From Firmicutes bacterium UBA5435 (GTDB lineage Bacteria > Bacillota > UBA5435), in assembly GCA_002426645.1 (NCBI GenBank), contig DIRN01000045.1, positions 16,983-80,982 on the forward strand: DNA of 64,000 nt, given 5' to 3'. Below are positions 1 through 64,000 of the stretch, in pieces. The position numbers were made by a program, and so were the translations under genes. Below the pieces are notes generated by a model. It saw only the letters and a list, made by a program, of their open reading frames with translations, searched no databases and had not been told where the DNA came from. Within the stretch, counting starts at the first letter, position 1, and the number at the start of each line of letters is the position of its first letter.

Positions 1-173
1 TCTACATAGAGCCCCTTCTCCTTAACCAACTCTTTTATTCTTTCATATACTTTAAGCGAACCATTTGCTACACACCCTGTTCCAGCGCAAACTAGAACAC
101 GCATCTTCTCTTTGGAAAGGATATCAGCCATTGAACGCTGTATCTTTGATAATTCTTCAAATGTAACCTTCAT
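1..173 (-). CDS. NuoF-like flavoprotein subunit of a multimeric [FeFe]-hydrogenase, N-terminal fragment (runs off the window)
   Basis: Not in the ORF track. My minus-strand translation from the ATG at 171-173 is MKVTFEELSKIQRSMADILSKEKMRVLVCAGTGCVANGSLKVYERIKELVKEKGLYV, a thioredoxin-like Cys start typical of HydB/NuoF-type subunits. There is an ATGA overlap with the stop of the NuoE-like gene. Confidence 0.55.
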   Translation of the reverse strand, partial: MKVTFEELSKIQRSMADILSKEKMRVLVCAGTGCVANGSLKVYERIKELVKEKGLYV

Positions 174-685
174 ATCTTCGCAGCCTCCTTCTCCATTAAT
201 TCCTTGATGATTTCTCCTACTTTATCAGGGGTTAACTTTCCATAAACCTGATCATTTATCATCATTACCGGAGCCAAGCCGCATGCTCCAAGGCAGGAAA
301 CTGTCTCTAAAGTAAATAAGTGATCCCGAGTAGTCTTCTCATCACCCTTCAATTCCAGCACTTCTTCGATCTTCTTTAATATACTATTAGACCTTCGAAC
401 ATGACAAGCAGTACCATCACAGACCTTTATAACATACTTTCCCTTGGGCTCCATTGAAAACTGAGCATAAAAAGTTGCCACCCCAAAGACTGTGGCAGGA
501 GGTATATCCATAGTCGTAGCTATATATGTCAAGATTTCCTCTGGGAGATACCTATATTCAGCCTGAACCTCTTGAAGTATGGGGATGAGAGCATCTTGAG
601 CCTTGCTGTACTTTTCAAGGATTTTATTCACCTTTTCAAAACTTCTCCCACCTTCAATTACCATAACTTCTTTAGTAAGCGCCAT
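170..685 (-). CDS. NuoE-like [2Fe-2S] subunit (hydrogenase gamma / NADH dehydrogenase 24 kDa family)
   Basis: 171 aa. NuoE signature VCDGTACHV...CLGACGLAPVMMIN. SD GGAAGGGTGG lies upstream. Confidence 0.85.
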   Translation of the reverse strand: MALTKEVMVIEGGRSFEKVNKILEKYSKAQDALIPILQEVQAEYRYLPEEILTYIATTMDIPPATVFGVATFYAQFSMEPKGKYVIKVCDGTACHVRRSNSILKKIEEVLELKGDEKTTRDHLFTLETVSCLGACGLAPVMMINDQVYGKLTPDKVGEIIKELMEKEAAKI

Positions 686-720
686 ATCTTACCACCCTTC
701 CTCAATTCTTACAATTATAT

Positions 721-1869
721 TTAAAAATATTGAATCTTAACATCTTTGCCCCGTTCTTTTAAAAGACTCTCCATACCCTTGACTATTTGCAACTTCAAAG
801 CCATGTTCATAGGAAGGGATGGATTTTGATGGGCAGGATTTATGGCTCTCCCTACCAAAAAGGTTACTTTATCTGACGCAAGAAGTGCTTTTGCTAGTTG
901 CGTAGCCTCATCCTCCCCAATTAACTCTTGTTGAGAGCATACTCTCCTCATGCGCTCTAAGGCATGACTTATAGTTATAATTCCTTCCGTTACCAGATCA
1001 ATCCCTTGAATATAACCGCCTGGAGGTATCTTAGGATCTCTCTGCTTTATATCAACTTTTAGCTCCTTCCCCAACTCTCTAGATATAAGCATGCTTGTGG
1101 TCCCTCCGCACACGATCTTCTTACCCTTCTCTGACATAAGAAGTTCAGCTACTACAGGGTCATCTTCTCTGCGTTGCGGTGGTCCCACTAAGACTGTTGT
1201 TGAAAGAGACTCTCTTATCTTCATAACAACTACGCTCACGTCATCTCCAGGTTTCCCTGCATATAACTGATTGCTCACAGATGCAAGCCATTTTGCTAAA
1301 GAAGGAGCATCCCACTTTTCGTTAGATATCTTCTCTATATACTCAGCCACGTTCTCCCACTTCCATCCTAAATTTAAAATTCCTCCTACTCCTGAATGGA
1401 TTAGACCGTCACTCATGCTTATTAAGAAATCTCCATCCTTAAGATAAAGGTGTGCTTCTCTTATTTTCTTCCCCTCTACAAGTGATGTAGATGCAGGAAG
1501 AGTCACAATGCTTCCGTCCCTTAAAAGCATAGTCGGAGGATTATCAAATTCAGCTATATATGTACTACGATCATTAAAGACCTGTAATATAGTAAATGTA
1601 GAATATGCTAAATGGCGTACTTTACATGTAGGAAGTGTTCCCCCTATCGTCTCTACCACATCATTAAGGCTTGCTCCATTTACCAGCATTGTGATGGCGA
1701 TTTTAGTGGTAAGGGTTGAAAGGATATTAGCCTTAACCCCACTACCTAACCCATCAGAGAGAACAACTATAGTTGCATCCTCTGTACGTACCACTTCAAC
1801 CTTGTCACCACATAGCTCTTCTCCGCTCTTTGTGAGGGTAGCAATACCTATCTCTACATATACGCTCAT
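721..1869 (-). CDS. PP2C/SpoIIE-family serine phosphatase (HfsC-like)
   Basis: 382 aa. The N-terminal PP2C-like region contains GDKVEV...LSDGLGSGVKA...MSDGL...DDVSVVV. It sits immediately downstream of the sensory hydrogenase. Confidence 0.75.
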   Translation of the reverse strand: MSVYVEIGIATLTKSGEELCGDKVEVVRTEDATIVVLSDGLGSGVKANILSTLTTKIAITMLVNGASLNDVVETIGGTLPTCKVRHLAYSTFTILQVFNDRSTYIAEFDNPPTMLLRDGSIVTLPASTSLVEGKKIREAHLYLKDGDFLISMSDGLIHSGVGGILNLGWKWENVAEYIEKISNEKWDAPSLAKWLASVSNQLYAGKPGDDVSVVVMKIRESLSTTVLVGPPQRREDDPVVAELLMSEKGKKIVCGGTTSMLISRELGKELKVDIKQRDPKIPPGGYIQGIDLVTEGIITISHALERMRRVCSQQELIGEDEATQLAKALLASDKVTFLVGRAINPAHQNPSLPMNMALKLQIVKGMESLLKERGKDVKIQYF

Positions 1870-1873
1870 AGCA

Positions 1874-3655
1874 TTATCCCTCCTCAGCCTTTATCAACTG
1901 TACGAGTTTTGTGAGGAGTACCTTTGTCTCAGCAGTCGTTTCGCCTAATAGACCAGCGATCTCCTGAGCCACTCTCATCTGTTTATCTATGACTTGTTGT
2001 GCTTTTTCTGCAGTTTCCATCTTAACCCGAGTCAATTCTTCACGCTGACGTTCTTCTCTAGTGATATCAGTAAAGATCCCTATAAGCAAACCTTCTTTTG
2101 GAACTGGTACCACAAGAAGTGTCATTACAAGATCGCTTCCATTATATGTACCCTTACCAGATTGCGGGGTTCTATCTTCTACCGCCTTGACGAAGAGCTC
2201 ACAATCTATGAATTCTGACAGGTTTTCCCCTTTCATCTTATCCGGGTTCCACCTAAACATCTGTTCTATAGAAGAATTTATCTCAAGTATCTTAAATTTT
2301 CTATCAGTCACTATGATCCCATTAGGTATAGACTCTAGGACTAACGTAGAAAGTGATTCCGCCCTAGCACGCATATATGGAATGCACATCTCCACCTCTG
2401 CCATCCCTTGATAGACAGCAATAGCCTTCTCCCTACAACTGTTATAGCCGCATGCTCCACAGTTCAATTCATCACTACGAGTGAACTTACCAGTAGCAGC
2501 TAGTATTTTACGTATTTCCGCCTCATCTGGGAGAGGCAAAATAACGCGTTCATCCCTATAACGTTGAAAGAGCCAACCATCTCCTTCTGACTCTACTGCC
2601 TTTATTTGACTTTTCATATCATCAATAAATATATTTGGAAGAATTATAGCCCTATCTTCCCCACTGCTATACTCTAAGACCTTCCTACGACGGGTAAAGA
2701 GATCCCCGTTCCACTGAAATCCCGGCCCATTTATACAACCACCAGAACATCCTAACATCTCTACGACTCGAAGAGGATCATCTTCTTTTTCTATGTCTTC
2801 CTTTTTTACAAATTCCTTTAAAAACTCCACGCAAGAATCTATACCACTGATGATAAGGGTATCCTTTTCTAAAGAGTCTGTTCCAAATTGAGCAGTCTTT
2901 AAAAATCCTCCTTCCACTGGAAAGAGTCTTGCAAATCCAGAACTATCCTCTATAGCCTTTGAGTTACATTTAAAACTATCAAAAGCCTCGCAAGGGAGTT
3001 CTTCGGGAATAATACCCTTATCATCTAACCATTCTATAAGTTCTTCAAATGTGAGAACAGCATCAACGCTGTCACCCCACTCCATCTCTCCCTTTTTGGC
3101 CACACAAGGCCCAATAAATACTACCTTTAAATCTCTTCCCCAATATCTTTTAGCCATTCTCGCATGCGCAACCATAGGAGATACTATTGGAGAAAGATAG
3201 GGAATTGCTTCTGGATAATACTTCTTTATAAGATTGACCACAGCAGGGCAAGAACTAGATATAACTGGCTTTGAAGCAAACTTTTGTAATTGTTGTTCAG
3301 CCCTTGCCACTAGTTCTGCTCCAAGAGCAGTCTCTTGCACCTTACTAAATCCTAATCTTCTAAGAGCCGCTACTATTTTACCAGGCTCGCGATGATCAAA
3401 AGCTGCTACAAAAGACGGTGCAATACTCGCCATTAACTGCACTCCAGAACCTATCAAACTCTTTGCGGTATCCAAATCGTCCCTTATCTCTTTTGCTCCT
3501 TGAGGGCACACCTTAACGCATATACCATCTTGTATGCATTTTTCATCAACTACCTGCGCATGACCTTCAACGATCTTAATGGCCTTCATTGGACAGGAAC
3601 GAACACACTTATAACAGTCCCTACAATTTGCTCGATTCGTCGTTACTACGTTCAT
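1874..3655 (-). CDS. Sensory [FeFe]-hydrogenase-like protein with C-terminal Cys cluster and PAS domain (HydS/HfsB type)
   Basis: 593 aa. N-terminal 4Fe-4S ferredoxin motifs (CRDCYKCVRSCP, CIQDGICVKVCP). H-cluster-like motifs SSSCPAV, GPCVAKKGE and GCSGGCINGPG. Then CGACGYNSC and a PAS-like tail. Confidence 0.8.
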   Translation of the reverse strand: MNVVTTNRANCRDCYKCVRSCPMKAIKIVEGHAQVVDEKCIQDGICVKVCPQGAKEIRDDLDTAKSLIGSGVQLMASIAPSFVAAFDHREPGKIVAALRRLGFSKVQETALGAELVARAEQQLQKFASKPVISSSCPAVVNLIKKYYPEAIPYLSPIVSPMVAHARMAKRYWGRDLKVVFIGPCVAKKGEMEWGDSVDAVLTFEELIEWLDDKGIIPEELPCEAFDSFKCNSKAIEDSSGFARLFPVEGGFLKTAQFGTDSLEKDTLIISGIDSCVEFLKEFVKKEDIEKEDDPLRVVEMLGCSGGCINGPGFQWNGDLFTRRRKVLEYSSGEDRAIILPNIFIDDMKSQIKAVESEGDGWLFQRYRDERVILPLPDEAEIRKILAATGKFTRSDELNCGACGYNSCREKAIAVYQGMAEVEMCIPYMRARAESLSTLVLESIPNGIIVTDRKFKILEINSSIEQMFRWNPDKMKGENLSEFIDCELFVKAVEDRTPQSGKGTYNGSDLVMTLLVVPVPKEGLLIGIFTDITREERQREELTRVKMETAEKAQQVIDKQMRVAQEIAGLLGETTAETKVLLTKLVQLIKAEEG

Positions 3656-3911
3656 GCATGTTCCCCCTAATCATAGGCAAGATTCTCTCTTTAAAGAGAG
3701 ATGGAACATCTTTCGATGCTATACCGCTAACTACTTCCTCGTTGATTTTAATTGTTACCCCGTGAGTGCAATGATTGAGGCAAAAGGCACCTTTAAGCTC
3801 AATCTCTCCTTCTAACGCAGCCTTATGGATAACCTCTTCAAAAGCGTTTATAACATCGTACGCTCCTTTAAGGTAGCAAGAACTTCCTAGGCATACAAAG
3901 ATGGTTATCAT
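3621..3911 (-). CDS. Small thioredoxin-like [2Fe-2S] ferredoxin (HfsA-like)
   Basis: 96 aa with CLGSSCYLKG...CLNHCTHG. SD AGGAGG is present. The 3' end overlaps the next gene. Confidence 0.6.
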   Translation of the reverse strand: MITIFVCLGSSCYLKGAYDVINAFEEVIHKAALEGEIELKGAFCLNHCTHGVTIKINEEVVSGIASKDVPSLFKERILPMIRGNMHERSNDESSKL

Positions 3912-4117
3912 ACCTTCGCCTCCTAGAGTTATATTCCCTCTCTAATGTATTTGTGAAATTTTTCACCAACTCTTCGCTAACATTATACCACGAGGTTATA
4001 CAAAGTTCAATAGTATTCGTGATAATTTTCACAAATGCTATTAAGAATTATTTCTCATAACAATAAATAGGCGCGTATCGTTGAGGTAACTCTACAATAC
4101 TCGCCTATTCATAATCT

Positions 4118-5962
4118 CTAACTATAAAATCTTTCAATTAACTGGATAGCCATTTCATACCTTCCAAACGGTGGCATTAAATAAGCGCCTTCAACTAGCC
4201 CTTCAGCTTCTTTCATAAACTCAAAAGCTATGTCAACGCCCAGGTTAGCTGCTTTATCTGGATCTACTCGCTGCATTTTCTCCCGTACTTTAAGGGGTAT
4301 AGATATCCCCGGTACCTCATTATGCAAAAATTCAGCATGTTTAGAGCTTCTCAATGGTAATATCCCAACCAAAACAGGGATATCCATTCCTTTTATGCTT
4401 TCCATAAATTGCTCCAAAACCTTAATATCATATATAGGCTGTGTCTGAATAAAATGCGCACCTGCTTTAACTTTTCCTCTCAGCCTAGATAGCTCTTTTT
4501 CAAGGTTCTCAGCTCCTGGATTTGCAGCTACACCTATACAAAAATTAGTCTTTTGATTTAAAGCATTACCTGCAAGATCAAATCCTGAATTCATTTTTGC
4601 CAATATATGAACAAGACCCTCTGAGTTAACGTCAAAGACGGGCTTTGCGTTGGGATGGTCCCCTATTGTTGGAGGATCTCCAGTGAGTGCAAGAACATTA
4701 TTAATCCCAAGAGCACTTGCTCCTAACAGTTCAGACTGAATGCCTAAAAGGTTTCTATCCCGACATGTAAAGTGAAGTATGGATTCAACTTCGAGTTGCT
4801 CCTTTAAGATATGAGCAATAGCGACTGGACTAAGTCTCACACGCGCCATAGGAGAATCAGAGATGTTTATACCATCTACACCTACACTTTTTAAGGCTTT
4901 AACGCCTGAGAATACTTTCCCTAGATCCGTACCTTTAGGTGGATCAATTTCAACAGTTATTACGAATTTTTCCTTTAGTTTATTGCTAAACTGAGATTCT
5001 TCTTTAAAGATACTATCTGCACTAGTACGCAATTCATATTCAATTACCTCAATTTGCTCCTTCTGTGTCTGGGTGGTATGGGAATCCATCAGCCCTTCAC
5101 AAATTGCACTTATATGGATAGGAGTAGTCCCACAGCAACCACCAAGAATATTAGCGCCTGCTTCTATGAAGAGAGGAACACTTTTCCTAAAGTACTCTGG
5201 GGATGAAGTATAAACTGTCCTTCCATCTACTATCTTAGGAAGACCAGCGTTAGGTTGTACTGATACCTTAAGATCACGGACGCTCTTCATCTCACGCACT
5301 ACTTCTATAAGGGGTACGATACCCCCTCCACAGTTAGCACCTACAACATCTGCTCCTGCTTCACTTAAAGCATACGCAGCAGTCTGTGCATCTACACCCA
5401 TGAAAGTCTTTCCATCTTGTGAAAATGCCATTTGAGATATTACAGGGATGTTTTTATCTATCTCCTTTGCTGCTTTAAGAGCAAGAAGTGCCTCTTCAAG
5501 GTCTGACATGGTCTCAATAATGAGAAGGTCAACACCTGCTGAAAATAAATAACTTATTTGCTCAAGAAAAGCTTCATAACATTCAGCCTTTGAAAAAACC
5601 CCGTAAGGCTCAAGTATCTTCCCGGTAGGCCCCACAGCCCCTGCAACGTACACGTCTTTACCTGCAGCCTGACGTGCTAGGTCTACTGCAGCTATATTGA
5701 TGTCTTTTACATGATCTTCAAGGCCATACATACTAAGCTTAACACGATTGGCACCAAAAGTATTAGTTTCAATTATATCTGCGCCGCTTTTAACATATGC
5801 CTTATGAATATCAAGCACTATATCGGGATTATGTATATTTGCCCCCTCGCAGCACATACCAATCTCAAGCCCACGTTCGAATAACATAGTACCCATGGCA
5901 CCATCGCATACTAATATCTTTTCCTCTAAAAGCTCAATAACTGATTTTCTCTTCTCCCTCAC
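4118..5962 (-). CDS. yitJ: Bifunctional homocysteine S-methyltransferase / 5,10-methylenetetrahydrofolate reductase (YitJ-like)
   Basis: 614 aa. The N-terminal half is Hcy-methyltransferase-like (GAMGT...GGCCGTTP) and the C-terminal half is MetF-like. GTG start with SD GAGGGG. Confidence 0.8.
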   Translation of the reverse strand: MREKRKSVIELLEEKILVCDGAMGTMLFERGLEIGMCCEGANIHNPDIVLDIHKAYVKSGADIIETNTFGANRVKLSMYGLEDHVKDINIAAVDLARQAAGKDVYVAGAVGPTGKILEPYGVFSKAECYEAFLEQISYLFSAGVDLLIIETMSDLEEALLALKAAKEIDKNIPVISQMAFSQDGKTFMGVDAQTAAYALSEAGADVVGANCGGGIVPLIEVVREMKSVRDLKVSVQPNAGLPKIVDGRTVYTSSPEYFRKSVPLFIEAGANILGGCCGTTPIHISAICEGLMDSHTTQTQKEQIEVIEYELRTSADSIFKEESQFSNKLKEKFVITVEIDPPKGTDLGKVFSGVKALKSVGVDGINISDSPMARVRLSPVAIAHILKEQLEVESILHFTCRDRNLLGIQSELLGASALGINNVLALTGDPPTIGDHPNAKPVFDVNSEGLVHILAKMNSGFDLAGNALNQKTNFCIGVAANPGAENLEKELSRLRGKVKAGAHFIQTQPIYDIKVLEQFMESIKGMDIPVLVGILPLRSSKHAEFLHNEVPGISIPLKVREKMQRVDPDKAANLGVDIAFEFMKEAEGLVEGAYLMPPFGRYEMAIQLIERFYS

Positions 5963-6040
5963 AGTTACCCCTCATCTCTGTTAAAGAATTTTAGCTTGTC
6001 TTAAAAACATGGGGATTCCCGGGATACCTGCACACGCCTT

Positions 6041-6069
6041 ATTATATAATATATATAATATAATAGCAA
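6041..6069 (-). promoter_or_regulatory. Candidate sigma-A promoter for the yitJ-like gene (TTGCTA-N17-TATAAT)
   Basis: Read on the minus strand: -35 at 6064-6069, -10 at 6041-6046. The region is very AT-rich, so chance matches are likely. Confidence 0.35.
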
Positions 6070-6182
6070 CATTGATACGAGCCTTTTACGACTTTGTTTT
6101 TATATTTTTCACTCTCTTGCAGGAAAACTCGTACTCTATAGTGAATTATCAACTATATATCATAAAGAAGGAGGAACGCGTA

Positions 6183-7067
6183 GTGATAGATATCTCCTCT
6201 GAAGAAGATTTCGCTGGCATCCTTGAATCCCTTCAAGCAAAGGGCCTTCATCTGGTTTCAGAGCCTTTGCCTCTCTTCATTGGCGGCGTACAAATTAATC
6301 TCTTTCATGAGAATTCCACTCTTCCAGCGCTCTTTCATCCATCATTCCTATGTGGGAATTATATTGTTGAACCCAAGGAATGTAATATTTATTTAAATGA
6401 GAGAAGATTTAATATTGAACCCCAACTCTGTAATAGGGAAGCCTACCCAGTACGTAAAGGGGAATCAATCATGGCATCTGATATATATATTTCCTTATCA
6501 GATTATAAGAGGAAAAAGTGCACAGCTATGGTACTAGAGAATCTACCAGCAGATGATCTATTGACTATAGTGAGATGGTTGATGCCACCATTCCTCATAG
6601 ACTTTCAGATACTCCCTATACATGCCTCAGGAATAATCCATAAAGAGAAAGGTATCTTATTTATCGGTCACTCTGGAGCTGGTAAATCCACTGTGGCCAG
6701 GCTCTCAACCCCCCGCAAAGTCCTTAGTGATGAATGCGTACTCATAAAGAAAGATGGGGATGCCTTCACCGCATATGGTACTCCCTTTGGTCGAGAGGAT
6801 AAAGGCGAGAATATCCATGCCCCTCTTTATGCTATTATGGATCTAAAAAAAGATTCCCGCGACTACCTAAGACCCCTCCCCTTCCATGCAAGGTTAAACC
6901 TTATTATGAAACACCTTTGGACCTCTACAATACCTAAAGCAAACCTCAAGCTTCTATTGAATCTTGCTGTAGATATAGCAAGAGTAACGCCAGCATATGA
7001 ATTGCACTTTAAGAAAGAAAGCACATTCTGGAACGTAATCGATGAGCAGATCTTCAGCCATATCTAA
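6183..7067 (+). CDS. HPr-kinase-C-terminal-domain-like P-loop protein (RiPP-associated kinase candidate)
   Basis: Walker-A-like GHSGAGKST followed by LSDECVLI, as in the HprK C-domain. I moved the start to the GTG at 6183, 8 nt after GGAGG at 6170-6174. The track ORF starts at 6009. Confidence 0.65.
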   Translation: MIDISSEEDFAGILESLQAKGLHLVSEPLPLFIGGVQINLFHENSTLPALFHPSFLCGNYIVEPKECNIYLNERRFNIEPQLCNREAYPVRKGESIMASDIYISLSDYKRKKCTAMVLENLPADDLLTIVRWLMPPFLIDFQILPIHASGIIHKEKGILFIGHSGAGKSTVARLSTPRKVLSDECVLIKKDGDAFTAYGTPFGREDKGENIHAPLYAIMDLKKDSRDYLRPLPFHARLNLIMKHLWTSTIPKANLKLLLNLAVDIARVTPAYELHFKKESTFWNVIDEQIFSHI

Positions 7068-7088
7068 TTAGAATAGGAGTGATATAAG

Positions 7089-7400
7089 ATGGAATACAAA
7101 AGAAGGATTCTTAAGAAAAAACCTGATCTTATCTATCGAGTTGTAGATGAAGAGACTATACTCCTTGACCCTGAAAGCGGGTACATGCATCTTCTCAATT
7201 CAACGGGCAAAGAAATATGGGAGCTAATAGATGAAGTAGGTAAGGATTTCGATGATATCCTCGCTGCTATGGTCGATGAATATGGCCACACAATAGATTT
7301 AGATGTGCTCAAAGACGATCTTGAAGAATTTATAGATACACTTTTAGAACACGGAGTAATTATAGAAGAAGGTAAGTCAGCTCATACCAAGGAAGAATAG
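7089..7400 (+). CDS. PqqD-family protein (RiPP recognition element-like)
   Basis: 103 aa. YRVVDEETILLDPESGYMHLLNSTGKEIWELID is the typical PqqD pattern. Confidence 0.8.
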   Translation: MEYKRRILKKKPDLIYRVVDEETILLDPESGYMHLLNSTGKEIWELIDEVGKDFDDILAAMVDEYGHTIDLDVLKDDLEEFIDTLLEHGVIIEEGKSAHTKEE

Positions 7401-7407
7401 ACCTTTT

Positions 7408-7437
7408 AAATAAGTGGACAGATCTGTCCACTTATTT
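7408..7437. terminator. Bidirectional intrinsic terminator between convergent genes
   Basis: Perfect 13-bp inverted repeat AAATAAGTGGACA-gatc-TGTCCACTTATTT, with A/T runs on both sides. Confidence 0.7.
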
Positions 7438-7439
7438 AA

Positions 7440-7790
7440 TCAATCTCGGGTAATCTCAGACACCTTTCCGATTACGCGGTCAAAGAGTACAGGAGGGTCT
7501 GTATAAGGAGAATTATCTCCTTTAGTTATAACATAAAGTGCACCATCTCTAGTCCCTACTTTTATCACACGATGAATTATGATCAACTCTCCGCTCATCC
7601 AAAGAGCTACAATATCCCCTTCTTTAAGTCCTGAAGCTGGAACTATCCTTACAAAATATTCTGAAGGTATAACTGGCTCCATACTAGACCCTTTACCCTG
7701 TAACCTAACTTTTTGGCCGCATACTATTGCTTCTTTCATTAACTTTACAGCTATACTTATAGCTTCTTTTAGAAAAGGGGTGTCCGCCAT
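7440..7790 (-). CDS. S26/S24-family signal-peptidase-like serine peptidase
   Basis: 116 aa. GSSMEPVIP (catalytic Ser context), GDIVAL and IIHRVIKV. SD GAGGGTGA. Confidence 0.65.
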   Translation of the reverse strand: MADTPFLKEAISIAVKLMKEAIVCGQKVRLQGKGSSMEPVIPSEYFVRIVPASGLKEGDIVALWMSGELIIIHRVIKVGTRDGALYVITKGDNSPYTDPPVLFDRVIGKVSEITRD

Positions 7791-7796
7791 TATAGA

Positions 7797-7898
7797 TCAC
7801 CCTCTGCATATATTCCAATACCATCCCACACTTTCAGTATTACATATAGCTAATGGTCCAGTCTCTAAGCCAGGTTTAAAGATTCTCTCTGACCGCAT
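7797..7898 (-). CDS. Candidate 33-aa precursor peptide MRSERIFKPGLETGPLAICNTESVGWYWNICRG
   Basis: Below the ORF-track cutoff, found by hand. It is the only substantial ORF in the rSAM-peptidase gap and has two Cys in its C-terminal half. The SD is weak (the nearest AAGGAG is 24 nt upstream). Confidence 0.25.
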   Translation of the reverse strand: MRSERIFKPGLETGPLAICNTESVGWYWNICRG

Positions 7899-7932
7899 CT
7901 CAGGCTTTACATACTTGCGCGGCTCCTTCTTC

Positions 7933-8985
7933 TCAGTCCTTCTTTGAACCTTTTGAGACATCCTCTTCCCTCCTTTCTCTTAGCATATTATAAGCAGCTC
8001 TGCGATTTGCTGCGATCCTACAATGTTCCTGAGAAGGTTTCACTATGGAACCTGTTTCTAATATGTTCATCACAAGGCATGGCGTACAAAACTCATTATG
8101 CTCACAGGCTATGCACTCATAAAAGTCCTCATCGCGAAGCGCTCTCAATGATCTGAGTATATGTGAGCCTCGCCACGTTTCAGCAATAGAACCAGATAAT
8201 ATATTTCCTATAGTTTGTGGAAAACCTATACAAGGGCGGAGAGAACCTTCAGGCCCAATTACCAATCCTTTCTTTCCAATTGAGCACTTACTTAAGGGTT
8301 GCGGATAAAACCCTTGTAACCCCTCTGCTAAAAATATGTTTACCATCTCTTCATCTGTCAACCGATGCATATTAGCGCCATCAGCCTTAAGTAGAAGCTG
8401 TGGATCAAACCTGACTCTAATAGGGAACCCTATCGATTCTGCATATCTTAAAGTCTCCTCATATGCTTTAGCTGTCTCTCGCATTGTAACTACTTTAAGG
8501 AAGACGCTTACATCCCTCTCTTTCAAAAGTCTCAGCCCTCGCGCAAAGGCTTCAAATGCACCGCTACGACCCGTTGCAAGATCATAAACCCCCTTAGAGC
8601 CTCCATACACGCTAACTTCAACCTCTAGAGGCATGAGCGATGCTATCTTATTTGCATTAACCTCATCTATGCAAGTGGCATTGGTAAATAAACTTAAGTA
8701 AAGATTCTCCTCCTTTGCAGCGCAAGCAATTTCATACCAGTCATATCGCATAAGGGGTTCGCCACCTGATAGAGTAACCTTTAAGACTCCCATGTCATGT
8801 AACTGCCTAAAGACATCTTTCAGAGAGGATACGCTTAAGTTATTTCTTGTTCTCTCTCTAACATATGATGGGACATAGCAATGAAGACACCTCAGGTTAC
8901 ATATATGTGTAAGTTCAATAAGAACTCCATGTGGAATAGATTGAGAATCATATAGTTCTATGACGTATTTCAATAATCTGCTCAT
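7933..8985 (-). CDS. Radical SAM protein with SPASM-type C-terminal domain
   Basis: 350 aa. CNLRCLHCY (CxxxCxxC). C-terminal PCIGFPQTIGN...CIACEHNEFCTPC...HC cluster. Confidence 0.85.
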   Translation of the reverse strand: MSRLLKYVIELYDSQSIPHGVLIELTHICNLRCLHCYVPSYVRERTRNNLSVSSLKDVFRQLHDMGVLKVTLSGGEPLMRYDWYEIACAAKEENLYLSLFTNATCIDEVNANKIASLMPLEVEVSVYGGSKGVYDLATGRSGAFEAFARGLRLLKERDVSVFLKVVTMRETAKAYEETLRYAESIGFPIRVRFDPQLLLKADGANMHRLTDEEMVNIFLAEGLQGFYPQPLSKCSIGKKGLVIGPEGSLRPCIGFPQTIGNILSGSIAETWRGSHILRSLRALRDEDFYECIACEHNEFCTPCLVMNILETGSIVKPSQEHCRIAANRRAAYNMLRERREEDVSKGSKKD

Positions 8986-10379
8986 CTTCTTACGGTTCCT
9001 TTTATCAATCTAAAGCCTTCTTCAAAACCAAGGCTCTTGATTATCTCCATACGTTCCTGCTCCTTTTCGGTTAAACCTCCGTCCATAACTACTGCACCTT
9101 CTTTTAAAAGAATAAAGGTACCGTAATATATGGCTGTTTTAACCCCTTCTTTACTTCCTACGGTTAATTCATTAAAACTATGTAATTCCCAAAGTCCCTT
9201 TACACAGGTCTCACCAAACAAAGCCCATGAAAGAGGCCGTTCCTCTTCATCTATCACAAAAAACAGCTTGTACTTGCGATTAAATCTATGAAAAAAGGTT
9301 AAAGCCCTATTAATAACTTTAAGAGTTTTATCATGGATTTGAATATAGCTCCCGTTGATCTCATCATCACTATTATATTCTTTAATAGTATATCCTTTAA
9401 AGTTAAAGCATGCATTCGAAAAAGGCTCATCCCTCAGATAATAACTACTATTTGAGCGTTCTTTAATATTCAAGACCTGCTCTGCAAGGGGCCACATCCA
9501 CTCTTCAGTCATTACTAGTTCAAAGTCATCCTGCTCATGAGTTAAGAGCCATTCCATGAATGCTTTAGCTTCGCGTACCTCTGATGACCTTATAATAAAA
9601 ATCCTCCCAAAAGCAAAATTTATTTCAATGATGAGACCATTGCTATGTTGCTTCATTTCAGGATAGCGACATACATAAAACTTAGGTTGGACAATCTTTT
9701 TCATGCTATCTTCTATAAGTTCTAATATATAACAGTTAAGGAACGCATCCTTTCGAAGTTTATATATAATCCTTGAGATCCTAGAGAACTTTAAAACACT
9801 GGGGCTACCCTCTTCATTTAATTGTTCTCCAGATAGTTCTTCAAACGCGACTCTGAGTTCCATCTTCCCCCTATGTATTGCATTCTTAACCTGGTATAGG
9901 GTCATACCAAGAAGTTCGCCTATCTCTTTATAGGATTTGCCTTCTATATAGCTTAAAAAAAGAGGAGCATACCTTTTATATGGAAGTGTCTGTAATGCTC
10001 TAAGGAGGAAAGAGGTATCCTCCTTTTTTATAATCTTATCTTCGATAGATTTATCATCCTTAGAATCTAAAGGTTCCTTTAACCCTGATTCTATCATATA
10101 ATCAATTGAAAGAGGTTGATTCCGTGAGGTTTTAAAATGATCCTTAATGATATTCCTAGCTATACCAAAGAGCCACTGGTTAAATTTATCTCTACTCTTT
10201 AAAGTATCTATATTCTCAACTACTCTTAGCAAAGTTTCCTGAGCTACCTCATCAGCATACGTAGGATTTCCCAGGACTTGTAGGGAGAAATAATATATCT
10301 TATTACGCGAAGATTCAAATAATCCATTTACATCCCCTTCCTCGAGCTGAAAGACTTCAAAAAACTTATGTACTTGCAT
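8982..10379 (-). CDS. ECF-type sigma-70 factor fused to an uncharacterised ~280-aa C-terminal domain
   Basis: Region 2 (DEVAQETLLRV...WLFGIARN) and region 4 (YKEIGELLGMTLYQVKNAIHRGK) lie in the first ~190 aa. The start is set at the ATG at 10379 (SD AAAGGAG, 8 nt). There is a 4-nt overlap with the rSAM gene. Confidence 0.7.
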   Translation of the reverse strand: MQVHKFFEVFQLEEGDVNGLFESSRNKIYYFSLQVLGNPTYADEVAQETLLRVVENIDTLKSRDKFNQWLFGIARNIIKDHFKTSRNQPLSIDYMIESGLKEPLDSKDDKSIEDKIIKKEDTSFLLRALQTLPYKRYAPLFLSYIEGKSYKEIGELLGMTLYQVKNAIHRGKMELRVAFEELSGEQLNEEGSPSVLKFSRISRIIYKLRKDAFLNCYILELIEDSMKKIVQPKFYVCRYPEMKQHSNGLIIEINFAFGRIFIIRSSEVREAKAFMEWLLTHEQDDFELVMTEEWMWPLAEQVLNIKERSNSSYYLRDEPFSNACFNFKGYTIKEYNSDDEINGSYIQIHDKTLKVINRALTFFHRFNRKYKLFFVIDEEERPLSWALFGETCVKGLWELHSFNELTVGSKEGVKTAIYYGTFILLKEGAVVMDGGLTEKEQERMEIIKSLGFEEGFRLIKGTVRR

Positions 10380-10493
10380 TCTAGAAACTCCTTTCATGCC
10401 CTTGGAATAAAATGAGATATATATAAATTCTACATAGCTTTGTAAAATCCTCTAACGATATGATTATAAAGTGTAGATATATTTGGAAAAATC

Positions 10494-12257
10494 TTATTTA
10501 GTAATTAACTTTGTAAAATCATTAAAACCCATGTGTAGATGAACCGTGGTTTTTTTCGTCATCTTTGGAGGGATCTCTCCTAGATCAGCAACTATTTGTA
10601 TGAAATTTTCAGCTGCATAGGAGCGACGCACTGAGGTTAAATGATTATTAATTAAGATTAGACCGAAATCAGACTCTTCGTTATGTACACCGATAAAATC
10701 TCCCTTAAGGGCTCTTTCGTTATCTTTAAGGTCCATACCTTTAGGCTTAGAGACATTAAAGGTGAAGTTTTCTTTTACAGGAAAGGACTCTAACCCTTTT
10801 TCCGTCTCAACTAACAGGCTTTCTTTACCCTTAGCCCATATATCTTGATAACTAACTCTAAATATAAACCTCACTCTCTTTAAGGTCTTTTTATCTTCCT
10901 TATTACCCACTTTTATCTTGAATCTTACCGAATCAAAACTGGGGATTATACTTCCTTCCAGGCTACATCCAGAAGAAGCTACATACTCTCCATTGTTTAG
11001 AACATCCTGTGATGATAGATTTAAAGACGAAAGTATGTATGAGCCATTAGAATCTCTCAACCATCTAACTCCTTCAGGTAGTAAAGAGCCCGCTTTTGAA
11101 GGGTTGTTCTCATCAAGCAAAGTAATGTATAATCTGCCATATATCCTCCACCAAGAATTTGACGCTTCAAGAATCAAATTTAAGATCTCTGGTCGTAGTT
11201 TAGGGGACTCATAAATCGGGCTACATGTTAGCCCAGAGGCTCTACGTACCTCTGGCGTTTTACAGAAACTTCCGACCTGTAAATCACCGATTACTTTATC
11301 GTCCTCTGTTAATGCATCCTCTATGCCTTGTAAGAATCGTTCCTGTATAAGCCCAGGGAAAATCCTATTAACCTGATACAAAGAGAAAGATATAGGAGAC
11401 CCAATATTATGGGTTTCAATATAGTTATAGAAAAGATCCTGATCTAGTTCGTGGCGAAACCCCCAAAGGATATACGCAATATCGCAAATTCGCCCCACCT
11501 TTATATGCATATTGTTCCTAAAATGCCAGTAATGATGTAAGCATGCGTGGAGAAGAAGATTTTCATTAGATAGACGCCAACTATCCACATTCATAACCTT
11601 AAAAGGCAGGCTACCCTCTAAAAGTACCTTTTCATTAAGGGTGAAATCATCTAAAGTTCCGCCAAAGGACCAATGTAGATCTATAGAAAGGGACATGCGA
11701 TCTGTAAGGAGCTTCCTAAATGGATATGCATGCTGAGTCCTTAAATATCTATCTTTATCCCCTTCATTAATAGCTTCAAAAAGTCCTGTCTTAGGATTAA
11801 ACTTGGTTTGACTATATCCGAGTTCTTGTAGGATATTATATGCGTCTCCATGTCTCTCACGAGGTACAAAGATATCCAAATCTCCATAAGGGCGTGCTGA
11901 TATTGATGGATAAACCCCATCGGCTAGTACAGGTCCTTTAAGAATTGCATATGGGATTCCCATGCCATTAAAAGCAGTAGATATCTGCGCTATCTCACGC
12001 GATACCAATAAATGTCGTATAGTAGTCCTTTTAAGTCTGTCCCTAAAATTATGGTTTATTTTCGCTGGTAGAATCTCTGGCTTATCTGAATGCAATATAT
12101 TATAAGCAATAAGATTTAAGGTCCTATGAAAAGACGCCACTCCCTCAATATATTCCCAGTCTACCTCATTGGAATATGCGGGGAGATTTCCGTCAAATTC
12201 AGGGTCAATTAGTAACCTTAATAGTCCTCGTTCCAGCCCTGTATCTAACGTTCTCAA
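10494..12257 (-). CDS. Nucleotidyltransferase-family protein (NTP_transf_5-like) with extra C-terminal domain
   Basis: 587 aa. ILKGPVLADGVYP...RPYGDLDIFVP motif. TTG start after GGGGGG. Confidence 0.6.
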   Translation of the reverse strand: MRTLDTGLERGLLRLLIDPEFDGNLPAYSNEVDWEYIEGVASFHRTLNLIAYNILHSDKPEILPAKINHNFRDRLKRTTIRHLLVSREIAQISTAFNGMGIPYAILKGPVLADGVYPSISARPYGDLDIFVPRERHGDAYNILQELGYSQTKFNPKTGLFEAINEGDKDRYLRTQHAYPFRKLLTDRMSLSIDLHWSFGGTLDDFTLNEKVLLEGSLPFKVMNVDSWRLSNENLLLHACLHHYWHFRNNMHIKVGRICDIAYILWGFRHELDQDLFYNYIETHNIGSPISFSLYQVNRIFPGLIQERFLQGIEDALTEDDKVIGDLQVGSFCKTPEVRRASGLTCSPIYESPKLRPEILNLILEASNSWWRIYGRLYITLLDENNPSKAGSLLPEGVRWLRDSNGSYILSSLNLSSQDVLNNGEYVASSGCSLEGSIIPSFDSVRFKIKVGNKEDKKTLKRVRFIFRVSYQDIWAKGKESLLVETEKGLESFPVKENFTFNVSKPKGMDLKDNERALKGDFIGVHNEESDFGLILINNHLTSVRRSYAAENFIQIVADLGEIPPKMTKKTTVHLHMGFNDFTKLITK

Positions 12258-12282
12258 AGTAATCCCCCCTCTCTTTATCTAC

Positions 12283-12708
12283 TTACCGTGCAAAGGCAAT
12301 AATTAGACCACCTAAAAGAATTAAGGCATTCCCTATAACCACAGGGGTTGTTACTTTCTCATGCAAAACTACCACGGCCAGCACAAAGGTGAATACAACG
12401 CTAAGACGATCAATAGGAACTACTCGGGTAGCAGGACCAAGTTTAAGCGCAGCAAAATAAGCGATCCATGAGAATCCTCCTGCAATACCTGATAACAAAA
12501 GAAAGACCCAATTCCGGGATGAAAATGCTGAAATACCGCTTAAACGATGAGTAGCAAGAGCTACAGTAAAGGTAGTGATTAACATGACTACAGATCTAAG
12601 GGCTGTAGCTGTAACTGAATCTACACCCTCTAAACCAATTTTGCCAAAGATTCCTACTAACGCAGCACTTATAGCAGAAAGCAAAGCAAATCCAAGCCAT
12701 GATTCCAT
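12283..12708 (-). CDS. EamA/DMT-family small membrane transporter
   Basis: About 141 aa with 4-5 hydrophobic helices. AGGAGG lies 9 nt before the ATG at 12708. Confidence 0.65.
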   Translation of the reverse strand: MESWLGFALLSAISAALVGIFGKIGLEGVDSVTATALRSVVMLITTFTVALATHRLSGISAFSSRNWVFLLLSGIAGGFSWIAYFAALKLGPATRVVPIDRLSVVFTFVLAVVVLHEKVTTPVVIGNALILLGGLIIAFAR

Positions 12709-12736
12709 ATGCAAGAGCCTCCTTCTAATAATGCCT

Positions 12737-14089
12737 CTACCCTATCATTATCTTCTCTTCTGGATACCTATACTTTGTCTTCCTAGCACGCATTCCAACA
12801 GCTAATGCTATTGTCATTGGACCTAACCTGCCACTGAACATGGTAAAAGCTATAAGTAGTTTCCCTATGAAAGTTAACTCTGGAGTTATACCAGTTGAAA
12901 GACCAACTGTCCCAAAGGCAGAAAAAGTCTCAAACATAATTTGTATAGGAGTTGCATCTTCTGTAATGAGTAAGACTAATATCGCCCCACTTATGAGAAG
13001 CATAGCTAATAATGCTATAACAAAAGCGTTTAAAGCAGTTAGTGGTGAGAGTCTCCTCCATGAAATCTCTATATCCTCTTTCCCAGTGATAAGAGATTTA
13101 GCTCCCATAATCAGGACACCAAAGGTAGTCGTCTTTATCCCCCCTCCAGTAGAACCTGGTGATGCCCCTATGAACATTAAGATCATCATAAAGAAGAGAG
13201 TATATGGACGCAAGAGTCCAATGGGCACAGTATTAAATCCTGCTGTCCTAGGGCTAACACCCTGAAAGAATGCTGCTAATATTTTAGTGCCTAAAGGGAG
13301 GGCACCAAAGGTCATAAAGTTCGTATACTCAAAGATAAAAATAACTACAGTAGCTAAGACGATTAAAGTAGCAGTTATTTTTAATACCATTTCTGTGTGT
13401 AAAGAGAATCGCTTCGTTCTCCTGATATGATAGATTTCAGATATTACAACGAAACCTATGCCTCCTATTATCAAAAGCATGGATATTACTAGATTCACGA
13501 GAATGTCAGTAGTAAAACCCTCTAAGTTATTTCCAAAGAGATCAAATCCTGCGTTGCAAAAGGCGGATATAGAATGAAATATAGCAAAATATATGGCTTT
13601 CCCATAAGGCATTAACCTTTGAAACCTCAAGAAAAGCAATATTGCCCCTATGAATTCAATGATAAAAGTGGCTTCGAGAATATGACGAACGAGCTTAACC
13701 ATACCAGAAAGATTAATCTGGCCTAAATCCGTCATAATAGTTAATCGCTCTCGCAAACCTATCCTTCTACCTAATAGAATGGAAAAAAAGGTTGATATAG
13801 TCATAAGCCCTAGCCCTCCTATTTGGATGAGCAAGAGCACTACTATCTGACCAAAAAGAGTGAGATCACGAGCTGTATTTACCACAGTAAGCCCTGTCAC
13901 TGCCATTGCAGATGTCGCAGTAAAGAGTGCGTCAATGAAGTTTAGTCCTCCGTCTATCCTATTAGATATAGGCAACGAGAGGAATAAAGCCCCTACCAAA
14001 ATTATAATACCATATCCTATTACTACAATCTGTGTAGGTGCCAAAAAGCTAAGTTTGCTATTACGGTGCTCTGAATCTGACACAATCAT
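12737..14089 (-). CDS. ktrB: TrkH/KtrB-family potassium uptake membrane subunit
   Basis: About 450 aa, polytopic, with repeated pore-loop motifs (TAGFN, TGGGIKT, GTVGLSTG). Confidence 0.85.
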   Translation of the reverse strand: MIVSDSEHRNSKLSFLAPTQIVVIGYGIIILVGALFLSLPISNRIDGGLNFIDALFTATSAMAVTGLTVVNTARDLTLFGQIVVLLLIQIGGLGLMTISTFFSILLGRRIGLRERLTIMTDLGQINLSGMVKLVRHILEATFIIEFIGAILLFLRFQRLMPYGKAIYFAIFHSISAFCNAGFDLFGNNLEGFTTDILVNLVISMLLIIGGIGFVVISEIYHIRRTKRFSLHTEMVLKITATLIVLATVVIFIFEYTNFMTFGALPLGTKILAAFFQGVSPRTAGFNTVPIGLLRPYTLFFMMILMFIGASPGSTGGGIKTTTFGVLIMGAKSLITGKEDIEISWRRLSPLTALNAFVIALLAMLLISGAILVLLITEDATPIQIMFETFSAFGTVGLSTGITPELTFIGKLLIAFTMFSGRLGPMTIALAVGMRARKTKYRYPEEKIMIG

Positions 14090-14127
14090 CAACCTCTCAA
14101 GATTTAAACGAAACGCTCATTAAGATT

Positions 14128-14153
14128 TGAAAAAGCGGCGCATAGCACCGCTT
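14128..14153 (-). terminator. Intrinsic terminator/attenuator hairpin about 40 nt upstream of ktrB
   Basis: On the minus strand: AAGCGG-ugcuaugcg-CCGCUU followed by UUUC. Confidence 0.5.
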
Positions 14154-14281
14154 CCAAAAAAATAAAAATTCCTTAATGGCCGCACCAGGGGCTCTTTGAG
14201 ACGCCATCCATTTAATAGTCTCTCAGGATAAGCGGACAAATAATGATAGAGCTTCCAGCGACGACCTACAGACAACCGATA

Positions 14282-14470
14282 CTATAGTCCTTTCTTTTCT
14301 AACCATGAAGAGTCAATCTGCATTTTGTCATTAATAACATTTCTAGGGACCCATAAGGGATCGCTATCTCCTAGCATTCCCATATCAATGATAGCAAGTA
14401 AAGCATCTTCTCTTTCTTGCCTTACCTCTTTGATCTTGTACCTGTAGACCGTCACAAAGGTCACCTCCAT
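14282..14470 (-). CDS. Hypothetical small protein
   Basis: 62-aa ORF. An internal GTG at 14455 has a better SD (GGAGGTG). No recognisable domain. Confidence 0.3.
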   Translation of the reverse strand: MEVTFVTVYRYKIKEVRQEREDALLAIIDMGMLGDSDPLWVPRNVINDKMQIDSSWLEKKGL

Positions 14471-14496
14471 AATAATATAAAAATTTATATAACCCT

Positions 14497-14526
14497 ATTA
14501 TACACCTTGACAGAACCTTCTGTCAA
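14497..14526 (-). promoter_or_regulatory. Near-consensus sigma-A promoter (TTGACA-N18-TATAAT)
   Basis: Minus strand: -35 at 14521-14526, -10 at 14497-14502, with a TG immediately 5' of the -10. Confidence 0.5.
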
Positions 14527-14586
14527 ATACTTGAATACAATTTCCGAACTATAAAAGCAGGCTTATAATTTCACTGAAAATAAATA

Positions 14587-15489
14587 TTAGATATAAAAGT
14601 CCTGCAAATACCAAGTCGGCACAGGATTATTCATATTATCAAACCAGGACAGTACGTCCCTTGCTTGATTTTTCATTATAGAAATTTCTTCTTCGCCAAA
14701 CTGGATTGCCCAATAAATTGACGAGAGAGTATTACTGGAAATGTAAAATGCTAGCAGCCTAAAAAATTCAATAGGAGTTTTGCCACTAAAATATCCATTG
14801 AGCTGACCTGTTGCGAAATGCGGACTAACCGTTGCACTCCACACAACTCGGTTGAATTCCTCCCACGGATCACCAAAATCAAAGCGATTGAAGTCAATAA
14901 TTGAAAGCCTACTATCGGGTGAGATAATCATGTTGCCCACATGATAATCACCGTGCTGATAGCACTGTGGTCTGTCGGAAAGTAGGTGACGGTTGTTCTC
15001 AATATAGCCAATAATTTTATCGTCACCATGGAATTTAACGCCGCAAGCCTTATATTTTTCAATTTTATTATCTGTCTTACGGTTAAAGCGAATACTCCAT
15101 TCTTCCTGCTCCTTTGGAGCGGAAATAGAATGAATGAGTCTAAGTATTTTACCTGACTTTATTCCAAGCATATATTGTTCGGTTTCCGTCAAATGCGGCA
15201 GGATAACCTCGGCCTCCTCACCGTCGCACCATGTGAGTAGTAAATATACGCTCTTTCCGTTATTACAAACTCTAAAGTCCAAAGGCTGTGACATCTGGAC
15301 ACCCAAAGCCGCGACCCGTTTCATCATTTCAAACTCGATCTTTTTTCTGTTATATTGTGATATATCTGCAATACGCAGGAGCAATCTTCTGCCATCCGCA
15401 TCTTCAATGTAATATTTCTTATCATTTGACCAGCCTTTATCGATAGACTCCACTTTTATGAAAGTGTTATAGTCTTTTATGTCCTGCAT
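14587..15489 (-). CDS. Aminoglycoside/phosphotransferase (APH) enzyme-family protein
   Basis: 300 aa. Catalytic-loop HGDYHVGNMII and IIDFNRFDFGDPWEEF. Confidence 0.8.
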   Translation of the reverse strand: MQDIKDYNTFIKVESIDKGWSNDKKYYIEDADGRRLLLRIADISQYNRKKIEFEMMKRVAALGVQMSQPLDFRVCNNGKSVYLLLTWCDGEEAEVILPHLTETEQYMLGIKSGKILRLIHSISAPKEQEEWSIRFNRKTDNKIEKYKACGVKFHGDDKIIGYIENNRHLLSDRPQCYQHGDYHVGNMIISPDSRLSIIDFNRFDFGDPWEEFNRVVWSATVSPHFATGQLNGYFSGKTPIEFFRLLAFYISSNTLSSIYWAIQFGEEEISIMKNQARDVLSWFDNMNNPVPTWYLQDFYI

Positions 15490-15527
15490 ATTGTCATCAT
15501 CCTTAATACCTATTCTTAAAAATACTT

Positions 15528-15788
15528 TTACGGGAAACGTGCATCCTTACGCGAGACTTTACCTCTCTTCCTATCTATATCTATTATCTCCCCATTGCAG
15601 ACTGGACATGTATAAACAAAGTGCGAAGCCAGATTTATTTTTCGTTCCAGAAGTTCTGCTTCTCGCCTTGAGAGAAGTCTCTTATACTTTAACTTATCCC
15701 GTGAAAAAGCCCTATAACAAGAAGAGCATCTTAAAAAACCAGGGAACATCATTTTTAGCCAACCAATGAATCGGATGACCAGTTTCAT
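15528..15788 (-). CDS. Hypothetical zinc-ribbon protein
   Basis: 86 aa from an internal ATG of the 155-aa track ORF. Contains CSSC...CPVC pairs. The SD is poor. Confidence 0.25.
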   Translation of the reverse strand: MKLVIRFIGWLKMMFPGFLRCSSCYRAFSRDKLKYKRLLSRREAELLERKINLASHFVYTCPVCNGEIIDIDRKRGKVSRKDARFP

Positions 15789-15892
15789 ATCTCTTCTGGG
15801 TAGTTCCTCCACGAGGTCTTTAGCTCTGTGGAGGAACCGCCCACACACCACCCTTTCCCACAAAAAACTTTCCCTTGATGCGAAAAATACAC

Positions 15893-16339
15893 CTATACTT
15901 TGCCCCTTAAAAACTTTACTAATTGATATCCTAGCGTGAAAACAACTATAGCTTCGCTTACCCCTATACTCAATGCTGTCATCCAATATGGCCACCCAAA
16001 GACTGGATGGAGATATATGCTGACTAGAATGGCATTAAAGAGCACCGGACTTAAATAAGCCAGAACGCTCCCTCTTAACCTATATGTCACATAAGCTGAT
16101 ATAAGGGTCACAATGCTTCCCCCAAAGATATCTACAAGGCCTAGCGGGCTCCATAGATTAGCCAACATCACTCCGATAAAGAGAGCTGGAACCGCCTCAG
16201 GATAAAGTATAGGCAAAACTGTCAGTGCTTCTGATATTCGCAATTGAATCGGGCCAAAACTAATGGGCTGAAGTATGTAGGTTATGACCACATAGGCCCC
16301 GGCTATAATCGATGCTCTTGCCAATCTATTTGTTTTCAT
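15893..16339 (-). CDS. queT: QueT-family queuosine-precursor transporter
   Basis: MKTNRLARASIIAGAYVVITY..., a small polytopic protein. AGGTG lies 7 nt before the ATG at 16339. Confidence 0.7.
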   Translation of the reverse strand: MKTNRLARASIIAGAYVVITYILQPISFGPIQLRISEALTVLPILYPEAVPALFIGVMLANLWSPLGLVDIFGGSIVTLISAYVTYRLRGSVLAYLSPVLFNAILVSIYLHPVFGWPYWMTALSIGVSEAIVVFTLGYQLVKFLRGKV

Positions 16340-16359
16340 CTTATACACCTAATTTATCT

Positions 16360-17688
16360 CTATTCTATACTCCGGAACACAAGCCCAGTATATAACTTCG
16401 GATAAAAATAAGTGGACTTCTTAGGCATCTTCCCGCCTTTTTCTGCTATACCACTAACATCATCCACTTTTGTAGGATTCAAAAAGAAAGCAACCTTATA
16501 GTCCCCAGAATCCACCATTGGAATGATCTTATGTTCATCTCTCAGATACTCGATATTATCATCATCTTGGTTGACATTCAAAAGTTTCTTGAAGATCACA
16601 GAGTGAAGAATGGTCACATCAAGACTCTTTTGCTCTAAAGACATATTCCCTTCTACAAGTTTTGATATACTCTCATCATCATCTGCCTTAAGAGTAAAAA
16701 GATAATATGTTCCATCGCCAATATATGCGCCAAATGCATGCGAGCTTCGCCCAAGTTGCTCCATCTCTTGCAATAGCTGAGTGCATCCTTCACTCTCCTT
16801 ACCAGAAGGATACTGATACTTTTTAACAGAAAAATAGGGGCTTAGGGATTCCTCTAATGCTTCTAATTTTTCTAGAGGGAACTCCTTGACTACCCTATGG
16901 AAGGGGAAGACCACAAGACCTGGATCATCTAGGCTGACAAACATCATCATCACATAATCAAAGGGCGCATTACCAGTGAAGTCACCTGTTGCCTTTCTAC
17001 GTTCATTGCGATAATTTAGTGCAGTTTCATATCTGTGATGTCCATCAGCTATATATATTTTACCTTTACTCATCTCCTCTTGCAATTCGGTTATTATCTC
17101 CCTTGAAGATATGCTCCAAAGTCTGTGAACCACGCCATCTTGATCCGTAACTGAAATCCGCGGCTCCTCTTTTAATGTATTTTCAAAGAGTTCTTGGACA
17201 TCAGCAGGAGAAGATGTAGAGTACAAACCAAAGACCTGACTAAAATTAGCATTGCACGCTCTTGTCAATTTTAAGCGGTCCTCTTTGGGCTTAGACATAG
17301 TCTCTTCATGAGGAAATATATTCCCCTTCCCAAATTCCTCTAGCTTTAAGAGAGCTATAAAACCTCGCCTGTGACGAATCTCTCCTTTTGTATCTTTAAA
17401 TTCTTCTTCATAAAGGTATATAGATTCCTCTTCATCCTGGAGTAATACCCCTTTATCTCTCCACTTCTTAAAGGTTCTAGCAGCTCTTTCATATTTATTC
17501 TCTCTATCATCATCACCAGGAAGCTTCTGACTCAGTATAAGACGTACAGAATTATATTCACTCATTTCAGAGAATTGCCGCTGACCAACTTCATCTATCA
17601 CATCATATGGTGGGGTTACCACCTTTTCTATATCTCCCACCTTCTTCTCATTATATAAAATCCCCTTAAAAGGCTTAATCTCAATCAC
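16360..17688 (-). CDS. DUF1015-family protein
   Basis: 442 aa. N-terminal IKPFKGILYN and internal IADGHHRYETA are typical of DUF1015. Confidence 0.75.
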   Translation of the reverse strand: MIEIKPFKGILYNEKKVGDIEKVVTPPYDVIDEVGQRQFSEMSEYNSVRLILSQKLPGDDDRENKYERAARTFKKWRDKGVLLQDEEESIYLYEEEFKDTKGEIRHRRGFIALLKLEEFGKGNIFPHEETMSKPKEDRLKLTRACNANFSQVFGLYSTSSPADVQELFENTLKEEPRISVTDQDGVVHRLWSISSREIITELQEEMSKGKIYIADGHHRYETALNYRNERRKATGDFTGNAPFDYVMMMFVSLDDPGLVVFPFHRVVKEFPLEKLEALEESLSPYFSVKKYQYPSGKESEGCTQLLQEMEQLGRSSHAFGAYIGDGTYYLFTLKADDDESISKLVEGNMSLEQKSLDVTILHSVIFKKLLNVNQDDDNIEYLRDEHKIIPMVDSGDYKVAFFLNPTKVDDVSGIAEKGGKMPKKSTYFYPKLYTGLVFRSIE

Positions 17689-17733
17689 TATAATTATTCC
17701 TCCTTTTCAAATATTTTCTTAGCATTACTGCAT

Positions 17734-18150
17734 CTATGAAGAAAGGTATGATTTAACCACCTTATCTACCATTATCTTAACTAATTCAGGCAAGGGTTCA
17801 GAAGTAGTCCCTATGATCTCAATACCACACTTGTTTAATGGGAGAAGGATCTTAGGAGCAGTACAAGAAGAAACCGCCTTAGCCATTATAGGCGTAAGCT
17901 CACCCATCATGGAATTAGCTAATACTATTCCTATAGGTCCAAGAATAAGGTCAACTCGAGAAACATTGAAGATTATGGCGTTCTCACCGCTAGCCCCAAA
18001 ATCAGCTCCTGCTTTTAGCATGGTGGAAGTGGCTAATGCATTAGTACCAAGGGCTATAACCTCCATCCCTAAAGGCGCTTCAGCCTTGAGGACTTCGATT
18101 ATTAATTTACCAATACCTCCACCTTGTCCATCTATGACTGCTATTCGCAT
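17734..18150 (-). CDS. DUF3842-like small protein
   Basis: MRIAVIDGQGGGIGK start. SD GGTGA. Confidence 0.55.
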   Translation of the reverse strand: MRIAVIDGQGGGIGKLIIEVLKAEAPLGMEVIALGTNALATSTMLKAGADFGASGENAIIFNVSRVDLILGPIGIVLANSMMGELTPIMAKAVSSCTAPKILLPLNKCGIEIIGTTSEPLPELVKIMVDKVVKSYLSS

Positions 18151-18177
18151 ATATAAATCACCACACATCCAAAAGGT

Positions 18178-19143
18178 TTAAAGGAAGCCCATGACTATAA
18201 ATGTAATAGATAAAATGAGTCCTACTATAAGATGAATCTGTAAGGTCGCAGAGTTTGCTGGAACGAGGTCTATCGGCTGTTTATAGTATCTTTTAAGGGT
18301 CCCACACGCCTTTATCACAAGGGGTAATGATACAATAGATAAAAGAACCCCATGTGGCATAAGTCCTAAAGCTACGCTAATAAAAAGTACACTGTATGAT
18401 AGTATCATAAGAAAATAGTACCCTTTGACAGCACGTTCTCTCCCTAAACGAACTACTAAGTTTGCTTTGCCAACGAGTCTATCAGCTTCATAATCAGGAA
18501 ACTGGTTTATATACAAAACAGCAGTTATTAATAGGGTAATGGGTAGAGCTACTAGTACAGATAAGAAAGATACGGTACCTACTTGCACGTAATATGAACC
18601 CATTACTATGAAAAAACCAAAATTACATCCTACAACAACCTCACCAATACCTCGGTATGCAAGTTTCAGCGGCTCTCCTACGTAAAAATAGCCCGAAAAC
18701 AAACCAAACAATCCAAGGATAAAAACAAAAGGCCCCCTTGTTATAGCAAGATAAATTCCGATAATCGTTCCAATGGCATAACATATCATTGCGCCTGAAT
18801 AAACCTGAGCAGTAGAGAGTTTACCCTCAATGATAACACCTGTTCCTCCATTAAATGGGAGATGGCGGAACTGATTTATTTGATCATTTCCGCTTATATA
18901 ATCAAAGTACTCGTTAAAGAGATTCGTACCAGCCTGGAGCAATACCGCTCCGAGAAAGGTAAGAAAAAAGACGGATGGATCAAAGAACCCCTTCTCATAC
19001 CACGCTACTGCAGTACCTATTAGAACAGGCATTGCGGCAGCAGAGAGAAAAGGAATGCGCACAGCGCGTAACCATATAGTAAATCGTTCTCTCCCTCTCA
19101 TTTTAATTGCAAAAAAGACTCCATCTCCCCTCTCTACTATCAA
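18178..19143 (-). CDS. UbiA-family prenyltransferase (MenA-like)
   Basis: 321 aa, polytopic. NEYFDYISGND and YINQFPDYEAD Asp-rich motifs. The start codon is uncertain. Confidence 0.7.
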   Translation of the reverse strand: MIVERGDGVFFAIKMRGRERFTIWLRAVRIPFLSAAAMPVLIGTAVAWYEKGFFDPSVFFLTFLGAVLLQAGTNLFNEYFDYISGNDQINQFRHLPFNGGTGVIIEGKLSTAQVYSGAMICYAIGTIIGIYLAITRGPFVFILGLFGLFSGYFYVGEPLKLAYRGIGEVVVGCNFGFFIVMGSYYVQVGTVSFLSVLVALPITLLITAVLYINQFPDYEADRLVGKANLVVRLGRERAVKGYYFLMILSYSVLFISVALGLMPHGVLLSIVSLPLVIKACGTLKRYYKQPIDLVPANSATLQIHLIVGLILSITFIVMGFL

Positions 19144-19269
19144 ATTCCCATGTGATTATTAATAGCAGAAGAGGTCAACAAAAGTGATATTCGCCATATA
19201 TCTGGTTTCTCCTGCTATGATAAGAAGAATTATTCAGAAATATCAGTATATTGAAGCGCTCCGACCCTA

Positions 19270-19530
19270 TTATCCCTCTGTGATTGCTAATATTGCTTCT
19301 ACATCACCTTTTCTTTTCTCAAAATAAAGTTTAACCTCAAACCCATCCCTACACCGAATAATACCTACATCATGAAGGCGATATTCCCTTAAGCGTTCAT
19401 CTGTATCCATAACGTTCTTAACTCTAAGACGTAACTGCTTTAGGAAAGCCCCTACATCCCCTGGTAAGATACATTTTTCTCTAGATTTAAATGGTATATG
19501 CTCCTTAATTATAACTATCTTTTCATTCAT
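19270..19530 (-). CDS. Hypothetical protein
   Basis: 86-aa ORF with an SD (AAAGGAG). No recognised domain. Confidence 0.4.
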   Translation of the reverse strand: MNEKIVIIKEHIPFKSREKCILPGDVGAFLKQLRLRVKNVMDTDERLREYRLHDVGIIRCRDGFEVKLYFEKRKGDVEAILAITEG

Positions 19531-19645
19531 AGTCCAACACTCCTTTATTAAAACCCCTTTAAAGATAGTGTGGACAAAAATTTACAGAGTAATACAAATT
19601 TCCAGAATAAAAGAGAAGTTTCGCTTTCCAAGATAAACTATATAT

Positions 19646-20167
19646 TTAAAAAATAGTAAAGCCATGCCTTTCCAAGTACGATACCACCATACGTTCCAAC
19701 TTACGAACAAGCCTTGTAGTGAAGAACTCGCGATCGCTTATTGGTTTAACAAGAATAGTGTATAGACCAACCCTATTTCCTCCTAAGACATCTGTAAAGA
19801 TCTGATCTCCTACAACTACAGTATTCGAAGGATCCGTACCTATCCTCTCCATAGCCAAAAGAAAAGGACGCCTTCTTGGTTTTACTGCACTGGGTACTAC
19901 TGGAAGGCCCAAGATAGTTCCCGCCTCATTTACTCTATTGTTAAATCCGTTAGATACCAAACATATCTTAAACCCTAATCTCTTTGCATCAGCAAGCCAA
20001 TCTTTAATCTCTACTTTCATTAAGCTAATATCGCCTTTCCATTCTACAAGAGTGTTGTCTAAATCAATTATAATTCCCTTTTTACCCGCTTTTTCCAAGC
20101 ATACCAGATTGATATCTTCAACAGATTCAACATAGGCCCTTGGGCAGAAGAACTTCTTTAATATCAT
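19646..20167 (-). CDS. yqeG: YqeG-family HAD phosphatase
   Basis: The MILKKFFCP start matches the YqeG N-terminus. HAD motif IIDLDNTLVEW and VGDQIFTD. Confidence 0.8.
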   Translation of the reverse strand: MILKKFFCPRAYVESVEDINLVCLEKAGKKGIIIDLDNTLVEWKGDISLMKVEIKDWLADAKRLGFKICLVSNGFNNRVNEAGTILGLPVVPSAVKPRRRPFLLAMERIGTDPSNTVVVGDQIFTDVLGGNRVGLYTILVKPISDREFFTTRLVRKLERMVVSYLERHGFTIF

Positions 20168-20226
20168 AGAAAATGCGCATAGAAACCCCCTGACTTTAGT
20201 CTAGGGGAAAATGCGCTGCCTCCTTT
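20168..20226 (-). promoter_or_regulatory. Split-RBS leader hairpin, copy 1
   Basis: Minus strand: AAAGGAGG-ca-GCGCAU-uuu-CCCCU-a-GAC-uaaa-GUC-AGGGG-guuucu-AUGCGC-auuuucu-AUG. There is no SD within 15 nt of the ATG and an in-frame TAG upstream. Confidence 0.5.
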
Positions 20227-20378
20227 CATACATACTTGCTCTCTCTATACAAGTAATAATATTAATAAATAAGTCGCAACTTCTTTATACGCTCCTATAT
20301 ACCAGTGTTACATCTGATTCTATCATATACTGAACCTTTTCTCAATATAAAAGATCTTATACTTTAGGTAAACAGACC

Positions 20379-21602
20379 CTAAACCCCTTTTGTACTTGAC
20401 ATATCTTTTGCAAAACCAAACCTTAAAACCATTATTGCTACAATTAAAAATATGGCTATGAGCTCCATAGCGATTCTAAAACCTATATATTCTGCAATAG
20501 CGCCAATGAGAGGAGGAAAGAAAATAGCTCCTAGATCACCAGCTGAGGTTGCAATGCTCAGTGCTAGATTCTTATTTGAATCAGCGGCTGAAGAAACCAT
20601 AGATATTAATGATGGGTATATACCAGCAAAACCAAACCCAACTAGTATATAAAGACCCGCTGCAATAAATATGGAACTAGTCATAGCACCACCTACTAAA
20701 GCTATACTAGAGACCACTGCCATATATATAACCATACGCGCATTAGGAGAAGACGAGGCAAAACGGCCTAGGAGAACTCTTCCTAAAGTAATGGCAATCC
20801 AAATAAGGGTAAGTATATAGCCAGAACCAGTAAAAGAATGTATATCAGTAAAATACTTAACTACCCATACATTAACTGACCCTTCGGCTCCTACATAAAG
20901 AGCTAATGCAATAAAGAGTGATAATAGATTCCTATTCCATACTCTTCTCTTTTCAGGAACATCCTCTATTCTACTCAAAGATTCTCTATCATTGGCTACT
21001 TTATCATGCTCTGTGCAAGTAAAAAAAGTCCTTACGCTAAAAGTCCATAGACTCGCAATAGTCATGATGGCTATTGGAAGATAGAGTACATGGCGCCAGT
21101 TCCCTGTGGAATTCAAGATGAGTTGAGCAGCAAAGGGACCAACTATAACACCGATGCCAAATGCACTATAAAGATAATTTATATTAGACGCTCTTTTTGT
21201 CTCAGGACCGCAATTGCTCATTATAGTAGTGGAGTATGTGAATATCAAACCATTCATTATTCCCCCTACTAAAAACGAAAAGAATACCATTGCATAATTC
21301 CATGCCACGCTAAAACCCGTAAGTGATAGGGCACAAATCAAAGTACCGAGGGTCAAAACCCTACGAGGCTTTGATAAACGCCATGCAATGGGACTTAGCA
21401 GCATACCAATGAGGCCACCAATAGCATAACTAGATGAAAGAACTCCTGCCATTGTCTGACTCACACAAAACTCCATCATCACATTATCTATAATAGGGCC
21501 CAAGATTATCATTACTATCCCTGCTCCAAAAATTGTCCAAAAGAGCCCAACTGCAGCAGAGTTTGATAATGACCCTTCTATTCTCTCTTCCACGAAATAC
21601 AT
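20379..21602 (-). CDS. MFS transporter
   Basis: 407 aa with about 12 hydrophobic segments. Confidence 0.8.
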   Translation of the reverse strand: MYFVEERIEGSLSNSAAVGLFWTIFGAGIVMIILGPIIDNVMMEFCVSQTMAGVLSSSYAIGGLIGMLLSPIAWRLSKPRRVLTLGTLICALSLTGFSVAWNYAMVFFSFLVGGIMNGLIFTYSTTIMSNCGPETKRASNINYLYSAFGIGVIVGPFAAQLILNSTGNWRHVLYLPIAIMTIASLWTFSVRTFFTCTEHDKVANDRESLSRIEDVPEKRRVWNRNLLSLFIALALYVGAEGSVNVWVVKYFTDIHSFTGSGYILTLIWIAITLGRVLLGRFASSSPNARMVIYMAVVSSIALVGGAMTSSIFIAAGLYILVGFGFAGIYPSLISMVSSAADSNKNLALSIATSAGDLGAIFFPPLIGAIAEYIGFRIAMELIAIFLIVAIMVLRFGFAKDMSSTKGV

Positions 21603-21620
21603 CCTCTCCTTAACCTACTA

Positions 21621-23960
21621 TCAATAAATAACATCCTCTTCAGCAGCGATCAAATTATAAGACAGAAGCATCGCCAAAGAGTAAACTGAAAAATTAGCAT
21701 CTTCTATAAGCCCAGAACTACACATCCTCTCTAGGATATCCATATTTATATCATGTTGCTTCTGCATTTCCTGGCTTTTTCTACTATACAAAACTAGCTT
21801 ACCTTCATCAATAACATTAATGAGCTTTTCAATAAGTGACTTGGCTGATATCCTAAATCGCGCCTCATCTTCTATTTGGTAAGCCTCAAGGAGGTCTGCT
21901 GCAAAGCTCAGCATAACCTCTCTTTCATTATCAAAACCTTCAGACTTCCAGTAACTTTTATCAAGTAAACCTAACTCCCTTCTAAGCTTAGATAGGAGCT
22001 TTGAGAACCTTACTACTACCTCTAATTCAGGAAGAGAATTCAACCTATAGAACTCTCCTTCTACATTGCCGACCTTAGCAAGGCTCATAAGAATTCGCAT
22101 ATTCGCATGTCTCGAGACTTGCCCAGATAAGAGCTGTATGGCTTTGGGAACCAATTCTTCAGCTTCCCTGAACCTTCCAAGCGCTTCAATAGTGGCCACG
22201 ATTACCCTTGCCTCCTGGGCATTTGCTAGCACACTTTTGAGTTCATCCCTTGCTTCATCTCCACCCAAGATACCAAGAGCCATTATGGCTTCTATACTAG
22301 AATTTTCTTCATCAATATGAGCTCGAAGATATTCTATTATAGGACCCACAGCACTAACATCGCCTATCTCGCCAAGAGCTCTAAGTATATCAGAATCATG
22401 AGAATATCCTGGATCCTTGAGTCGGGTTATAAGTTCAGGTACTGCGTCACGAGATTTTAACTCTGCTAGTGCATTAATAGCCTCCCGACGTACTTCTATA
22501 GAGGAATCGTCCAGCGCTTTGATGACCCTCTCAGAAGCCACGGGGCTTTTCGCCAGTCCCAACCCCTTAACTCCTTCAGCCCTTGTTGAAGCCCTAGGGC
22601 TCTTTGAAGAAAAAATCATACCTTTAAGGAGAGCTACCGGGGCCTTTGTCTTCATCTCACCTATAAATTCCTTGAGACCAATGGCACTTTCCTCTTTAAG
22701 CCTCTTGAGAAGAGGTAGAAGAAAAATAAAAAGTATAGCTTGCCCAAGATAAAGGATACGCAAGTAATCAATGCTAACTCCCAAAAATTGAAAGCCTTTA
22801 TTCGCTACAAATGCTGCCAAGTAACCGCCAATTATAGGAGCTACAAGTCCAATACTACCCTGTACAGTACTATAAAAAGCCATATACGAAGCCTTTCTTT
22901 CGCCCTGTGGTAAAAGACTATAATACATATTATTAGCAGCTATACCATAACCAGCTGAAAGAATAGCCCCTACTGCCACTACCGGAAAGAGGAATGTATA
23001 GTTTTGAGGAGTGGCTAAAATAAGCGCTATATTTCCTATTACAGCCCAAATAAGGCCTATTGTCAATGCTGGCTTATTTCCATACCTATTTATTAGATAT
23101 CCCCACGCAGGATATGTTATCAATGCAGCAACATTAGCTACTGCGGTAAGAAGTGCCAGAGTAGAATAGGGCATATAAAGAACCTTAAGATAATAGACAT
23201 TAGTAAACGGTGCCATAAGATTAGCAGCAAGAACCCAAGAATTAAAGAACACAGTAAAAGCCATAAAGTCTTTATCCTTAATTATATCTCGGTTCCCACT
23301 ACGAGAAGTACTATCTTTACTCCGCTGTCCTAAAGACAGATCATAAAACGGTAGTTTTTTGAGAAAGGTATGTCTTGCAAAGGCTATTGGCACACTTAAA
23401 CCGTATGCTATAAGGAACCCTTTACATCCTATAAATAGATCAAGGAGGTAACCTACAGCAAGACCTGATATGACAGATGAAGTAACTGTGATCAGGTTTT
23501 GTTTAGATATAAAAGCAGCTCTAAGCGATGGGGAAACAAGTTCCACATACCAAGAATTAGCGATAGGAGCGCTCAAAGCTGCAATAAAATTCGCTGTCCC
23601 TACAGTAAAGAGAATAACCCTTACAGCACGATCATGTGTAAATAGGAGACCAATTATAGCTAATGTAGCACGGAGCACCCATGCTATGTTCTGAGAAATT
23701 ATCCACCACCTTTTTTGATTAGATACTCGACGTGAGATGTTTAAAGCGATAAGTTGAGTCATGGAACCAATATATGCAAGCGCGCCAAGGAATCCGATTT
23801 GACGATCATTAGCCCCTAGCTCAAGGAGTAGACCGGTTAAAACCATCCCTCCAACAAGATTAGTCCAGATAGAAGCACCACCCTGATAGCATAACCAGAG
23901 ACTAAGCCCACTAGCCCTCTCAGCTCTCGTAAATTCCCTTTTATTCTCAGCCTGTATCAA
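21621..23960 (-). CDS. MFS transporter fused to a C-terminal HEAT-repeat domain
   Basis: 779 aa. The N-terminal ~450 aa are polytopic. The C-terminus carries HEAT/PBS-lyase-like repeats (DSSIEVRREAINALAELKSRDAVPELITRLKD). Confidence 0.7.
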   Translation of the reverse strand: MIQAENKREFTRAERASGLSLWLCYQGGASIWTNLVGGMVLTGLLLELGANDRQIGFLGALAYIGSMTQLIALNISRRVSNQKRWWIISQNIAWVLRATLAIIGLLFTHDRAVRVILFTVGTANFIAALSAPIANSWYVELVSPSLRAAFISKQNLITVTSSVISGLAVGYLLDLFIGCKGFLIAYGLSVPIAFARHTFLKKLPFYDLSLGQRSKDSTSRSGNRDIIKDKDFMAFTVFFNSWVLAANLMAPFTNVYYLKVLYMPYSTLALLTAVANVAALITYPAWGYLINRYGNKPALTIGLIWAVIGNIALILATPQNYTFLFPVVAVGAILSAGYGIAANNMYYSLLPQGERKASYMAFYSTVQGSIGLVAPIIGGYLAAFVANKGFQFLGVSIDYLRILYLGQAILFIFLLPLLKRLKEESAIGLKEFIGEMKTKAPVALLKGMIFSSKSPRASTRAEGVKGLGLAKSPVASERVIKALDDSSIEVRREAINALAELKSRDAVPELITRLKDPGYSHDSDILRALGEIGDVSAVGPIIEYLRAHIDEENSSIEAIMALGILGGDEARDELKSVLANAQEARVIVATIEALGRFREAEELVPKAIQLLSGQVSRHANMRILMSLAKVGNVEGEFYRLNSLPELEVVVRFSKLLSKLRRELGLLDKSYWKSEGFDNEREVMLSFAADLLEAYQIEDEARFRISAKSLIEKLINVIDEGKLVLYSRKSQEMQKQHDINMDILERMCSSGLIEDANFSVYSLAMLLSYNLIAAEEDVIY

Positions 23961-24171
23961 AACCCTTCTCCCCTTCTTCTATAATATCGCTAATACTAAT
24001 ATTTTCGTTGTTCCTCTAAGGATTCCTCCTCATAAGTTTAAAATCTTCTTGCCCCCTCCTTATAACCATGTAAAGAACATTTTTGAATTCTTACTTAACA
24101 TTCAAGAAAAAATAAGGTATAATATAGACGGAAAGTAAGATATCTAGTTGTATAGGAGGGACAACTATATT

Positions 24172-24588
24172 ATGAAATGCCCAAATTGCCAAAGAGAGAT
24201 CATGCTTGCCAAAATTTGCCCCTATTGTAGCACTCGAATCAAAGTTAAACCACGAGGGAAAAAGAAAGTTACCCCGTTTAGAAAAGTACACCATAAAGAC
24301 CAGGGCAAACGAGGAGAATTCAAAGGCCGAATTAGAAACGAAAAAACGGCCCAAGAAAGAATGGAGTTTACTCCTATTCAACTCACTCTCGAATATATGA
24401 AGGATCCAGCTGTGCCATTTTCGAAGAAATTAACGATAATAGGAGCAGTAGCATACATCCTGTCACCTATAGATCTTATCCCAGCATTTCTCTTCCCCCT
24501 GAGTATCTTAGACGATGCAATCGTTATAGGTTATCTTCTACGTACACTCTCTTTTGAACTTACAAAGTATAGGGCTGGTTATTATTGA
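24172..24588 (+). CDS. Zinc-ribbon + DUF1232 (YkvA-like) membrane protein
   Basis: MKCPNCQ...CPYC at the N-terminus. AYILSPIDLIPAFLFPLSILDDAIV is typical of DUF1232. AGGAGGG lies upstream. Confidence 0.6.
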   Translation: MKCPNCQREIMLAKICPYCSTRIKVKPRGKKKVTPFRKVHHKDQGKRGEFKGRIRNEKTAQERMEFTPIQLTLEYMKDPAVPFSKKLTIIGAVAYILSPIDLIPAFLFPLSILDDAIVIGYLLRTLSFELTKYRAGYY

Positions 24589-24594
24589 TTGTCT

Positions 24595-25740
24595 TCAACT
24601 ATCATAACTTCGTCGCCTACATATTTTCTCTGTATATCCAGATTCCTTAAAAGCCTTACGAGGTTCCTCTGGTACTCCTATATCCCTACGTACTTCATAT
24701 AAAAGTTCATTAACATCAGTATTAAAAGCATCTTTTAAGATCTCTTCAGCACCAATTATATCTCCAGATTTACGAGCATCTTCAAGTGCATCTCTATCCA
24801 CAAGAAGCGCTTTAGCATAAGCTGTCTGTATATTTTCAACTGATTGGATCATAGCTTCAATCTTCGGTTTCAGATTATGACTTTGATCTATCATATAGGC
24901 AATATCAGAGTCAACAGTTGGATCATTTTCAGCTGCTACTAGCTCATTGAAGATGAGAAATAACTCATGTGGGTTTATTGACCCCACGGTAAGATCATCA
25001 TCAGCATATTTTTTGCTGTTAAAATGGAACCCACCTAACTTACCTTCGTCCAACAAAAATGCGACTAAGTGTTCGATGTTAGTACCCAAAGGATGATGAC
25101 CTAAATCTACCAAAGTCTTAGCCTGAGGGCCTAATTTCATAGCTATTACTGTTGCCATCCCCCAATCTGCCAGATCAGTATGGTAAAAGCTGGGCTCAAA
25201 GGTCTTATACTCAATCAACATCTTCATATCAGGTTCTAGCTTCTCATAGACTTGACCTAAAGACTCTTCCATCCACTTCTTCCGCTTTCGAAAATCCCCT
25301 TGTCCAGGATAATTTGTTCCATCAGGGAACCAAAGGCTAAGGAGTTTAGAGCCAGTCTCTTTCATTATGTGTATACATTCTATCATATGATTTACTGCCT
25401 TCTCCCTCACCTTAGCATCTGGGTGGGTTATGCTTCCCAGCATATAATCATCATCCTGAAAGAAATTAGGATTTATTGCGCCAATTCGAAGGCCTAAAGA
25501 TTCAGCGAAATGCACAAGGCCCTTCCAATCATCTACCATATCCCAAGGGATATGCAAAGCAACACTATGTGTAATACCAGTATATTTGTGAACCTGAGCC
25601 GCATCCTCCAACTTCTCGTAAATATTACGTGCTGCTCCGGGTTTCTTGAATACAAAAAAACGTGTCCCAGAATCACCGTATCCCCATGATGGAGTCTCTA
25701 CCTTTTGGGCCTTTAAACGTTCCTTTATATCTAATCTCAT
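24595..25740 (-). CDS. L-rhamnose-isomerase-like / xylose-isomerase-fold TIM-barrel sugar isomerase
   Basis: 381 aa. N-terminal ETPSWGYGDSGTRF, as in the short RhaI family. Confidence 0.55.
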   Translation of the reverse strand: MRLDIKERLKAQKVETPSWGYGDSGTRFFVFKKPGAARNIYEKLEDAAQVHKYTGITHSVALHIPWDMVDDWKGLVHFAESLGLRIGAINPNFFQDDDYMLGSITHPDAKVREKAVNHMIECIHIMKETGSKLLSLWFPDGTNYPGQGDFRKRKKWMEESLGQVYEKLEPDMKMLIEYKTFEPSFYHTDLADWGMATVIAMKLGPQAKTLVDLGHHPLGTNIEHLVAFLLDEGKLGGFHFNSKKYADDDLTVGSINPHELFLIFNELVAAENDPTVDSDIAYMIDQSHNLKPKIEAMIQSVENIQTAYAKALLVDRDALEDARKSGDIIGAEEILKDAFNTDVNELLYEVRRDIGVPEEPRKAFKESGYTEKICRRRSYDS

Positions 25741-25798
25741 AAAAATCGCGCATGGAACCCCCCGACTTTAGTCTAAAGGGGAATGCGCCGCCTCCTTT
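25741..25798 (-). promoter_or_regulatory. Split-RBS leader hairpin, copy 2
   Basis: AAAGGAGG-cg-GCGCAU-u-CCCCU-uuaGACuaaaGUC-GGGGG-guucc-AUGCGC-gauuuuu-AUG. Near-identical to copy 1. Confidence 0.5.
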
Positions 25799-25927
25799 CA
25801 CACAATATATTACTTACTATTTCTAAGTGGTCTTTGCCAATAAAGTAGCAGGCTCAGAAGTCACAACCCTATAGGCCTGTTTCCTCATCAGCCTGCCCAC
25901 TTCAATCTCTTTAGTCTTTATAAGAAA

Positions 25928-26194
25928 TCACGACGCTCTATCGTCTTTCGTATTTGAAGGATTTGTGGAATAGGTTTCCTTTGATTTTTCTGAAGATGCA
26001 GCCTTTAAATAGGAGTCACTTCTATAATCTGTATTATGAAACCCGTCACATTTGTAAATAATAAATGGATTTGAACTTATAAGTCGTTTAACTGAACCTC
26101 CACAGGTAGGACATGCCTTCAAAGGTTCCTCTGTAATACGTTGATGTATTTCGAATTTACCACATTTTTTGCAAGAATAATCATATATAGGCAT
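25928..26194 (-). CDS. FmdB-family zinc-ribbon protein
   Basis: [15 protein letters not shown]...CPTCGG, the canonical CxxC...CxxC N-terminus. Confidence 0.7.
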
Positions 26195-26311
26195 TTCTAT
26201 CTCTGGCATGAGGAACTTATAAACACTCCCTTAGAAGTGCCAGACTCTAACTCCTTTCACTATATACTTTCTTATCCTATATTAACATTCTACCTCATAA
26301 CAGTCAATACT

Positions 26312-27358
26312 TTAAAACCTAATCTTACCTGATACCATAGCAGCTAAATCTTCCTTGAATTCATCCTTCGAGCCTACAGAAGCATCTACTGATACCGGGC
26401 CAAGATTTATACCTGCTCCTAGTGTTATAAGTCCCTCACCATTAGCTGGCATGGATTTACCAGCTCGAAGAGATATTCCATTAAAGAGCAGTCTCTTTTC
26501 TAATCCAAAGTATAAGCTACCATCTCTCTCCATATCCGCGGCAAGGGTTGTTCCGATGTATGGTACATCCACGGCAACTCCTGCACGTACAAGAGCATCA
26601 AAACGTTCTTGACTAGAGGCGGTATAAGAGTTAACTACTTCCTCTTCTCCTGTCTCAGCATTCTTACTGGAAGAAGTAATAGATTCTCTCCATGTCATGT
26701 TACTAATAAGATCTCGTATCATAAGACCTATGGTAATTGAATCTGTAAATTTAATTCGAATTCCCATATCTGCGCTATAACCAGTTCCTCGCGCATCCAC
26801 CCAGTCTACATTATAGGTAGATTCTCCTGTAGGCACTACATCATAATTATACCTTCGGCCTTCAAGAGCTTTAAAATTTAATCCTACTGAGATAGCGCCT
26901 AAATTCCACTTCGGACTAGTGACCTTTCTGGCAGTGGATACTGTATAGGCCAAAATATACTGTGCTTTCCCATCAGCCTTATTATCCTCTTCAGCCGTGA
27001 GAAGGACCTGCCCAGAGGCTATTATCCCAGCACCGTAGTTCCCCATGCCAAGTCCTAGTATAGCAGCCATACTCACCTCTGCGTTCCCAGGAGAGTCAAG
27101 TATATCCCCGCTCGCCACCTCATTGAACTTCTCCCAACTCGTCCTAGTAGAAGTATGAATGCCAACAGAGGGACTGAGGCCCATATGTGCTATCTCGGTT
27201 AATCCTGCTGGATTCCAATAGATAGCGCTTGCATCATCAGAGATAGCAGTAAAAGCTCCTCCCATTCCCGATGCCTTTGCATTGATGTCCACAGCATATA
27301 TGGGAGCGGTAAAGGTTAAAATCAGAATCATGACTATGAACAGAAAACTTTTCTTCAT
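26312..27358 (-). CDS. FadL/OMPP1-like outer-membrane beta-barrel candidate
   Basis: Signal peptide (MKKSFLFIVMILILTFTAPIYA). GMGGAFTAISDDASAIYWNPAGL motif. C-terminal ...SGKIRF. Confidence 0.55.
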   Translation of the reverse strand: MKKSFLFIVMILILTFTAPIYAVDINAKASGMGGAFTAISDDASAIYWNPAGLTEIAHMGLSPSVGIHTSTRTSWEKFNEVASGDILDSPGNAEVSMAAILGLGMGNYGAGIIASGQVLLTAEEDNKADGKAQYILAYTVSTARKVTSPKWNLGAISVGLNFKALEGRRYNYDVVPTGESTYNVDWVDARGTGYSADMGIRIKFTDSITIGLMIRDLISNMTWRESITSSSKNAETGEEEVVNSYTASSQERFDALVRAGVAVDVPYIGTTLAADMERDGSLYFGLEKRLLFNGISLRAGKSMPANGEGLITLGAGINLGPVSVDASVGSKDEFKEDLAAMVSGKIRF

Positions 27359-27420
27359 CTAAATCGAGCGCCTGAGAACCCCGTCTTTATAAGGCGGGCA
27401 AAAATGCGCCCCTCCCTCCT
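27359..27420 (-). promoter_or_regulatory. Split-RBS leader hairpin, divergent copy 3
   Basis: AGGAGGGAGG-g-GCGCAuuuuug-CCCGCC-uuauaaa-GACGGG-guucucag-GCGC-ucgauuuag-AUG. Confidence 0.4.
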
Positions 27421-27447
27421 TCTGTAAAAGTTCTAATCTTTTATAAG

Positions 27448-27476
27448 TTATTCGACATAAGATAGGTTTTATCCTG
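27448..27476 (-). promoter_or_regulatory. wGGA-N14-TGTCGAATAA motif (candidate alternative-sigma promoter)
   Basis: Minus strand: AGGA-taaaacctatctta-TGTCGAATAA, upstream of the FadL-like gene leader. Confidence 0.35.
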
Positions 27477-27506
27477 CATACATAGAGACGGTAATATCAT
27501 ACATAA

Positions 27507-27549
27507 TAAAAAAAACCTATTCTAAAAGGTTTCCCTTTTAAAATAGGTT
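27507..27549 (-). terminator. Intrinsic terminator after the Spo0E-like gene
   Basis: AACCUAUU...AAAAGG-gaaa-CCUUUU...AAUAGGUU followed by U8 on the minus strand. Confidence 0.65.
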
Positions 27550-27676
27550 GGGCTGACGTCATTTGATCATATGCTCCATATCGGATAAAATATATTCTCA
27601 CGCACCCTCCATCTCTCCGAATCTCTCGTAACAGAAGGTATCACTCTCTAGAAAACTCCCAAGAACCTTCCTTACT

Positions 27677-27853
27677 TTAATCCTCTCTCTTCGACTTTAG
27701 ATTATAGAACTTTACTATTAAACGATCAAGTTCTTGACTTACGGACAATACATTCTCTCTTCCTTTCTGAGTATCGACGCCATATAAATTTTGAAGTTTT
27801 GCTCGTAACTCTGTGATCCTCTCTACCAAACTGTGAAATTCCCATTCCTTCAT
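27677..27853 (-). CDS. Spo0E-family aspartyl-phosphate phosphatase
   Basis: 58 aa from the ATG at 27853 (SD GGAGAGGAG). SQELDRLIVKF motif. Confidence 0.55.
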   Translation of the reverse strand: MKEWEFHSLVERITELRAKLQNLYGVDTQKGRENVLSVSQELDRLIVKFYNLKSKRED

Positions 27854-28274
27854 GGACTTACCGCTCCTCTCCGCTATAACTTGAAGAAATAAGTTCTCAT
27901 GAGGGAGAGAGGCTCGAGCTATACTCAAATGACATCAGCATGGGGTAATAAAAACTTTTTAATATTAAAAACCAATATTTTAAAGAACTTCTAAAAAGAG
28001 AATGACCTGAAATTATATTAAGCTGCTTTAGGAGTGAATTTCCATATTCGATAATATATTCTATGTCAAGGAAGGGAATTTTGAAAAATCTACTTCATCT
28101 ATTATAACGGAACAGTTTTTACATAAATGTAACGTTTCATATATATAAGTTTTTTGATAGATGTACGGTATGGTAAGAATAATTGCGTTAATTTTCTAGA
28201 TGTTTTCAAAGGAGTACGAGGGATATATAAGCACTACCCCTCACACTCCCCTACTATTCTAAAATCAAATTCGT

Positions 28275-28871
28275 TTAAAATTCAAAGAAGAGACCTCCGT
28301 AAATGCCACCCACTGAGCCCGCCGAAAGTCCTCCTATATGTGTATAGCCAAGTTGAAGTGAATATCCACTCTGATTTAGAAACTCATCTAACTTATAGTC
28401 GATTTCAGCTGCAAGAACCCATCGCTCCGCTGCGGTACCAAAGCCCGGTGCAAATAAAGCATTACACGATAAACCCCCGCCTATTTCTTGGCTTGCAATA
28501 AGTCCGGCTACTGGGAGTGTAATAGATGTCCCTTCGCTGCTTAAGAAGCCCAATCCCAGAATCGCAGCAACTGAAGGAAGATCTCCATTGGTTTTATAGA
28601 GTTCGTAGTTAACATAAACGCCAATGGCTGCTGAATTCGTAATTGAACCTATCTTAGGCAATTTCGCTGCGGCAAACCCTATAGCCATGTCTTCGTTAGT
28701 AGCTGTTTGAGCAATAATACCGTAGGATACGGCTTCTCTCAAACCTGCTATCATAAGGTTGACCGAATTCTCACCCTTAACTATTGTTGCAGATGGCATT
28801 GCTACGACACCTGATGCTACTAACAAAAGAGATACAAATATTAACGCTGTTGCCAATAATGTTCTTCTCAT
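28275..28871 (-). CDS. Small OMP-like beta-barrel protein
   Basis: Signal peptide. Gly/Ala-rich alternating strands. The C-terminus ends ...GGIYGGLFFEF. Confidence 0.5.
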   Translation of the reverse strand: MRRTLLATALIFVSLLLVASGVVAMPSATIVKGENSVNLMIAGLREAVSYGIIAQTATNEDMAIGFAAAKLPKIGSITNSAAIGVYVNYELYKTNGDLPSVAAILGLGFLSSEGTSITLPVAGLIASQEIGGGLSCNALFAPGFGTAAERWVLAAEIDYKLDEFLNQSGYSLQLGYTHIGGLSAGSVGGIYGGLFFEF

Positions 28872-28932
28872 AATCCGTCATACACCTCCTCGTTTTACCT
28901 TAATAAGGATAAAAATGTATCCTTATTGAATG

Positions 28933-29034
28933 TATTTTCGACATTAAAATGAAAAGTCCTTCTTTATAGTAGCCCCGCATTCCAAAAAAACTTATTTTCG
29001 ACAAAAAAATTTATAATCAATTATTTTTCGACAT
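28933..29034 (-). promoter_or_regulatory. Three tandem copies of the TGTCGAAAA(A)TA motif
   Basis: Copies at 28933-28944, 28992-29003 and 29022-29034 (plus-strand coordinates). The proximal copy has AGGA 13 nt upstream. A 9-bp hairpin at 28902-28927 follows in the leader. Confidence 0.35.
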
Positions 29035-29060
29035 TAGAACCATAAACTCCACGCTAAAAT

Positions 29061-30935
29061 TCAGATTTTAATACTCAATTGAAATCTAAATTTACTAGGC
29101 CTAAAATCTTGAGGTTTCTTCCATGCATTTAAAATTCGTTCCAAAGTAAGTTTAGATTCAGTAAATTTATCATATAACCAGTCGCTTTCTTTCAGCCTTT
29201 TACTTTCTGGACAGTAAAATGAAATTTGTAGCAGCTCATCGTAGTATAATGCTCCTAATACTAAAAAGAAGGGCCCAGCATTTATGCGTTCTATCTCTGG
29301 TTTTACGAATTTCCCTTGTTTTACTATACACCTATCCCACTCCTGAATATTATCACAGAGTATGAGAAGGAATGTTAAAGGAGAGGCAATAATGTCTAGA
29401 TCCCTAAAAGTCTCCACATTCTCTTCATTATGCAAAGAGATAGCCTGAAGAGCTTCCCATAGTATTATATTATCAATGCTGATATCAGAGGACTTTGACT
29501 CCTCATATGGTAACGAAGAGATTATGCTTGCCGCAGACCAAAGCCCATGATCAAAGACAGCCCTATTTAGTCTCTCCTTATCTTGTTCACCCTCGAATTC
29601 ACCTTTAAAGATAGAATGACGTAAAAGCGGCTCATATAAATCTCTGTTATCTGCTAAGAACGAACTCATAAGAAGTCCTTTTAATTCCCTGTTTACTGCT
29701 GTGCATAATCTCTCTTTATCCGGCTCAGACGTTCTTGAAATATTATTAAGAAAATCACCCCAGATATGATATGAAAGATTTCTGCAAAGTCCAAGCATAT
29801 CAAGGATCATCTTACCATCAAAGGTTATGCTACCATGAATATTTACATATGTAGAAATGAGATGAGCTAAAGGATACCCTACATCATGCAATAAAGATGT
29901 CAAAAGCCAGGTTTGGTAGACGTGCTCCTCTTTTAAAGATGAAACATCAAATCCTTGTAAATCATACTTAGCCTTTAGAGCTCTTAAAAAATACTGAGCC
30001 ATGGATTCTTCTGAATTCACCCTTATCTCTAAAAGGCGTAATCCTAGGCTCGCTACATATATCTGGTGTCTACAATGATCCCTACTTCTCTTTTGCGTTA
30101 GATAGGAAAAGATATCCACCTCACTGCTTCTTCTAATTAAATGTGAAACTCCTCTAAGCCACCAATAATCTGCATCTCCTATAAACCATTGCCATATCTC
30201 ATATGGCAATTGCGGAGAGATTTCTTGCCACATAGGACCAAAACCCATCTTCTCATGGAGATAAGTAAGGCTAGATTTCCTATTTATCCAGAGCATCTCA
30301 GCATAAGGGCAAACATCTTCTCTTTCACTATCTATAATAGATAATTGCGTTACTTCATCTATCTTTTCAGTTATGCGACGGATACGATCGATCATACGTG
30401 GAGAAAAACCTTGGTGCAGAAAATGACTTTGACATTCTGTACATAGATTATTCTTCATGGAAACAAATCCTGAATTCATTGATTTTGCAGATGAGCGAAT
30501 ACAGTCTTCCACATCACACATCTCATTAACCAATAAAAAGATAGTCACTACCCTGAAAAGAGTATAAAACCAGTGAAGGAAAGTATCATCTTCTTCCCCA
30601 GTGGGTGGCTTCACAATAACCATCTTTTCCTTTAAATATATATGGAGAAAATCTTCTAAAAAGTCGCATTCCTTTCCTTTCTCAGAATTTACCATGCTAT
30701 CAAAGTCTGCAATAGTAATAATTATATCATAATTGCTATACTCACCAGTTTCCTTTAAGTACAGCGTATAGGAATTTATATCACACATCAAGGAATCAGG
30801 AACCTCTTTATACTCTCTAATTCGTATATTAATAATATCATCTTTATCCTTTTTTAATAAAATTCCCAAATACGAAACAGCCTTATTAAGAGTCCTGTAA
30901 TCACCCTTTTGAGTTATTACAATGCAAATATTCAT
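29061..30935 (-). CDS. HD-domain phosphohydrolase-like protein with uncharacterised N-terminal region
   Basis: 624 aa. H...HD...D pattern (CRHQIY, LLHDVGYP, FDHGLWSA, LCDNIQEWD). The N-terminal ~250 aa is unrecognised. SD GGGGTGA. Confidence 0.55.
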   Translation of the reverse strand: MNICIVITQKGDYRTLNKAVSYLGILLKKDKDDIINIRIREYKEVPDSLMCDINSYTLYLKETGEYSNYDIIITIADFDSMVNSEKGKECDFLEDFLHIYLKEKMVIVKPPTGEEDDTFLHWFYTLFRVVTIFLLVNEMCDVEDCIRSSAKSMNSGFVSMKNNLCTECQSHFLHQGFSPRMIDRIRRITEKIDEVTQLSIIDSEREDVCPYAEMLWINRKSSLTYLHEKMGFGPMWQEISPQLPYEIWQWFIGDADYWWLRGVSHLIRRSSEVDIFSYLTQKRSRDHCRHQIYVASLGLRLLEIRVNSEESMAQYFLRALKAKYDLQGFDVSSLKEEHVYQTWLLTSLLHDVGYPLAHLISTYVNIHGSITFDGKMILDMLGLCRNLSYHIWGDFLNNISRTSEPDKERLCTAVNRELKGLLMSSFLADNRDLYEPLLRHSIFKGEFEGEQDKERLNRAVFDHGLWSAASIISSLPYEESKSSDISIDNIILWEALQAISLHNEENVETFRDLDIIASPLTFLLILCDNIQEWDRCIVKQGKFVKPEIERINAGPFFLVLGALYYDELLQISFYCPESKRLKESDWLYDKFTESKLTLERILNAWKKPQDFRPSKFRFQLSIKI

Positions 30936-30961
30936 TTTTTCATCACCCCAATATTTTACGT

Positions 30962-30993
30962 AAAAAGAAACGGTCGTAATATAAAGCGACCGC
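30962..30993 (-). terminator. Intrinsic terminator after the VanZ-like/beta-barrel gene
   Basis: GCGGUCG-cuuuauauua-CGACCG followed by a UUUCUUUUU tract on the minus strand. Confidence 0.55.
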
Positions 30994-31044
30994 AGAATCT
31001 TCTTTACATAATATATTCAATTTAAAGTCAATGGGTGATAATTT

Positions 31045-31959
31045 CTAAAAACGAAAGCCTGCGGCTAACGACATATGTAGGTTCCTAGTAAAGGCCTTTT
31101 TTACATTAAGGCGAACATAAGACCGATTACCCAGATTAAATTGAATAGTTCCAGTATAAGCCCATGTCATACCTAGAGGCGAGAGTTCCTCTATTATGAT
31201 CCCGTCCTCTCGCCCCCACCATACCACAGAATCAGTTAGACAATTCATCAAATCTACACCTACGTTAAATCTAATACTATTAGAAAGTTCTTTTTTAAAT
31301 CCTACCCCTGGGCTCCAATAAATTGTTCGATACATACTAGAGTCTGGAAACATTATTGCTAATTGAGTGGCTCCAAAGGAAAGGTAAAAATTTTCTGTAA
31401 AATAGCTCTTGACCTTTCCATTCATGATTCTTACATTAACGATCTCACCTGTTTCATCAGTAAAATAATATGTTGCATCTCCACTTATATTCATCCTCGA
31501 AGAAAGATCTTTACTAAAATGCATCTCCAGATCAAAATACTCAGGAATTTTTCCAACCATTAAACTACCCATAAAAAGATCAACACCATAGTCATCTCCA
31601 GGAGACCATTCTCTGTATGGCTTAAGGAACCCGTTCTTCTCCATATAATTATAGGCTATCAACCCAACAGCAGCCCCACAAAGATCACTAATAAAATCTG
31701 CGCCATCAGACATACGCTCTATGGTACTAAAGTATTCTTGGATAGCAAATTCATCTATAGCAGCTATGGCTCCAGTAGTCAACATGACATTTGTATTGTC
31801 AGCTCCTCCAAAATGCTTTAATAACATAGATATTAGCACAAATGATCTGAAGTGGACTATCTTATCGTAGCCTATAGACTGGGCCTCACTAGTTCCAACA
31901 AGTGTACTGAAAATCAAGAGTACACAAAATATTAATACGAGACACCTTTTATAAGTCAT
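31045..31959 (-). CDS. Secreted protein: VanZ-like N-terminal segment + OMP-like C-terminal beta-rich domain
   Basis: Signal peptide. DKIVHFRSFVLISMLL...DFISDLCGAAVG is VanZ-like. The C-terminus ends ...SLAAGFRF. Confidence 0.4.
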   Translation of the reverse strand: MTYKRCLVLIFCVLLIFSTLVGTSEAQSIGYDKIVHFRSFVLISMLLKHFGGADNTNVMLTTGAIAAIDEFAIQEYFSTIERMSDGADFISDLCGAAVGLIAYNYMEKNGFLKPYREWSPGDDYGVDLFMGSLMVGKIPEYFDLEMHFSKDLSSRMNISGDATYYFTDETGEIVNVRIMNGKVKSYFTENFYLSFGATQLAIMFPDSSMYRTIYWSPGVGFKKELSNSIRFNVGVDLMNCLTDSVVWWGREDGIIIEELSPLGMTWAYTGTIQFNLGNRSYVRLNVKKAFTRNLHMSLAAGFRF

Positions 31960-31975
31960 TTTATCACCTCTATAG

Positions 31976-33214
31976 CTATGGGGTCATTGTCATAAGCTCT
32001 CTTGCAATTTCGGGGTATTGAGCAACAAACCTGAGTTCAACATCGGTTAAAGGCTTCTGAGTATGCACGTTAGCATACCTTACAAGCTCAAGTATTTGTT
32101 CAGCTTCTTTATCGCTTTTAAATTCAAGTTCTAACTTATTATAGACATTTCTAAAACCCTTGATGCCGCTATATTCACCTACTGTTATACTACGACCGGT
32201 TTCAACGATCTCTGGCTCTCCCCTACCTAATTCTTCAAAATCAAAGAGTTCATAGTTACGACGATCCTTTAATGCACCATCCACATGAATACCCGACTCA
32301 TGTGCAAAAGCATTTGCTCCCACACCAGGTTGATTAATTGGGATCGGAACTCCAAAAGCATACGATGCATACTTAGCTATTCTCCATGCCTGTGAAAGAT
32401 TTATCCTTTCGTCTAGAAGACTCAATTCGCCGAGACCAGCAGACTTTTTAATAGCAAGTATGACTGAAACAAGATCTGCGTTCCCTGCGCGCTCACCCAT
32501 TCCATTCACAGTAGTATTTATATAGGCATCTACACCTTTTTCTACTGCACCTTTAGCTCCAGCTACGGAACAGGCCACAGCCATGCCTAGATCATTATGG
32601 CAGTGAAGCTCTATTGGCATCTTTGTTTCCTTTGCCAATAACTTGATTCTTTCATAAATAGTAAATGGGTTATCATAGCCTAGCGTATCGCAATATCTGA
32701 TTCGATCAGCTCCAGCTTCTTTAGCTGCAATAGAAAATTCTATTAAATAATCCATATTAGTTCTAGATGCGTCTTCAGCATTTACTCCGATAGAGAGAGC
32801 TCCTCTCTCTATTGCTAGCTTAACAGCATCTACCATCATATCGATTATATCTTTTTGGGTCTTTCTCCCTAAAAACTTTCCACGAATCATCTGGTCAGAA
32901 GTTGATATAGAGAGATTTAAATGCTTCAAATTTGTTCGGTCAAATGCGACATTTACATCTTCCGAGATGGCACGTACCCAGCCACCTAATCTCATAGGAC
33001 TTATTACTCCCATTTCAGCCAGTCTTAGATTAGCATTTAGATAGTTGGATTCGTGTCTAGTCACTGGGAAACCAAACTCACTTTGAAAGATCCCCATATC
33101 ATTGAGGTAAAGATTTATTATGGTCTTTTGCAGTTTAGCTAATCCCAATCTAGAAGTTTGAACACCATCCCTATTTGTCACATCAACGATGTGTATTTTT
33201 CCCAAATTATTCAT
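31976..33214 (-). CDS. HMGL-like aldolase family (isopropylmalate/homocitrate/citramalate synthase-like)
   Basis: 412 aa. DVTNRDGVQ, HCHNDLGMAVA and NGMGERAGNADL motifs. Confidence 0.75.
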   Translation of the reverse strand: MNNLGKIHIVDVTNRDGVQTSRLGLAKLQKTIINLYLNDMGIFQSEFGFPVTRHESNYLNANLRLAEMGVISPMRLGGWVRAISEDVNVAFDRTNLKHLNLSISTSDQMIRGKFLGRKTQKDIIDMMVDAVKLAIERGALSIGVNAEDASRTNMDYLIEFSIAAKEAGADRIRYCDTLGYDNPFTIYERIKLLAKETKMPIELHCHNDLGMAVACSVAGAKGAVEKGVDAYINTTVNGMGERAGNADLVSVILAIKKSAGLGELSLLDERINLSQAWRIAKYASYAFGVPIPINQPGVGANAFAHESGIHVDGALKDRRNYELFDFEELGRGEPEIVETGRSITVGEYSGIKGFRNVYNKLELEFKSDKEAEQILELVRYANVHTQKPLTDVELRFVAQYPEIARELMTMTP

Positions 33215-33321
33215 ACAACCTTTATACTCCTTCCTTCTAGTTACACCTATTAAGGGTTCCGTATTATTTCTACAAAAACTTTAAAAATCCTTCTTAAAAG
33301 ATAAAATATTTTAAAAAGTAA

Positions 33322-33488
33322 GGCATGGTTCATTTTGTTCTAAATGTGACTAGTTAACTAGTTTACACTTATATATCTACAGTAGGACACACCTATAAAT
33401 GTATATATACCTTTATAGGTGTGCTGTATGGAGACATATAAAAGCACTAGCTTTTAAACCAATTTAGATCCTTAAAATGAACCATGCC
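33322..33488. repeat. Nested palindromic intergenic element
   Basis: 15-bp perfect terminal inverted repeat GGCATGGTTCATTTT / AAAATGAACCATGCC. It encloses the palindrome ACTAGTTAACTAGT (33350-33363) and a 12-bp hairpin CACACCTATAAA/TTTATAGGTGTG (33388-33423). Confidence 0.5.
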
Positions 33489-33507
33489 AAAAGTGGGTAG
33501 TGCATCC

Positions 33508-34833
33508 TTAGATTAGATTTATGCTCCGCCCTGTCTCAGTGGTAGACACTTTAGCATCTTTATTCTCATTTTCATACTCTTTTAATTCATCTATATTTGC
33601 AACCACCTTATGGTATGCTTCGATGTATTGATCTATTAAATCTTCACACGGTTCTTCAAAACGTGGCGCTAACATAAAGGTATTATCTCTAAGGTATTCT
33701 GTAACAGGTAGACTAGGTACTTTATCCACCATTGGAGCTTCAACATGTGAGCACTTCCCTGGACAACCCTTTCCATACGGAACACCTTCTGTAAAAAGAG
33801 GGGCTTCATGTAAACGTCCATATCCACACTTACCGCAGATCACTCCTTCTGCTTTAAGAGCACTGAGGAACGTTATCAATGATACTCCCTGGAGTTTTGT
33901 TTCATCATATATAGTATAATGATAAGAATATATTCTCTTTCCCTTTGGTAATACCTTTTGTATCTTTATACAATCTATATCCTTTAATCCCTCTTCAAGG
34001 TACTTGCCATTTGTATCCCGAATGTAATTTCGTTCTTCCAACTCATCCAACTGTTTGCTTGCAATAGCTATACCTATCGGGTGAGTCCTATGCTTAAATC
34101 CTAGGCCTGTCAGACTATATTTCCTATATTTAGAATCTTTAGGTAACCCAGATAGTCGTTCATAATGTCCTAAAGCAATGGCCCGCTCATAGTATTCTCT
34201 ATTATTGGTGGTAAGTACACCGCCCTCGCCTGCCGCCATCACCTTCGACCCCTGAAGACTGAAGCATGCGACATCTCCAAGGCTCCCGATTTTCTTTCCG
34301 TTCCATTCTGAACCATGAGCATGAGAAGCATCTTCTATAACTGCGATACCGTTTTCTCTTGCTATCTCTAAAATAGCATCCATATTAGCTGGGTTACCCC
34401 ATACGTGCACTACCATTATAGCTTTTGTCCTTGGGGTTAACCGTCTCTTTATATCCACCGGATCTATACAATATGTATCAGGATCAACATCACAAAAAAC
34501 AGGGACACCATGAGCAGCAATAATCGGAGCAGCAGAAGCCCAAAAAGTATATGAAGGTACAAGAACTTCATCGCCTGGTCCAACGCCTACTGCAAAGAGA
34601 GCCTCATTTATAGCACAGGTCCCACTAGTGCTTGCTAAAGCGTATTTTGTTCCGATATACTCAGCAAACTTTGCTTCAAAGTCCTGTACTAACGGAGATG
34701 AGGAGATCTGTCCCTTTCTCATGAGTTCAACGGCTGCCTCAATCTCTGCTTCAGAGACAACTGCACGAGCTCCTACCTCTGAATAATTAATAGTTACGGC
34801 CTTTTGACCACCTCTTAATGCTAAATCACTCAT
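33508..34833 (-). CDS. DegT/DnrJ/EryC1/StrS-family PLP aminotransferase
   Basis: 441 aa. Typical fold signature (SGTCAINEAL, DASHAHGS, SLQGSKV with the PLP Lys). SD AGGAGG. Confidence 0.8.
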   Translation of the reverse strand: MSDLALRGGQKAVTINYSEVGARAVVSEAEIEAAVELMRKGQISSSPLVQDFEAKFAEYIGTKYALASTSGTCAINEALFAVGVGPGDEVLVPSYTFWASAAPIIAAHGVPVFCDVDPDTYCIDPVDIKRRLTPRTKAIMVVHVWGNPANMDAILEIARENGIAVIEDASHAHGSEWNGKKIGSLGDVACFSLQGSKVMAAGEGGVLTTNNREYYERAIALGHYERLSGLPKDSKYRKYSLTGLGFKHRTHPIGIAIASKQLDELEERNYIRDTNGKYLEEGLKDIDCIKIQKVLPKGKRIYSYHYTIYDETKLQGVSLITFLSALKAEGVICGKCGYGRLHEAPLFTEGVPYGKGCPGKCSHVEAPMVDKVPSLPVTEYLRDNTFMLAPRFEEPCEDLIDQYIEAYHKVVANIDELKEYENENKDAKVSTTETGRSINLI

Positions 34834-34976
34834 AAGTTTCTCCTCCTAATTTTATTATTAATACGTTATAGATACTTTGTAATCTTTACAAATTATCTAT
34901 ACACACACTTCATCCTCTACAACTATTATACTTTTGTTTATAGATTAAGGCAAGGGCTGAATCATCAAGTTTTAAC

Positions 34977-35732
34977 CTAAAAATGAGATTTTCTCTTTAG
35001 CTTCTCATCTTTACTATTGAAAAGTTCATGTTTTCGTAAAAAAACGCAAAATTCCTCAAGAGAACCTCGGAAATCCGGCTCATATTGTGGAGCCCCCCTA
35101 TCGATCAACCAATCCTCTATTAAGAATGTCTTAATACCAATGACTGATGCGCTCATATCTTCCTGCATATCGTTTCCCACCATTAAGGTCTCTTCAGGAT
35201 CAGCACCTATCATATCTAGGATTTCTTCATAGTACTCTACATTGGGTTTACAAAAATGCATATTTTCATAACTGGTTATGATTTTGAATTGAAAATCGCT
35301 TATTCCAGCCCAGTGCATGCGTTCGAGTATTGCTACCATTGGAAATACTGGATTTGTAGCGATTATCGCATCCATTCCCCTATCCCGAACCTCTTTTAAG
35401 ATAACACGTGCTAACAGGTTACTCCCTCCACAGTATTCTCGTAACTTCGGGAAATCCTCCTCATAAAAGGTGGAGAAAAGAGGTTCCCATATAGAACGTG
35501 AGGTGTCTACCTGTGAAAGAAAGTACTCAAAAAAAACTTCTTCGTTAGTCCTTTTCGGATTCAAATTGTTTATCATAGCATCAGTAGCTTCTAAGATTAA
35601 ATCGATGAGACGCTTTGGTTCTATAAGATGAGCACACTTCTCCCCGAGACTTCGTAAATATGGCTTTAAAAACATTTCCATATCAATGGGAAGGAGAGTC
35701 CCATCCAAATCAAAAAGGATGGTCTTTATCAT
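34977..35732 (-). CDS. HAD-superfamily hydrolase
   Basis: MIKTILFDLDGTL start (ATG at 35732). GNDMQEDM motif. Confidence 0.75.
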   Translation of the reverse strand: MIKTILFDLDGTLLPIDMEMFLKPYLRSLGEKCAHLIEPKRLIDLILEATDAMINNLNPKRTNEEVFFEYFLSQVDTSRSIWEPLFSTFYEEDFPKLREYCGGSNLLARVILKEVRDRGMDAIIATNPVFPMVAILERMHWAGISDFQFKIITSYENMHFCKPNVEYYEEILDMIGADPEETLMVGNDMQEDMSASVIGIKTFLIEDWLIDRGAPQYEPDFRGSLEEFCVFLRKHELFNSKDEKLKRKSHF

Positions 35733-35788
35733 AGAAATCACGCATGGCCCCTGACTTTGTGCTGGTAAGGAGATGCGCCGCCTCCTTT
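35733..35788 (-). promoter_or_regulatory. Split-RBS leader hairpin, copy 4
   Basis: AAAGGAGG-cg-GCGCAU-cuccuuaccagcacaaaGUCAGGGGcc-AUGCGU-gauuucu-AUG. Confidence 0.45.
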
Positions 35789-35843
35789 AATATGATCTGC
35801 TTAAAACTTTGATTCGAGTATGTAAAGCAAAGCATTTTCCAAA

Positions 35844-35872
35844 ATTGTACCATATAAGGAGCATTTAGTCAA
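35844..35872 (-). promoter_or_regulatory. Sigma-A promoter (TTGACT-N17-TACAAT) for the HAD gene
   Basis: Minus strand: -35 at 35867-35872, -10 at 35844-35849. This places the GGAGG and hairpin inside the 5' UTR. Confidence 0.5.
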
Positions 35873-36167
35873 GTTCACCCCTAATTCAATTCGGAAAGCG
35901 GATACAAAAAATAGGAAAATAGGCCTCCTATGTTATAATTAAAGTGTGCAAAAAACCAAAGGATGCCTGCAACCTAATGATAACACAAATGGTAGAATCA
36001 AGTCAAGTAATAAATCAGGTAAAAGACAGAAGACCTAGAAGAGAACGTCGTCTTGATATACTAGCCGAAAGAAAACGCCCAAAGAAAGCCATGAAAGAAG
36101 CCAAAAGGAACAATATGGCTGTTGATTCTGATAATATTACTGTAACCAATAATGTATTCTCTAACCC

Positions 36168-36368
36168 TTACCCATCTAAGCCCACCGTGTTAACATAGTA
36201 ACCTCTAGCCCAAAAGCTATTACCTTTGTATTCGCATAGTCTTCTAAGTATATATCCGATTTCTTTTCTTAATCTTCCATAGACAGTCTTCCTTCTATAT
36301 TTCGGAATCCAAACAACATGATACTTACATTCCCACACCGTATGTGATAACTTATTACTTGACATCAT
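36168..36368 (-). pseudogene. tnpA: IS200/IS605-family tnpA (Y1 transposase) remnant with internal deletion
   Basis: LSHTVWECKYHVVWIPKYRRK...LCEYKG joined directly to NSFWARGYYVNTVG. The central HUH segment is missing and the C-terminus is truncated. The hairpin AGTGTTcgtAACACT lies just upstream. Confidence 0.7.
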
Positions 36369-36779
36369 ATTCTCCTTTCTTTATTCTTGGCAGTGTTCGT
36401 AACACTATCAATTATAATTGAGGAGAATATATTTTCAAATACTACGGCATAGCCGGGGGATTAGCCTTTCATTTAATTTGAGTTTAGCTTCACTATTCTC
36501 AAGCCTTTAAAAAAGCAAAAATAAAGGTTTGGTTTCGCATGCCCTAAAATAGAGCATTCTTTGCCTTTATGTGCCATAATCTTCAATTTAGAAAGTATAA
36601 AAGGCTTCGAAACATACCGCTATATCTAAACGGGTTTTATTGAAGAGAAGTCAACGCTTTTTAAATTACTTTCCGATTTCGGGTTCATATAAGAAAACTG
36701 GCAAGTTTCGTAATATTTAATCTGAAATTAGGGAAACTAAATAGGGAAGACAACTCTAAAATTGAAAGGGGGCTAAATA

Positions 36780-37577
36780 ATGGCTAGAATATTCAAAACC
36801 AAAGGTATGGAGGCAAACGAAAAACTATATTTTACAGGTAGCGTGCTTGGGACAATCTCCATAATAATAGGCATAGTACTATGGATATACGGTAAGACCC
36901 GTATCATGACATTTGAAGTTTTCTCTTTTATACCTTTGCTATGGTTTGGAATAGGGTTCATTATGGTAGTATTCTTCTCTTTAGGATATCATTTTCGCCC
37001 ATTCTCAAAGGATGCACAGGGAAAAATGGAAAAACTCTTTTCAAAGATACCTAATTCTTGCTATGTTATAAAGGACTTTGAGTTCATAGAAGAAAAAACT
37101 CAGGGAAAGAGCATTTGCATCGATTACCTTGTTATTAATCATAGTGGGATATTTATCATCAAAACTATCAGTACCTGTAAAGTAGTAGATGTGGCACATA
37201 GCAAAAGAGAATGGGAACGTAAGAAAACAAAAGGGTGCCATAATGTAGAAAAGAAGGATCTTTGCAGTCTTACATACGAATACATGGGCTACAAGAAAGC
37301 ACTCCGTGCTTTCCTAATCAAATACAAACATAATATTCTCACATTTGCACCGGAAAAACTTCATTCCATACGTATAGAACCCTTTATAGTCATAACTGAC
37401 GATGATTATATGAAAGAAAACAGAGAACACTCAAAAAAGAGAGAGCTTGCTACTCCAGTCCTAACCCTTGAAGAATTTAGGGAAAGACTTTTAAAGAAGG
37501 AACCCCTCTCTTCCCTTTCTTCAAAAGAATCTCTTAATCTAGGTTGTTTTCTAAGGCGATGCGACTTTCTCCTATAG
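36780..37577 (+). CDS. Membrane-anchored NERD-domain protein
   Basis: Two N-terminal TM helices. IDYLVINHSGIFIIKT is a NERD-like core. Confidence 0.55.
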   Translation: MARIFKTKGMEANEKLYFTGSVLGTISIIIGIVLWIYGKTRIMTFEVFSFIPLLWFGIGFIMVVFFSLGYHFRPFSKDAQGKMEKLFSKIPNSCYVIKDFEFIEEKTQGKSICIDYLVINHSGIFIIKTISTCKVVDVAHSKREWERKKTKGCHNVEKKDLCSLTYEYMGYKKALRAFLIKYKHNILTFAPEKLHSIRIEPFIVITDDDYMKENREHSKKRELATPVLTLEEFRERLLKKEPLSSLSSKESLNLGCFLRRCDFLL

Positions 37578-37991
37578 TATTTCATTAAACACTTTACAAA
37601 AGCAGCGTTGGAGTTCCTGTAAATCTTCATATTTGCTAATTGCTTTTCTATAAGACCTATATCATCAAGAACAGATACTATACGTTATAGAAGGGGGATT
37701 CCCTCCCCCTTTAATTCCTACGGATAACTATTTTCGTCCAAGTGCTCATAGTGGTTTAAAATTAATCTAGAGCTATAGGAGACAAAGCAGGAGAATACAA
37801 AGCAATTATATAACCCATTGTCTTCTTACTCCGTCATACTTTTTATATAAAATCCCCTCTGATAAAGAAATATCAACATAGCTACTTCCAGGATCTATAA
37901 TCTACCTGCACATGCTAAAATAAAAGTGATTTAAAACCTATATAATGTGGCTTCACGTATAAAAAGCTTAAGACAACAAGATCTTTAACAT

Positions 37992-38039
37992 AGAGGGGAG
38001 TATGCTCTCTTCAATTATACATAGAACATACTCCCCTCT
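37992..38039. terminator. Long hairpin downstream of the MCP gene (possible terminator)
   Basis: 13-bp stem AGAGGGGAGTATG / CATACTCCCCTCT with a 22-nt loop. The U-tract on the minus strand is weak. Confidence 0.35.
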
Positions 38040-38056
38040 TTCAATAACTAAGATAT

Positions 38057-39655
38057 CTACATCTTAGCAATGGTCCGAACCTCATTTATAAATTCATCAC
38101 TAGAAGCAACAACTCCTTCCAGTTCTTTTGAAAGTTGTATAAAGGTTGAATTTGCCTCCTGGGTTTGAGCTGATATTTCCTCGGCAGCAGATGATATCTC
38201 CTCAGTAGAGGCTGAAACCTCTTGTGCGCTAGATGCCAGAATTTCTGCAGTACGAACTACTTGCTCTACATCTCCAACTAACTTATTTACAGCCTCAGAG
38301 ATGAGTTCGAAGACCTCTTTCACAGTATCACCAAAGACATCGTCATCACCAGATCCAGTTAAGATATCTTCAACTTCATCTGCTGCTACAGTAATACCAG
38401 TAATTATATCGCGTATCCTCACAGTAGCATTTCTACTTCCTTCTGCTAGCTTTCTCACCTCATCAGCTACTACTGCAAAGCCACGTCCATGTTCTCCGGC
38501 TCTAGCAGCCTCTATTGCTGCATTTAAAGCCAAGAGATTTGTTTGATCAGCTATATCTAAGATAACATCGGATATTTTAGTTATTTCTTTCATGCGATCC
38601 TGAAGCTCAGTTATGGAGCGAGCACTATCTTTAAGGATATCCTCCCCATCCTTTATTATTTTTACAGTATCCTCCAGCCTTCCATGTGCCTCATGACCTA
38701 GCGTCAAAAGTTCCTCAGATTGTCCAGCTAGTTCCTCCATAACCCTTGATATCTCTTGTATTGATCCAGTTATTTGACCCACAGATGCAGCTGACTCTGA
38801 GGCTCCTTTTGTTATTTCTTTCAAATTCATAGTTGTAGTTCCTAAACGTTTACTGAGTTCCTCACTATTTACATTAATACCTTGTAGTATCTTTCGAAAG
38901 CCTGAAACTAGCTCATTTATCGATTGAGCCAAAGCTCCTATTTCATCTTCAGAATTTATATGGATTGAGCCTGTAAGGGCACCTTGAGAAACTTTCTTTG
39001 TGAAACCATATAATCTTTGAATAGGCATAGCTACCTGCGACTGAGTGATAAAAAATCCAAAAACAGATAGAAAAATAGTCAGGATTGCTACGATTAGCTC
39101 TATAATTAATGTTCTTGCCTTCCTTTCCTGGATATTCTCTGCAAGAAGATTATTGACATTATCTATATCTAGTAGGACTTGCTCCCCAGCGTCAATTATA
39201 ACCTGCTCTTCAAGGGAGTTGAAGTTCTCCCATCCTTCTGTAACTAGTTTTGTGAGGAGCACCTTAAAAGTCTCCCAACTGGCATCTAAAGATTCTAATC
39301 CCTCGTTTACTTCAGGATCCTTCTGCGCTGGAATCTTCCATTCCTTGTGTCCAAACATTAATGCATTGATTACAAAGCCAAAGTCACTCATCTTAGCATC
39401 TAGAGAATTTATATCCACATCATCTATGTGCCCAATAGAAATTAAAAGTGTGCTTCTTGTCATTTCTTCAATTGATATTCGCTCTCGTGTAACTAAATTC
39501 ATTACACGTTCATCGCTATTAGCATATTGCAATAAAAGAAATACAATACTTCCAAGATTTAAGAGAATAAAGAGAGAGAATATGAGCCCTAACTTTACTC
39601 TAATATTCAAAAAGTTCACAGTTCGGTCTTGACTAGTTTCAGCAGTATTTACCAC
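38057..39655 (-). CDS. Methyl-accepting chemotaxis protein
   Basis: 532 aa. TM, sensor, TM, HAMP, then a highly conserved signalling domain ([38 protein letters not shown]). GTG start 7 nt after GGAGG. Confidence 0.85.
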
Positions 39656-39676
39656 TTGTAGACCTCCTTTAGTCTT

Positions 39677-39720
39677 AAATAGAAAATTCCCATTCCCAAC
39701 TCAAAGCCTGGGAACGGGAA
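39677..39720 (-). terminator. Riboswitch expression-platform terminator
   Basis: UUCCCGUUCCCA-ggcuuugagu-UGGGAAUGGGAA followed by UUUUCUAUUU, immediately 5' of the MCP SD. Confidence 0.7.
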
Positions 39721-39754
39721 AATACGGAGCCGGAAAACAATCGTCTCCTCTGAT

Positions 39755-39845
39755 TCTCCGGCAACCGGCTATCATAGTTAGAGCACTAACTGTAGACCCA
39801 CGGCTTTGCGTCCTCACCTTTCGATGAGTTTGCCTTTATCGGATT
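39755..39845 (-). ncRNA. c-di-GMP-I (GEMM-I) riboswitch aptamer
   Basis: Minus strand: AAAGGCAAACUCAUCGAAAGGUGAGGACGCAAAGCCGUGGGUCUAC...AGCCGGUUGCC. This matches the GGCAAAC..GAAA..GGACGCAAAGCC..GGGUC core, and GGCAA/UUGCC closes P1. Confidence 0.75.
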
Positions 39846-39874
39846 TTAGGAAAAACAAGGAGTTAGTATTGGTA

Positions 39875-39906
39875 TATATTTCGACATAAAACTTTATTTT
39901 CCTTCA
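39875..39906 (-). promoter_or_regulatory. AGGA-N13-TGTCGAAATA motif upstream of the riboswitch
   Basis: Same motif and spacing as upstream of the OMP-like genes. It ends about 30 nt before the aptamer. Confidence 0.35.
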
Positions 39907-39940
39907 AAAAAAGAAAACTTTTATATTATTTTCCAAGAGT

Positions 39941-40750
39941 CTAATTATCAAGTTCTTCTCGAAAGCTCCTCACAAATTTAGAGATCTTATTCAAACTTTC
40001 CTTTTCGCCCTCACCAGAAGTAAGAGAGCTTTCCAGCATATCAACGATGGCGCTCCCTACTATAATGCCATCGGCTATTTTCCCAACATGTGAAGCCATC
40101 TCAGGAGTTGAGATTCCAAACCCTACACATAAAGGTTTATCAGTAAACCTTCTCACCTTGGCCATGAACTCTTCAAATCCTGAGCAAAGAGATTGTCGCG
40201 CCCCAGTAACTCCTGTGAGGGAAACACAATAGATAAAACCGCGCGAGTGTTCTGATATAAGTTTAAGCCTCTTTTCTGTACTAGTAGGCGCTACGAGGAA
40301 GATGGTATCAATACCTTCATTCCACGCAGCTTCCTCAAAGAAAGATGCCTCCTCTGGCGGCAAGTCAGGAACTATGATCCCATCTACACCAGAACATGAG
40401 GCGGACTTAGCAAAATTCTTGATACCATAATTATATATACAATTATAATATGCAAGGAATACTATTGGGATATCTAAGTATCCCCTTATATCAGCCACTA
40501 AATCAAAGAGATCCTGGATATTAGTCCCATTTGCAAGACTTCGCTGAGCAGCGCGCTGAAGAGTCGGACCATCAGCAACTGGATCAGAATAAGGTATACC
40601 TATCTCTATTATGTCACATCCGCTCTCAGCAAGCGACTCTATAAGACCCTTCGTCATCTCTAAGGAAGGATTTCCTCCAGTTATAAATGGTATTAACGCT
40701 TTCTTTCCGTTCCTTCTCAACTCGTTAAAAGTACAACTTATTCTGCTCAT
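39941..40750 (-). CDS. trpA: Tryptophan synthase alpha chain
   Basis: 269 aa. [23 protein letters not shown] and GFGIS motifs. Confidence 0.9.
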
Positions 40751-41940
40751 ATTTGAACCCCCAATACTTTCCCTACAGTATTTACATCCTTATCCCCTCG
40801 ACCAGAGAGATTCACCACTATTATCTCCTCTTTTCCTAAAGTTGGCGCCAATTTCTCCACATATGCCAAGGCATGAGCGCTCTCAAGGGCAGGCACTATT
40901 CCTTCTAAAAGAGAAAGATGCTCAAACGCGGCCAAAGCCTCATTATCAGTAATGCATACATAAGTAGCCCTATTTGTTTCTTTGAGATATGAATGTTCTG
41001 GCCCAACCCCTGGATAATCAAGACCCGCAGAGATTGAATGGGCTGGTATTATTTGACCATCAGAGTCCTGAAGCAGGTAGCTGAGAGCCCCATGGAGAAC
41101 TCCTTTAGAACCAGCATTGAGGGGAGCAGCATGTTTCCCAGTCTCTAAACCAAATCCAGCAGCCTCTACACCTATAAGTTTAACTGTAGTATCATTAACA
41201 AATGGATAGAAGAGTCCTGCGGCATTACTTCCTCCGCCTATACAAGCTACAAGATAATCTGGTAACCTGTGCTCAACAGCTATAATCTGTTCTTTTGTCT
41301 CTCTTCCTATCACAGACTGAAAGTTCCTTACCATCATTGGATAGGGATGGGGGCCAACCACTGAGCCAATAATATAATATGTATCCATGACATTAGTAAC
41401 CCAATCTCGCATAGCTTCATTTGTAGCGTCTTTCAAGGTCTTACTGCCAGAGGTGACAGATCTAACTTCGGCTCCAAGAAGGCGCATCCTAAAAACATTC
41501 AAAGATTGTCTTTGTATATCCTCTTCACCCATGTAAATGACGCATTTCAACCCAAACATAGCAGCAACAGTAGCAGTTGCCACTCCATGTTGCCCTGCTC
41601 CAGTCTCTGCTATTATCCTCTTCTTGCCCATCTTCTTAGCTAACAAGATCTGACCCAAAGTATTATTTATCTTATGGGCACCAGTATGATTAAGATCCTC
41701 CCTTTTGAGATAAACTTTAGCTCCACCTAACTCCTGAGAGAATCTTTTTGCGTAATAAAGTGGAGTAGGCCTTCCAGAGTATTCACGAAGAAGTCTCTCG
41801 AACTCCTCTATAAAATTAGGATCCTCTCTAATTTCCTCATAGGCCTCCTCTAACTCCTCAAGGGCTGGTATTATCGTCTCAGGTACGAACCGCCCTCCAA
41901 ACTCACCAAAATAACCTTTTCTATCGGGAATCATCTTCAC
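40747..41940 (-). CDS. trpB: Tryptophan synthase beta chain
   Basis: 397 aa. [11 protein letters not shown] (PLP Lys) and GGGSNAAG. Confidence 0.95.
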
Positions 41941-42565
41941 TTCTCCTTACATTTAATATGAATTCAACTATCTTATTCTTATCTTTAATACCCTTTATTT
42001 CACTCTCCACTCCACTACTTACATCTACCCCATAGGGACTGAAAACTCTTATAGACTCTCTCACATTCTCTGGAGTAAGACCTCCAGCAAGTATAAGAGG
42101 GCCACAATCTTTAATGGAAAATGCCCGCTCCCAAGGGAATAGTTCACCTGTACCTCCTGGCTTGCCAGGCACATAAGTATCCAAAAGAATAGCATCTAAA
42201 GATCCCCTGTACTTCCCTACCTCCTCCCATAATCCATCTTCCTCTTCTCTCACAGCAAAGGCTTTAATGATCTTAAAAGTATTGAAGATCCTGCAATATT
42301 CTGGGGATTCATCTCCATGAAATTGTAGAGTATCTAGGCCTACATAACGAGATATTTCTTCGATCTTACGCGGCTCTTCATTAACAAAGACCCCTACTTT
42401 TGAGATAAATGGCGGAAGGATTTTTATTATACCTCTCGCTGACTCTAAATCAACCCTACGTGGACTAGGAGCAAAGATAAAGCCTAAAGCATCAGCTCCT
42501 GCTCGGACAGCACATAAGGCATCTTCTATATTAGTAAGACCACAGATCTTCACTTTTACCGCCAA
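41921..42565 (-). CDS. trpF: Phosphoribosylanthranilate isomerase
   Basis: 214 aa. [17 protein letters not shown] and [13 protein letters not shown] start after GGTGA. Confidence 0.85.
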
Positions 42566-42597
42566 TTATCTCACCTCTTTAATTTAACATTTATGTA

Positions 42598-43398
42598 TCA
42601 TGAAAGCAAGAGTTCTCTAATTTTCTTAGCTGGTTCTTCTGCCTCCATTAGTGCGCTCCCTACTAAAATGTTATGTACACCTGCTGCAACCAATCTCTTT
42701 ACATCTTCATTTGAAGAAACTCCACTTTCACTCACAATTATTCTATCAGAAGGAACTTCTGGGGCCAACCTTAATGTAGTCTCAAGATTCACAGTAAAAG
42801 TGGCTAGGTCCCTATTATTTATGCCTATTATTTCAGCCCCCCCATCTAATGCTCTTTGTAAATCATCTTCACAATTGACTTCAACCAGGGCATCCATATT
42901 TAAGAGAGACGTAAGGTGCAAGAATTCTTTAAGCTGGTGGTCTCTGAGAATTCTTACTATCAGCAATACCGCATGGGCTCCTGAAAGAGCTGCTTCATAT
43001 ATTTGATACTCATCAATTATGAAATCCTTCCGAAGTATTGGTAAAGAAACGTTCTTCCTGATTTGGAGAAGATGGTCTAAAGAACCACCAAAGAATTTCT
43101 CATCTGTGAGAACTGAAAGGGCTGCTGCTCCATTTCGTTCATAAATAGAGGCGACCTTACATGGATCAAAGTTCTCTTTAATCAGACCACGTGATGGCGA
43201 ACGTCCTTTAATCTCAGCTATAATATTTATGCTCTCTGCCCTAGATATAGCCTCCTTAAATTTACCTAACCCTCTTTTAGCTTCCAAGAATTCAGGTGAA
43301 CATTTTTGAATAGCTTGCGCAAGAACTTCTATAGGGATGTTCGCCTTTCTTATACTTAATTCCTTCTCTTTGTGCTTAACTATTTTATGTAATATCAT
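42598..43398 (-). CDS. trpC: Indole-3-glycerol-phosphate synthase
   Basis: 266 aa. IIAEIKGRSPS, LRKDFIIDEYQI and ESGV. Confidence 0.9.
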   Translation of the reverse strand: MILHKIVKHKEKELSIRKANIPIEVLAQAIQKCSPEFLEAKRGLGKFKEAISRAESINIIAEIKGRSPSRGLIKENFDPCKVASIYERNGAAALSVLTDEKFFGGSLDHLLQIRKNVSLPILRKDFIIDEYQIYEAALSGAHAVLLIVRILRDHQLKEFLHLTSLLNMDALVEVNCEDDLQRALDGGAEIIGINNRDLATFTVNLETTLRLAPEVPSDRIIVSESGVSSNEDVKRLVAAGVHNILVGSALMEAEEPAKKIRELLLS

Positions 43399-43414
43399 GA
43401 TCCTTCTCCCCTTT

Positions 43415-44446
43415 TTATGCAGGTCGTTCTAGACATCTTTGAGTATACTCTCTCAAATCTTCTAATTTCTCCATAGCCTTTCCTGAATCTACGACCTGAG
43501 CTGCTATATCAATGCCATCTCTTAGAGTATCAGCGAGACCACCCATAACAATAGCAGCAGCAGAATTTAAAAGGACAATATCTCTTCTTGGTCCTGACTC
43601 ACCTGAAAGAATTCTCAAAGTTATATCCGCATTTTCTTGAGGAGAGCCACCTATTAGGTCATTTATAGAGCCACGTTCCAAGCCAAGATCCCCTGGGGAA
43701 ATTGCATAAGTTTCAACTCGGCCATCCCTAAGCTCTGAAATTTTCGTAGTGCCTGTAATGCTAATCTCATCTAAACCGTCATATCCGTGAACTACAAAAG
43801 CTCTCTCTACTCCCAATTTACCTAAAGCACTTGCTACTACCTCTGTTAGCCCTTCCTGATATACCCCTACAACTTGAGAGCGAGCCCCAGCTGGATTAGT
43901 CAAGGGGCCTAAGGCATTAAAAATGGTTCTAACTCCTATCTCTTTACGCGCCCCTGCTGCATGCATCATTGCCCTATGAAAAACAGGAGCAAAAAGAAAA
44001 CCAATACCGACTTTTTCTACACATACTTCAACGTTCTCAGGTCCTATATCTATAGCTATACCAAGGGATTCAAGTACATCTGCGCTACCACTTTTGCTTG
44101 ATACGGATCTATTGCCATGTTTAGCTACTCCTAGCCCAGCGCCAGCCACTACAAAAGCAGCTGTAGTAGATATATTAAAGGTATTAGCTCCATCACCGCC
44201 AGTACCGCATGTATCAATGAGCGTCTTTACCTTTGGCCTTATTTTGACTGCTTTATCCTTCATAACCTTAGCACAGCCAGTTATCTCCTCTACAGTCTCA
44301 CCTTTCATCTTTAACGCTGTCAAAAAACTTCCTATCTGAGCAGAGGTAGCTTCCCCACCCATGATAAGGTTCATGACATCTGTAGCCTCATTCTCAGTAA
44401 GATCAACATACCTCATTACCTTTTCGATAAATCTTCTCATCATCAT
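43415..44446 (-). CDS. trpD: Anthranilate phosphoribosyltransferase
   Basis: 343 aa. DTCGTGGDG, KHGNRSVSSKSGSADVLE and NPAG. Confidence 0.9.
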   Translation of the reverse strand: MMMRRFIEKVMRYVDLTENEATDVMNLIMGGEATSAQIGSFLTALKMKGETVEEITGCAKVMKDKAVKIRPKVKTLIDTCGTGGDGANTFNISTTAAFVVAGAGLGVAKHGNRSVSSKSGSADVLESLGIAIDIGPENVEVCVEKVGIGFLFAPVFHRAMMHAAGARKEIGVRTIFNALGPLTNPAGARSQVVGVYQEGLTEVVASALGKLGVERAFVVHGYDGLDEISITGTTKISELRDGRVETYAISPGDLGLERGSINDLIGGSPQENADITLRILSGESGPRRDIVLLNSAAAIVMGGLADTLRDGIDIAAQVVDSGKAMEKLEDLREYTQRCLERPA

Positions 44447-44468
44447 ATTCTTTTAATGCTTACCCAAT

Positions 44469-46007
44469 TTATGAACTTAAGTGGGTAAGCGATCCCCCTC
44501 CCTTCATCTTAAAAGTCTCATTAGCCATCTTTACCGCTTTTAAGAGGGCTTTAGCCTTATTAAGAACCTCAAAGTATTCTTTCTCAGGTACAGAATGGGC
44601 AACTATACCTGCTCCAGCCTGCACAAAGGCTCTATCTCCCTTTACCACTATTGTCCTTATTGCTATACACATATCCATATTTCCAGAGAAACTAAAGTAC
44701 CCGACTCCTCCAGCGTATGGACCACGACGGTCCAGCTCTAGTTCTTCAATTATCTCCATAGCTCTTATCTTAGGGGCACCAGATACTGTCCCAGCAGGGA
44801 AGGTTGCTCGCAATACATCAAAGGAATCTAAATTTCCCTTAAGCTTTCCTTTGATCTTTGAAACCATATGCATTACATGGGAATACTTCTCCACAGCCAT
44901 AAGTTCATTTACTTGCACATATTCACAAATACGTTCCAGATCATCTATCCCCAAATCTACCAACATCATGTGTTCAGCCTTTTCCTTTTCATCGTTTAAG
45001 AGCTCTCGCTCAAAGAGTTCATCTTCATAAGTGGTTTGGCCTCGCGGCCTAGTCCCTGCTATTGGATTAAGTTCAACTATATCATTCCCCACCTTAACAA
45101 GGACTTCAGGTGAAGAACCAACTAGTTTTATATGTTCAAAGTCCAGATAAAACATATATGGGGATGGATTTATTACCCTCAATGCCCTATAAAGATCAAA
45201 AGAATCGCTTTTCAACCTAGTCTCTAGTCTTTTTGATAGAACTACCTGAAAGACATCTCCATCAGCTATATACTTCTTGGCTTTATTTATCTTTTCTTCA
45301 AAGCCAGCCTTTACGCTACAACCAAGGTCATCATCTGCTAAAGAGTGGAGCCCATTTACCATATTAGGGAGGAATGATTCCTCGTGTACCATTTCCACCA
45401 GAGCATCCAGTCTCCTAATGGTCCTATCATATGCATCCCCTAGATCGTCCTTTACAGCTACATTGCATACTATCTTTAATTTATGGGTTACATGATCAAA
45501 GATAAAATATTCATGAACTATAAGGAATATAGAATCTGGAAGTTCCAGAGTATCTTGAGCCTTTTCAGGCAGTTTTTGAAAAGACCTAACCATATCATAG
45601 CTCATATAGCCTACTGCGCCCCCTGTAAAGCCTGGAAGCCCTTGAACCTTTACAAGAGAAAACCTCTCCAAAAAATCCTTAAGAGCACTTATAGGATCAT
45701 CTTCCTTCCCATTCCATTCAATCCCGCATTCTGTTATCTCCACATCTTTTCCCTTTGAGCTAAAGATAGCGTATGGTTTAATACCTATAAAAGAGTACCT
45801 ACCCATTCTTTCTCCGCTTTCAACGCTTTCTAGGAGAAAAGCATTAGGCCCTTGACGTACCTTCAAAAAGACAGAGACAGGGGTCTCCATATCAGCTATA
45901 ATCTCTGTAAATATGGGTATAAGTTTTATTGTAGGGGACTTACCACAGCCCTCTTGAGTAGCTAACTCAATAAAATCTGATCTTGTTAGTGAATACAATT
46001 CCATCAT
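44469..46007 (-). CDS. trpE: Anthranilate synthase component I
   Basis: LESVE..., PSPYMFYL and GGAVGY/GGVGYFSF motifs. The start is ambiguous (ATG at 46007 or 46004) and overlaps the end of aroF. Confidence 0.9.
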   Translation of the reverse strand: MMELYSLTRSDFIELATQEGCGKSPTIKLIPIFTEIIADMETPVSVFLKVRQGPNAFLLESVESGERMGRYSFIGIKPYAIFSSKGKDVEITECGIEWNGKEDDPISALKDFLERFSLVKVQGLPGFTGGAVGYMSYDMVRSFQKLPEKAQDTLELPDSIFLIVHEYFIFDHVTHKLKIVCNVAVKDDLGDAYDRTIRRLDALVEMVHEESFLPNMVNGLHSLADDDLGCSVKAGFEEKINKAKKYIADGDVFQVVLSKRLETRLKSDSFDLYRALRVINPSPYMFYLDFEHIKLVGSSPEVLVKVGNDIVELNPIAGTRPRGQTTYEDELFERELLNDEKEKAEHMMLVDLGIDDLERICEYVQVNELMAVEKYSHVMHMVSKIKGKLKGNLDSFDVLRATFPAGTVSGAPKIRAMEIIEELELDRRGPYAGGVGYFSFSGNMDMCIAIRTIVVKGDRAFVQAGAGIVAHSVPEKEYFEVLNKAKALLKAVKMANETFKMKGGGSLTHLSS

Positions 46008-46884
46008 CCCCTTTCGCTTTCTCCATAACTTCATTATTATATTCCTTCATAGCAAAAGTCATTGGTCTTATGGAACGAAGGAGCTCATTGAAGCCATTTG
46101 GTGTTAATGATTGCTCTCCATCTGATTGAGCTCTAACAGGATCAGGATGGACCTCTATCATTAATCCGTCAGCTCCAGCAGCAACAGCTGCCCTTGCTAC
46201 AGGCCCTACTAACTCTGCTCTACCTGTAGCATGACTAGGATCGGCGATTATAGGAAGATGAGTAACTCTTTTAATGATTGGTATGGCCGAAATATCAAGT
46301 GTATTTCGAGTATAGCTCTGATAGGTCCTGATCCCCCGTTCACAAAGGATCACATCAGAGGAGCCCTCACACATTATGTACTCTGCCGCCATAAGCCACT
46401 CCTCTAAAGTAGCAGCAAACCCTCTCTTAAGTAAGACAGGTTTTCTAGAACGCCCTATCTCCTGTAAAAGAGTAAAGTTTTGCATATTTCTAGAGCCAAC
46501 TTGAAGAATATCAACGTACTCTGATACTGTCTCTACATCGCCTGGTGATATAACTTCAGTGACTATAGGAAGTCCTGTAAACTCCCTTGCCTTTGCCAGT
46601 ATCTTAAGTCCTTGGATCTTTAACCCTTGAAAGCTATAAGGAGAGGTTCTAGGTTTAAATGCCCCTCCTCGTAAGATATGAGCTCCTCCTTCTTTAACAG
46701 CAAAAGCAGTCGCTACAAGCTGTTCCTCGTTCTCTACCGCACATGGCCCAGCTATGATCGTGAGATTAGCACCACCAATATACACATCTCCTACTTTTAC
46801 TACAGTAGTTCCCTTCTTATTCTCCTTCTTTGTAAGCCTTAGATCCTCTAGGTTTTTACAGTCCCCTCTCTGAGTTCTTATCAT
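45967..46884 (-). CDS. aroF: 3-deoxy-7-phosphoheptulonate (DAHP) synthase, type I-beta
   Basis: 305 aa. GPCAVE, LRGGAFKPRTSPYSFQG and DPSHATG motifs. Confidence 0.85.
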   Translation of the reverse strand: MIRTQRGDCKNLEDLRLTKKENKKGTTVVKVGDVYIGGANLTIIAGPCAVENEEQLVATAFAVKEGGAHILRGGAFKPRTSPYSFQGLKIQGLKILAKAREFTGLPIVTEVISPGDVETVSEYVDILQVGSRNMQNFTLLQEIGRSRKPVLLKRGFAATLEEWLMAAEYIMCEGSSDVILCERGIRTYQSYTRNTLDISAIPIIKRVTHLPIIADPSHATGRAELVGPVARAAVAAGADGLMIEVHPDPVRAQSDGEQSLTPNGFNELLRSIRPMTFAMKEYNNEVMEKAKGDDGIVFTNKIRFY

Positions 46885-46902
46885 TTTCTTCTCCCCCCCA
46901 TA

Positions 46903-46935
46903 TTTAAAAAGCCGAAACCACTATAAGTTTCGGCT
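46903..46935 (-). terminator. Second leader hairpin/terminator immediately 5' of the aroF SD
   Basis: AGCCGAAAC-uuauagug-GUUUCGGCU followed by UUUUAAAU, then GGGGGGGAGAAGAAA-AUG. Confidence 0.55.
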
Positions 46936-46955
46936 AAATATAAAGAAGCCTCTTT

Positions 46956-46991
46956 AAAAAATAAAACGACTAGGCGATATGTCCTAGTCGT
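46956..46991 (-). terminator. trp leader attenuator/terminator
   Basis: ACGACUAGG-acauaucg-CCUAGUCGU followed by UUUAUUUUUU. The 5' arm contains the last UAG of the triplet series. Confidence 0.6.
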
Positions 46992-46996
46992 ATAAA

Positions 46997-47069
46997 GACT
47001 CCTTTTTCTCATCTCGCCTCAACTCATCTAAAGCACCGTTCTTCCGGTGACTCCTCATCTCATCTCTCC
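46997..47069 (-). promoter_or_regulatory. TRAP-binding (G/U)AG triplet array in the trp leader
   Basis: GAG-au-GAG-au-GAG-GAG, then a 21-nt stretch containing the hairpin CACCG/CGGUG, then UAG-au-GAG-uu-GAG-gc-GAG-au-GAG-aaaaag-GAG. Confidence 0.6.
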
Positions 47070-47108
47070 ATATTCACTTTTGACACCTATAAGATCAAAG
47101 GCTTATAA

Positions 47109-47339
47109 CTATTCTCCACTCTTTATAATCCCATGCTTAGTGTATATCTCAGCTCTTCCTCGTATCTTCATAGCTGAGGTATGTTCTGTAAATTGTGCTA
47201 TCATAACCTCGCCCTTATCAAGTTTCTCAGTGTGATGAAACTTAGTGTCCCTTCCACGTGTCAAACCAATTATAGTTACTCCATTTTCAATTGCCTTTAT
47301 AGCTATATAATCTGCGATTGTATCTTCTTCGTTATTCAT
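47109..47339 (-). CDS. mtrB: trp RNA-binding attenuation protein (TRAP)
   Basis: [61 protein letters not shown] is closely parallel to B. subtilis MtrB. The ATG at 47339 has SD GGAGAG and gives a 76-aa product (75 aa in B. subtilis, as I recall it). Confidence 0.85.
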
Positions 47340-47409
47340 ATAACTCAACTCTCCTTTTAGAGACACCTTCTCACACCTACATTCTCAAAAACAACACTTC
47401 ACTGTTATT

Positions 47410-47438
47410 ATATTACACCATATCTTTAATGGTGTCAA
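47410..47438 (-). promoter_or_regulatory. Sigma-A promoter (TTGACA-N17-TAATAT) upstream of mtrB
   Basis: Minus strand: -35 at 47433-47438, -10 at 47410-47415, with a TG just 5' of the -10. Confidence 0.55.
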
Positions 47439-47462
47439 GAAGAAAATTATGGTGCTGTATAT

Positions 47463-48740
47463 TTATAAACTCTTTAATTCTCTATATAAATATATGCTTA
47501 GAGATTTAGCACAACTTACTATATTGTCAATGGTTATACATTCATCTGGACCATGTGATACCCCTTCCTCAGCAGGGCTAAAAAGAACTACCGGAATACC
47601 GAGAAGGTTTTGTATATTACCTGCATCAGTCCAAGCCTCGAGAACGAAAGGCTCACTAGGGTGCCCTACCTTTTCGCAAGCCGCAGTAAGTCTTTTTACA
47701 AGAGGAGACTCCTCTTCTATCTCAAAGGGTAAAGCATCCTTCTCCCACATTATCTCAGAAGGATGTGCCCTTAACCAATCATCAGTCGATTCAACATAGC
47801 GCACTTGCTCTTCGAAAGCTTCTCTAATAAGAGAGCCGTTACAACCTTTTCCAGCTTTTAAAGAAGCAGCTGCTTCTTTAGGCGAATAAAATATGTTAAT
47901 CCCCATCACTGCCTGGGAAGGTATAACAGAAGGATGCGCACCAGCATTAAAGATCCCTAAGTTTACCTTGCCTAACCCAGCCTCTTCTCTTTCTTCTTTG
48001 AACTTATCTATAACCTTCTCCTTTATAATAAACGCCTTATCAATTGCATTTATACCGCCACGGGAACTATGTCCTGATCTCCCATGGACTGTAACATATG
48101 CTGTAACCACACCATAGGATGCAATCCCAATGCCGAGACGAGACGCGTCAACTACTATGGCTTCATCAGCCTCTATTCCCCCATACAAACAGCAAGCCAT
48201 GGTTCCAGCCCCTGCACCACTGCACTCTTCATCTGCAACGCTTTCTAAAACAATTCGGCCATTTAGTGGTAATCCTGATCTTACTATAGCCTCTATGCTT
48301 ATCAAAGCTGCAGTCAATCCACCTTTATCATCGCTAGCTCCTCGTCCAAAGATCTTGCCATTAGAGATCCGAGCTTCAAAAGGAGGAAAATTCATATTAG
48401 AGGCACTGACTGTATCCATATGACCATTTAAGATTATGGTCTTGCCTCCCTCACCAAAAGAAAAATCCGCAATAAGGTTAGGTCTTCCCTTAAAATTACG
48501 TCCAACAGGTCCTATTATTCCTACTTTAGCATATATGTCTTCTGGAATATCTATATATCGTATAGATGCACCTAAGGCCTTTGCTTTACGTGCTAAGATC
48601 TCATGACCAGCCAACTCATTTCCTGGCTCTGGATCTCCAGAGTACGGGTTAACAGTATTAACTCTCACCAAATCACAGCAAAGCTTTATTGCATCATCCC
48701 TTAAAGAATCTACAAGGTTGATTAATTTAAACTCACGCAT
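47463..48740 (-). CDS. M20-family metallopeptidase (ArgE/DapE/ACY1-like)
   Basis: 425 aa. GHMDTV, GRGASDDKGG and ADEECSG motifs. Confidence 0.8.
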   Translation of the reverse strand: MREFKLINLVDSLRDDAIKLCCDLVRVNTVNPYSGDPEPGNELAGHEILARKAKALGASIRYIDIPEDIYAKVGIIGPVGRNFKGRPNLIADFSFGEGGKTIILNGHMDTVSASNMNFPPFEARISNGKIFGRGASDDKGGLTAALISIEAIVRSGLPLNGRIVLESVADEECSGAGAGTMACCLYGGIEADEAIVVDASRLGIGIASYGVVTAYVTVHGRSGHSSRGGINAIDKAFIIKEKVIDKFKEEREEAGLGKVNLGIFNAGAHPSVIPSQAVMGINIFYSPKEAAASLKAGKGCNGSLIREAFEEQVRYVESTDDWLRAHPSEIMWEKDALPFEIEEESPLVKRLTAACEKVGHPSEPFVLEAWTDAGNIQNLLGIPVVLFSPAEEGVSHGPDECITIDNIVSCAKSLSIYLYRELKSL

Positions 48741-48746
48741 AAAAAA

Positions 48747-49544
48747 TTATATTCCTTTCTCATAATCTTTTAGTGTCTTTAATTCTCTCGGCAGGTGCAC
48801 TTCATATGGTTCCCAGCCACTCCATTCCCCACTTATATACCCATCATAGGATATTGTCTTAAGTAGTTCTATTGCTAACTTATGATCTATATCTCCAGTA
48901 CCTATGGGAACCAGCTGTAGCTTCCCGTCTTTAGTTGTACCGTCATGTACATGTAAATGGTAAATCCATGGTTTAAGAATATCAAAGGATTCTTGTATGG
49001 TTTTCCCGGCTACGCGCACAGGGTGCATGATATCCCAGTTTATTCCTATAAAAGCACGGTTTACTCGTCTTATTACAGTTGCTACATCTTGAGGATCACA
49101 CCAATCATCATGAGTCTCAATACATATCTTTACTCCGCGTTCAGCTGCATGGGAAGCAAGGGTAGAAAAACCTTTAACTAATAATTCTACTGCTTCCTCA
49201 CGTTTAACGTTTTCCGGTAACCTTCCACCAAAGACTCGAATACTCGGTGCCCCAACATCACCAGCCAAATCAATGCACTCATGTGTCCTAGCAACCATTT
49301 GCTCATGCTTCTCTGGATCGGCATAATTACATGACGTTGCTAGACAGCATATTGCTATACCACTAGATAGAGCTTTTTCTTTTATTTCGCGACGTTTAGC
49401 ATTACCTATACTTATTTCGATACCATGAGCGTGGTTCGCATCAATGCGAGGTTCAATGCCATCATAACCTATTTTCTTAGCCAATAAGAGCATCCCATCA
49501 AGACTCAATTCCGGTGTGGAAAAACTCATAAACGAATATTTCAT
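48747..49544 (-). CDS. Sugar-phosphate isomerase/epimerase (xylose-isomerase-like TIM barrel)
   Basis: MKYSFMSFSTPELSLDGMLLLAKKIGYDGIEPR..., CIETHDD and HVHD. The start is set at the ATG at 49544. Confidence 0.7.
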   Translation of the reverse strand: MKYSFMSFSTPELSLDGMLLLAKKIGYDGIEPRIDANHAHGIEISIGNAKRREIKEKALSSGIAICCLATSCNYADPEKHEQMVARTHECIDLAGDVGAPSIRVFGGRLPENVKREEAVELLVKGFSTLASHAAERGVKICIETHDDWCDPQDVATVIRRVNRAFIGINWDIMHPVRVAGKTIQESFDILKPWIYHLHVHDGTTKDGKLQLVPIGTGDIDHKLAIELLKTISYDGYISGEWSGWEPYEVHLPRELKTLKDYEKGI

Positions 49545-49603
49545 ATGTATTGGACGCAAAAGTCCAGCCTTATATGGCGAGGAGAAATGCGCCAGCACCT
49601 CCC
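49545..49603 (-). promoter_or_regulatory. Split-RBS leader hairpin, divergent copy 5
   Basis: GGGAGG-ugcu-GGCGCA-...-UGCGUC-caauacau-AUG. Confidence 0.35.
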
Positions 49604-49717
49604 TTATATATCCTTAATGATCATCTTATTCTACAAAGACAAGTAAATCCCTCTAGTAATCTATCAAGAAACTCTGGATACGCGTCTCTTTGCTCATTTC
49701 ATTATATTTTGTGATAA

Positions 49718-49933
49718 TCAGAGTCCCTTTATAAAATTATCAGTAAGAGATCTTTGGATTCCAGCATAATCTTTACATAAACGTTCCATGACACGCGAAG
49801 GCACCCCCTGGGCTATTAAAGCATCTTTAAATGCTTTCTGTGATACCCTCTTACCTATTGACAATTTAGGTACCTCTACGAGCATCAATAAAGTCATAGG
49901 AAATGCCTGAAATAAAAGTTTTAATGTGTCCAT
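49718..49933 (-). CDS. Hypothetical protein
   Basis: 71-aa ORF with no recognised domain. Confidence 0.3.
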   Translation of the reverse strand: MDTLKLLFQAFPMTLLMLVEVPKLSIGKRVSQKAFKDALIAQGVPSRVMERLCKDYAGIQRSLTDNFIKGL

Positions 49934-49985
49934 AAACCTTACCTTATACTCCTTTCATGAGTTAGGGAAGGCTATATAGCCTTCC

Positions 49986-50246
49986 CTAATCTTTCATATA
50001 CTTTATATTTTCGCTCAAATTAGTCAATGTCCTAAGATACTCTGACGTTAATTCCATAGCCTTATCCTCAGGAACTCCCTTTTCCATTAAAGCTTTATAG
50101 AAGTTACCTATGGCAGTCCCAATATCAGTTCCTGCTTGAGCTGAGAAGATGGACTCTCTTATTGCTTTGAAAACCTTGGGTATTTTCTCATATATTACAT
50201 CTAAGAGATCATTTATCTCTTTAACGGGTATTTCGTTCTTCTGCAT
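49986..50246 (-). CDS. Hypothetical protein
   Basis: 86 aa from the ATG at 50246 (purine-rich SD). No recognised domain. Confidence 0.4.
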   Translation of the reverse strand: MQKNEIPVKEINDLLDVIYEKIPKVFKAIRESIFSAQAGTDIGTAIGNFYKALMEKGVPEDKAMELTSEYLRTLTNLSENIKYMKD

Positions 50247-50323
50247 CTTTTCCCTATCCCCCAATATTAGAGTATAAAACCTTCCTCTTTAATATTATAT
50301 GCATAGGTGATACGGGATGTACT

Positions 50324-51145
50324 TTATAGTTCAAAAGATTTATCATACCTGGCCTCTACTATACTCTTCATATTAAGGCCGAAGATCTTAAGTTTATCCT
50401 CTTCAGATATATCTGCCCATATAAGCTGTCCGAATTGGCCTGGTATAGCTACAAAAGGAAGATCTGAGCCGTAAATTATCTTATCTGCTCCAACTTCCAT
50501 TACAAGACGTTCAATATTACCATATATACCTATAGAACTAGCTATGTCTAGATATACATTATTCCGCTCTTTAGCTAGTTCTATATAGTCTTCGCCTCCC
50601 CACGCGCATATACTAGAAGAATGAGCGACTAAAAAAGTTATCTTAGGGTATTGCTCAGCTAAGTTTCTAAGAGTTTTGGCATTATCCCATGTATGACTGA
50701 GTATTGGGAGCTTATTCTCATTGGCATATTCATAGACTGGAGTACACATAGGAGAAGAAACGGAATACCTATGGACCCCAGGATGAAGTTTTATCCCAAA
50801 CATTCCAAACCCTTCAATACAGCGTTTTAATTCAGGAATGACTTCATCTTTGTAACGGGGATTTATACATGTATATCCCAAAAACCTCCCTGGGAAATCC
50901 TTTATAGCCTTTGCTGTTATGTTATTAGCAGGAACCACATCTGGTCCAATACCTACATGAAGAGCTATACATGCTATGTCTATACCATAGCGATCCATCT
51001 CCTCTATCATACCCTTAGCATCATTCCATGGAATAAAGAAGTTATGCCACGCTCCCATATGCGCATGAGCATCTATTACCAAATCAGGGATGGCCATTCC
51101 TCTCCCCGCCAAATCTTGTAAAGTGCCTAATATAGCCATTACCAT
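50324..51145 (-). CDS. Amidohydrolase-2-family metal-dependent hydrolase
   Basis: 273 aa. VIDAHAHMG start of a TIM-barrel hydrolase, then HPG...H...D pattern. Confidence 0.7.
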   Translation of the reverse strand: MVMAILGTLQDLAGRGMAIPDLVIDAHAHMGAWHNFFIPWNDAKGMIEEMDRYGIDIACIALHVGIGPDVVPANNITAKAIKDFPGRFLGYTCINPRYKDEVIPELKRCIEGFGMFGIKLHPGVHRYSVSSPMCTPVYEYANENKLPILSHTWDNAKTLRNLAEQYPKITFLVAHSSSICAWGGEDYIELAKERNNVYLDIASSIGIYGNIERLVMEVGADKIIYGSDLPFVAIPGQFGQLIWADISEEDKLKIFGLNMKSIVEARYDKSFEL

Positions 51146-51918
51146 CTTACCTCCTTCAAAAGCCTTTCAAGATTACCTCCAGCTATCATTCGCTTCTCCT
51201 CCTGACTTATATTAGCATAAACCACCATAGTCACTGCTAAACCTGGAGACTGATGAGGCAACTTTGTACCAAAGATAAGACGCTCTGGACCAAAATTCTT
51301 ACAAATGTATTCCACACCACGATGAACTAGGAATCGTGAGATCTCTACATAGAGGTTATTAAATCTATCTAGCAAAGGGAAAAGCGTTCTACACGTTCTA
51401 TAACCGGGCTGTAGAATAATTACTGGAAGGTTAGGATGATGGTGACAAATACTATATATAGAGTCAGCTGAAAAGTCATCACCGTTAAAAGATAGATTGG
51501 TAAAATCCAGAAATACAGGCACTCGTGCCTCCTCTAACCTATCAAAGAGTCTGCCCATTGACCACTCTTCAAGTGAAAAACGATGGACACTGTCATCTGG
51601 AAAAAGTCGCACTGACCTCACTTTCTTTTCCTTCATAAGACCTATAAACTCTTCTGGTGAAGGCATTTCATCTGAAAAGTGAGGTAGAGCACTCCAGGAA
51701 GGATATAATCTATTATCTCCTTCTATGCCTTCCATAAGAGCCTCATTCCCAACTACAGGATGATATTCTCGACTTTGGGCTGAATAGACCAAGGCCTTTT
51801 CTATCTTATACTTATCCATCTCTCTAATGAGGGCCTGTCGTCCTAGAGGAAACCGCTCAGAATAAGCGCTCCACTTTCCTACCATACAATTAGCATCGAA
51901 GAAAGTTAGTTCTTCCAT
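51139..51918 (-). CDS. Amidohydrolase-2-like protein (paralogous neighbour)
   Basis: MEELTFFDANCMVG... from the ATG at 51918 (SD GGAGAGG). It lacks the HxH seen in its neighbour. Confidence 0.6.
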   Translation of the reverse strand: MEELTFFDANCMVGKWSAYSERFPLGRQALIREMDKYKIEKALVYSAQSREYHPVVGNEALMEGIEGDNRLYPSWSALPHFSDEMPSPEEFIGLMKEKKVRSVRLFPDDSVHRFSLEEWSMGRLFDRLEEARVPVFLDFTNLSFNGDDFSADSIYSICHHHPNLPVIILQPGYRTCRTLFPLLDRFNNLYVEISRFLVHRGVEYICKNFGPERLIFGTKLPHQSPGLAVTMVVYANISQEEKRMIAGGNLERLLKEVRW

Positions 51919-51934
51919 AGACGTCCTCTCCTTT

Positions 51935-52873
51935 TCAACGAACTTTACATATTGCCTCAATCATATCCAGAGGCATGGGTGCACAAAATTCCAGGATCTC
52001 GCCGCTACGAGGATGATGAAACCTTAATAATTCAGCATGTAAAGCCTGCCCAGCTAAACCAAGTTCTCCAGCTCTACCTCCATAGATAGGGTCACCAGCA
52101 ACTGCATGACCAATATGCAACAAGTGGACCCTTATCTGATGGGTTCGTCCTGTTTCTAGCGTAACTCTAATTAAAGAATAGCCTCTAAATATTTCTAAGA
52201 CTTCGAAGTGAGTTATACCTTCCCTACCCCCTTCTTTAACTACAGCCATCTTCTTTCTATTCACTGGATGCCTTCCTATAGGAGCCTTGATAGTACCTCG
52301 CTCAGTCTTTAATCTGCCGTGGATCAAAGCTATGTACCTACGAATCATGCTTCTCTTCTTTATCTGTTCAGTTAGACTAATATAAGCCATGTTAGTCTTT
52401 GCTGCTACTATTACCCCAGATGTATCCTTATCAAGTCTATGAACTATCCCAGGTCTTAATTTATCATTCATATCTGAAAGTGTTTCGCAATGCCAAAGAA
52501 GAGCGTTTACCAATGTTCCAAAGTAATTCCCTGCTGCAGGATGCACTACCATGCCTCTCGGTTTATTTATCACTATAATATCTTCATCTTCATAGATCAC
52601 ATCTAAAGGTATGGGTTCTGCTTCTAAAACCAGTTCTTTGACTTCGAGAAGAATTACTTCTATAAGATCAGTGGGCGATATCCTATAGGAAGGTTTTACT
52701 ACCTTGCCATTGATAGTTACATGACCTTCTTTAATTAAATTTTGTATATAGGTTCTAGAAGGAGCAAGAGCCTTCTCTACGAGGAAAGAATCAAGGCGTT
52801 TACCTTCATCCTTAACATCTGCAGTGAATATAAGGGGCTTCTTTTCATGACCTGCCACTCTCTTATATCTCAA
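51935..52873 (-). CDS. rluD: RluA/RluD-family 23S rRNA pseudouridine synthase
   Basis: S4 domain plus HRLDKDTSGV and GRTHQIRVH motifs. Confidence 0.85.
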   Translation of the reverse strand: MRYKRVAGHEKKPLIFTADVKDEGKRLDSFLVEKALAPSRTYIQNLIKEGHVTINGKVVKPSYRISPTDLIEVILLEVKELVLEAEPIPLDVIYEDEDIIVINKPRGMVVHPAAGNYFGTLVNALLWHCETLSDMNDKLRPGIVHRLDKDTSGVIVAAKTNMAYISLTEQIKKRSMIRRYIALIHGRLKTERGTIKAPIGRHPVNRKKMAVVKEGGREGITHFEVLEIFRGYSLIRVTLETGRTHQIRVHLLHIGHAVAGDPIYGGRAGELGLAGQALHAELLRFHHPRSGEILEFCAPMPLDMIEAICKVR

Positions 52874-53640
52874 AAGCCTACATCCCCCTTTTCACTCTGT
52901 TCTCTCTTGAGCTTATATAAGCGAAGCCCTATATACCCAAAGGATATCATAGATAGAATTACGCTAGCAAACTGGGCTACCTTCATCCAACCAAATAAAA
53001 GTTGACTTTCTCTAAAGAACTCAACGAAAAATCTTGTTATAGAATAGAGGCCTATATAAAGCAAAAAAAGATAACCATCAAAAGGACGACTATTACGTAC
53101 TTTCCAAATAATTAAAAAGAGCAAAAAACTTAGAACAAAGGAATAGAGTTGTGTTGGATGTCTATGTAAATTATCTACGGAGGAGCACGCGAATGCCCAT
53201 GGTGCTTTTGATGGATATCCATAACAACACCCATTTAAGAGGCATCCTATTCTAACTATACTATAACCAAGAGGTATGCAAGGGGTTACAAGATCCGCTA
53301 TCTCCCACAGAGAACGTTTATAAAGCCTACAAAAAAGAATACCACCAAGAAAACCTCCAATAAGTCCTCCGTGAAAGGAGAGTCCGCCCTCCCTGGTATT
53401 AAAGAAAGTCCATAGGGATATATTGCGCGTTCCTATTTCAAGGAATAAATAACCTATTCGAGCTCCTATTAGTGCGCCAATGGATACAACTATGGTAAGG
53501 TCCAATACAGCGTCAATAGATAACTTATATCTCTTCCCTTCCTTCAACGTAAAAAAAAAGCCAACTATAAAAGCTAATGCTAATGTGGTTCCATAGGAAT
53601 ATATAGGGATTCCTTTTATGCAAAATAAAACGGGTCTCAT
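52870..53640 (-). CDS. lgt: Prolipoprotein diacylglyceryl transferase
   Basis: 256 aa. HGGLIGG, GRIGCLLNGCCYG and HPTQLY. Confidence 0.85.
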   Translation of the reverse strand: MRPVLFCIKGIPIYSYGTTLALAFIVGFFFTLKEGKRYKLSIDAVLDLTIVVSIGALIGARIGYLFLEIGTRNISLWTFFNTREGGLSFHGGLIGGFLGGILFCRLYKRSLWEIADLVTPCIPLGYSIVRIGCLLNGCCYGYPSKAPWAFACSSVDNLHRHPTQLYSFVLSFLLFLIIWKVRNSRPFDGYLFLLYIGLYSITRFFVEFFRESQLLFGWMKVAQFASVILSMISFGYIGLRLYKLKREQSEKGDVGF

Positions 53641-54092
53641 TCTTCCTCTTCAACTCCTCTTTCCCACTCGTAAAGGGCTGCGCCTATAAAGATAAGAAGC
53701 GCTCCTGTTACTATAGCTATATCTGCTAGGTTAAAGATAGGCAAGATGCGCATGTCCAGAAAATCAACTACATAGCCCATTCTCACCCTATCTATTAGGT
53801 TGCCTATTGCTCCTCCAATGCCTAATGGAAGCCCTACTCTAACTAAGTTGCTCTTCCTGGTAAAGTCTCGAAGGTATATAACGAAAAAGACGATTATAAG
53901 TAGAGTTATAAGAATTAAAGCTTTAGTATGATCAGGAAAGAGTCCAAAGGCAGACCCCCTATTTTCAACGTATGTTAAATAAAAAAGCCCCTCCACCACA
54001 GGAAGGGAGGCCCCAGGGCTCAGATGCTTTATAATATACAACTTAGTCATTTGATCTAAAGCTACTGTGACTAGACTGAGCAATACCTCCAT
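53637..54092 (-). CDS. lspA: Lipoprotein signal peptidase (signal peptidase II)
   Basis: 151 aa. NRGSAFG, GGAIGNLIDR and FNLADIAI. Confidence 0.85.
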   Translation of the reverse strand: MEVLLSLVTVALDQMTKLYIIKHLSPGASLPVVEGLFYLTYVENRGSAFGLFPDHTKALILITLLIIVFFVIYLRDFTRKSNLVRVGLPLGIGGAIGNLIDRVRMGYVVDFLDMRILPIFNLADIAIVTGALLIFIGAALYEWERGVEEEE

Positions 54093-54119
54093 CTTTTCAC
54101 CTTCTCCGCTTATCCGAAG

Positions 54120-54758
54120 TCACTTCTTATCAGATCTCTCCTGCATATCTTCATCAGTTTTATCTGATAAAACACCTTCTACATCTTCTACAATACCCCT
54201 ATCTTCATCAGATTCTATGTAAGCCTTTCGTGGATCTTTACTTGGTGGCACATCCTGAGGCGTACTAGACGTACCATACCTGGCTACATCCTGCCACGCG
54301 TCTTCACCATCATAGAGAATCTCACTAGTTTCATCTAGATCACTCCTACCAAAAGGGGGAGACAAAACATCCTCTTCTATAGGTCTCCTTGATAGGTCAA
54401 GGTCCTTTTCCTCTTCTTCCTTACAATCAATACATAAGGTTGTATATGGTATAGCTTCAAGGCGCTCATTGTCAATAGCTACTCCACATCGTCCGCAAGT
54501 ACCATATGTTCCCTCATCAATGCTACTTAAAGCATCCTCTATCTTATGAAGGATCGTTCTAGCATTCTCACGCAAAGCCATATCCTTTTGCCTTTCAAAG
54601 ATCTCACTACCCTGTTCAGCAGGATGATTATCATAACTAGAGAGTTCATGAGTTACTTTACTCATAGGTACATTTAAGTTACCCCTCTCTATGTCTTCGA
54701 TATGCTCTAAGAGCCTCTTGCGTTCCTTTTCAAGGGTTTTCTTTAACTCTGTATTCAG
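54120..54758 (-). CDS. TraR/DksA-family C4 zinc-finger protein (YteA-like), probable CTG start
   Basis: CGRCGVAIDNERLEAIPYTTLCIDC. The family-typical N-terminal coiled coil (NTELKKTLEKERKRLLEHIEDIERG) is encoded in frame upstream of the first ATG (54665). The only candidate start is the CTG at 54756-54758, 8 nt after GGAGG. Confidence 0.6.
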   Translation of the reverse strand: MNTELKKTLEKERKRLLEHIEDIERGNLNVPMSKVTHELSSYDNHPAEQGSEIFERQKDMALRENARTILHKIEDALSSIDEGTYGTCGRCGVAIDNERLEAIPYTTLCIDCKEEEEKDLDLSRRPIEEDVLSPPFGRSDLDETSEILYDGEDAWQDVARYGTSSTPQDVPPSKDPRKAYIESDEDRGIVEDVEGVLSDKTDEDMQERSDKK

Positions 54759-54770
54759 CTTTCATCCCTC

Positions 54771-55064
54771 CTAAAGTTGAGCCTGGACAATTCGAGCTAT
54801 TCGAGCGATAAAGTCCCCAATAAGAGGGATATTTAGACTAGCTAGTCTCCCTAGGAGATAAAGGAAAGTAGCTGCCACTACAGTTGCGCCAAGAGCTATA
54901 CCGAATCCCCTGGATATCCCTGCCAGAAGATTTAAAAAGATGAGTCGCTTAGGTCTTTGGAGCAATTCAACGTAAGCACCTATATTCATCCTCTCCAAAT
55001 GCGTAGCAACTCTCTCAAGCTTCTCAGTTAATATCTTAATCTCTCGTTCTCTCGCATCTAACAA
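54771..55064 (-). CDS. Small membrane protein (DUF5665-like)
   Basis: 97 aa with an N-terminal coiled coil and two TM segments. Confidence 0.45.
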   Translation of the reverse strand: MLDAREREIKILTEKLERVATHLERMNIGAYVELLQRPKRLIFLNLLAGISRGFGIALGATVVAATFLYLLGRLASLNIPLIGDFIARIARIVQAQL

Positions 55065-55159
55065 TCCATACTCAACTCCCGATATAATAGGTAAGCTTAT
55101 TGCTTAAGTAGCTTTCCCTATTACAGACTCTCTTATGCCATCTCAGGAGAAGGATGGTT

Positions 55160-55957
55160 CTATGACATTAGCCTCTTTAACTTTATACGAAGTCTTCCTT
55201 TTCTAGTCTCACCGAGCACAGATTCTACGATAACCCGTCCTCGTCCTCTAATAGATATAACATCATTAACTTTAACAAGATACGCAGGATCAGAGACAGT
55301 CTTCCAATTCACCTTTACTCTCTCTGCTTTTATCTCTCGAGCCATCTTAGATCTAGAGGCAGAGAATCCCTCTCCAGCTACAGAATCTAACCGTAAAGAG
55401 GCCACTGTAGATTGGATCTCTTTAACCCTCGTAGGCTCCACATTAAGAGCTTCTATATCTATCTCAGAGATGGAAAGGGGTATTCCTCCTGCTTGTACCG
55501 GGCTATTAGTGAAGAACTTCTTAATCTCCTCAGCCACTATAACTTGGCAACCATCAGCAATTAGGATTATATCCCCTATTTTCTCACGGCGAATTCCAAC
55601 GCCCATTATAGCGCCTAAATAATCGTTATGAGTCAGCTTCCCGCCTTTTCCTATAGGAGTCATCTGTAAAACAGCTAAACTAGGAGCTAATAACTCCCTT
55701 GGATAAAGGTCTGTTGAAATAATAACGCGCTGCCTTTCAGCTTCCTTATAGCCTCCATCCCTTATAAAGCTAATGCCGGGTATCTGTTTTAATATAGCAA
55801 CTGTAATCTCCATCTGAGACGGATTAAGAAAATCAGAAATCTGTGGTTCTGATGTTTCCATAACCATCTCAACTTTGTCCAGTACCCGGGATATAGCTAT
55901 TCTTTCTTCTGCATCTTGTATACTCCCTAATAGCCTTTGTCGTTCGATAATTTTCAT
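55160..55957 (-). CDS. ylmH: YlmH-family S4-domain RNA-binding protein
   Basis: C-terminal S4-like domain (RLDSVAGEGFSASRSKMAREIKAERVKVNWK). The ATG at 55957 forms an ATGA overlap with the yggT stop. Confidence 0.7.
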   Translation of the reverse strand: MKIIERQRLLGSIQDAEERIAISRVLDKVEMVMETSEPQISDFLNPSQMEITVAILKQIPGISFIRDGGYKEAERQRVIISTDLYPRELLAPSLAVLQMTPIGKGGKLTHNDYLGAIMGVGIRREKIGDIILIADGCQVIVAEEIKKFFTNSPVQAGGIPLSISEIDIEALNVEPTRVKEIQSTVASLRLDSVAGEGFSASRSKMAREIKAERVKVNWKTVSDPAYLVKVNDVISIRGRGRVIVESVLGETRKGRLRIKLKRLMS

Positions 55958-56220
55958 AATAATGTCAACAACCTCCAAAGGATTTGAGTTACCACACGTT
56001 CAAGGAGAGACAGGAGGAAAAACGCGACTAAAGGAGAGAAATCTATCATACTCATAGTCGGTAGTACCTGCCTGATAGGCTCCAAGATGGGCTCAGTTGT
56101 TCTATATATAAAGTTGACTATAGGGTGATAAGGATCTAGTCGAATCCAAGAGAGTATAACTCTTAAGATTAACAGTAACTCAACAACCCTAAAGCCAGTA
56201 TTTATAAACTTCATTATCAT
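55954..56220 (-). CDS. ylmG: YggT/YlmG-family membrane protein
   Basis: MIMKFINTGFRVVELLLILRVILSWI... The size and pattern match YggT. Confidence 0.7.
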   Translation of the reverse strand: MIMKFINTGFRVVELLLILRVILSWIRLDPYHPIVNFIYRTTEPILEPIRQVLPTMSMIDFSPLVAFFLLSLLERVVTQILWRLLTLL

Positions 56221-56239
56221 GTACGCCAAGGAGATAAGC

Positions 56240-57052
56240 TCACTCCTTCCCACCTAATTCCTTAGATCTATTTGTGGCTGCTTCTACCGCGTTCATAAGG
56301 ATACCGCGCAGGCCTCCTTTTTCTAGTTCATAGAGACCGCATATAGTCGTTCCCCCTGGGGAAGTGACCATATCCTTTAATTCTCCTGGATGTCTCTGGG
56401 TCTCTAAAACCATTCTGGCTGCACCAGTAAGGGTTTGAGCTGCAAGTAGAGTAGATGTGGCCCTTGGTAGTCCCATCTTTACACCTGCATCAGATAGAGC
56501 CTCAATTATAAGGTAGGCATATGCAGGACCACTTCCGCTCAAACCAGTAACCGCATTCATCAACTTCTCAGGAACCTTCACAACCTTTCCAACAGACGCC
56601 ATAATAGCTTCAGCTATTCTCTCGTCCTCTCCACTTACATATCGCCCGAAACAAATAGCTGATATGCCATCACCAATAAGCGCAGGGGTATTAGGCATAA
56701 CGCGAACAACAGCCACATCTTCATTTAAACGTTCTTCAACCGCAGCTGTGGTTATACCTGGAGCAATTGATATAACTAGTTGAGAGGATGCCACTGTCCA
56801 GCTTATTTCATCTAGAACCTCAAAGATATTCTGTGGTTTTACTGCTAGTATAATTACACGTGCTTCAGCAATTGCCTCAACGTTATTTACTGTAGTCTTT
56901 ACCCCTATATTCTTCTCTATATAGCGTCTTCTTTCCTCTGACACGTCGCTAGCAATTACATCATTATCCTTCACGAGTTCAGATCTAAGGAGCCCGCTGA
57001 TAAGAGCCTCTCCCATCGCTCCAGCCCCAATCATTCCAACCTTTACTCCCAT
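56240..57052 (-). CDS. proC: Pyrroline-5-carboxylate reductase
   Basis: MGVKVGMIGAGAMG (Rossmann) and GSGPAY...SPGGTT. GGAGG lies 8 nt before the ATG at 57052. Confidence 0.85.
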   Translation of the reverse strand: MGVKVGMIGAGAMGEALISGLLRSELVKDNDVIASDVSEERRRYIEKNIGVKTTVNNVEAIAEARVIILAVKPQNIFEVLDEISWTVASSQLVISIAPGITTAAVEERLNEDVAVVRVMPNTPALIGDGISAICFGRYVSGEDERIAEAIMASVGKVVKVPEKLMNAVTGLSGSGPAYAYLIIEALSDAGVKMGLPRATSTLLAAQTLTGAARMVLETQRHPGELKDMVTSPGGTTICGLYELEKGGLRGILMNAVEAATNRSKELGGKE

Positions 57053-57068
57053 TTTATAAACCTCCTGC

Positions 57069-57743
57069 TCATCCATGACTTTCTCTAGGCCCAAATAATA
57101 TAGTTCCAAGCCTTACTATATTAGACCCTTCTTTAATTGCTACATTAAAATCTCCTGACATCCCCATAGAAAGGTATTCCATGCCGATGTCATCTGCCAA
57201 TCTTCTAAGAGCCCTGAAACAAGGTCGCGTATCTTCAGGATCATCTTTAATGGGAGCTATTGTCATGAGCCCCCGAACCCTTATATTCTCAAAACCTACA
57301 AGCTCATTTAGAAAACCTCTAAGGTGATTAGGGCTTATACCAAATTTGGAAACCTCTCCTGAGGTGTTCACCTGTATTAGTATATCCTGAATCTTATTAA
57401 TTCTTAAAGCATGTTTATTTATCTCTTCAGCTATACGCAAACTATCTACTGAATGGATAAGATCAAAGATCTCAACAGCTCTTTTTGCCTTATTTCTCTG
57501 AAGGTGACCTATTAAATGCCACTCTACCTTATTTCCTATAACCTTATACTTCTGATAAGCATCTTGAACACGGTTCTCTCCTATAGCCCTCACTCCTGCC
57601 TCTATGGCTTCAATTATAACCTCTACAGGAAAGGTCTTTGTCACAGCTACTAACTTTATAAGGTCGGGATCTCTATTAGCTTTTACAGCTGTTTTCCGTA
57701 TATCTTCTCTCACTTTAATTAGATTTTTACTTATGTCACTCAC
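57069..57743 (-). CDS. ylmE: YggS/YlmE-family PLP homeostasis protein
   Basis: LVAVTKT (PLP Lys), WHLIGHLQRNK and SMGMSGD. GTG start after GGGAGGG. Confidence 0.85.
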   Translation of the reverse strand: MSDISKNLIKVREDIRKTAVKANRDPDLIKLVAVTKTFPVEVIIEAIEAGVRAIGENRVQDAYQKYKVIGNKVEWHLIGHLQRNKAKRAVEIFDLIHSVDSLRIAEEINKHALRINKIQDILIQVNTSGEVSKFGISPNHLRGFLNELVGFENIRVRGLMTIAPIKDDPEDTRPCFRALRRLADDIGMEYLSMGMSGDFNVAIKEGSNIVRLGTILFGPRESHG

Positions 57744-58557
57744 ATTGAACCCTCCCAATAAAAGCCCCTATCCTACCAGTCTGTCCCTGAGTTGCGCGAT
57801 ACGAAAAGAAGAGTTGGCTCATGCAACAAGTACAGACACATGTTGTAAATATCTTTTCTCTAATAAGACCTGCCCCTATGAGCTGAGCTCTATTGGCCCC
57901 CCACAAATCTAGATAATATCCGCCTTTATCTTCATAAAAGATACGATCTTTGATTGTGGGAACTGACTTCTCTACCTCTTTAGCTACATTTTCCTGGACA
58001 TAATAACAGCATGGTCCTATAGATGGACCTATCACAGCTATATAAGAAGAGGGATCCGTATTGAAGTTCTTTACCATCTCCTCTATGCACTTCTTCGTTA
58101 TACCACTAGCCGTACCTCGCCAACCAGCATGTACCAGTCCCATACCATTACTTATAGGATCCACCAGAAGAACAGGTACACAATCAGCAAAGAATCCCAT
58201 GAGGAAGAGCCCAGGAACCTCAGTAATCATAGCATCTGTCTTTGGAAGGGCAGTCTCAAGAGCTGTAGCCCCCTTTCCTTTATCAACTTCAGTGACTATA
58301 GCTACCCTATTACCATGAACCTGTTCCCCAGCTACAAAAGAACTCAAAGGTGATTTCAAAACTCGTGCTACCCTCATTCGATTCTCTATAACTGCCTCTG
58401 GGTCATCTCCTGTATGTAAACCTAGGTTCAATCCATCATAAAGCCTCTGACTAATCCCACCAACCCTTGTGGTAAATGCATTAACAAACCCGAGCTCAGT
58501 AAGGTAAGGAATACTCACATAAACGAGACCTTCTTGGTATTTTATACTATAACACAT
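57736..58557 (-). CDS. ylmD: YfiH/YlmD (PgeF) family protein
   Basis: AFTTRVGG..., QVHG, ADCVP and HAGWRG motifs. The ATG at 58557 follows GGGGTGA. Confidence 0.8.
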   Translation of the reverse strand: MCYSIKYQEGLVYVSIPYLTELGFVNAFTTRVGGISQRLYDGLNLGLHTGDDPEAVIENRMRVARVLKSPLSSFVAGEQVHGNRVAIVTEVDKGKGATALETALPKTDAMITEVPGLFLMGFFADCVPVLLVDPISNGMGLVHAGWRGTASGITKKCIEEMVKNFNTDPSSYIAVIGPSIGPCCYYVQENVAKEVEKSVPTIKDRIFYEDKGGYYLDLWGANRAQLIGAGLIREKIFTTCVCTCCMSQLFFSYRATQGQTGRIGAFIGRVQCE

Positions 58558-58613
58558 GGGGTCACCCCGTATATCTTTATTAAGCTTAGCATCCTTGACT
58601 CTACACGTCAAGA

Positions 58614-59687
58614 CTACAAAGGTAATTTGACTTCCTTACCCGTCCTAGCTGACTCATATATTGCCTGAATGATCTCAACAGAATACCTACCATCCTCGCC
58701 AGTAATTATAGGTTCTGTTCCTTCCTTTACAACCTTAACCATATCTTCTATCTGGATCAAATGCCCAGCCTTAGTAATAGAAGAAGGATCAGCAGAGCCT
58801 GATTCCGCTTTCAGAGAACCATAGGCTTTAAGCATCTTTTCTTCCTCCTCATTCTCTGCTTCTTTGCTCTCTCTTCGCATCTTCCAAACCTTTAACTTAT
58901 TATTATCAGAAATTATTGATCCGTTCCCTCCAAAGAGTTGAACAGCAGTAGCAACACCTGGATATGCACAGGTAGTGCCGAGTATGGTCCCAACTGCCCC
59001 ATTCTTGAACTTCACTATACCTATTCCAGTATCCTCTGTCTCAATTTCATGAGATAGTATACCAGTATATCCTATAACAGACTCAACTGGGCCCATAAAC
59101 CATTGTAAGAGGTCAATGGTATGTATTGATTGGTTCATGAGAGAACCACCGCCATCCATTGCCCAGGTTCCTCGCCAGCCTCCAGCATCATAGTACTCTT
59201 GAGTCCTATACCATAGAACATTAGCTGTACCTATAAGGAGTCTCCCAAGTCCACCTTTATCAATGAACTTCTTTATCATCATATTAGTAGGGGTGAGACG
59301 GTTCTGAAATATACATGCCAGCTTTACCCCTGCCTCTTTACAAGCATTAATCGCTCTATCTACCCTCTCCACAGTTATATCCAATGGCTTTTCAGTTATC
59401 ACATGCTTGCCTGCTGAAGCACAACGTATTATCGCATCAGTATGAAGTCCACTTGGCGTACATATATTAACTACATGGATATCGTCTCTTTTGAGCATCT
59501 CGTCTAGGTCTGTGTATGCAGCAACTCCGTTCTCTTCTGCCATTTTCGTAGCAACCTCAGGTACTATATCACAAATAGCAACAAGTTCTGCTCCATCTGC
59601 TTCTTTAATGCAGTTGATGTGACGCCTTCCAATATTACCGCTACCTAACACAGCAAAGCCAACCTTATTATATGTTTTAGACCCCAT
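58614..59687 (-). CDS. Gfo/Idh/MocA-family oxidoreductase
   Basis: VGFAVLGSGNIGRRH Rossmann start and the EKP motif. The ATG at 59687 follows GGAGAGG. Confidence 0.8.
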   Translation of the reverse strand: MGSKTYNKVGFAVLGSGNIGRRHINCIKEADGAELVAICDIVPEVATKMAEENGVAAYTDLDEMLKRDDIHVVNICTPSGLHTDAIIRCASAGKHVITEKPLDITVERVDRAINACKEAGVKLACIFQNRLTPTNMMIKKFIDKGGLGRLLIGTANVLWYRTQEYYDAGGWRGTWAMDGGGSLMNQSIHTIDLLQWFMGPVESVIGYTGILSHEIETEDTGIGIVKFKNGAVGTILGTTCAYPGVATAVQLFGGNGSIISDNNKLKVWKMRRESKEAENEEEEKMLKAYGSLKAESGSADPSSITKAGHLIQIEDMVKVVKEGTEPIITGEDGRYSVEIIQAIYESARTGKEVKLPL

Positions 59688-59713
59688 ATTACCTCTCCTT
59701 TTCATATATCTTA

Positions 59714-60545
59714 TTATCTTAAATCATCTATCCGTATCTCTTTCCCAGTCTTAGCTGACTCACCATTTATAGCAGGTTCCCTATCTTCTTTAATTGCACT
59801 TATGAGATCCGTTACATGGCGAACATGTCCAGTAGTTGAGATAGCCCTGGGATCAGAAGACCCCCCCGCCTTCTCCTCTAATCCATCTAAAGTTTTAGGC
59901 TCCTCCCTAATGACTTGCCATTTAGTTATTGTCTGTTCCTCCATGATTATACTTCCCTTCTCCCCATGAAGCTCCAAGCGTATGGGAATGGCCGGGTATA
60001 CAGAAGTGGTACCTTCTATAACACCATATTTATACGCAACCACTATTACAGCGGTATCTTCAACCTCTATATCACGGGCTAAGGCTCCTGCCTTGGCGAA
60101 GACACTCTCTATATCTCTCATTATCCATTGAATAAGGTCTATACCATGTACACCCTGATTCATTAAGGCGCCTCCACCATCCATAGACCAAGTGCCTCTC
60201 CAACCAGCGCTATTATAATATTCCTGGCTTCGATAGTATTTTAAATATGCATCACCAAGGACCATCTTTCCTAGCGCCCCGCTTTGTACTTCCTCTATCA
60301 TTCTATCTATGGCTTCTATAGAAATATCTAAAGGCTTTTCGCAGAGGATATGCTTCTTAGCATCTACAGCTGCCACCGCCATCCCTGAGTGCATACCACT
60401 AGGAGTACAAATACAGACTACATCAATATCATCCCTCTTTAACATCTCCTGATAATCTGTGTACCAGCACTTTGCATTCAACTTCTCTGCAAATGATTTA
60501 GCTTTATCCTCCTATTATACCAAAACCAACTTGTTGCTTTTCCAT
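59714..60545 (-). pseudogene. Decayed tandem paralogue of the Gfo/Idh/MocA oxidoreductase
   Basis: MEKQQVGFGIIGG then a stop at 60504-60506. The rest continues in another frame (EDKAKSFAEKLNAKCWYTDYQEML...). Compared with its neighbour, about 25 aa of the Rossmann segment and about 25 aa after the EKP motif are missing. Confidence 0.6.
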
Positions 60546-60729
60546 AGTCTATCTCTCGAAGTCTCTCATATATTATAAAAAAGACTGACAAGGTCCTCCT
60601 TTCAATCCTCTCTGAAGTTAGAATTATAGACTATAACATATTCTTTTTCTCCATTACTTTAGATTTTCCTTCTATTTTTTGAAAAAATCTTATATGGTGC
60701 CTATGAGCACCATAAATTGGCTAAAACTA

Positions 60730-60758
60730 TTGTTAATTGTCACCACCTATACTATAAT
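60730..60758 (+). promoter_or_regulatory. Sigma-A promoter (TTGTTA-N17-TATAAT) for the repressor gene
   Basis: -35 at 60730-60735, -10 at 60753-60758. Confidence 0.55.
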
Positions 60759-60802
60759 TAAGAAGAATAAGCCTACCTGTAAATAAATAATGGGGTGATT
60801 AC

Positions 60803-61438
60803 ATGTCATTTGGGGAGTATCTTAAAAAATTGATAGAAGAAAAGGGTTACTCCTACAGAAAGGTAGCCATGTTATCAGGTGTAGATCATACCTATATATC
60901 ACGGCTAGCTCGAAATAAAAAGGAGCGACCTTCTCCCGAGATTCTGGCAAAGCTCGCACCACCCCTAGGAACCACTTATGAAGACATGATGCGCGCTGCT
61001 GGTTATCTACCTCCTAAAACATGTGAAAAACAAAAGTCTCCATTGGAATCATCCGAGAATATCCTAGGGATGGGCATCATTCCATTGGTAAAAAACATAA
61101 GTGAAGTATCGCCTTTCTTTGCACGTGACAAACGCGGTAGGTATGTTACCATACCAAAGAAGTTCTTATGCGATGGTGATTTCTTATGGCGTGTTAAAGG
61201 TACATCTCTCTTAGAAGCTGGCATCGAAGAAGGAGATTATATCGTAATAAAACAACAACCTGTAACAAAGATCGGAGAGATAATTTTCATCCAAGACGGT
61301 AAAAATTTGGTCCTTAAAAAAGTCAACACATATCAGGACCTTATCTCGTATCAGACTGGAGATACAAAATCGAAATCTATAAAGAATATTGGGACAGTAA
61401 TTTCTTCCCATAGAATACACGTTAGTAATAACGAATGA
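60803..61438 (+). CDS. XRE-family HTH + S24 (LexA/CI-like) peptidase-domain repressor
   Basis: N-terminal HTH (YRKVAMLSGVDHTYISRLARN). The C-terminus is S24-like (VKGTSLLEAGIEEGDYIVIK...LVLKKV). Confidence 0.7.
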   Translation: MSFGEYLKKLIEEKGYSYRKVAMLSGVDHTYISRLARNKKERPSPEILAKLAPPLGTTYEDMMRAAGYLPPKTCEKQKSPLESSENILGMGIIPLVKNISEVSPFFARDKRGRYVTIPKKFLCDGDFLWRVKGTSLLEAGIEEGDYIVIKQQPVTKIGEIIFIQDGKNLVLKKVNTYQDLISYQTGDTKSKSIKNIGTVISSHRIHVSNNE

Positions 61439-61469
61439 AAAGGAGATGGGTATATACCCATCTCCTTTT
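61438..61469. terminator. Bidirectional terminator between convergent HTH genes
   Basis: Palindrome AAAAGGAGATGGGTATA|TACCCATCTCCTTTT. Confidence 0.65.
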
Positions 61470-61475
61470 GCCTAT

Positions 61476-61745
61476 TTATTCGGGAACATTATAGCTACTG
61501 TTCATGGTGCCTTCGGGCACCATGTTCTTGAAAAAAAATAGATCTGAAAATTCCATACCTTCACAGGCTTTCATAAGACCTTCTATAAATTTTCGCCCAG
61601 GCTCCTGCTTACCTCGGAGGACACGATAAACGTATGAATGATCTACATCCATCTCCCTGGCTAGCCTGCGTATACTCCATCCCCGTTTCCGCATATAATT
61701 TTCTACTTCATTTCGCTTTAAGACGAGTTTGACCTTGCCAGCCAT
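61476..61745 (-). CDS. Small HTH DNA-binding protein
   Basis: 89 aa. WSIRRLAREMDVDHSYVYRVLRGK helix-turn-helix. Confidence 0.6.
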   Translation of the reverse strand: MAGKVKLVLKRNEVENYMRKRGWSIRRLAREMDVDHSYVYRVLRGKQEPGRKFIEGLMKACEGMEFSDLFFFKNMVPEGTMNSSYNVPE

Positions 61746-61840
61746 AGAAGCACCCTTTCTTTAGAGAAAATCTTAGGGGGAGTTAACCTCCTTCCTTTTA
61801 GTTATAGATTGTAGTGATATGGGAATTAATGTTCGTATAA

Positions 61841-61869
61841 ATTATATCATGAATTCTTAACAAATGCAA
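61841..61869 (-). promoter_or_regulatory. Sigma-A promoter (TTGCAT-N17-TATAAT) for the small HTH gene
   Basis: Minus strand: -35 at 61864-61869, -10 at 61841-61846. Confidence 0.5.
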
Positions 61870-61938
61870 CATTTATTGGAAACAAGGCTTGTCTATTCCC
61901 CCTTAGAATCCTCTCTTTTACGTGATATCAGGGACATA

Positions 61939-62217
61939 TTATCGCTTTTCAGCAAGTTCTTTGTGTTCGGGATCAGAGTAACTATTGGCTTCTACAAGGA
62001 TAACATCAACACCAATCTTTTTGATTTTGTTCCATGGTATAACTACATCATCATCACGTCCAAAGAACCATAAAAATCTACCTGTACCAGGCACGCGTAT
62101 AGATTTTATCCTTCCGTTTTCTAGATCAAATTCCACATCACTTATTACACCTAATCTCCTTCCGTCATGGGTATTTACAACCTCTCTAAGACGCAAGTCC
62201 GATGCTTTAATAAGCAT
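61939..62217 (-). CDS. ymxH: YlmC/YmxH-family sporulation protein (PRC barrel)
   Basis: DLRLREVVNTHDGRRLGVISDVEFDLENGRIKSIRVPG. The ATG at 62217 follows GAGGTG. Confidence 0.75.
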   Translation of the reverse strand: MLIKASDLRLREVVNTHDGRRLGVISDVEFDLENGRIKSIRVPGTGRFLWFFGRDDDVVIPWNKIKKIGVDVILVEANSYSDPEHKELAEKR

Positions 62218-62374
62218 AGCTTTCACCTCACCCCTCTTGGGTTTTCTAATAAAAAATTTGTAAGCATCTTTATACTTAAATATATGCCAAAAGATAAAAA
62301 AAGGTGTAAAAAATAATACCTCGTCCTATTCAAACGAAGCATTATTTTTACACTCTAACTAAATTACTCAAGGG

Positions 62375-63091
62375 CTATTCATTTGTAAATAGACTATATA
62401 AATAAGAGAGGGGGGTGGCTAACAACTCAAGAAATCGTCGTGATGACCTTGATTTAAACCTAAACTCTATTCCTTTTTCGCCAGTACCCTTATTAACTTC
62501 ATAACAGCTTTCTTCTTCTGTTAATTCATCTTGAATCTTAAAGATGAGTCTTCCTCCTGAAACTGGCTCATCGCCTTCTGGTAGCATTTCTACTCCCCCT
62601 ACTTCCTCACTGAAACAAAGAGGGGGAAAAAGGACACACCACCAGTTAGCTCCCTTCCCTTCACCTATAACAACCTTTAACGCGTTATAATTCCCTTCAG
62701 GAAGGGTAAGGTTTCCATATGTCTTTTCTGGAAAAGGAAACCGTCCGTACTCAGCGTACACCTCATAATCTCCACCCTTACGCTTTATCTCTTCTAAAGC
62801 GACTTCAGTAATATAATCCATCTTTTCAAGGACCATATCCCGTGCCTCTCCAGGATTAGCTGCACCATTGAAGAGTTCTCCCGTGGCAGCGAGTATAGCA
62901 TCTCTTACATCTAATTTAAGTTCCTGATCCTCTGGTAAATTACTATTTGCAACCACATGAAGCCTTATTAAATTATTACTTGTATATGCCTCCTTAGTTT
63001 CCTCTCCGCTCCCACTTATTTTAAACCCTATTATACCTGCAAAGAGAAGGAAAAGAACAAGTCCAAAAGAAATATATATACGTAATTTCAT
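62375..63091 (-). CDS. spoIIR: Stage II sporulation protein R
   Basis: IRLHVVANSNLPEDQELKLDVRD...GANWWCVLFPPLCF. Confidence 0.85.
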   Translation of the reverse strand: MKLRIYISFGLVLFLLFAGIIGFKISGSGEETKEAYTSNNLIRLHVVANSNLPEDQELKLDVRDAILAATGELFNGAANPGEARDMVLEKMDYITEVALEEIKRKGGDYEVYAEYGRFPFPEKTYGNLTLPEGNYNALKVVIGEGKGANWWCVLFPPLCFSEEVGGVEMLPEGDEPVSGGRLIFKIQDELTEEESCYEVNKGTGEKGIEFRFKSRSSRRFLELLATPLSYLYSLFTNE

Positions 63092-63147
63092 GGTAACACC
63101 TCCTAAAGGTAGTAAATTAATTCTCGTCTATATATCCATTAATCCAA

Positions 63148-63921
63148 TCAAACATGACGTCGCATGTGTTTGAGAGCAGCCTTCTCTAAGCGGGAGACTT
63201 GCGCTTGTGAGATCCCTATTTCCTCTGCTACCTCCATCTGAGTTTTCCCTTCAAAAAACCGGTACGAGAGTATAAGTCTTTCTCGTTCATTTAACTTCTT
63301 CATGGCTTCATGAATTGATACACCTTCTAACCAAATACCATCTTCACTCTTATCGTCACTTATTTGATCCATGACAAAGATGGGATCTCCTCCATCATGG
63401 TATATAGGCTCAAAGAGAGATATAGGATCCTGTATAGCATCGAGAGCATAGACGACCTCTTCCTGAGGCATCTTTAGTTCTTCTGCTATCTCATTTATAG
63501 TGGGTTCCTTTGAGTTTTTGTTGACTAAAGAATCCCTGACTTGAAGCGCTTTATATGCTATATCTCGTAACGAACGGCTTACTCTTATGGGATTGTTATC
63601 TCTTAAATAACGGCGTATTTCGCCGATTATCATAGGAACTGCATAGGTAGAGAATTTTACATTTTGGCTAAGATCAAAGTTATCTATAGCCTTTATCAGA
63701 CCTATACAACCAACCTGAAAAAGATCATCTACGTATTCGCCACGATTATTAAAGCGCTGTATTACACTAAGAACTAGCCTTAAGTTACCCTGAACCATTT
63801 CCTCTCTAGCAGCTAGATCGCCTTTTTGAATCCTCTTTAATAATTCTCGCATCTTCTTATTAGATAAGACAGGTAGTTCAGAGGTATTAACCCCGCAAAT
63901 TTCTACCTTATTCGACATCAT
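63148..63921 (-). CDS. sigG: Sporulation sigma factor SigG
   Basis: Near-colinear with B. subtilis SigG as I recall it (KVEICGV.TS.LPVL, NLRLVLSVIQRFNNRGEYVDDLFQVGCIGL, FSTYAVPMIIGEIRRYLRDNNPIRVSRSLRD, GISQAQVSRLEKAA). Confidence 0.85.
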   Translation of the reverse strand: MMSNKVEICGVNTSELPVLSNKKMRELLKRIQKGDLAAREEMVQGNLRLVLSVIQRFNNRGEYVDDLFQVGCIGLIKAIDNFDLSQNVKFSTYAVPMIIGEIRRYLRDNNPIRVSRSLRDIAYKALQVRDSLVNKNSKEPTINEIAEELKMPQEEVVYALDAIQDPISLFEPIYHDGGDPIFVMDQISDDKSEDGIWLEGVSIHEAMKKLNERERLILSYRFFEGKTQMEVAEEIGISQAQVSRLEKAALKHMRRHV

Positions 63922-64000
63922 AGGTGATCCCTCCTACCCACTTTTCCACTATTTTCTTCCTCCCTTTAATATAAGTATTGCCACTGTTTGCCTCTTTTAT

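Follow-up and report, generated by a model that had tools for sequence, protein, structure and literature searches.

A probable RiPP biosynthetic locus in Firmicutes bacterium UBA5435 with a radical SAM/SPASM enzyme and accessory genes of the lasso-peptide kind

Lasso peptide clusters of the paeninodin and pseudomycoidin type in Firmicutes encode three accessory proteins: a discrete one of the PqqD type, a kinase resembling HPr kinase, and a nucleotidyltransferase of the NTP_transf_5 type. These HPr-kinase homologues act on the linear precursor, phosphorylating its C-terminal serine (serine being the phosphorylated residue for paeninodin-type kinases), and the nucleotidyltransferase, which is sometimes fused with the leader protease, puts hexoses on that serine phosphate (PMC8498205). 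The SynChlorMet (SCM; ScmC, ScmD, ScmE, and ScmF), HPr-rel-A, and GeoRSP cassettes carry an HprK-like ScmC, a PqqD homologue, and a PqqE-like radical SAM (rSAM)/SPASM enzyme. To our knowledge, no precursor has been identified for the SCM cassette, as its TIGRFAMs description states. Sactipeptides and ranthipeptides (e.g., SkfA/SkfB and CteA/CteB) combine a full-SPASM rSAM enzyme, a cysteine-containing core, and leader-dependent, PqqD-like recognition; we know of no tailoring kinase, nucleotidyltransferase, or Sec11-type peptidase from these classes. PqqD is a peptide-binding domain, and in proteins of the ECF41/ECF42 type, an ECF sigma factor carries a regulatory domain fused at its C terminus.

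Here, we analyze a gene cluster (Table 1) in a window of 64,000 nucleotides, the whole stretch of contig DIRN01000045.1 that was examined. We read it as a RiPP biosynthetic locus for a small, cysteine-containing modified peptide and as a member of a widespread family, with a probability of about 0.72. This reading is based on gene content, homologies, and co-conservation, from which we infer every chemical step. No product, curated precursor model, or publication was found for the family, though its components are catalogued (the SCM cassette and Pfam ScmC). The original prediction that this composition belongs to no described RiPP class stands as regards a characterized product, but not as regards the cassettes of kinase, PqqD, and rSAM/SPASM, which are on record bioinformatically (SynChlorMet, HPr-rel-A, and ScmC).

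Table 1. Features of the cluster, with positions counted from the first letter of the window
Feature	Position	Strand	Details
ScmC-family P-loop protein, predicted HprK/PEPCK-like kinase fold	6183..7067	+	294 aa; GTG start
Discrete PqqD-family protein, presumed leader-peptide recognition element	7089..7400	+	103 aa; Pfam PqqD
Palindrome, probable bidirectional terminator hairpin	7406..7439	.	perfect 17+17 nt
Sec11/SipW-type (S26B) serine peptidase, small, soluble, presumed leader peptidase	7440..7790	-	116 aa
Precursor-peptide candidate	7797..7961	-	54 aa; RBS; called as gene
Radical SAM/SPASM enzyme, without fused recognition domain	7933..8985	-	350 aa
ECF-type sigma factor (regions 2 and 4) with ~280-aa C-terminal domain	8982..10379	-	sigma profiles
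NTP_transf_5 nucleotidyltransferase-fold protein with ~285-aa C-terminal extension	10494..12257	-	587 aa

All seven of the predicted ORFs are present, intact, close-packed, and partly overlapping, at or very near the coordinates proposed for them, and every domain call was reproduced with Pfam and NCBIfam profiles. The sigma gene's stop and the start of the rSAM gene share an ATGA, and the precursor ORF overlaps the 3′ end of the rSAM gene by 29 nt. Comparison with a 92% identical relative gave pN/pS values of 0.24–0.46 for the four comparable genes, that is, purifying selection. The terminator that the two convergent units were expected to share (7408–7437) corresponds to a very stable perfect palindrome, with folding energies of −20 and −24.2 kcal/mol on the two strands (z −5.3 and −7.8) and a compensatory T>C/A>G change in locus L001. 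It is probably a bidirectional terminator hairpin; the U-rich stretch belongs to the 3′ arm of the palindrome and is therefore not a textbook U-tract. No dedicated exporter or immunity gene is obvious in the cluster, the sole candidate being an adjacent EamA gene that is absent in L013. The cluster adjoins [FeFe]-hydrogenase genes, both here and in L010.

The length of the short ORF is corrected. It had been given as 33 codons, and its actual length is 54: a strong ribosome-binding site (AGGAGGgaagaggATG) precedes the long start, gene callers annotate the 54-aa product, and the internal Met that would open the shorter version is Ile (M22I) in the 92% relative (L001 and L002). The candidate precursor (MSQKVQRRTEKKEPRKYVKPEMRSERIFKPGLETGPLAICNTESVGWYWNICRG) has the leader motif KYVKPEMRSERIF, with K-Y-V-K-P-E-M in its N-terminal leader, and two core cysteines (C40 and C52). 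Over its final 32 residues it matches the 92% relative exactly, the DNA differing by two synonymous changes, and its pN/pS is 0.25. Homologous ORFs occur in L010, L012, and L013, and the leader is common to this peptide and those of L021, L023, L041, L098, and L099. Against an HMM of the family's precursors trained without this subfamily, the peptide gives no significant match (E 1.2), and the leader alone aligns; its link to the family therefore rests on leader motif, position, and bridging sequences. The peptide ends in Gly, not Ser, and so the C-terminal-Ser kinase model is not directly applicable here.

The rSAM enzyme matches Pfam Radical_SAM (1e-23) and SPASM (1.4e-6), with a CNLRCLHC cluster and seven conserved SPASM cysteines; the invariant cysteines are C29, C33, C36, C234, C252, C291, C294, C300, C303, and C322. 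Its best solved matches, SkfB (3e-31) and PqqE (4e-29), are peptide-modifying, whereas a sulfatase maturase reaches only 1e-14. A grouping with the anaerobic sulfatase maturases was rejected on these values, and the proposed RiPP-type maturase role withstood this non-RiPP alternative. It falls short of every curated NCBIfam family, and known maturase models score below cut-off (PapB 59.9 vs. 340, StsB 82.7 vs. 625, and AlbA 57 vs. 850). Sactipeptide and ranthipeptide systems resemble the cluster in the full SPASM domain, the Cys-containing core, and the presumed PqqD-like leader recognition, but here the PqqD-like element is encoded on its own and not fused N-terminally.

For the kinase gene, the GTG start at 6183 is backed by an AAGGAGG ribosome-binding site and by homologue lengths of 290–297 aa; gene callers give a longer ORF (352 aa from the ATG at 6009). 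Precomputed annotation places the protein in Pfam PF27840 ScmC, and its NCBIfam matches to ScmC (2.7e-8) and HprK_rel_B (4e-7) are weak and below cut-off. H147, G-x-S-x-AGKST, and L-x-D are invariant. The C-terminal domain of the AlphaFold model (pLDDT >90) matches only HprK/P and PEPCK folds (47 of 47 Foldseek matches with E <4e-3), so that the P-loop protein, expected to resemble the HprK C-terminal domain, is predicted to have an HprK/PEPCK-like kinase fold. Its plus-strand neighbor is PqqD/RRE-like, as proposed (Pfam PqqD, E 1.7e-17); it reaches TIGR04353, the PqqD of the HPr-rel-A system (35.2 bits, cut-off 35), and scores 29 and 26 bits, below cut-off, against the lasso PqqD models. Three proteins of the cluster find their best NCBIfam matches in models of the SCM, HPr-rel-A, and GeoRSP systems, yet equivalog scores (33.5 vs. 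a cut-off of 125, 20.8 vs. 100, and 101.8 vs. 400) separate it from SCM, as do the single rSAM gene in place of two, the added Sec11-type peptidase, NTP_transf_5, and sigma fusion, and a precursor family that is evident here.

The peptidase, called S26-type beforehand, is indeed one and can be refined to the Sec11/SipW type with a Ser-His-Asp triad. It scores 24.7 bits (cut-off 23.3; E 2e-5) against Pfam Peptidase_S24 and 53.2 bits (cut-off 51.85) against TIGR02228, the archaeal/ER-type signal peptidase I, and its best profile matches are human SEC11C (5.5e-12) and then SEC11A. It has the motifs of the ER/archaeal signal peptidases (Sec11 and SipW; MEROPS S26B), namely SM-x-P, HR-V/I, and KGDN, and its catalytic candidates S36, H73, and D92 are invariant. 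Unlike those enzymes, it lacks a membrane anchor (no hydrophobic segment is visible in its 116 residues) and lies beside a precursor without a signal peptide; most distant homologues have a hydrophobic C-terminal tail. We presume that it is a dedicated leader peptidase and not a secretory one.

The sigma factor was likewise as described, an ECF type with a ~280-aa extension. The ORF of 471 aa has Sigma70_r2 and r4_2 at residues 26–182, leaving ~280 residues, and scores 84.5 bits (cut-off 42.9) against TIGR02937. Its start is corrected to 10379, most likely the true one since AAAGGAG lies 8 nt upstream and the database product has 465 aa. With no sigma regions besides 2 and 4 and a long extension at the C terminus, the protein recalls the ECF41/ECF42 type, but this extension has no recognizable family or fold (no Pfam match; a single-sequence AlphaFold model with pLDDT 38 was unusable) and is conserved only in a narrow subfamily. 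The fusion aligns over its full length with a 463-aa counterpart in L013 (25% identity); a word search found no further homologues of the extension, and no anti-sigma gene is visible next to it. The nucleotidyltransferase has the anticipated extra region, given beforehand as ~200 aa; it measures ~285 aa and is without a Pfam match. NTP_transf_5 (1.1e-40, with a GDLDIF motif) covers residues 31–300, no solved relative was found, and alignment with the 562-aa homologue in L013 is limited to the N-terminal domain.

Relatives of the rSAM enzyme number 587 cluster representatives at E <1e-30, and the genes are, as the prediction required, co-conserved in other genomes. The closest relatives (38–41% identity) have these same genes in rearranged orders, the long nucleotidyltransferase and sigma fusion among them: L012 has the rSAM gene, a 45-aa ORF, and S24 facing PqqD and ScmC, and L013 has S24, NTP_transf_5, ScmC, the rSAM gene, and a 62-aa ORF facing PqqD and the sigma fusion. 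Shuffled co-conservation is also found in L010, L103, and L098/L099. Among 80 more distant loci, ScmC occurs in at least 57, PqqD and S24 in at least 31 each, and NTP_transf_5 in at least 13, these counts being lower bounds from single-sequence phmmer searches of truncated MAG contigs. The distant loci, from about a dozen phyla (including Acidobacteriota, Omnitrophota, Chloroflexota, Desulfobacterota, Elusimicrobiota, Verrucomicrobiota, Planctomycetota, and Nitrospinae), still have the kinase (ScmC), PqqD, and a Sec11-type peptidase. Gene fusions of rSAM to ScmC (five loci), rSAM to PqqD (L003, L084, P0002, and P0003), and S24 to NTP_transf_5 (L016 and L057) tie the enzymes into one pathway.

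A conserved short ORF, the other expectation, lies directly 3′ of the rSAM gene, both among close relatives and in the majority of distant ones. Across 65 loci, we collected 67 complete ORFs resembling the precursor, most of them lying no more than ~100 nt from the rSAM stop. Their leader is conserved; in the distant loci, it is lasso-like (K-x-Y-x-K-P-x-I/L), and the core varies and contains two to four cysteines. Only the cysteines (two or three in 54/65) and the C-terminal residue are conserved in the core. The latter is Ser in 49/65 and Thr in 6/65, against a Ser background of 13%, in counts that ignore phylogeny. Terminal Ser does not correlate with ScmC (41/54 loci with the kinase vs. 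8/11 without), a comparison confounded by contig truncation.

The proposed analogy to the lasso accessory genes is borne out by the leader, which has a lasso-like Y-x-x-P-x-L/I/M motif and shares K-K-x-Y-x-K-P-x-L/I with the lasso precursors, by the C-terminal Ser of most family precursors, and by the occasional fusion of nucleotidyltransferase and leader protease in both. The core, however, is defined by Cys and not by an N-terminal amine and an Asp/Glu pair, this locus's peptide ends in Gly, and the rSAM/SPASM enzyme and Sec11-type peptidase replace the Asn-synthetase-like cyclase and transglutaminase-like B2. A split or degenerate lasso cluster, its cyclase and B2 protease encoded elsewhere, would account for the leader motif, PqqD, the HprK-like kinase, and NTP_transf_5. 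We regard it as extremely improbable: both genes, predicted to be missing, are absent within 10 kb on either side and in L012/L013, the core lacks a position-1 Gly/Ala/Ser/Cys paired with Asp/Glu at 7–9 after Thr −2, and the consistently co-conserved partners are the rSAM gene and the peptidase. Decay of the locus to a remnant with a silent short ORF is very unlikely too. The subfamily is rare, with few database matches above 40% identity, and this peptide has lost the family's terminal Ser, but all seven ORFs are intact under the purifying selection noted above, the core differs from the 92% relative by synonymous changes only, and independent assemblies contain the identical locus.

A cofactor or redox-metabolite pathway of the PQQ/mycofactocin type, with the short ORF as scaffold for an intracellular small molecule, is unlikely, although PqqE, the mycofactocin maturase, NirJ, and AhbD are among the best NCBIfam/PDB rSAM matches, a PqqD with a PqqE-like partner is the architecture of PQQ biosynthesis, and the lack of a dedicated exporter or immunity gene and the hydrogenase neighbors would fit. 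Cofactor precursors hold an invariant reacting motif, whereas the cores here vary widely beyond Cys and terminal Ser; ABC transporter genes lie close to the cassette in at least 21 loci, all NCBIfam cofactor models fall far under their cut-offs, and the shared ancestry of closely related genomes explains the hydrogenase genes more simply. Quite unlikely, in turn, is a cell-envelope or glycoconjugate cassette in which the substrates of kinase and nucleotidyltransferase are sugars or lipid carriers, not a peptide, the short ORF being incidental or regulatory. It would suit the L003/L008 cassettes, which sit amid GT4 glycosyltransferases, a WecA-like Glycos_transf_4, a PIG-L deacetylase, and an AAA_22 ATPase, the recurrence nearby of Wzt/TagH-like ABC ATPases (21 loci) and Wzz-like proteins (seven loci), and the confinement of substrate knowledge for NTP_transf_5 to lasso clusters. 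Against it, glycosyltransferase genes are missing from this locus and from those most closely related to it, PqqD is established as a binder of peptides, the short ORF is conserved across phyla in sequence, position, and leader-and-core pattern, and the rSAM–PqqD and rSAM–ScmC fusions connect the kinase to peptide machinery.

Under the favored RiPP reading, the stand-alone PqqD would bind the leader of the 54-aa precursor, as lasso B1 does with Y-x-x-P-x-L leaders, and hand the peptide to the rSAM/SPASM enzyme, which would act on C40 and C52. Its product would most likely be thioether crosslinks formed from Cys, like those of sactipeptides or ranthipeptides, as suggested by the enzyme class and by Cys being the sole conserved core residue. 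The ScmC kinase may phosphorylate a peptide hydroxyl, in most family members that of the conserved C-terminal Ser; with Gly at the end of this peptide, it may here modify T42, S44, or neither. NTP_transf_5 could add a further group (sugar or nucleotide), as with the lasso peptide pseudomycoidin, and the Sec11/SipW-type peptidase would cut off the leader, probably just N-terminal of the first Cys. The ECF sigma fusion, translationally coupled to the rSAM gene, would control expression.

Some distant cassettes sit amid glycosyltransferase, polysaccharide, and ABC-2 transporter genes, surroundings that may indicate a cell-surface role instead of a diffusible natural product. The family would unite radical-SAM chemistry with the helper enzymes of phosphorylated lasso peptides.

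Every gene listed in the original prediction was recovered from the ORF list and by profile searches (see table), and together the seven genes form a compact cluster of ~6 kb, a convenient size for heterologous expression. Transcription on the minus strand runs from the NTP_transf_5 gene through the sigma fusion, the radical SAM/SPASM enzyme (rSAM) and a short ORF to the S24 peptidase. The stop codon of the sigma gene runs into the rSAM start, the 3' end of the rSAM gene shares 29 nt with the short ORF, and the peptidase begins 6 nt past the short ORF; this tight packing from sigma to peptidase argues for one operon. A gap of 114 nt separates the sigma gene from its upstream neighbour and holds a candidate promoter. 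One copy of a direct repeat lies in the last NTP_transf_5 codons and the other overlaps the -35 element of this promoter; the repeat may be an operator. No convincing ECF-type promoter (GAAC ... CGT) was seen when the sequences ahead of the two units were inspected by eye. Where the two units converge, at the expected bidirectional terminator, lies a perfect palindrome with folding energies of -20 and -24 kcal/mol (z -5.3 and -7.8); one relative has a compensatory T>C / A>G pair of substitutions in it.

Features of the window cluster, its surroundings and related loci (rSAM, radical SAM/SPASM enzyme; ScmC, HprK-like P-loop kinase; S24, Sec11/SipW-type peptidase; L010, L012 and L013, loci of the closest rSAM relatives; other L numbers, more distant loci)
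Locus	Feature	Position	Strand	Remarks
Window	Sensory [FeFe]-hydrogenase-like protein (Fe_hyd_lg_C + PAS)	1874-3655 and flanks	-	with SpoIIE phosphatase, 2Fe-2S thioredoxin-like and NuoF-like genes; adjoin cluster
Window	Homocysteine S-methyltransferase-MTHFR domain fusion, 614 aa	4118-5962	-	adjoining and divergent from ScmC gene
Window	P-loop protein (ScmC), 294 aa	GTG start 6183	+	AAGGAGG 7 nt upstream; closest homologues 290-297 aa
Window	PqqD protein, 103 aa	7089-7400	+	Pfam PqqD 1.7e-17
Window	Probable bidirectional terminator	7406-7439		palindrome of 17+17 nt
Window	S24 peptidase, 116 aa	7440-7790	-	Peptidase_S24 match
Window	Short ORF, 54 codons	7797-7961	-	precursor-peptide candidate
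Window	Radical SAM/SPASM enzyme	7933-8985	-	Pfam Radical_SAM + SPASM
Window	ECF sigma fusion	start most likely 10379	-	AAAGGAG 8 nt upstream; database product 465 aa; regions 2 + 4 within residues 26-182, then ~280 unassigned residues
Window	Candidate sigma promoter	10446-10418	-	TTTACA-N17-TATATA
Window	Direct repeat GATTTTACAAAG(C/T)TA	10435-10449 and 10506-10520	-	possible operator
Window	NTP_transf_5 protein, 587 aa	10494-12257	-	1.1e-40, residues 31-300
Window	EamA/DMT transporter gene, half-size	12283-12714	-	ends 25 nt upstream of NTP_transf_5 start, 22 nt downstream of TrkH gene
Window	c-di-GMP-I riboswitch aptamer	39757-39844	-	Rfam RF01051, 79.8 bits vs gathering score 35; sole Rfam match in window
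L010	ScmC, rSAM, 54-aa ORF			
L010	Hydrogenase and 2Fe-2S genes	1028-3321		directly upstream of ScmC; 40% relative
L012	rSAM, 45-aa ORF, S24 (114 aa), facing PqqD and ScmC			same layout as window
L013	S24 (111 aa), NTP_transf_5 (562 aa), ScmC, rSAM, 62-aa ORF, facing PqqD and 463-aa sigma fusion			
L013	Two S24-type peptidase paralogues	68-415 and 6457-6729		one per cluster end
L003	Cassette surroundings	662-14130		GT4 glycosyltransferases, WecA-like Glycos_transf_4, PIG-L deacetylase, methyltransferases, AAA_22 ATPase; true Asn synthase also beside cassette
L008	Cassette surroundings	2279-12084		as L003, Asn synthase excepted
L016	S24-NTP_transf_5 fusion	4219-5895		single ORF, N-terminal S24/Sec11-type peptidase domain
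L057	S24-NTP_transf_5 fusion	5165-6871		as L016
L033, L034, L047, L059, L095	rSAM-ScmC fusion, ~670-730 aa	~3800-5990 each		radical SAM/SPASM with C-terminal ScmC kinase domain
L025	Two precursor units	8933-9253		single ORF, tandem leader-like units (MKEPCEKPKM... and MKEPYEEPEM...)
L031	Two precursor copies	2620-2739 and 3874-3996		
L067, L080	Two precursor copies			

A word-indexed search gave three hits for the rSAM and would make it an orphan, a reading overturned by an exhaustive HMMER search that returned 587 cluster representatives at E <1e-30, the nearest 38-41% identical. The contexts of these nearest relatives are decisive for co-conservation: they hold the same gene set, with the order altered, and the sigma fusion of L013 aligns with that of the window over its full length (25% identity). 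A genome scan with the rSAM alignment gave 80 loci from many phyla, whose rSAMs are 24-34% identical to the window's. Single-sequence phmmer searches with the window proteins found ScmC in at least 57 of them, PqqD and the S24 peptidase in at least 31 each, and NTP_transf_5 in at least 13; when neighbours were clustered, at least 51 of 78 loci had S24 and/or NTP_transf_5 relatives and at least 21 had a Wzt/TagH-like ABC ATPase. Such counts are lower bounds, because many contigs are incomplete. The window cluster has one rSAM gene; several distant loci have two or three.

Gene fusions reinforce the link between the enzymes. The rSAM is fused to ScmC in five Acidobacteriota/Aminicenantes loci and to PqqD in L003, L084, P0002 and P0003, and S24 to NTP_transf_5 in two further loci. 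The rSAM-ScmC fusions lie upstream of further rSAM genes and of a precursor of 60 aa with four to five Cys, which begins MKK(E/Q/K)W(R/Q)TPELIVLFKGRPEETLLC... and has a C-terminal Ser.

The short ORF had been predicted as a Cys-containing reading frame of 33 codons, a length that had to be revised to 54. The Met that would start the shorter version is Ile in L001 and L002, two contigs that carry a 92%-identical relative of the locus, and is not preceded by a ribosome binding site; the 33-codon version was therefore rejected. In contrast, AGGAGGgaagaggATG stands immediately ahead of the 54-codon start, and gene callers annotated this ORF in three independent assemblies. The four subfamily peptides (window, L010, L012 and L013) have in common a leader, [KR]-Y-x-K-P-x-[MI]-x-S-x-[KR]-[IV]-[FY], represented in the window by Y17-V-K-P20-E-M22, and a core, C-x10-12-C-x-[SG], that extends to the C-terminus and has two Cys in the window. 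The 39% rSAM relative L102, which has a neighbouring ABC transporter, was left out, as its assembly is apparently fragmented and of low coverage and the ORF after its rSAM is motif-free.

The expectation that a conserved short ORF accompanies the rSAM was borne out in distant loci as well, where it also lies directly 3' of the rSAM. An HMM built from the four subfamily peptides alone matched ORFs in this position in L021 (6e-6), L023 (7e-4) and L041 (3e-3), and one built from 37 curated precursors collected, from 65 loci, 67 complete ORFs that resemble precursors, most of them less than ~100 nt from the rSAM stop. The leader of this wider family reads K-K-x-[YW]-x-[KE]-P-x-[ILV], often followed by ...E-x-A-V-L, and the cores are hypervariable, with Cys and the C-terminal residue as their sole conserved features; a conserved leader with a variable core is the classic RiPP pattern. 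Of the 65, 38 have three core Cys and 16 have two. Ser is the last residue in 49, Thr in six and Gly in two, the window peptide (...CRG) being one of the latter; against a 13% background, this frequency of Ser has a binomial p of 2e-30 when sequences are counted as independent and kinship is ignored. The presence of ScmC showed no association with C-terminal Ser across the family loci.

An HMM trained without the window subfamily misses the window peptide (E 1.2, with only the leader aligned), and we therefore claim no significant core homology to the wider family. A metagenome scan with the precursor alignment gained only four loci. Two of them, L098 and L099, were added through the leader, and their peptides, which end ...KYIKPEIKSEKIFETAALACGKC...LS, bridge the window leader to the three-Cys, Ser-terminated type; L103 is a further example. 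None of the NCBIfam models matched any of ten precursors, and the only, faint likeness was to lasso leaders (rhodolasso E 0.03, PadeA family E 0.3).

The rSAM has a CxxxCxxC motif and all seven SPASM Cys, and C29, C33, C36, C234, C252, C291, C294, C300, C303 and C322 do not vary across nine relatives. The cluster motif begins at residue 29, so the enzyme has no N-terminal recognition domain. As for a possible kinship with sulfatase maturases, its nearest relatives with solved structures are SkfB (3e-31) and PqqE (4e-29), with CteB at 2.5e-18 and a sulfatase maturase at 1e-14, which sets it apart from the latter. Curated NCBIfam families, PapB, StsB, AlbA, SkfB and SCIFF among them, all scored far below their cut-offs with the window rSAM and ten relatives.

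ScmC conserves H147, G-x-S-x-AGKST and L-x-D among its homologues, motifs that resemble the HprK/P active-site segment; a profile search gave weak HprK matches (5e-4, over 60 residues). The C-terminal domain of an AlphaFold model built from 14 sequences has pLDDT >90, and its 47 fold matches are all PEPCK or HprK/P, with nothing else below E 0.5. The peptidase scores above the curated threshold of archaeal/ER-type signal peptidase I (TIGR02228, 53.2 vs 51.85 bits), its best profile matches are human SEC11C and SEC11A, whose motifs align with its SM-x-P, HR-V and KGDN, and the predicted catalytic set S36, H73 and D92 is invariant. Read by eye, no part of the 116-aa window protein is both hydrophobic and long enough to span a membrane; a hydrophobic tail is seen at the C-terminus of most distant homologues.

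The sigma protein has regions 2 and 4 without region 3 (Pfam r2 1.5e-12, r4_2 1.4e-11; TIGR02937 84.5 vs 42.9). Its C-terminal extension gave no Pfam match at E up to 5, a homologue search with it returned the window protein only, and a single-sequence AlphaFold model of this domain was unusable (pLDDT 38). A C-terminal "LGFE" stretch looks GNAT-like by eye, and an assignment as GNAT was rejected since nothing further supports it. The C-terminal extension of the NTP_transf_5 protein has no Pfam match, no solved relative and no alignment with its L013 homologue.

Phosphorylated lasso peptides are the closest characterised system for the accessory module and the leader, and the pair of HPr-kinase-like kinase and NTP_transf_5 known from paeninodin-type clusters is present in the window. 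In lasso clusters, the linear precursor is phosphorylated on its C-terminal Ser by homologues of HPr kinase, largely regardless of the remaining sequence; the pseudomycoidin nucleotidyltransferase adds one or two hexoses onto that phosphate; and some clusters have a fusion of nucleotidyltransferase and leader protease (B2) (PMC8498205). The S24-NTP_transf_5 fusions of L016 and L057 parallel the latter. Against lasso-specific NCBIfam models, the window PqqD scored 29 bits (lasso_PqqD_Bac, cut-off 80) and 26 bits (lasso_PqqD_Strm, cut-off 70).

For the core enzyme, the closest characterised system is the radical SAM thioether RiPPs, with which the window shares CxxxCxxC, the full seven-Cys SPASM and Cys donors in the core. 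The closest catalogued, uncharacterised system is the SynChlorMet cassette (TIGR04248-04251), with the HPr-rel-A and GeoRSP systems near. The window proteins reach 33.5 vs 125 bits for the ScmC equivalog (the broader Pfam PF27840 is matched in precomputed annotation), 20.8 vs 100 for ScmD and 101.8 vs 400 for ScmE, and SynChlorMet has two rSAM paralogues (ScmE, ScmF), whereas the window cluster has one. With all equivalog cut-offs failed and a single rSAM, the cluster should be regarded as a relative, not a member, of SynChlorMet. As for HPr-rel-A (TIGR04352/TIGR04353), the window scores 35.2 vs 35 bits for PqqD_rel_X, barely over the cut-off, and 17 vs 200 bits for HprK-related kinase A.

In support of the original prediction, we consider this a RiPP-type peptide-maturation cluster of the precursor family described here, with a probability of about 0.7. 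The observed part of the case consists of gene content, folds, co-conservation, fusions and the precursor signature; each chemical step of the pathway, taken singly, has at best about an even chance. On the model of lasso B1 proteins, PqqD would bind the Y-x-K-P-x-M leader, and the rSAM would modify the conserved Cys. Thioether formation is known radical SAM/SPASM chemistry at Cys in RiPPs. ScmC may then phosphorylate a peptide hydroxyl, NTP_transf_5 may add to the phosphorylated peptide, and the Sec11-like peptidase would cut off the leader; the sigma fusion would regulate the operon. The main misfit is the ...CRG terminus of the window peptide, for which T42 and S44 may be alternative kinase targets, or tailoring may have changed in the subfamily.

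The most serious alternative is a PQQ- or mycofactocin-like cofactor pathway, which would account for the PqqE-like enzyme, a window without an exporter and the hydrogenase genes near the cluster in both the window and L010; hypervariable cores and the ABC transporters often found nearby speak against it. The glycosyltransferase-rich surroundings of L003 and L008, which hint at glycosylated products or a cell-surface role, suggest instead a glycoconjugate or envelope role for the cassette, but neither the window nor the loci closely related to it have genes of this type.

Little speaks for a lasso cluster whose cyclase genes lie elsewhere. The cyclase was correctly predicted to be missing: the precomputed Pfam table holds no Asn_synthase-domain gene within 10 kb on either side, nor is there one in L012 or L013. 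The same gene tables agree that the transglutaminase-like B2 protease is missing, the sole peptidase being of the S24/S26 type. A lasso reading of the core was rejected: it requires Thr at -2 and, within positions 7-9, an acid for ring closure, and these are absent. There is likewise little support for a decaying remnant, and between the window and its 92% relative the four genes that allow comparison are under purifying selection (pN/pS 0.24-0.46).

Among the neighbouring genes, the half-size EamA/DMT gene could be co-transcribed with the cluster and act as exporter; no such gene was seen beside the L013 cluster. The hydrogenase neighbourhood is probably synteny shared by related Clostridia-like genomes, and the homocysteine S-methyltransferase-MTHFR fusion is probably unrelated housekeeping.

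The RiPP logic of the cluster is standard; apparently not described before are the combination of modules, a leader peptidase of Sec11 type and a precursor family rich in Cys and ending in Ser. No characterised product was found for this peptide family, and a literature search that covered few subscription journals turned up lasso-peptide papers only and nothing on a radical SAM/kinase cassette of this kind, so an earlier description is possible. Tentatively, and at a shade under even odds, we propose an unrecognised multi-phylum RiPP class with a lasso-type leader, in which a stand-alone rSAM/SPASM enzyme with a discrete PqqD would form Cys crosslinks, the HprK-like kinase and NTP_transf_5 would phosphorylate, and possibly glycosylate or nucleotidylate, the conserved C-terminal Ser, and a Sec11-type peptidase would release the product. 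Leader, PqqD, kinase and nucleotidyltransferase would then form a portable module for recognition and tailoring, taken from lasso pathways and recombined with a different core chemistry, the precursors would be those missing for SynChlorMet-like cassettes, and the window subfamily would be an offshoot in Firmicutes whose peptides have two Cys and end in Gly and which has an ECF sigma fusion of its own.

If this is true, the peptide family would be large, with hundreds of rSAM cluster representatives in about a dozen phyla, mostly uncultured, and its precursor signature (leader K-x-Y-x-K-P-x-I/L, Cys core, C-terminal Ser) could be used for genome mining. A Sec11/SipW-type signal-peptidase homologue would serve as dedicated leader peptidase, for which we know of no precedent, and two poorly understood families, ScmC (PF27840) and NTP_transf_5 (PF14907), would gain candidate substrates. 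Phosphorylated lasso peptides would share their module for recognition and tailoring with a radical SAM pathway, which would bear on RiPP evolution by module exchange.

Follow-up and report, generated by a model that had tools for sequence, protein, structure and literature searches.

Five Hairpin Units Between Shine-Dalgarno Sequences and Start Codons

Five genes on the minus strand of contig DIRN01000045.1 of the Firmicutes bacterium UBA5435 have a short hairpin-forming unit between a strong Shine-Dalgarno (SD) sequence and the start codon (Table 1). The stretch of DNA that was analyzed, referred to here as the window, comprises 64,000 nucleotides (contig positions 16,983 to 80,982). It is part of a metagenomic contig of 104.7 kb, of which about 84 kb were covered when an extra 20 kb of flanking sequence were included; no further copy of the unit was found in this flank. 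The organism is an uncultured, spore-forming member of the Bacillota, and the flanks of the contig encode SpoIIGA, sigma-E, sigma-G, SpoIIR and SpoIIE. The organism has no close relative in the collections, as the closest homologs share 60% amino acid identity with its YqeG protein and 71–72% with its rhamnose isomerase.

TABLE 1. Location and parts of the five units in the window; stems and hairpins correspond to predicted folds.
Feature	Position	Strand	Remarks
Copy 1, whole unit (SD, outer stem, inner hairpin and linker)	20168–20226	−	Upstream of a YqeG-family HAD phosphatase gene
Copy 1, SD-like AAAGGAGG	20219–20226	−	51 nt 5' of the AUG in the linear sequence
Copy 1, CA spacer			Between the SD AAAGGAGG and GCGCAU
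Copy 1, outer stem, 5' arm GCGCAU	20211–20216	−	Partner 20175–20180; predicted fold
Copy 1, inner hairpin CCCCU-A-GAC-UAAA-GUC-AGGGG	20187–20207	−	Predicted fold
Copy 1, in-frame TAG	20201–20203	−	Within the inner hairpin
Copy 1, outer stem, 3' arm AUGCGC	20175–20180	−	Predicted fold
Copy 1, linker AUUUUCU	20168–20174	−	AUG at 20165–20167
Copy 1, linker and AUGA	20164–20174	−	AUGA is at once start codon and complement of the target-adjacent motif (top strand ATCAT)
Copy 2	25741–25798	−	L-rhamnose isomerase (rhaI), start 25740
Copy 2, SD	25791–25798	−	
Copy 2, outer stem	25783–25788 with 25748–25753	−	
Copy 2, linker	25741–25747	−	
Copy 3	35733–35788	−	HAD hydrolase, start 35732
Copy 3, SD	35781–35788	−	
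Copy 3, outer stem	35773–35778 with 35740–35745	−	Closing G-U pair
Copy 3, linker	35733–35739	−	
Copy 4 (divergent)	27359–27422	−	Secreted PorV-like protein, start 27358
Copy 4, SD	27415–27422	−	
Copy 4, outer stem	27406–27411 with 27366–27371	−	
Copy 5 (most divergent)	49545–49605	−	Sugar-phosphate isomerase/epimerase-like protein, start 49544
Copy 5, SD	49598–49605	−	
Copy 5, outer stem	49588–49593 with 49553–49558	−	

The order of the parts is the same in all five copies: an SD, 2–4 nt, a basal (outer) stem of GCGCAU/AUGCGC or a variant of it, which encloses an inner hairpin whose loop is A-rich, and a linker of 7–8 nt, mostly U-rich, which brings the unit to its end at an ATG that is always part of ATGA. 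The SD is strong throughout, reading AAAGGAGG in three copies and GAAGGAGG and AAGGGAGG in the remaining two. Every copy consists of a single hairpin in sense orientation, placed between the SD and the ATG of an intact gene that has no other SD. Clear sequence likeness occurs among copies 1–3 only: copies 1 and 2 are 87% identical over 45 nt, the 5' part of copy 3 contains 16 nt identical to copy 2, and in the three of them similarity begins at the SD itself. Copies 4 and 5 are divergent, and copy 5 has in common with the others GGCGCAU, the overall layout and AUGAA.

The motifs GGAG, GAGG and AGGA are absent from the interval 3–12 nt upstream of all five ATGs, and most other genes in the window have AGGAG at 7–10 nt; in the five genes the linear distance from the SD to the AUG is 45–58 nt. 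The start codons are considered sound because the NCBIfam profile alignments begin at protein residues 1–5 and because in-frame stops precede three of the starts (copies 1 and 2 have a TAG inside the unit, and in copy 4 a TAG immediately precedes the ATG of the gene starting at 27358). Reading of the sequence thus agrees with the original prediction, in which five minus-strand genes without a proximal SD were described as having a GGAGG 45–58 nt upstream, separated from the ATG by a hairpin: all five copies were found at the predicted sites with the predicted layout, and N-terminal extension, which had been dismissed at that time, is ruled out by the stops for copies 1, 2, and 4.

The recurrence of this layout exceeds chance. 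Where 0.40 loci would be expected, 5 have the pattern GGCGCAT-N15-45-GCG (0 of 100 shuffles), and a sequence-blind descriptor (a strong SD, a basal stem of at least 5 bp, an ATG and no proximal SD) retrieved exactly the five copies among 389 in-frame ATGs, with a mean of 1.05 in shuffled sequences, none of which (0/200) reached five. All five copies are located in the 5' untranslated regions (UTRs) of genes that follow intergenic gaps. Promoter-like sites occur upstream of copies 1 and 3, and the one upstream of copy 3 (35844–35872) places the SD within the mRNA.

Predicted Folding and Spacing

The hairpins of the five copies have predicted energies of −12 to −20 kcal/mol, with −20.1 kcal/mol for copy 1. 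In the predicted folds the unpaired distance between the SD and the AUG is 9 nt in copies 1–3, 7–10 nt for the gene starting at 27358 and 12 nt for the gene starting at 49544. The earlier description of an SD/AUG pair bridged by structure is therefore supported in silico; as to the spacing proposed with it, the value of 9 nt holds for the three conserved copies, while the 10–12 nt assigned to the two divergent ones are replaced by 7–10 and 12 nt.

Alternatively, the SD can pair with the 5' half of the inner hairpin, which is C-rich (CUCCUU, CCCCU); for copy 5 this pairing is the minimum-free-energy fold, and in copies 1 and 3 the U-rich linker is paired with the SD in the predicted fold. By means of such pairing the element could modulate translation; nothing requires that it has such a role. 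An attenuator had also been listed among the possible functions. No evidence in support of this option was obtained. A scan for consensus terminators did not flag the copies because their loops are longer than 8 nt; nevertheless the linkers are U-rich, and the U-rich tract 3' of the hairpin could lead to partial termination of transcription.

Relatives of the Unit Among the Ends of IscB-Linked Transposons

IscB (OMEGA) elements are very common transposons that encode RNA-guided nucleases, the ancestors of Cas9. Two routes, a pattern scan and protein homology, led to ends of such elements. The scan of representative genomes with the pattern AAGGAGGCRGCGCAT-N20-40-ATGCG returned at least 118 stretches; among the matches listed almost all were chance occurrences in G+C-rich genomes, in which GCGCATG is an ordinary start, and only three of the matches listed were informative (L102, L092, and L098). 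A scan of metagenomes gave 14 matches, about the number expected by chance and with nothing new among them, and a pattern scan of viral sequences gave 2 chance matches; a BLAST search of copy 2 against plasmids and phages gave no match.

In L102, a metagenome-assembled genome (MAG) of the Herpetosiphonaceae, a unit of the form SD-GCGCAU...CUAAAG...AUGCGC, followed by a U-rich linker and AUG, precedes an acyl-CoA dehydrogenase gene. Directly upstream lies a decayed gene for an RRXRR (IscB-type) protein with its stop codon within the hairpin loop, and a second matching hairpin occurs at the opposite end of the element. A comparable arrangement, AGAAAGGAG-U-GCGCAAUGC...GUCUAAAACCAGGGG...GCAUUGCGC-AAUUUU-AUGA, was found at the 3' end of iscB in Ktedonobacter robiniae (L148), a locus that was reached by IscB protein homology alone. 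At the latter locus an open reading frame (ORF) for a group II intron reverse transcriptase (287–2023; RVT_N, RVT_1, GIIM and HNH domains) lies just before the C-terminal IscB fragment and slightly overlaps it, which suggests that an intron inserted into the transposon.

Eighty viral-contig loci that encode IscB C-termini were collected by protein similarity, and most of them have a common architecture just after the conserved DGYxY motif. In order, it comprises an outer stem whose sequence varies, UUCCUCCCC, an inner hairpin carrying the loop CU(A/G)AAG (CUAAAG), and GGGG-UUUCC; the outer stem is then closed by its second arm, and ATG(A/G) follows after about 8 nt. The linker between the inner hairpin and ATG(A/G) is about 19 nt. 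In these IscB-linked ends the inner hairpin is supported by strong covariation, with 92.6% of cells paired, 54 cells changed on both sides and 0 of 500 shuffles as high, compared with 22–46% in slid controls. For covariation of the outer stem, a crude comparison of own with swapped flanks yielded mean best stems of 5.1 and 4.5 bp, respectively. On one viral contig (L207) two IscB-type end matches, 1941–2009 on the plus and 2433–2500 on the minus strand, face each other about 420 nt apart.

Two covariance models were built from such ends, R1 from 20 IscB-type ends and R2 only from 35 ends located 3' of iscB homologs in viral contigs by protein similarity, with no training sequence picked by the pattern of the window. 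In the whole window the two best matches of R1 were copy 2 (42.8 bits, E 6e-10) and copy 1 (39.4 bits, E 5e-9), and R2 gave full-length matches (68 positions) to copy 1, with 40.6 bits and E 5e-10, and to copy 2, with 33 bits and E 1e-7, the E-values of both models being rough because of a short calibration. Genuine IscB-linked ends score 20–50 bits, a range that includes copies 1 and 2, and R2 also recovered L102 and L148. The third-best match in the window was copy 4 (E 0.057 with R1, 0.29 with R2), followed by copy 3 (E 0.29 and 0.62, respectively), both of them marginal; copy 5 was not significant (E 9.9 with R1). On direct comparison copy 3 is plainly a sibling of copies 1 and 2; copy 4 is a probable member of the family, and copy 5, which is similar in architecture only, may be regarded as only a probable one.

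The third informative match, in a Eubacterium sp. MAG (L098, 2487–2555), and its counterpart in another assembly (L125) read SD-CA-GCGCAU...AUGCGC-N9-AUG with a hairpin of 18 bp, and precede a gene for a DUF4280 (PAAR-like) protein. No iscB was found near the L098 locus, and R2 gave no match to it. Between the two assemblies there is a C-to-U difference that keeps the pair as G-U on the sense strand.

Target-Adjacent Motif and the Shine-Dalgarno Sequence Carried by the End

According to Meers et al. (bioRxiv 10.1101/2023.03.14.532601), the right end borders the ωRNA upstream of iscB, and the target-adjacent motif (TAM), TTCAT in the IscB element of Geobacillus, adjoins the left end. It follows that the left end is the one downstream of iscB, and, since ATGAA is the complement of TTCAT, the left end is followed by ATGAA on the iscB-sense strand, so that elements come to end directly upstream of start codons. 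The junctions of copies 1–5 in the window read ATGAT, ATGAG, ATGAT, ATGAA, and ATGAA, which on the top strand correspond to ATCAT, CTCAT, ATCAT, TTCAT, and TTCAT (NTCAT). An ATG follows the end in 25 of 31 IscB-linked ends and is part of ATGA or ATGG in all but one of these (24/25); insertion next to ATGA or ATGG was reportedly noted already in the original HEARO paper. The distance from the foot of the inner hairpin to the junction is 15–19 nt in the conserved copies of the window and 18–20 nt, measured by eye, in intact elements, and both agree with the 19 nt of the left end of IS608.

Seventeen of the ATGs at the IscB-linked junctions open ORFs of at least 60 aa, and the genes that start at a junction ATG include those for DXS, SSB, an aldehyde dehydrogenase, a portal protein and an acyl-CoA dehydrogenase. 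Just 5' of the outer stem, as in the window, 11 of 25 ends carry the SD-like GAAAGGAG, and 7 other ends have GGAGG, GAGGAG, or AAGGAG in or after the 3' arm at the canonical 4–8 nt from the ATG. An SD in one of these two positions, near the ATG or on the 5' side of the hairpin, is present in 12 of the 17 ends that border long ORFs. The occurrence of GAAAGGAG in IscB-linked ends bears on the idea of a native SD "split" by an inserted hairpin, with which the unit was first described: the SD belongs to the transposon end and not to the gene. This distribution suggests that the IscB end may be built to drive translation from the junction ATG. Without an SD on the end, the whole transposon would lie between the junction ATG and the SD that belongs to the gene. 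In intact elements GAAAGGAG is located within or just after the iscB reading frame, and there it could serve another purpose.

An example is provided by an intact IscB element (L181, 1733–1800) that ends 11 nt upstream of the start codon of dxs and has AAAGGGGGAA behind the hairpin. Position 1 of the profile aligns at residue 5 of the DXS protein, and this dxs is a candidate for an important gene relying on a transposon end for its translation. A more general proposal, which we regard as possible though somewhat short of probable, is that in a lineage of IscB-type IS605 transposons the left end has become "self-repairing": as its target motif is the complement of ATGA, it would habitually land between the SD and the start codon of a gene, and it would carry a portable SD that keeps the invaded gene translated. 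This SD would be at normal spacing in some sub-families, and in others behind the transposase-binding hairpin and bridged to the ATG by an outer stem, and hosts may lose the body of the transposon and retain the end as a permanent ribosome-binding site. If so, the transposon would be tolerated at such sites and would give rise to a repeated cellular family of structure-bridged initiation regions.

These observations also have to be set against a reading in which the GGAGG of the window copies is not the initiating SD. The genes would then be translated without an SD, and GGAGG and hairpin would stabilize the mRNA or be inert, or the hairpin and the U-tract would partly terminate transcription. 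The STAB-SD is a stabilizer of mRNA, found in the cryIIIA mRNA of Bacillus, and GAAAGGAGG is presumably the same nonamer as that element; the location of the units in the 5' UTRs of operon-leading genes and the U-rich linker after the stem would also suit such a role. However, the unpaired spacing is exactly 9 nt in three copies, the ATG of intact elements lies 6–12 nt after the stem, another subset of IscB ends has its SD 4–8 nt from the same ATG, and the terminator scan did not flag the hairpins, all of which make this reading improbable. Initiation at the transposon-derived GGAGG is inferred from the fact that the five genes have no other SD.

Solo Ends in the Window

A tblastn search of the window and its flanks, for which 117 IscB sequences served as queries, returned no remnant of iscB (no match better than E 0.01). 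The HEARO/ωRNA family (RF02033) gave no Rfam match, as a scan of the window at the gathering threshold found only a c-di-GMP-I riboswitch elsewhere and a scan of 20100–27500 at E ≤ 10 nothing relevant. In the IscB-type family the other end is GTCA-N4-hairpin, which is present in intact elements, and no second hairpin was detected near the copies by self-BLAST of the window or by an unfiltered model search. Since neither IscB, HEARO nor the GTCA-N4-hairpin end accompanies them, the most plausible reading of the copies of the window is that they are solo left ends, relics of insertions from which the body has since disappeared. The comparison of orthologs proposed with the original prediction is in line with an insertion, as the nearest yqeG and rhaI orthologs have no insert or hairpin and their SD lies at 6–8 nt, a normal spacing.

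In 4 of 5 copies the sense strand is predicted to fold more stably than the antisense strand, and G-U pairs are biased in the same sense, although weakly and in small numbers (7 vs. 2). Because the strand on which the transposase acts is the opposite one, these differences hint at retention of the relics as mRNA structure. REP/RAYT elements and DNA operators were also considered as an identity for the unit, and the G-U pairs together with the fixed sense orientation argue against them.

That similarity starts at the SD in copies 1–3 would be a neat outcome of three independent deletions. Selection acting on the SD could explain it, and so could some means by which the end alone is mobilized. 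Instead of dead relics, the units could be a cargo-less miniature derivative that is still moved in trans by a TnpA encoded elsewhere. The identity between copies 1 and 2, the presence of five copies in 64 kb, the common 5' limit in copies 1–3 and the existence of cargo-less PATEs of IscB-type elements in Geobacillus speak for continued mobility, as do AUGAA and GUGAA, which stand directly before the SD in copies 1 and 2; yet these two motifs largely follow from the conserved GAAAGGAG itself. Furthermore, transposition of IS200/IS605 elements requires two hairpin ends, and no GTCA-N4-hairpin occurs near any copy, while the other assemblies of the contig are 100% identical and offer no strain variants or empty sites that would reveal movement. 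We therefore consider it unlikely that the units are still mobile. Two related ideas were abandoned. A TATGA target-site duplication flanking copy 1 is complete (5/5) in that copy only, with no native SD upstream of it, and a one-hairpin mini-transposon cleaving internally at AUGAA/GUGAA does not agree with the true right end of the family, GTCA-N4-hairpin.

A thermosensor or a protein- or ligand-operated switch had been suggested as well. A host regulatory device of this kind, common to a regulon, would alternate between a form with a free, bridged SD and one with the SD sequestered. The latter form would be provided by the pairings described above, in which either the C-rich half of the inner hairpin or the U-rich linker engages the SD, and four of the five genes encode HAD phosphatases or sugar isomerases. 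Nevertheless, homologous transposon ends stand beside unrelated genes in other phyla, and the unit matches no Rfam family and is missing from the orthologs. The conserved C-rich and G-rich tracts need no host explanation either, since active transposon ends already possess them. A dedicated switch is accordingly regarded as very unlikely.

Proposed Origin and Its Implications

The explanation that we favor, and consider likely, is that what survives in each copy is the left, target-adjacent end of a transposon of the IS200/IS605 group and of IscB type (HEARO/OMEGA), with its SD and hairpin now working as a ribosome-binding site. The sequences compared directly support three points, namely that the unit is homologous to IscB-linked ends, that the junction reads ATGA and that the body of the transposon is missing. 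IscB transposons insert next to a TTCAT-like motif, which is ATGAA on the other strand, and according to this proposal many insertions therefore land exactly between the SD and the ATG of a gene, with iscB in the same direction as the gene. Their end has an inner hairpin, recognized by the transposase, that lies about 19 nt away from the boundary and within an outer stem; in this sub-family GAAAGGAGG is located just inside the outer stem. The inner hairpin of copy 1 is the equivalent of the subterminal transposase-binding hairpin of IS200/IS605 ends.

We infer that the body (ωRNA, iscB and the other end) was subsequently lost by deletion, leaving about 60 nt, of which the part from SD to ATG would be retained because the gene depends on it. 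The SD and the bridging hairpin probably now act as the ribosome-binding site of the genes: the folded outer stem and inner hairpin would cut the gap of 45–58 nt to about 9 unpaired nt, so that the 30S subunit could engage GGAGG and AUG together, as in genes 38 and 25 of phage T4. Among the options originally offered, a mobile palindromic insert at ribosome-binding-site spacers came closest to this explanation; the unit would be one end of a transposon of about 1.5–2 kb and not a self-contained palindrome.

The left end of IS200/IS605 elements is already known, and so is the principle of bridging, from phage T4. The literature search returned no description of an outward-facing SD on IscB-type left ends, of an SD bridged over the transposase hairpin in one sub-family, or of solo ends that persist as the only SD of host genes. 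If the proposed origin is correct, it would explain how IscB/OMEGA transposons can reside at start codons (e.g., that of dxs) without silencing the gene, and it would provide a route from transposon ends to host regulatory sequence. It would also represent the first repeated cellular case of hairpin-bridged initiation, which so far is limited to two phage T4 genes; that these were the sole precedent, as had been assumed at the outset, is consistent with the literature found. In practical terms, gene callers will mis-start or mis-score genes of this kind, and the cassette of about 60 nt would be a compact natural part for testing how much structure is tolerated between SD and AUG.

Comparison With Known Systems

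The closest known system is the left end of IscB-type IS200/IS605 elements (HEARO/OMEGA; e.g., ISGst5 of Geobacillus stearothermophilus, with the TAM TTCAT). The inner hairpin and its flanking tracts are homologous according to R1 and R2, and the hairpin foot about 19 nt from the boundary, the NTCAT complement at the boundary and the orientation to the downstream gene are alike. Complete elements differ from the copies of the window, which are devoid of iscB, ωRNA and right end, and occur solo and only directly upstream of intact host genes without an SD of their own. Short, non-coding, hairpin-forming derivatives of IS200/IS605-type ends that are present in multiple copies are also known as PATEs, MITEs, and REPs; PATEs and MITEs, however, keep both ends, and REPs lie mostly after genes and in both orientations, whereas the window copies are one-ended, in sense orientation and confined to the interval from SD to ATG.

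IStrons (e.g., CdISt1), in which an IS605-like element is fused to a group I intron, leave the mRNA by splicing. They are likewise of IS605 type and limit the damage of an insertion in or next to a gene; the remedy in the window would be a replacement ribosome-binding site instead of splicing. Regarding bridged initiation, in T4 genes 38 and 25 (Nivinskas et al., 1999; Malys and Nivinskas, 2009; reviewed in PMC3014915) the SD and the AUG are separated by 22 and 27 nt, which a hairpin reduces to 5 and 11 nt. The window copies resemble them in having an over-long gap that is predicted to be bridged by a hairpin. The T4 structures are single and gene-specific and were demonstrated by mutation and probing, in contrast to the repeated, transposon-derived and predicted cassette of 45–58 nt in the window.

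Other Features of the Window

Some further features were noted in or near the initiation regions of the window. In copies 4 and 5 (27359–27405 and 49545–49587) an AUU after GCGC opens a frame that ends at a UGA overlapping the AUG of the gene (AUGA). The corresponding frame likewise stays open in L098 (2505–2556), ending at a UGA that overlaps the AUG, and in copies 1 and 2 it meets a stop after 3 codons. A mini-ORF starting at this AUU was dropped as a candidate function. Its length is only 3 codons in copies 1 and 2, and in copy 3 it shares the reading frame of the gene, which makes for an inconsistent pattern; moreover, AUU is a poor start codon.

An unrelated hairpin stands between an SD-like run and an ATG (44446) at 44447–44505 on the minus strand, with the sequence GGAGGGGG-AUC-GCUUACCCA...UGGGUAAGC-N11-AUG; its loop contains the stop codon of the upstream gene, and an alternative start at 44374 has a normal SD. 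Upstream of a gene for an FmdB zinc-ribbon protein (26210–26262, minus strand) there are AAAGGAG, a UUAGAG/UUCUAA hairpin and a second run, AAGGGAG, and neither of the candidate ATGs of this gene (26209 and 26194) has an SD within 15 nt.

The c-di-GMP-I riboswitch aptamer (RF01051, 79.8 bits) is located at 39757–39844 on the minus strand, upstream of a gene for a protein of 532 aa (38057–39655). Perfect or near-perfect intergenic palindromes of 22–36 nt occur at 7406–7439, 61438–61469, 49962–49989, 33388–33423, and 47859–47880, and are probably bidirectional terminators. The region 4100–10400 (L137, 2885–5861) holds a RiPP-like cluster that encodes a radical SAM/SPASM enzyme, a PqqD-like protein, a ScmC-family protein and an S24-like peptidase, together with an ORF of 54 aa.
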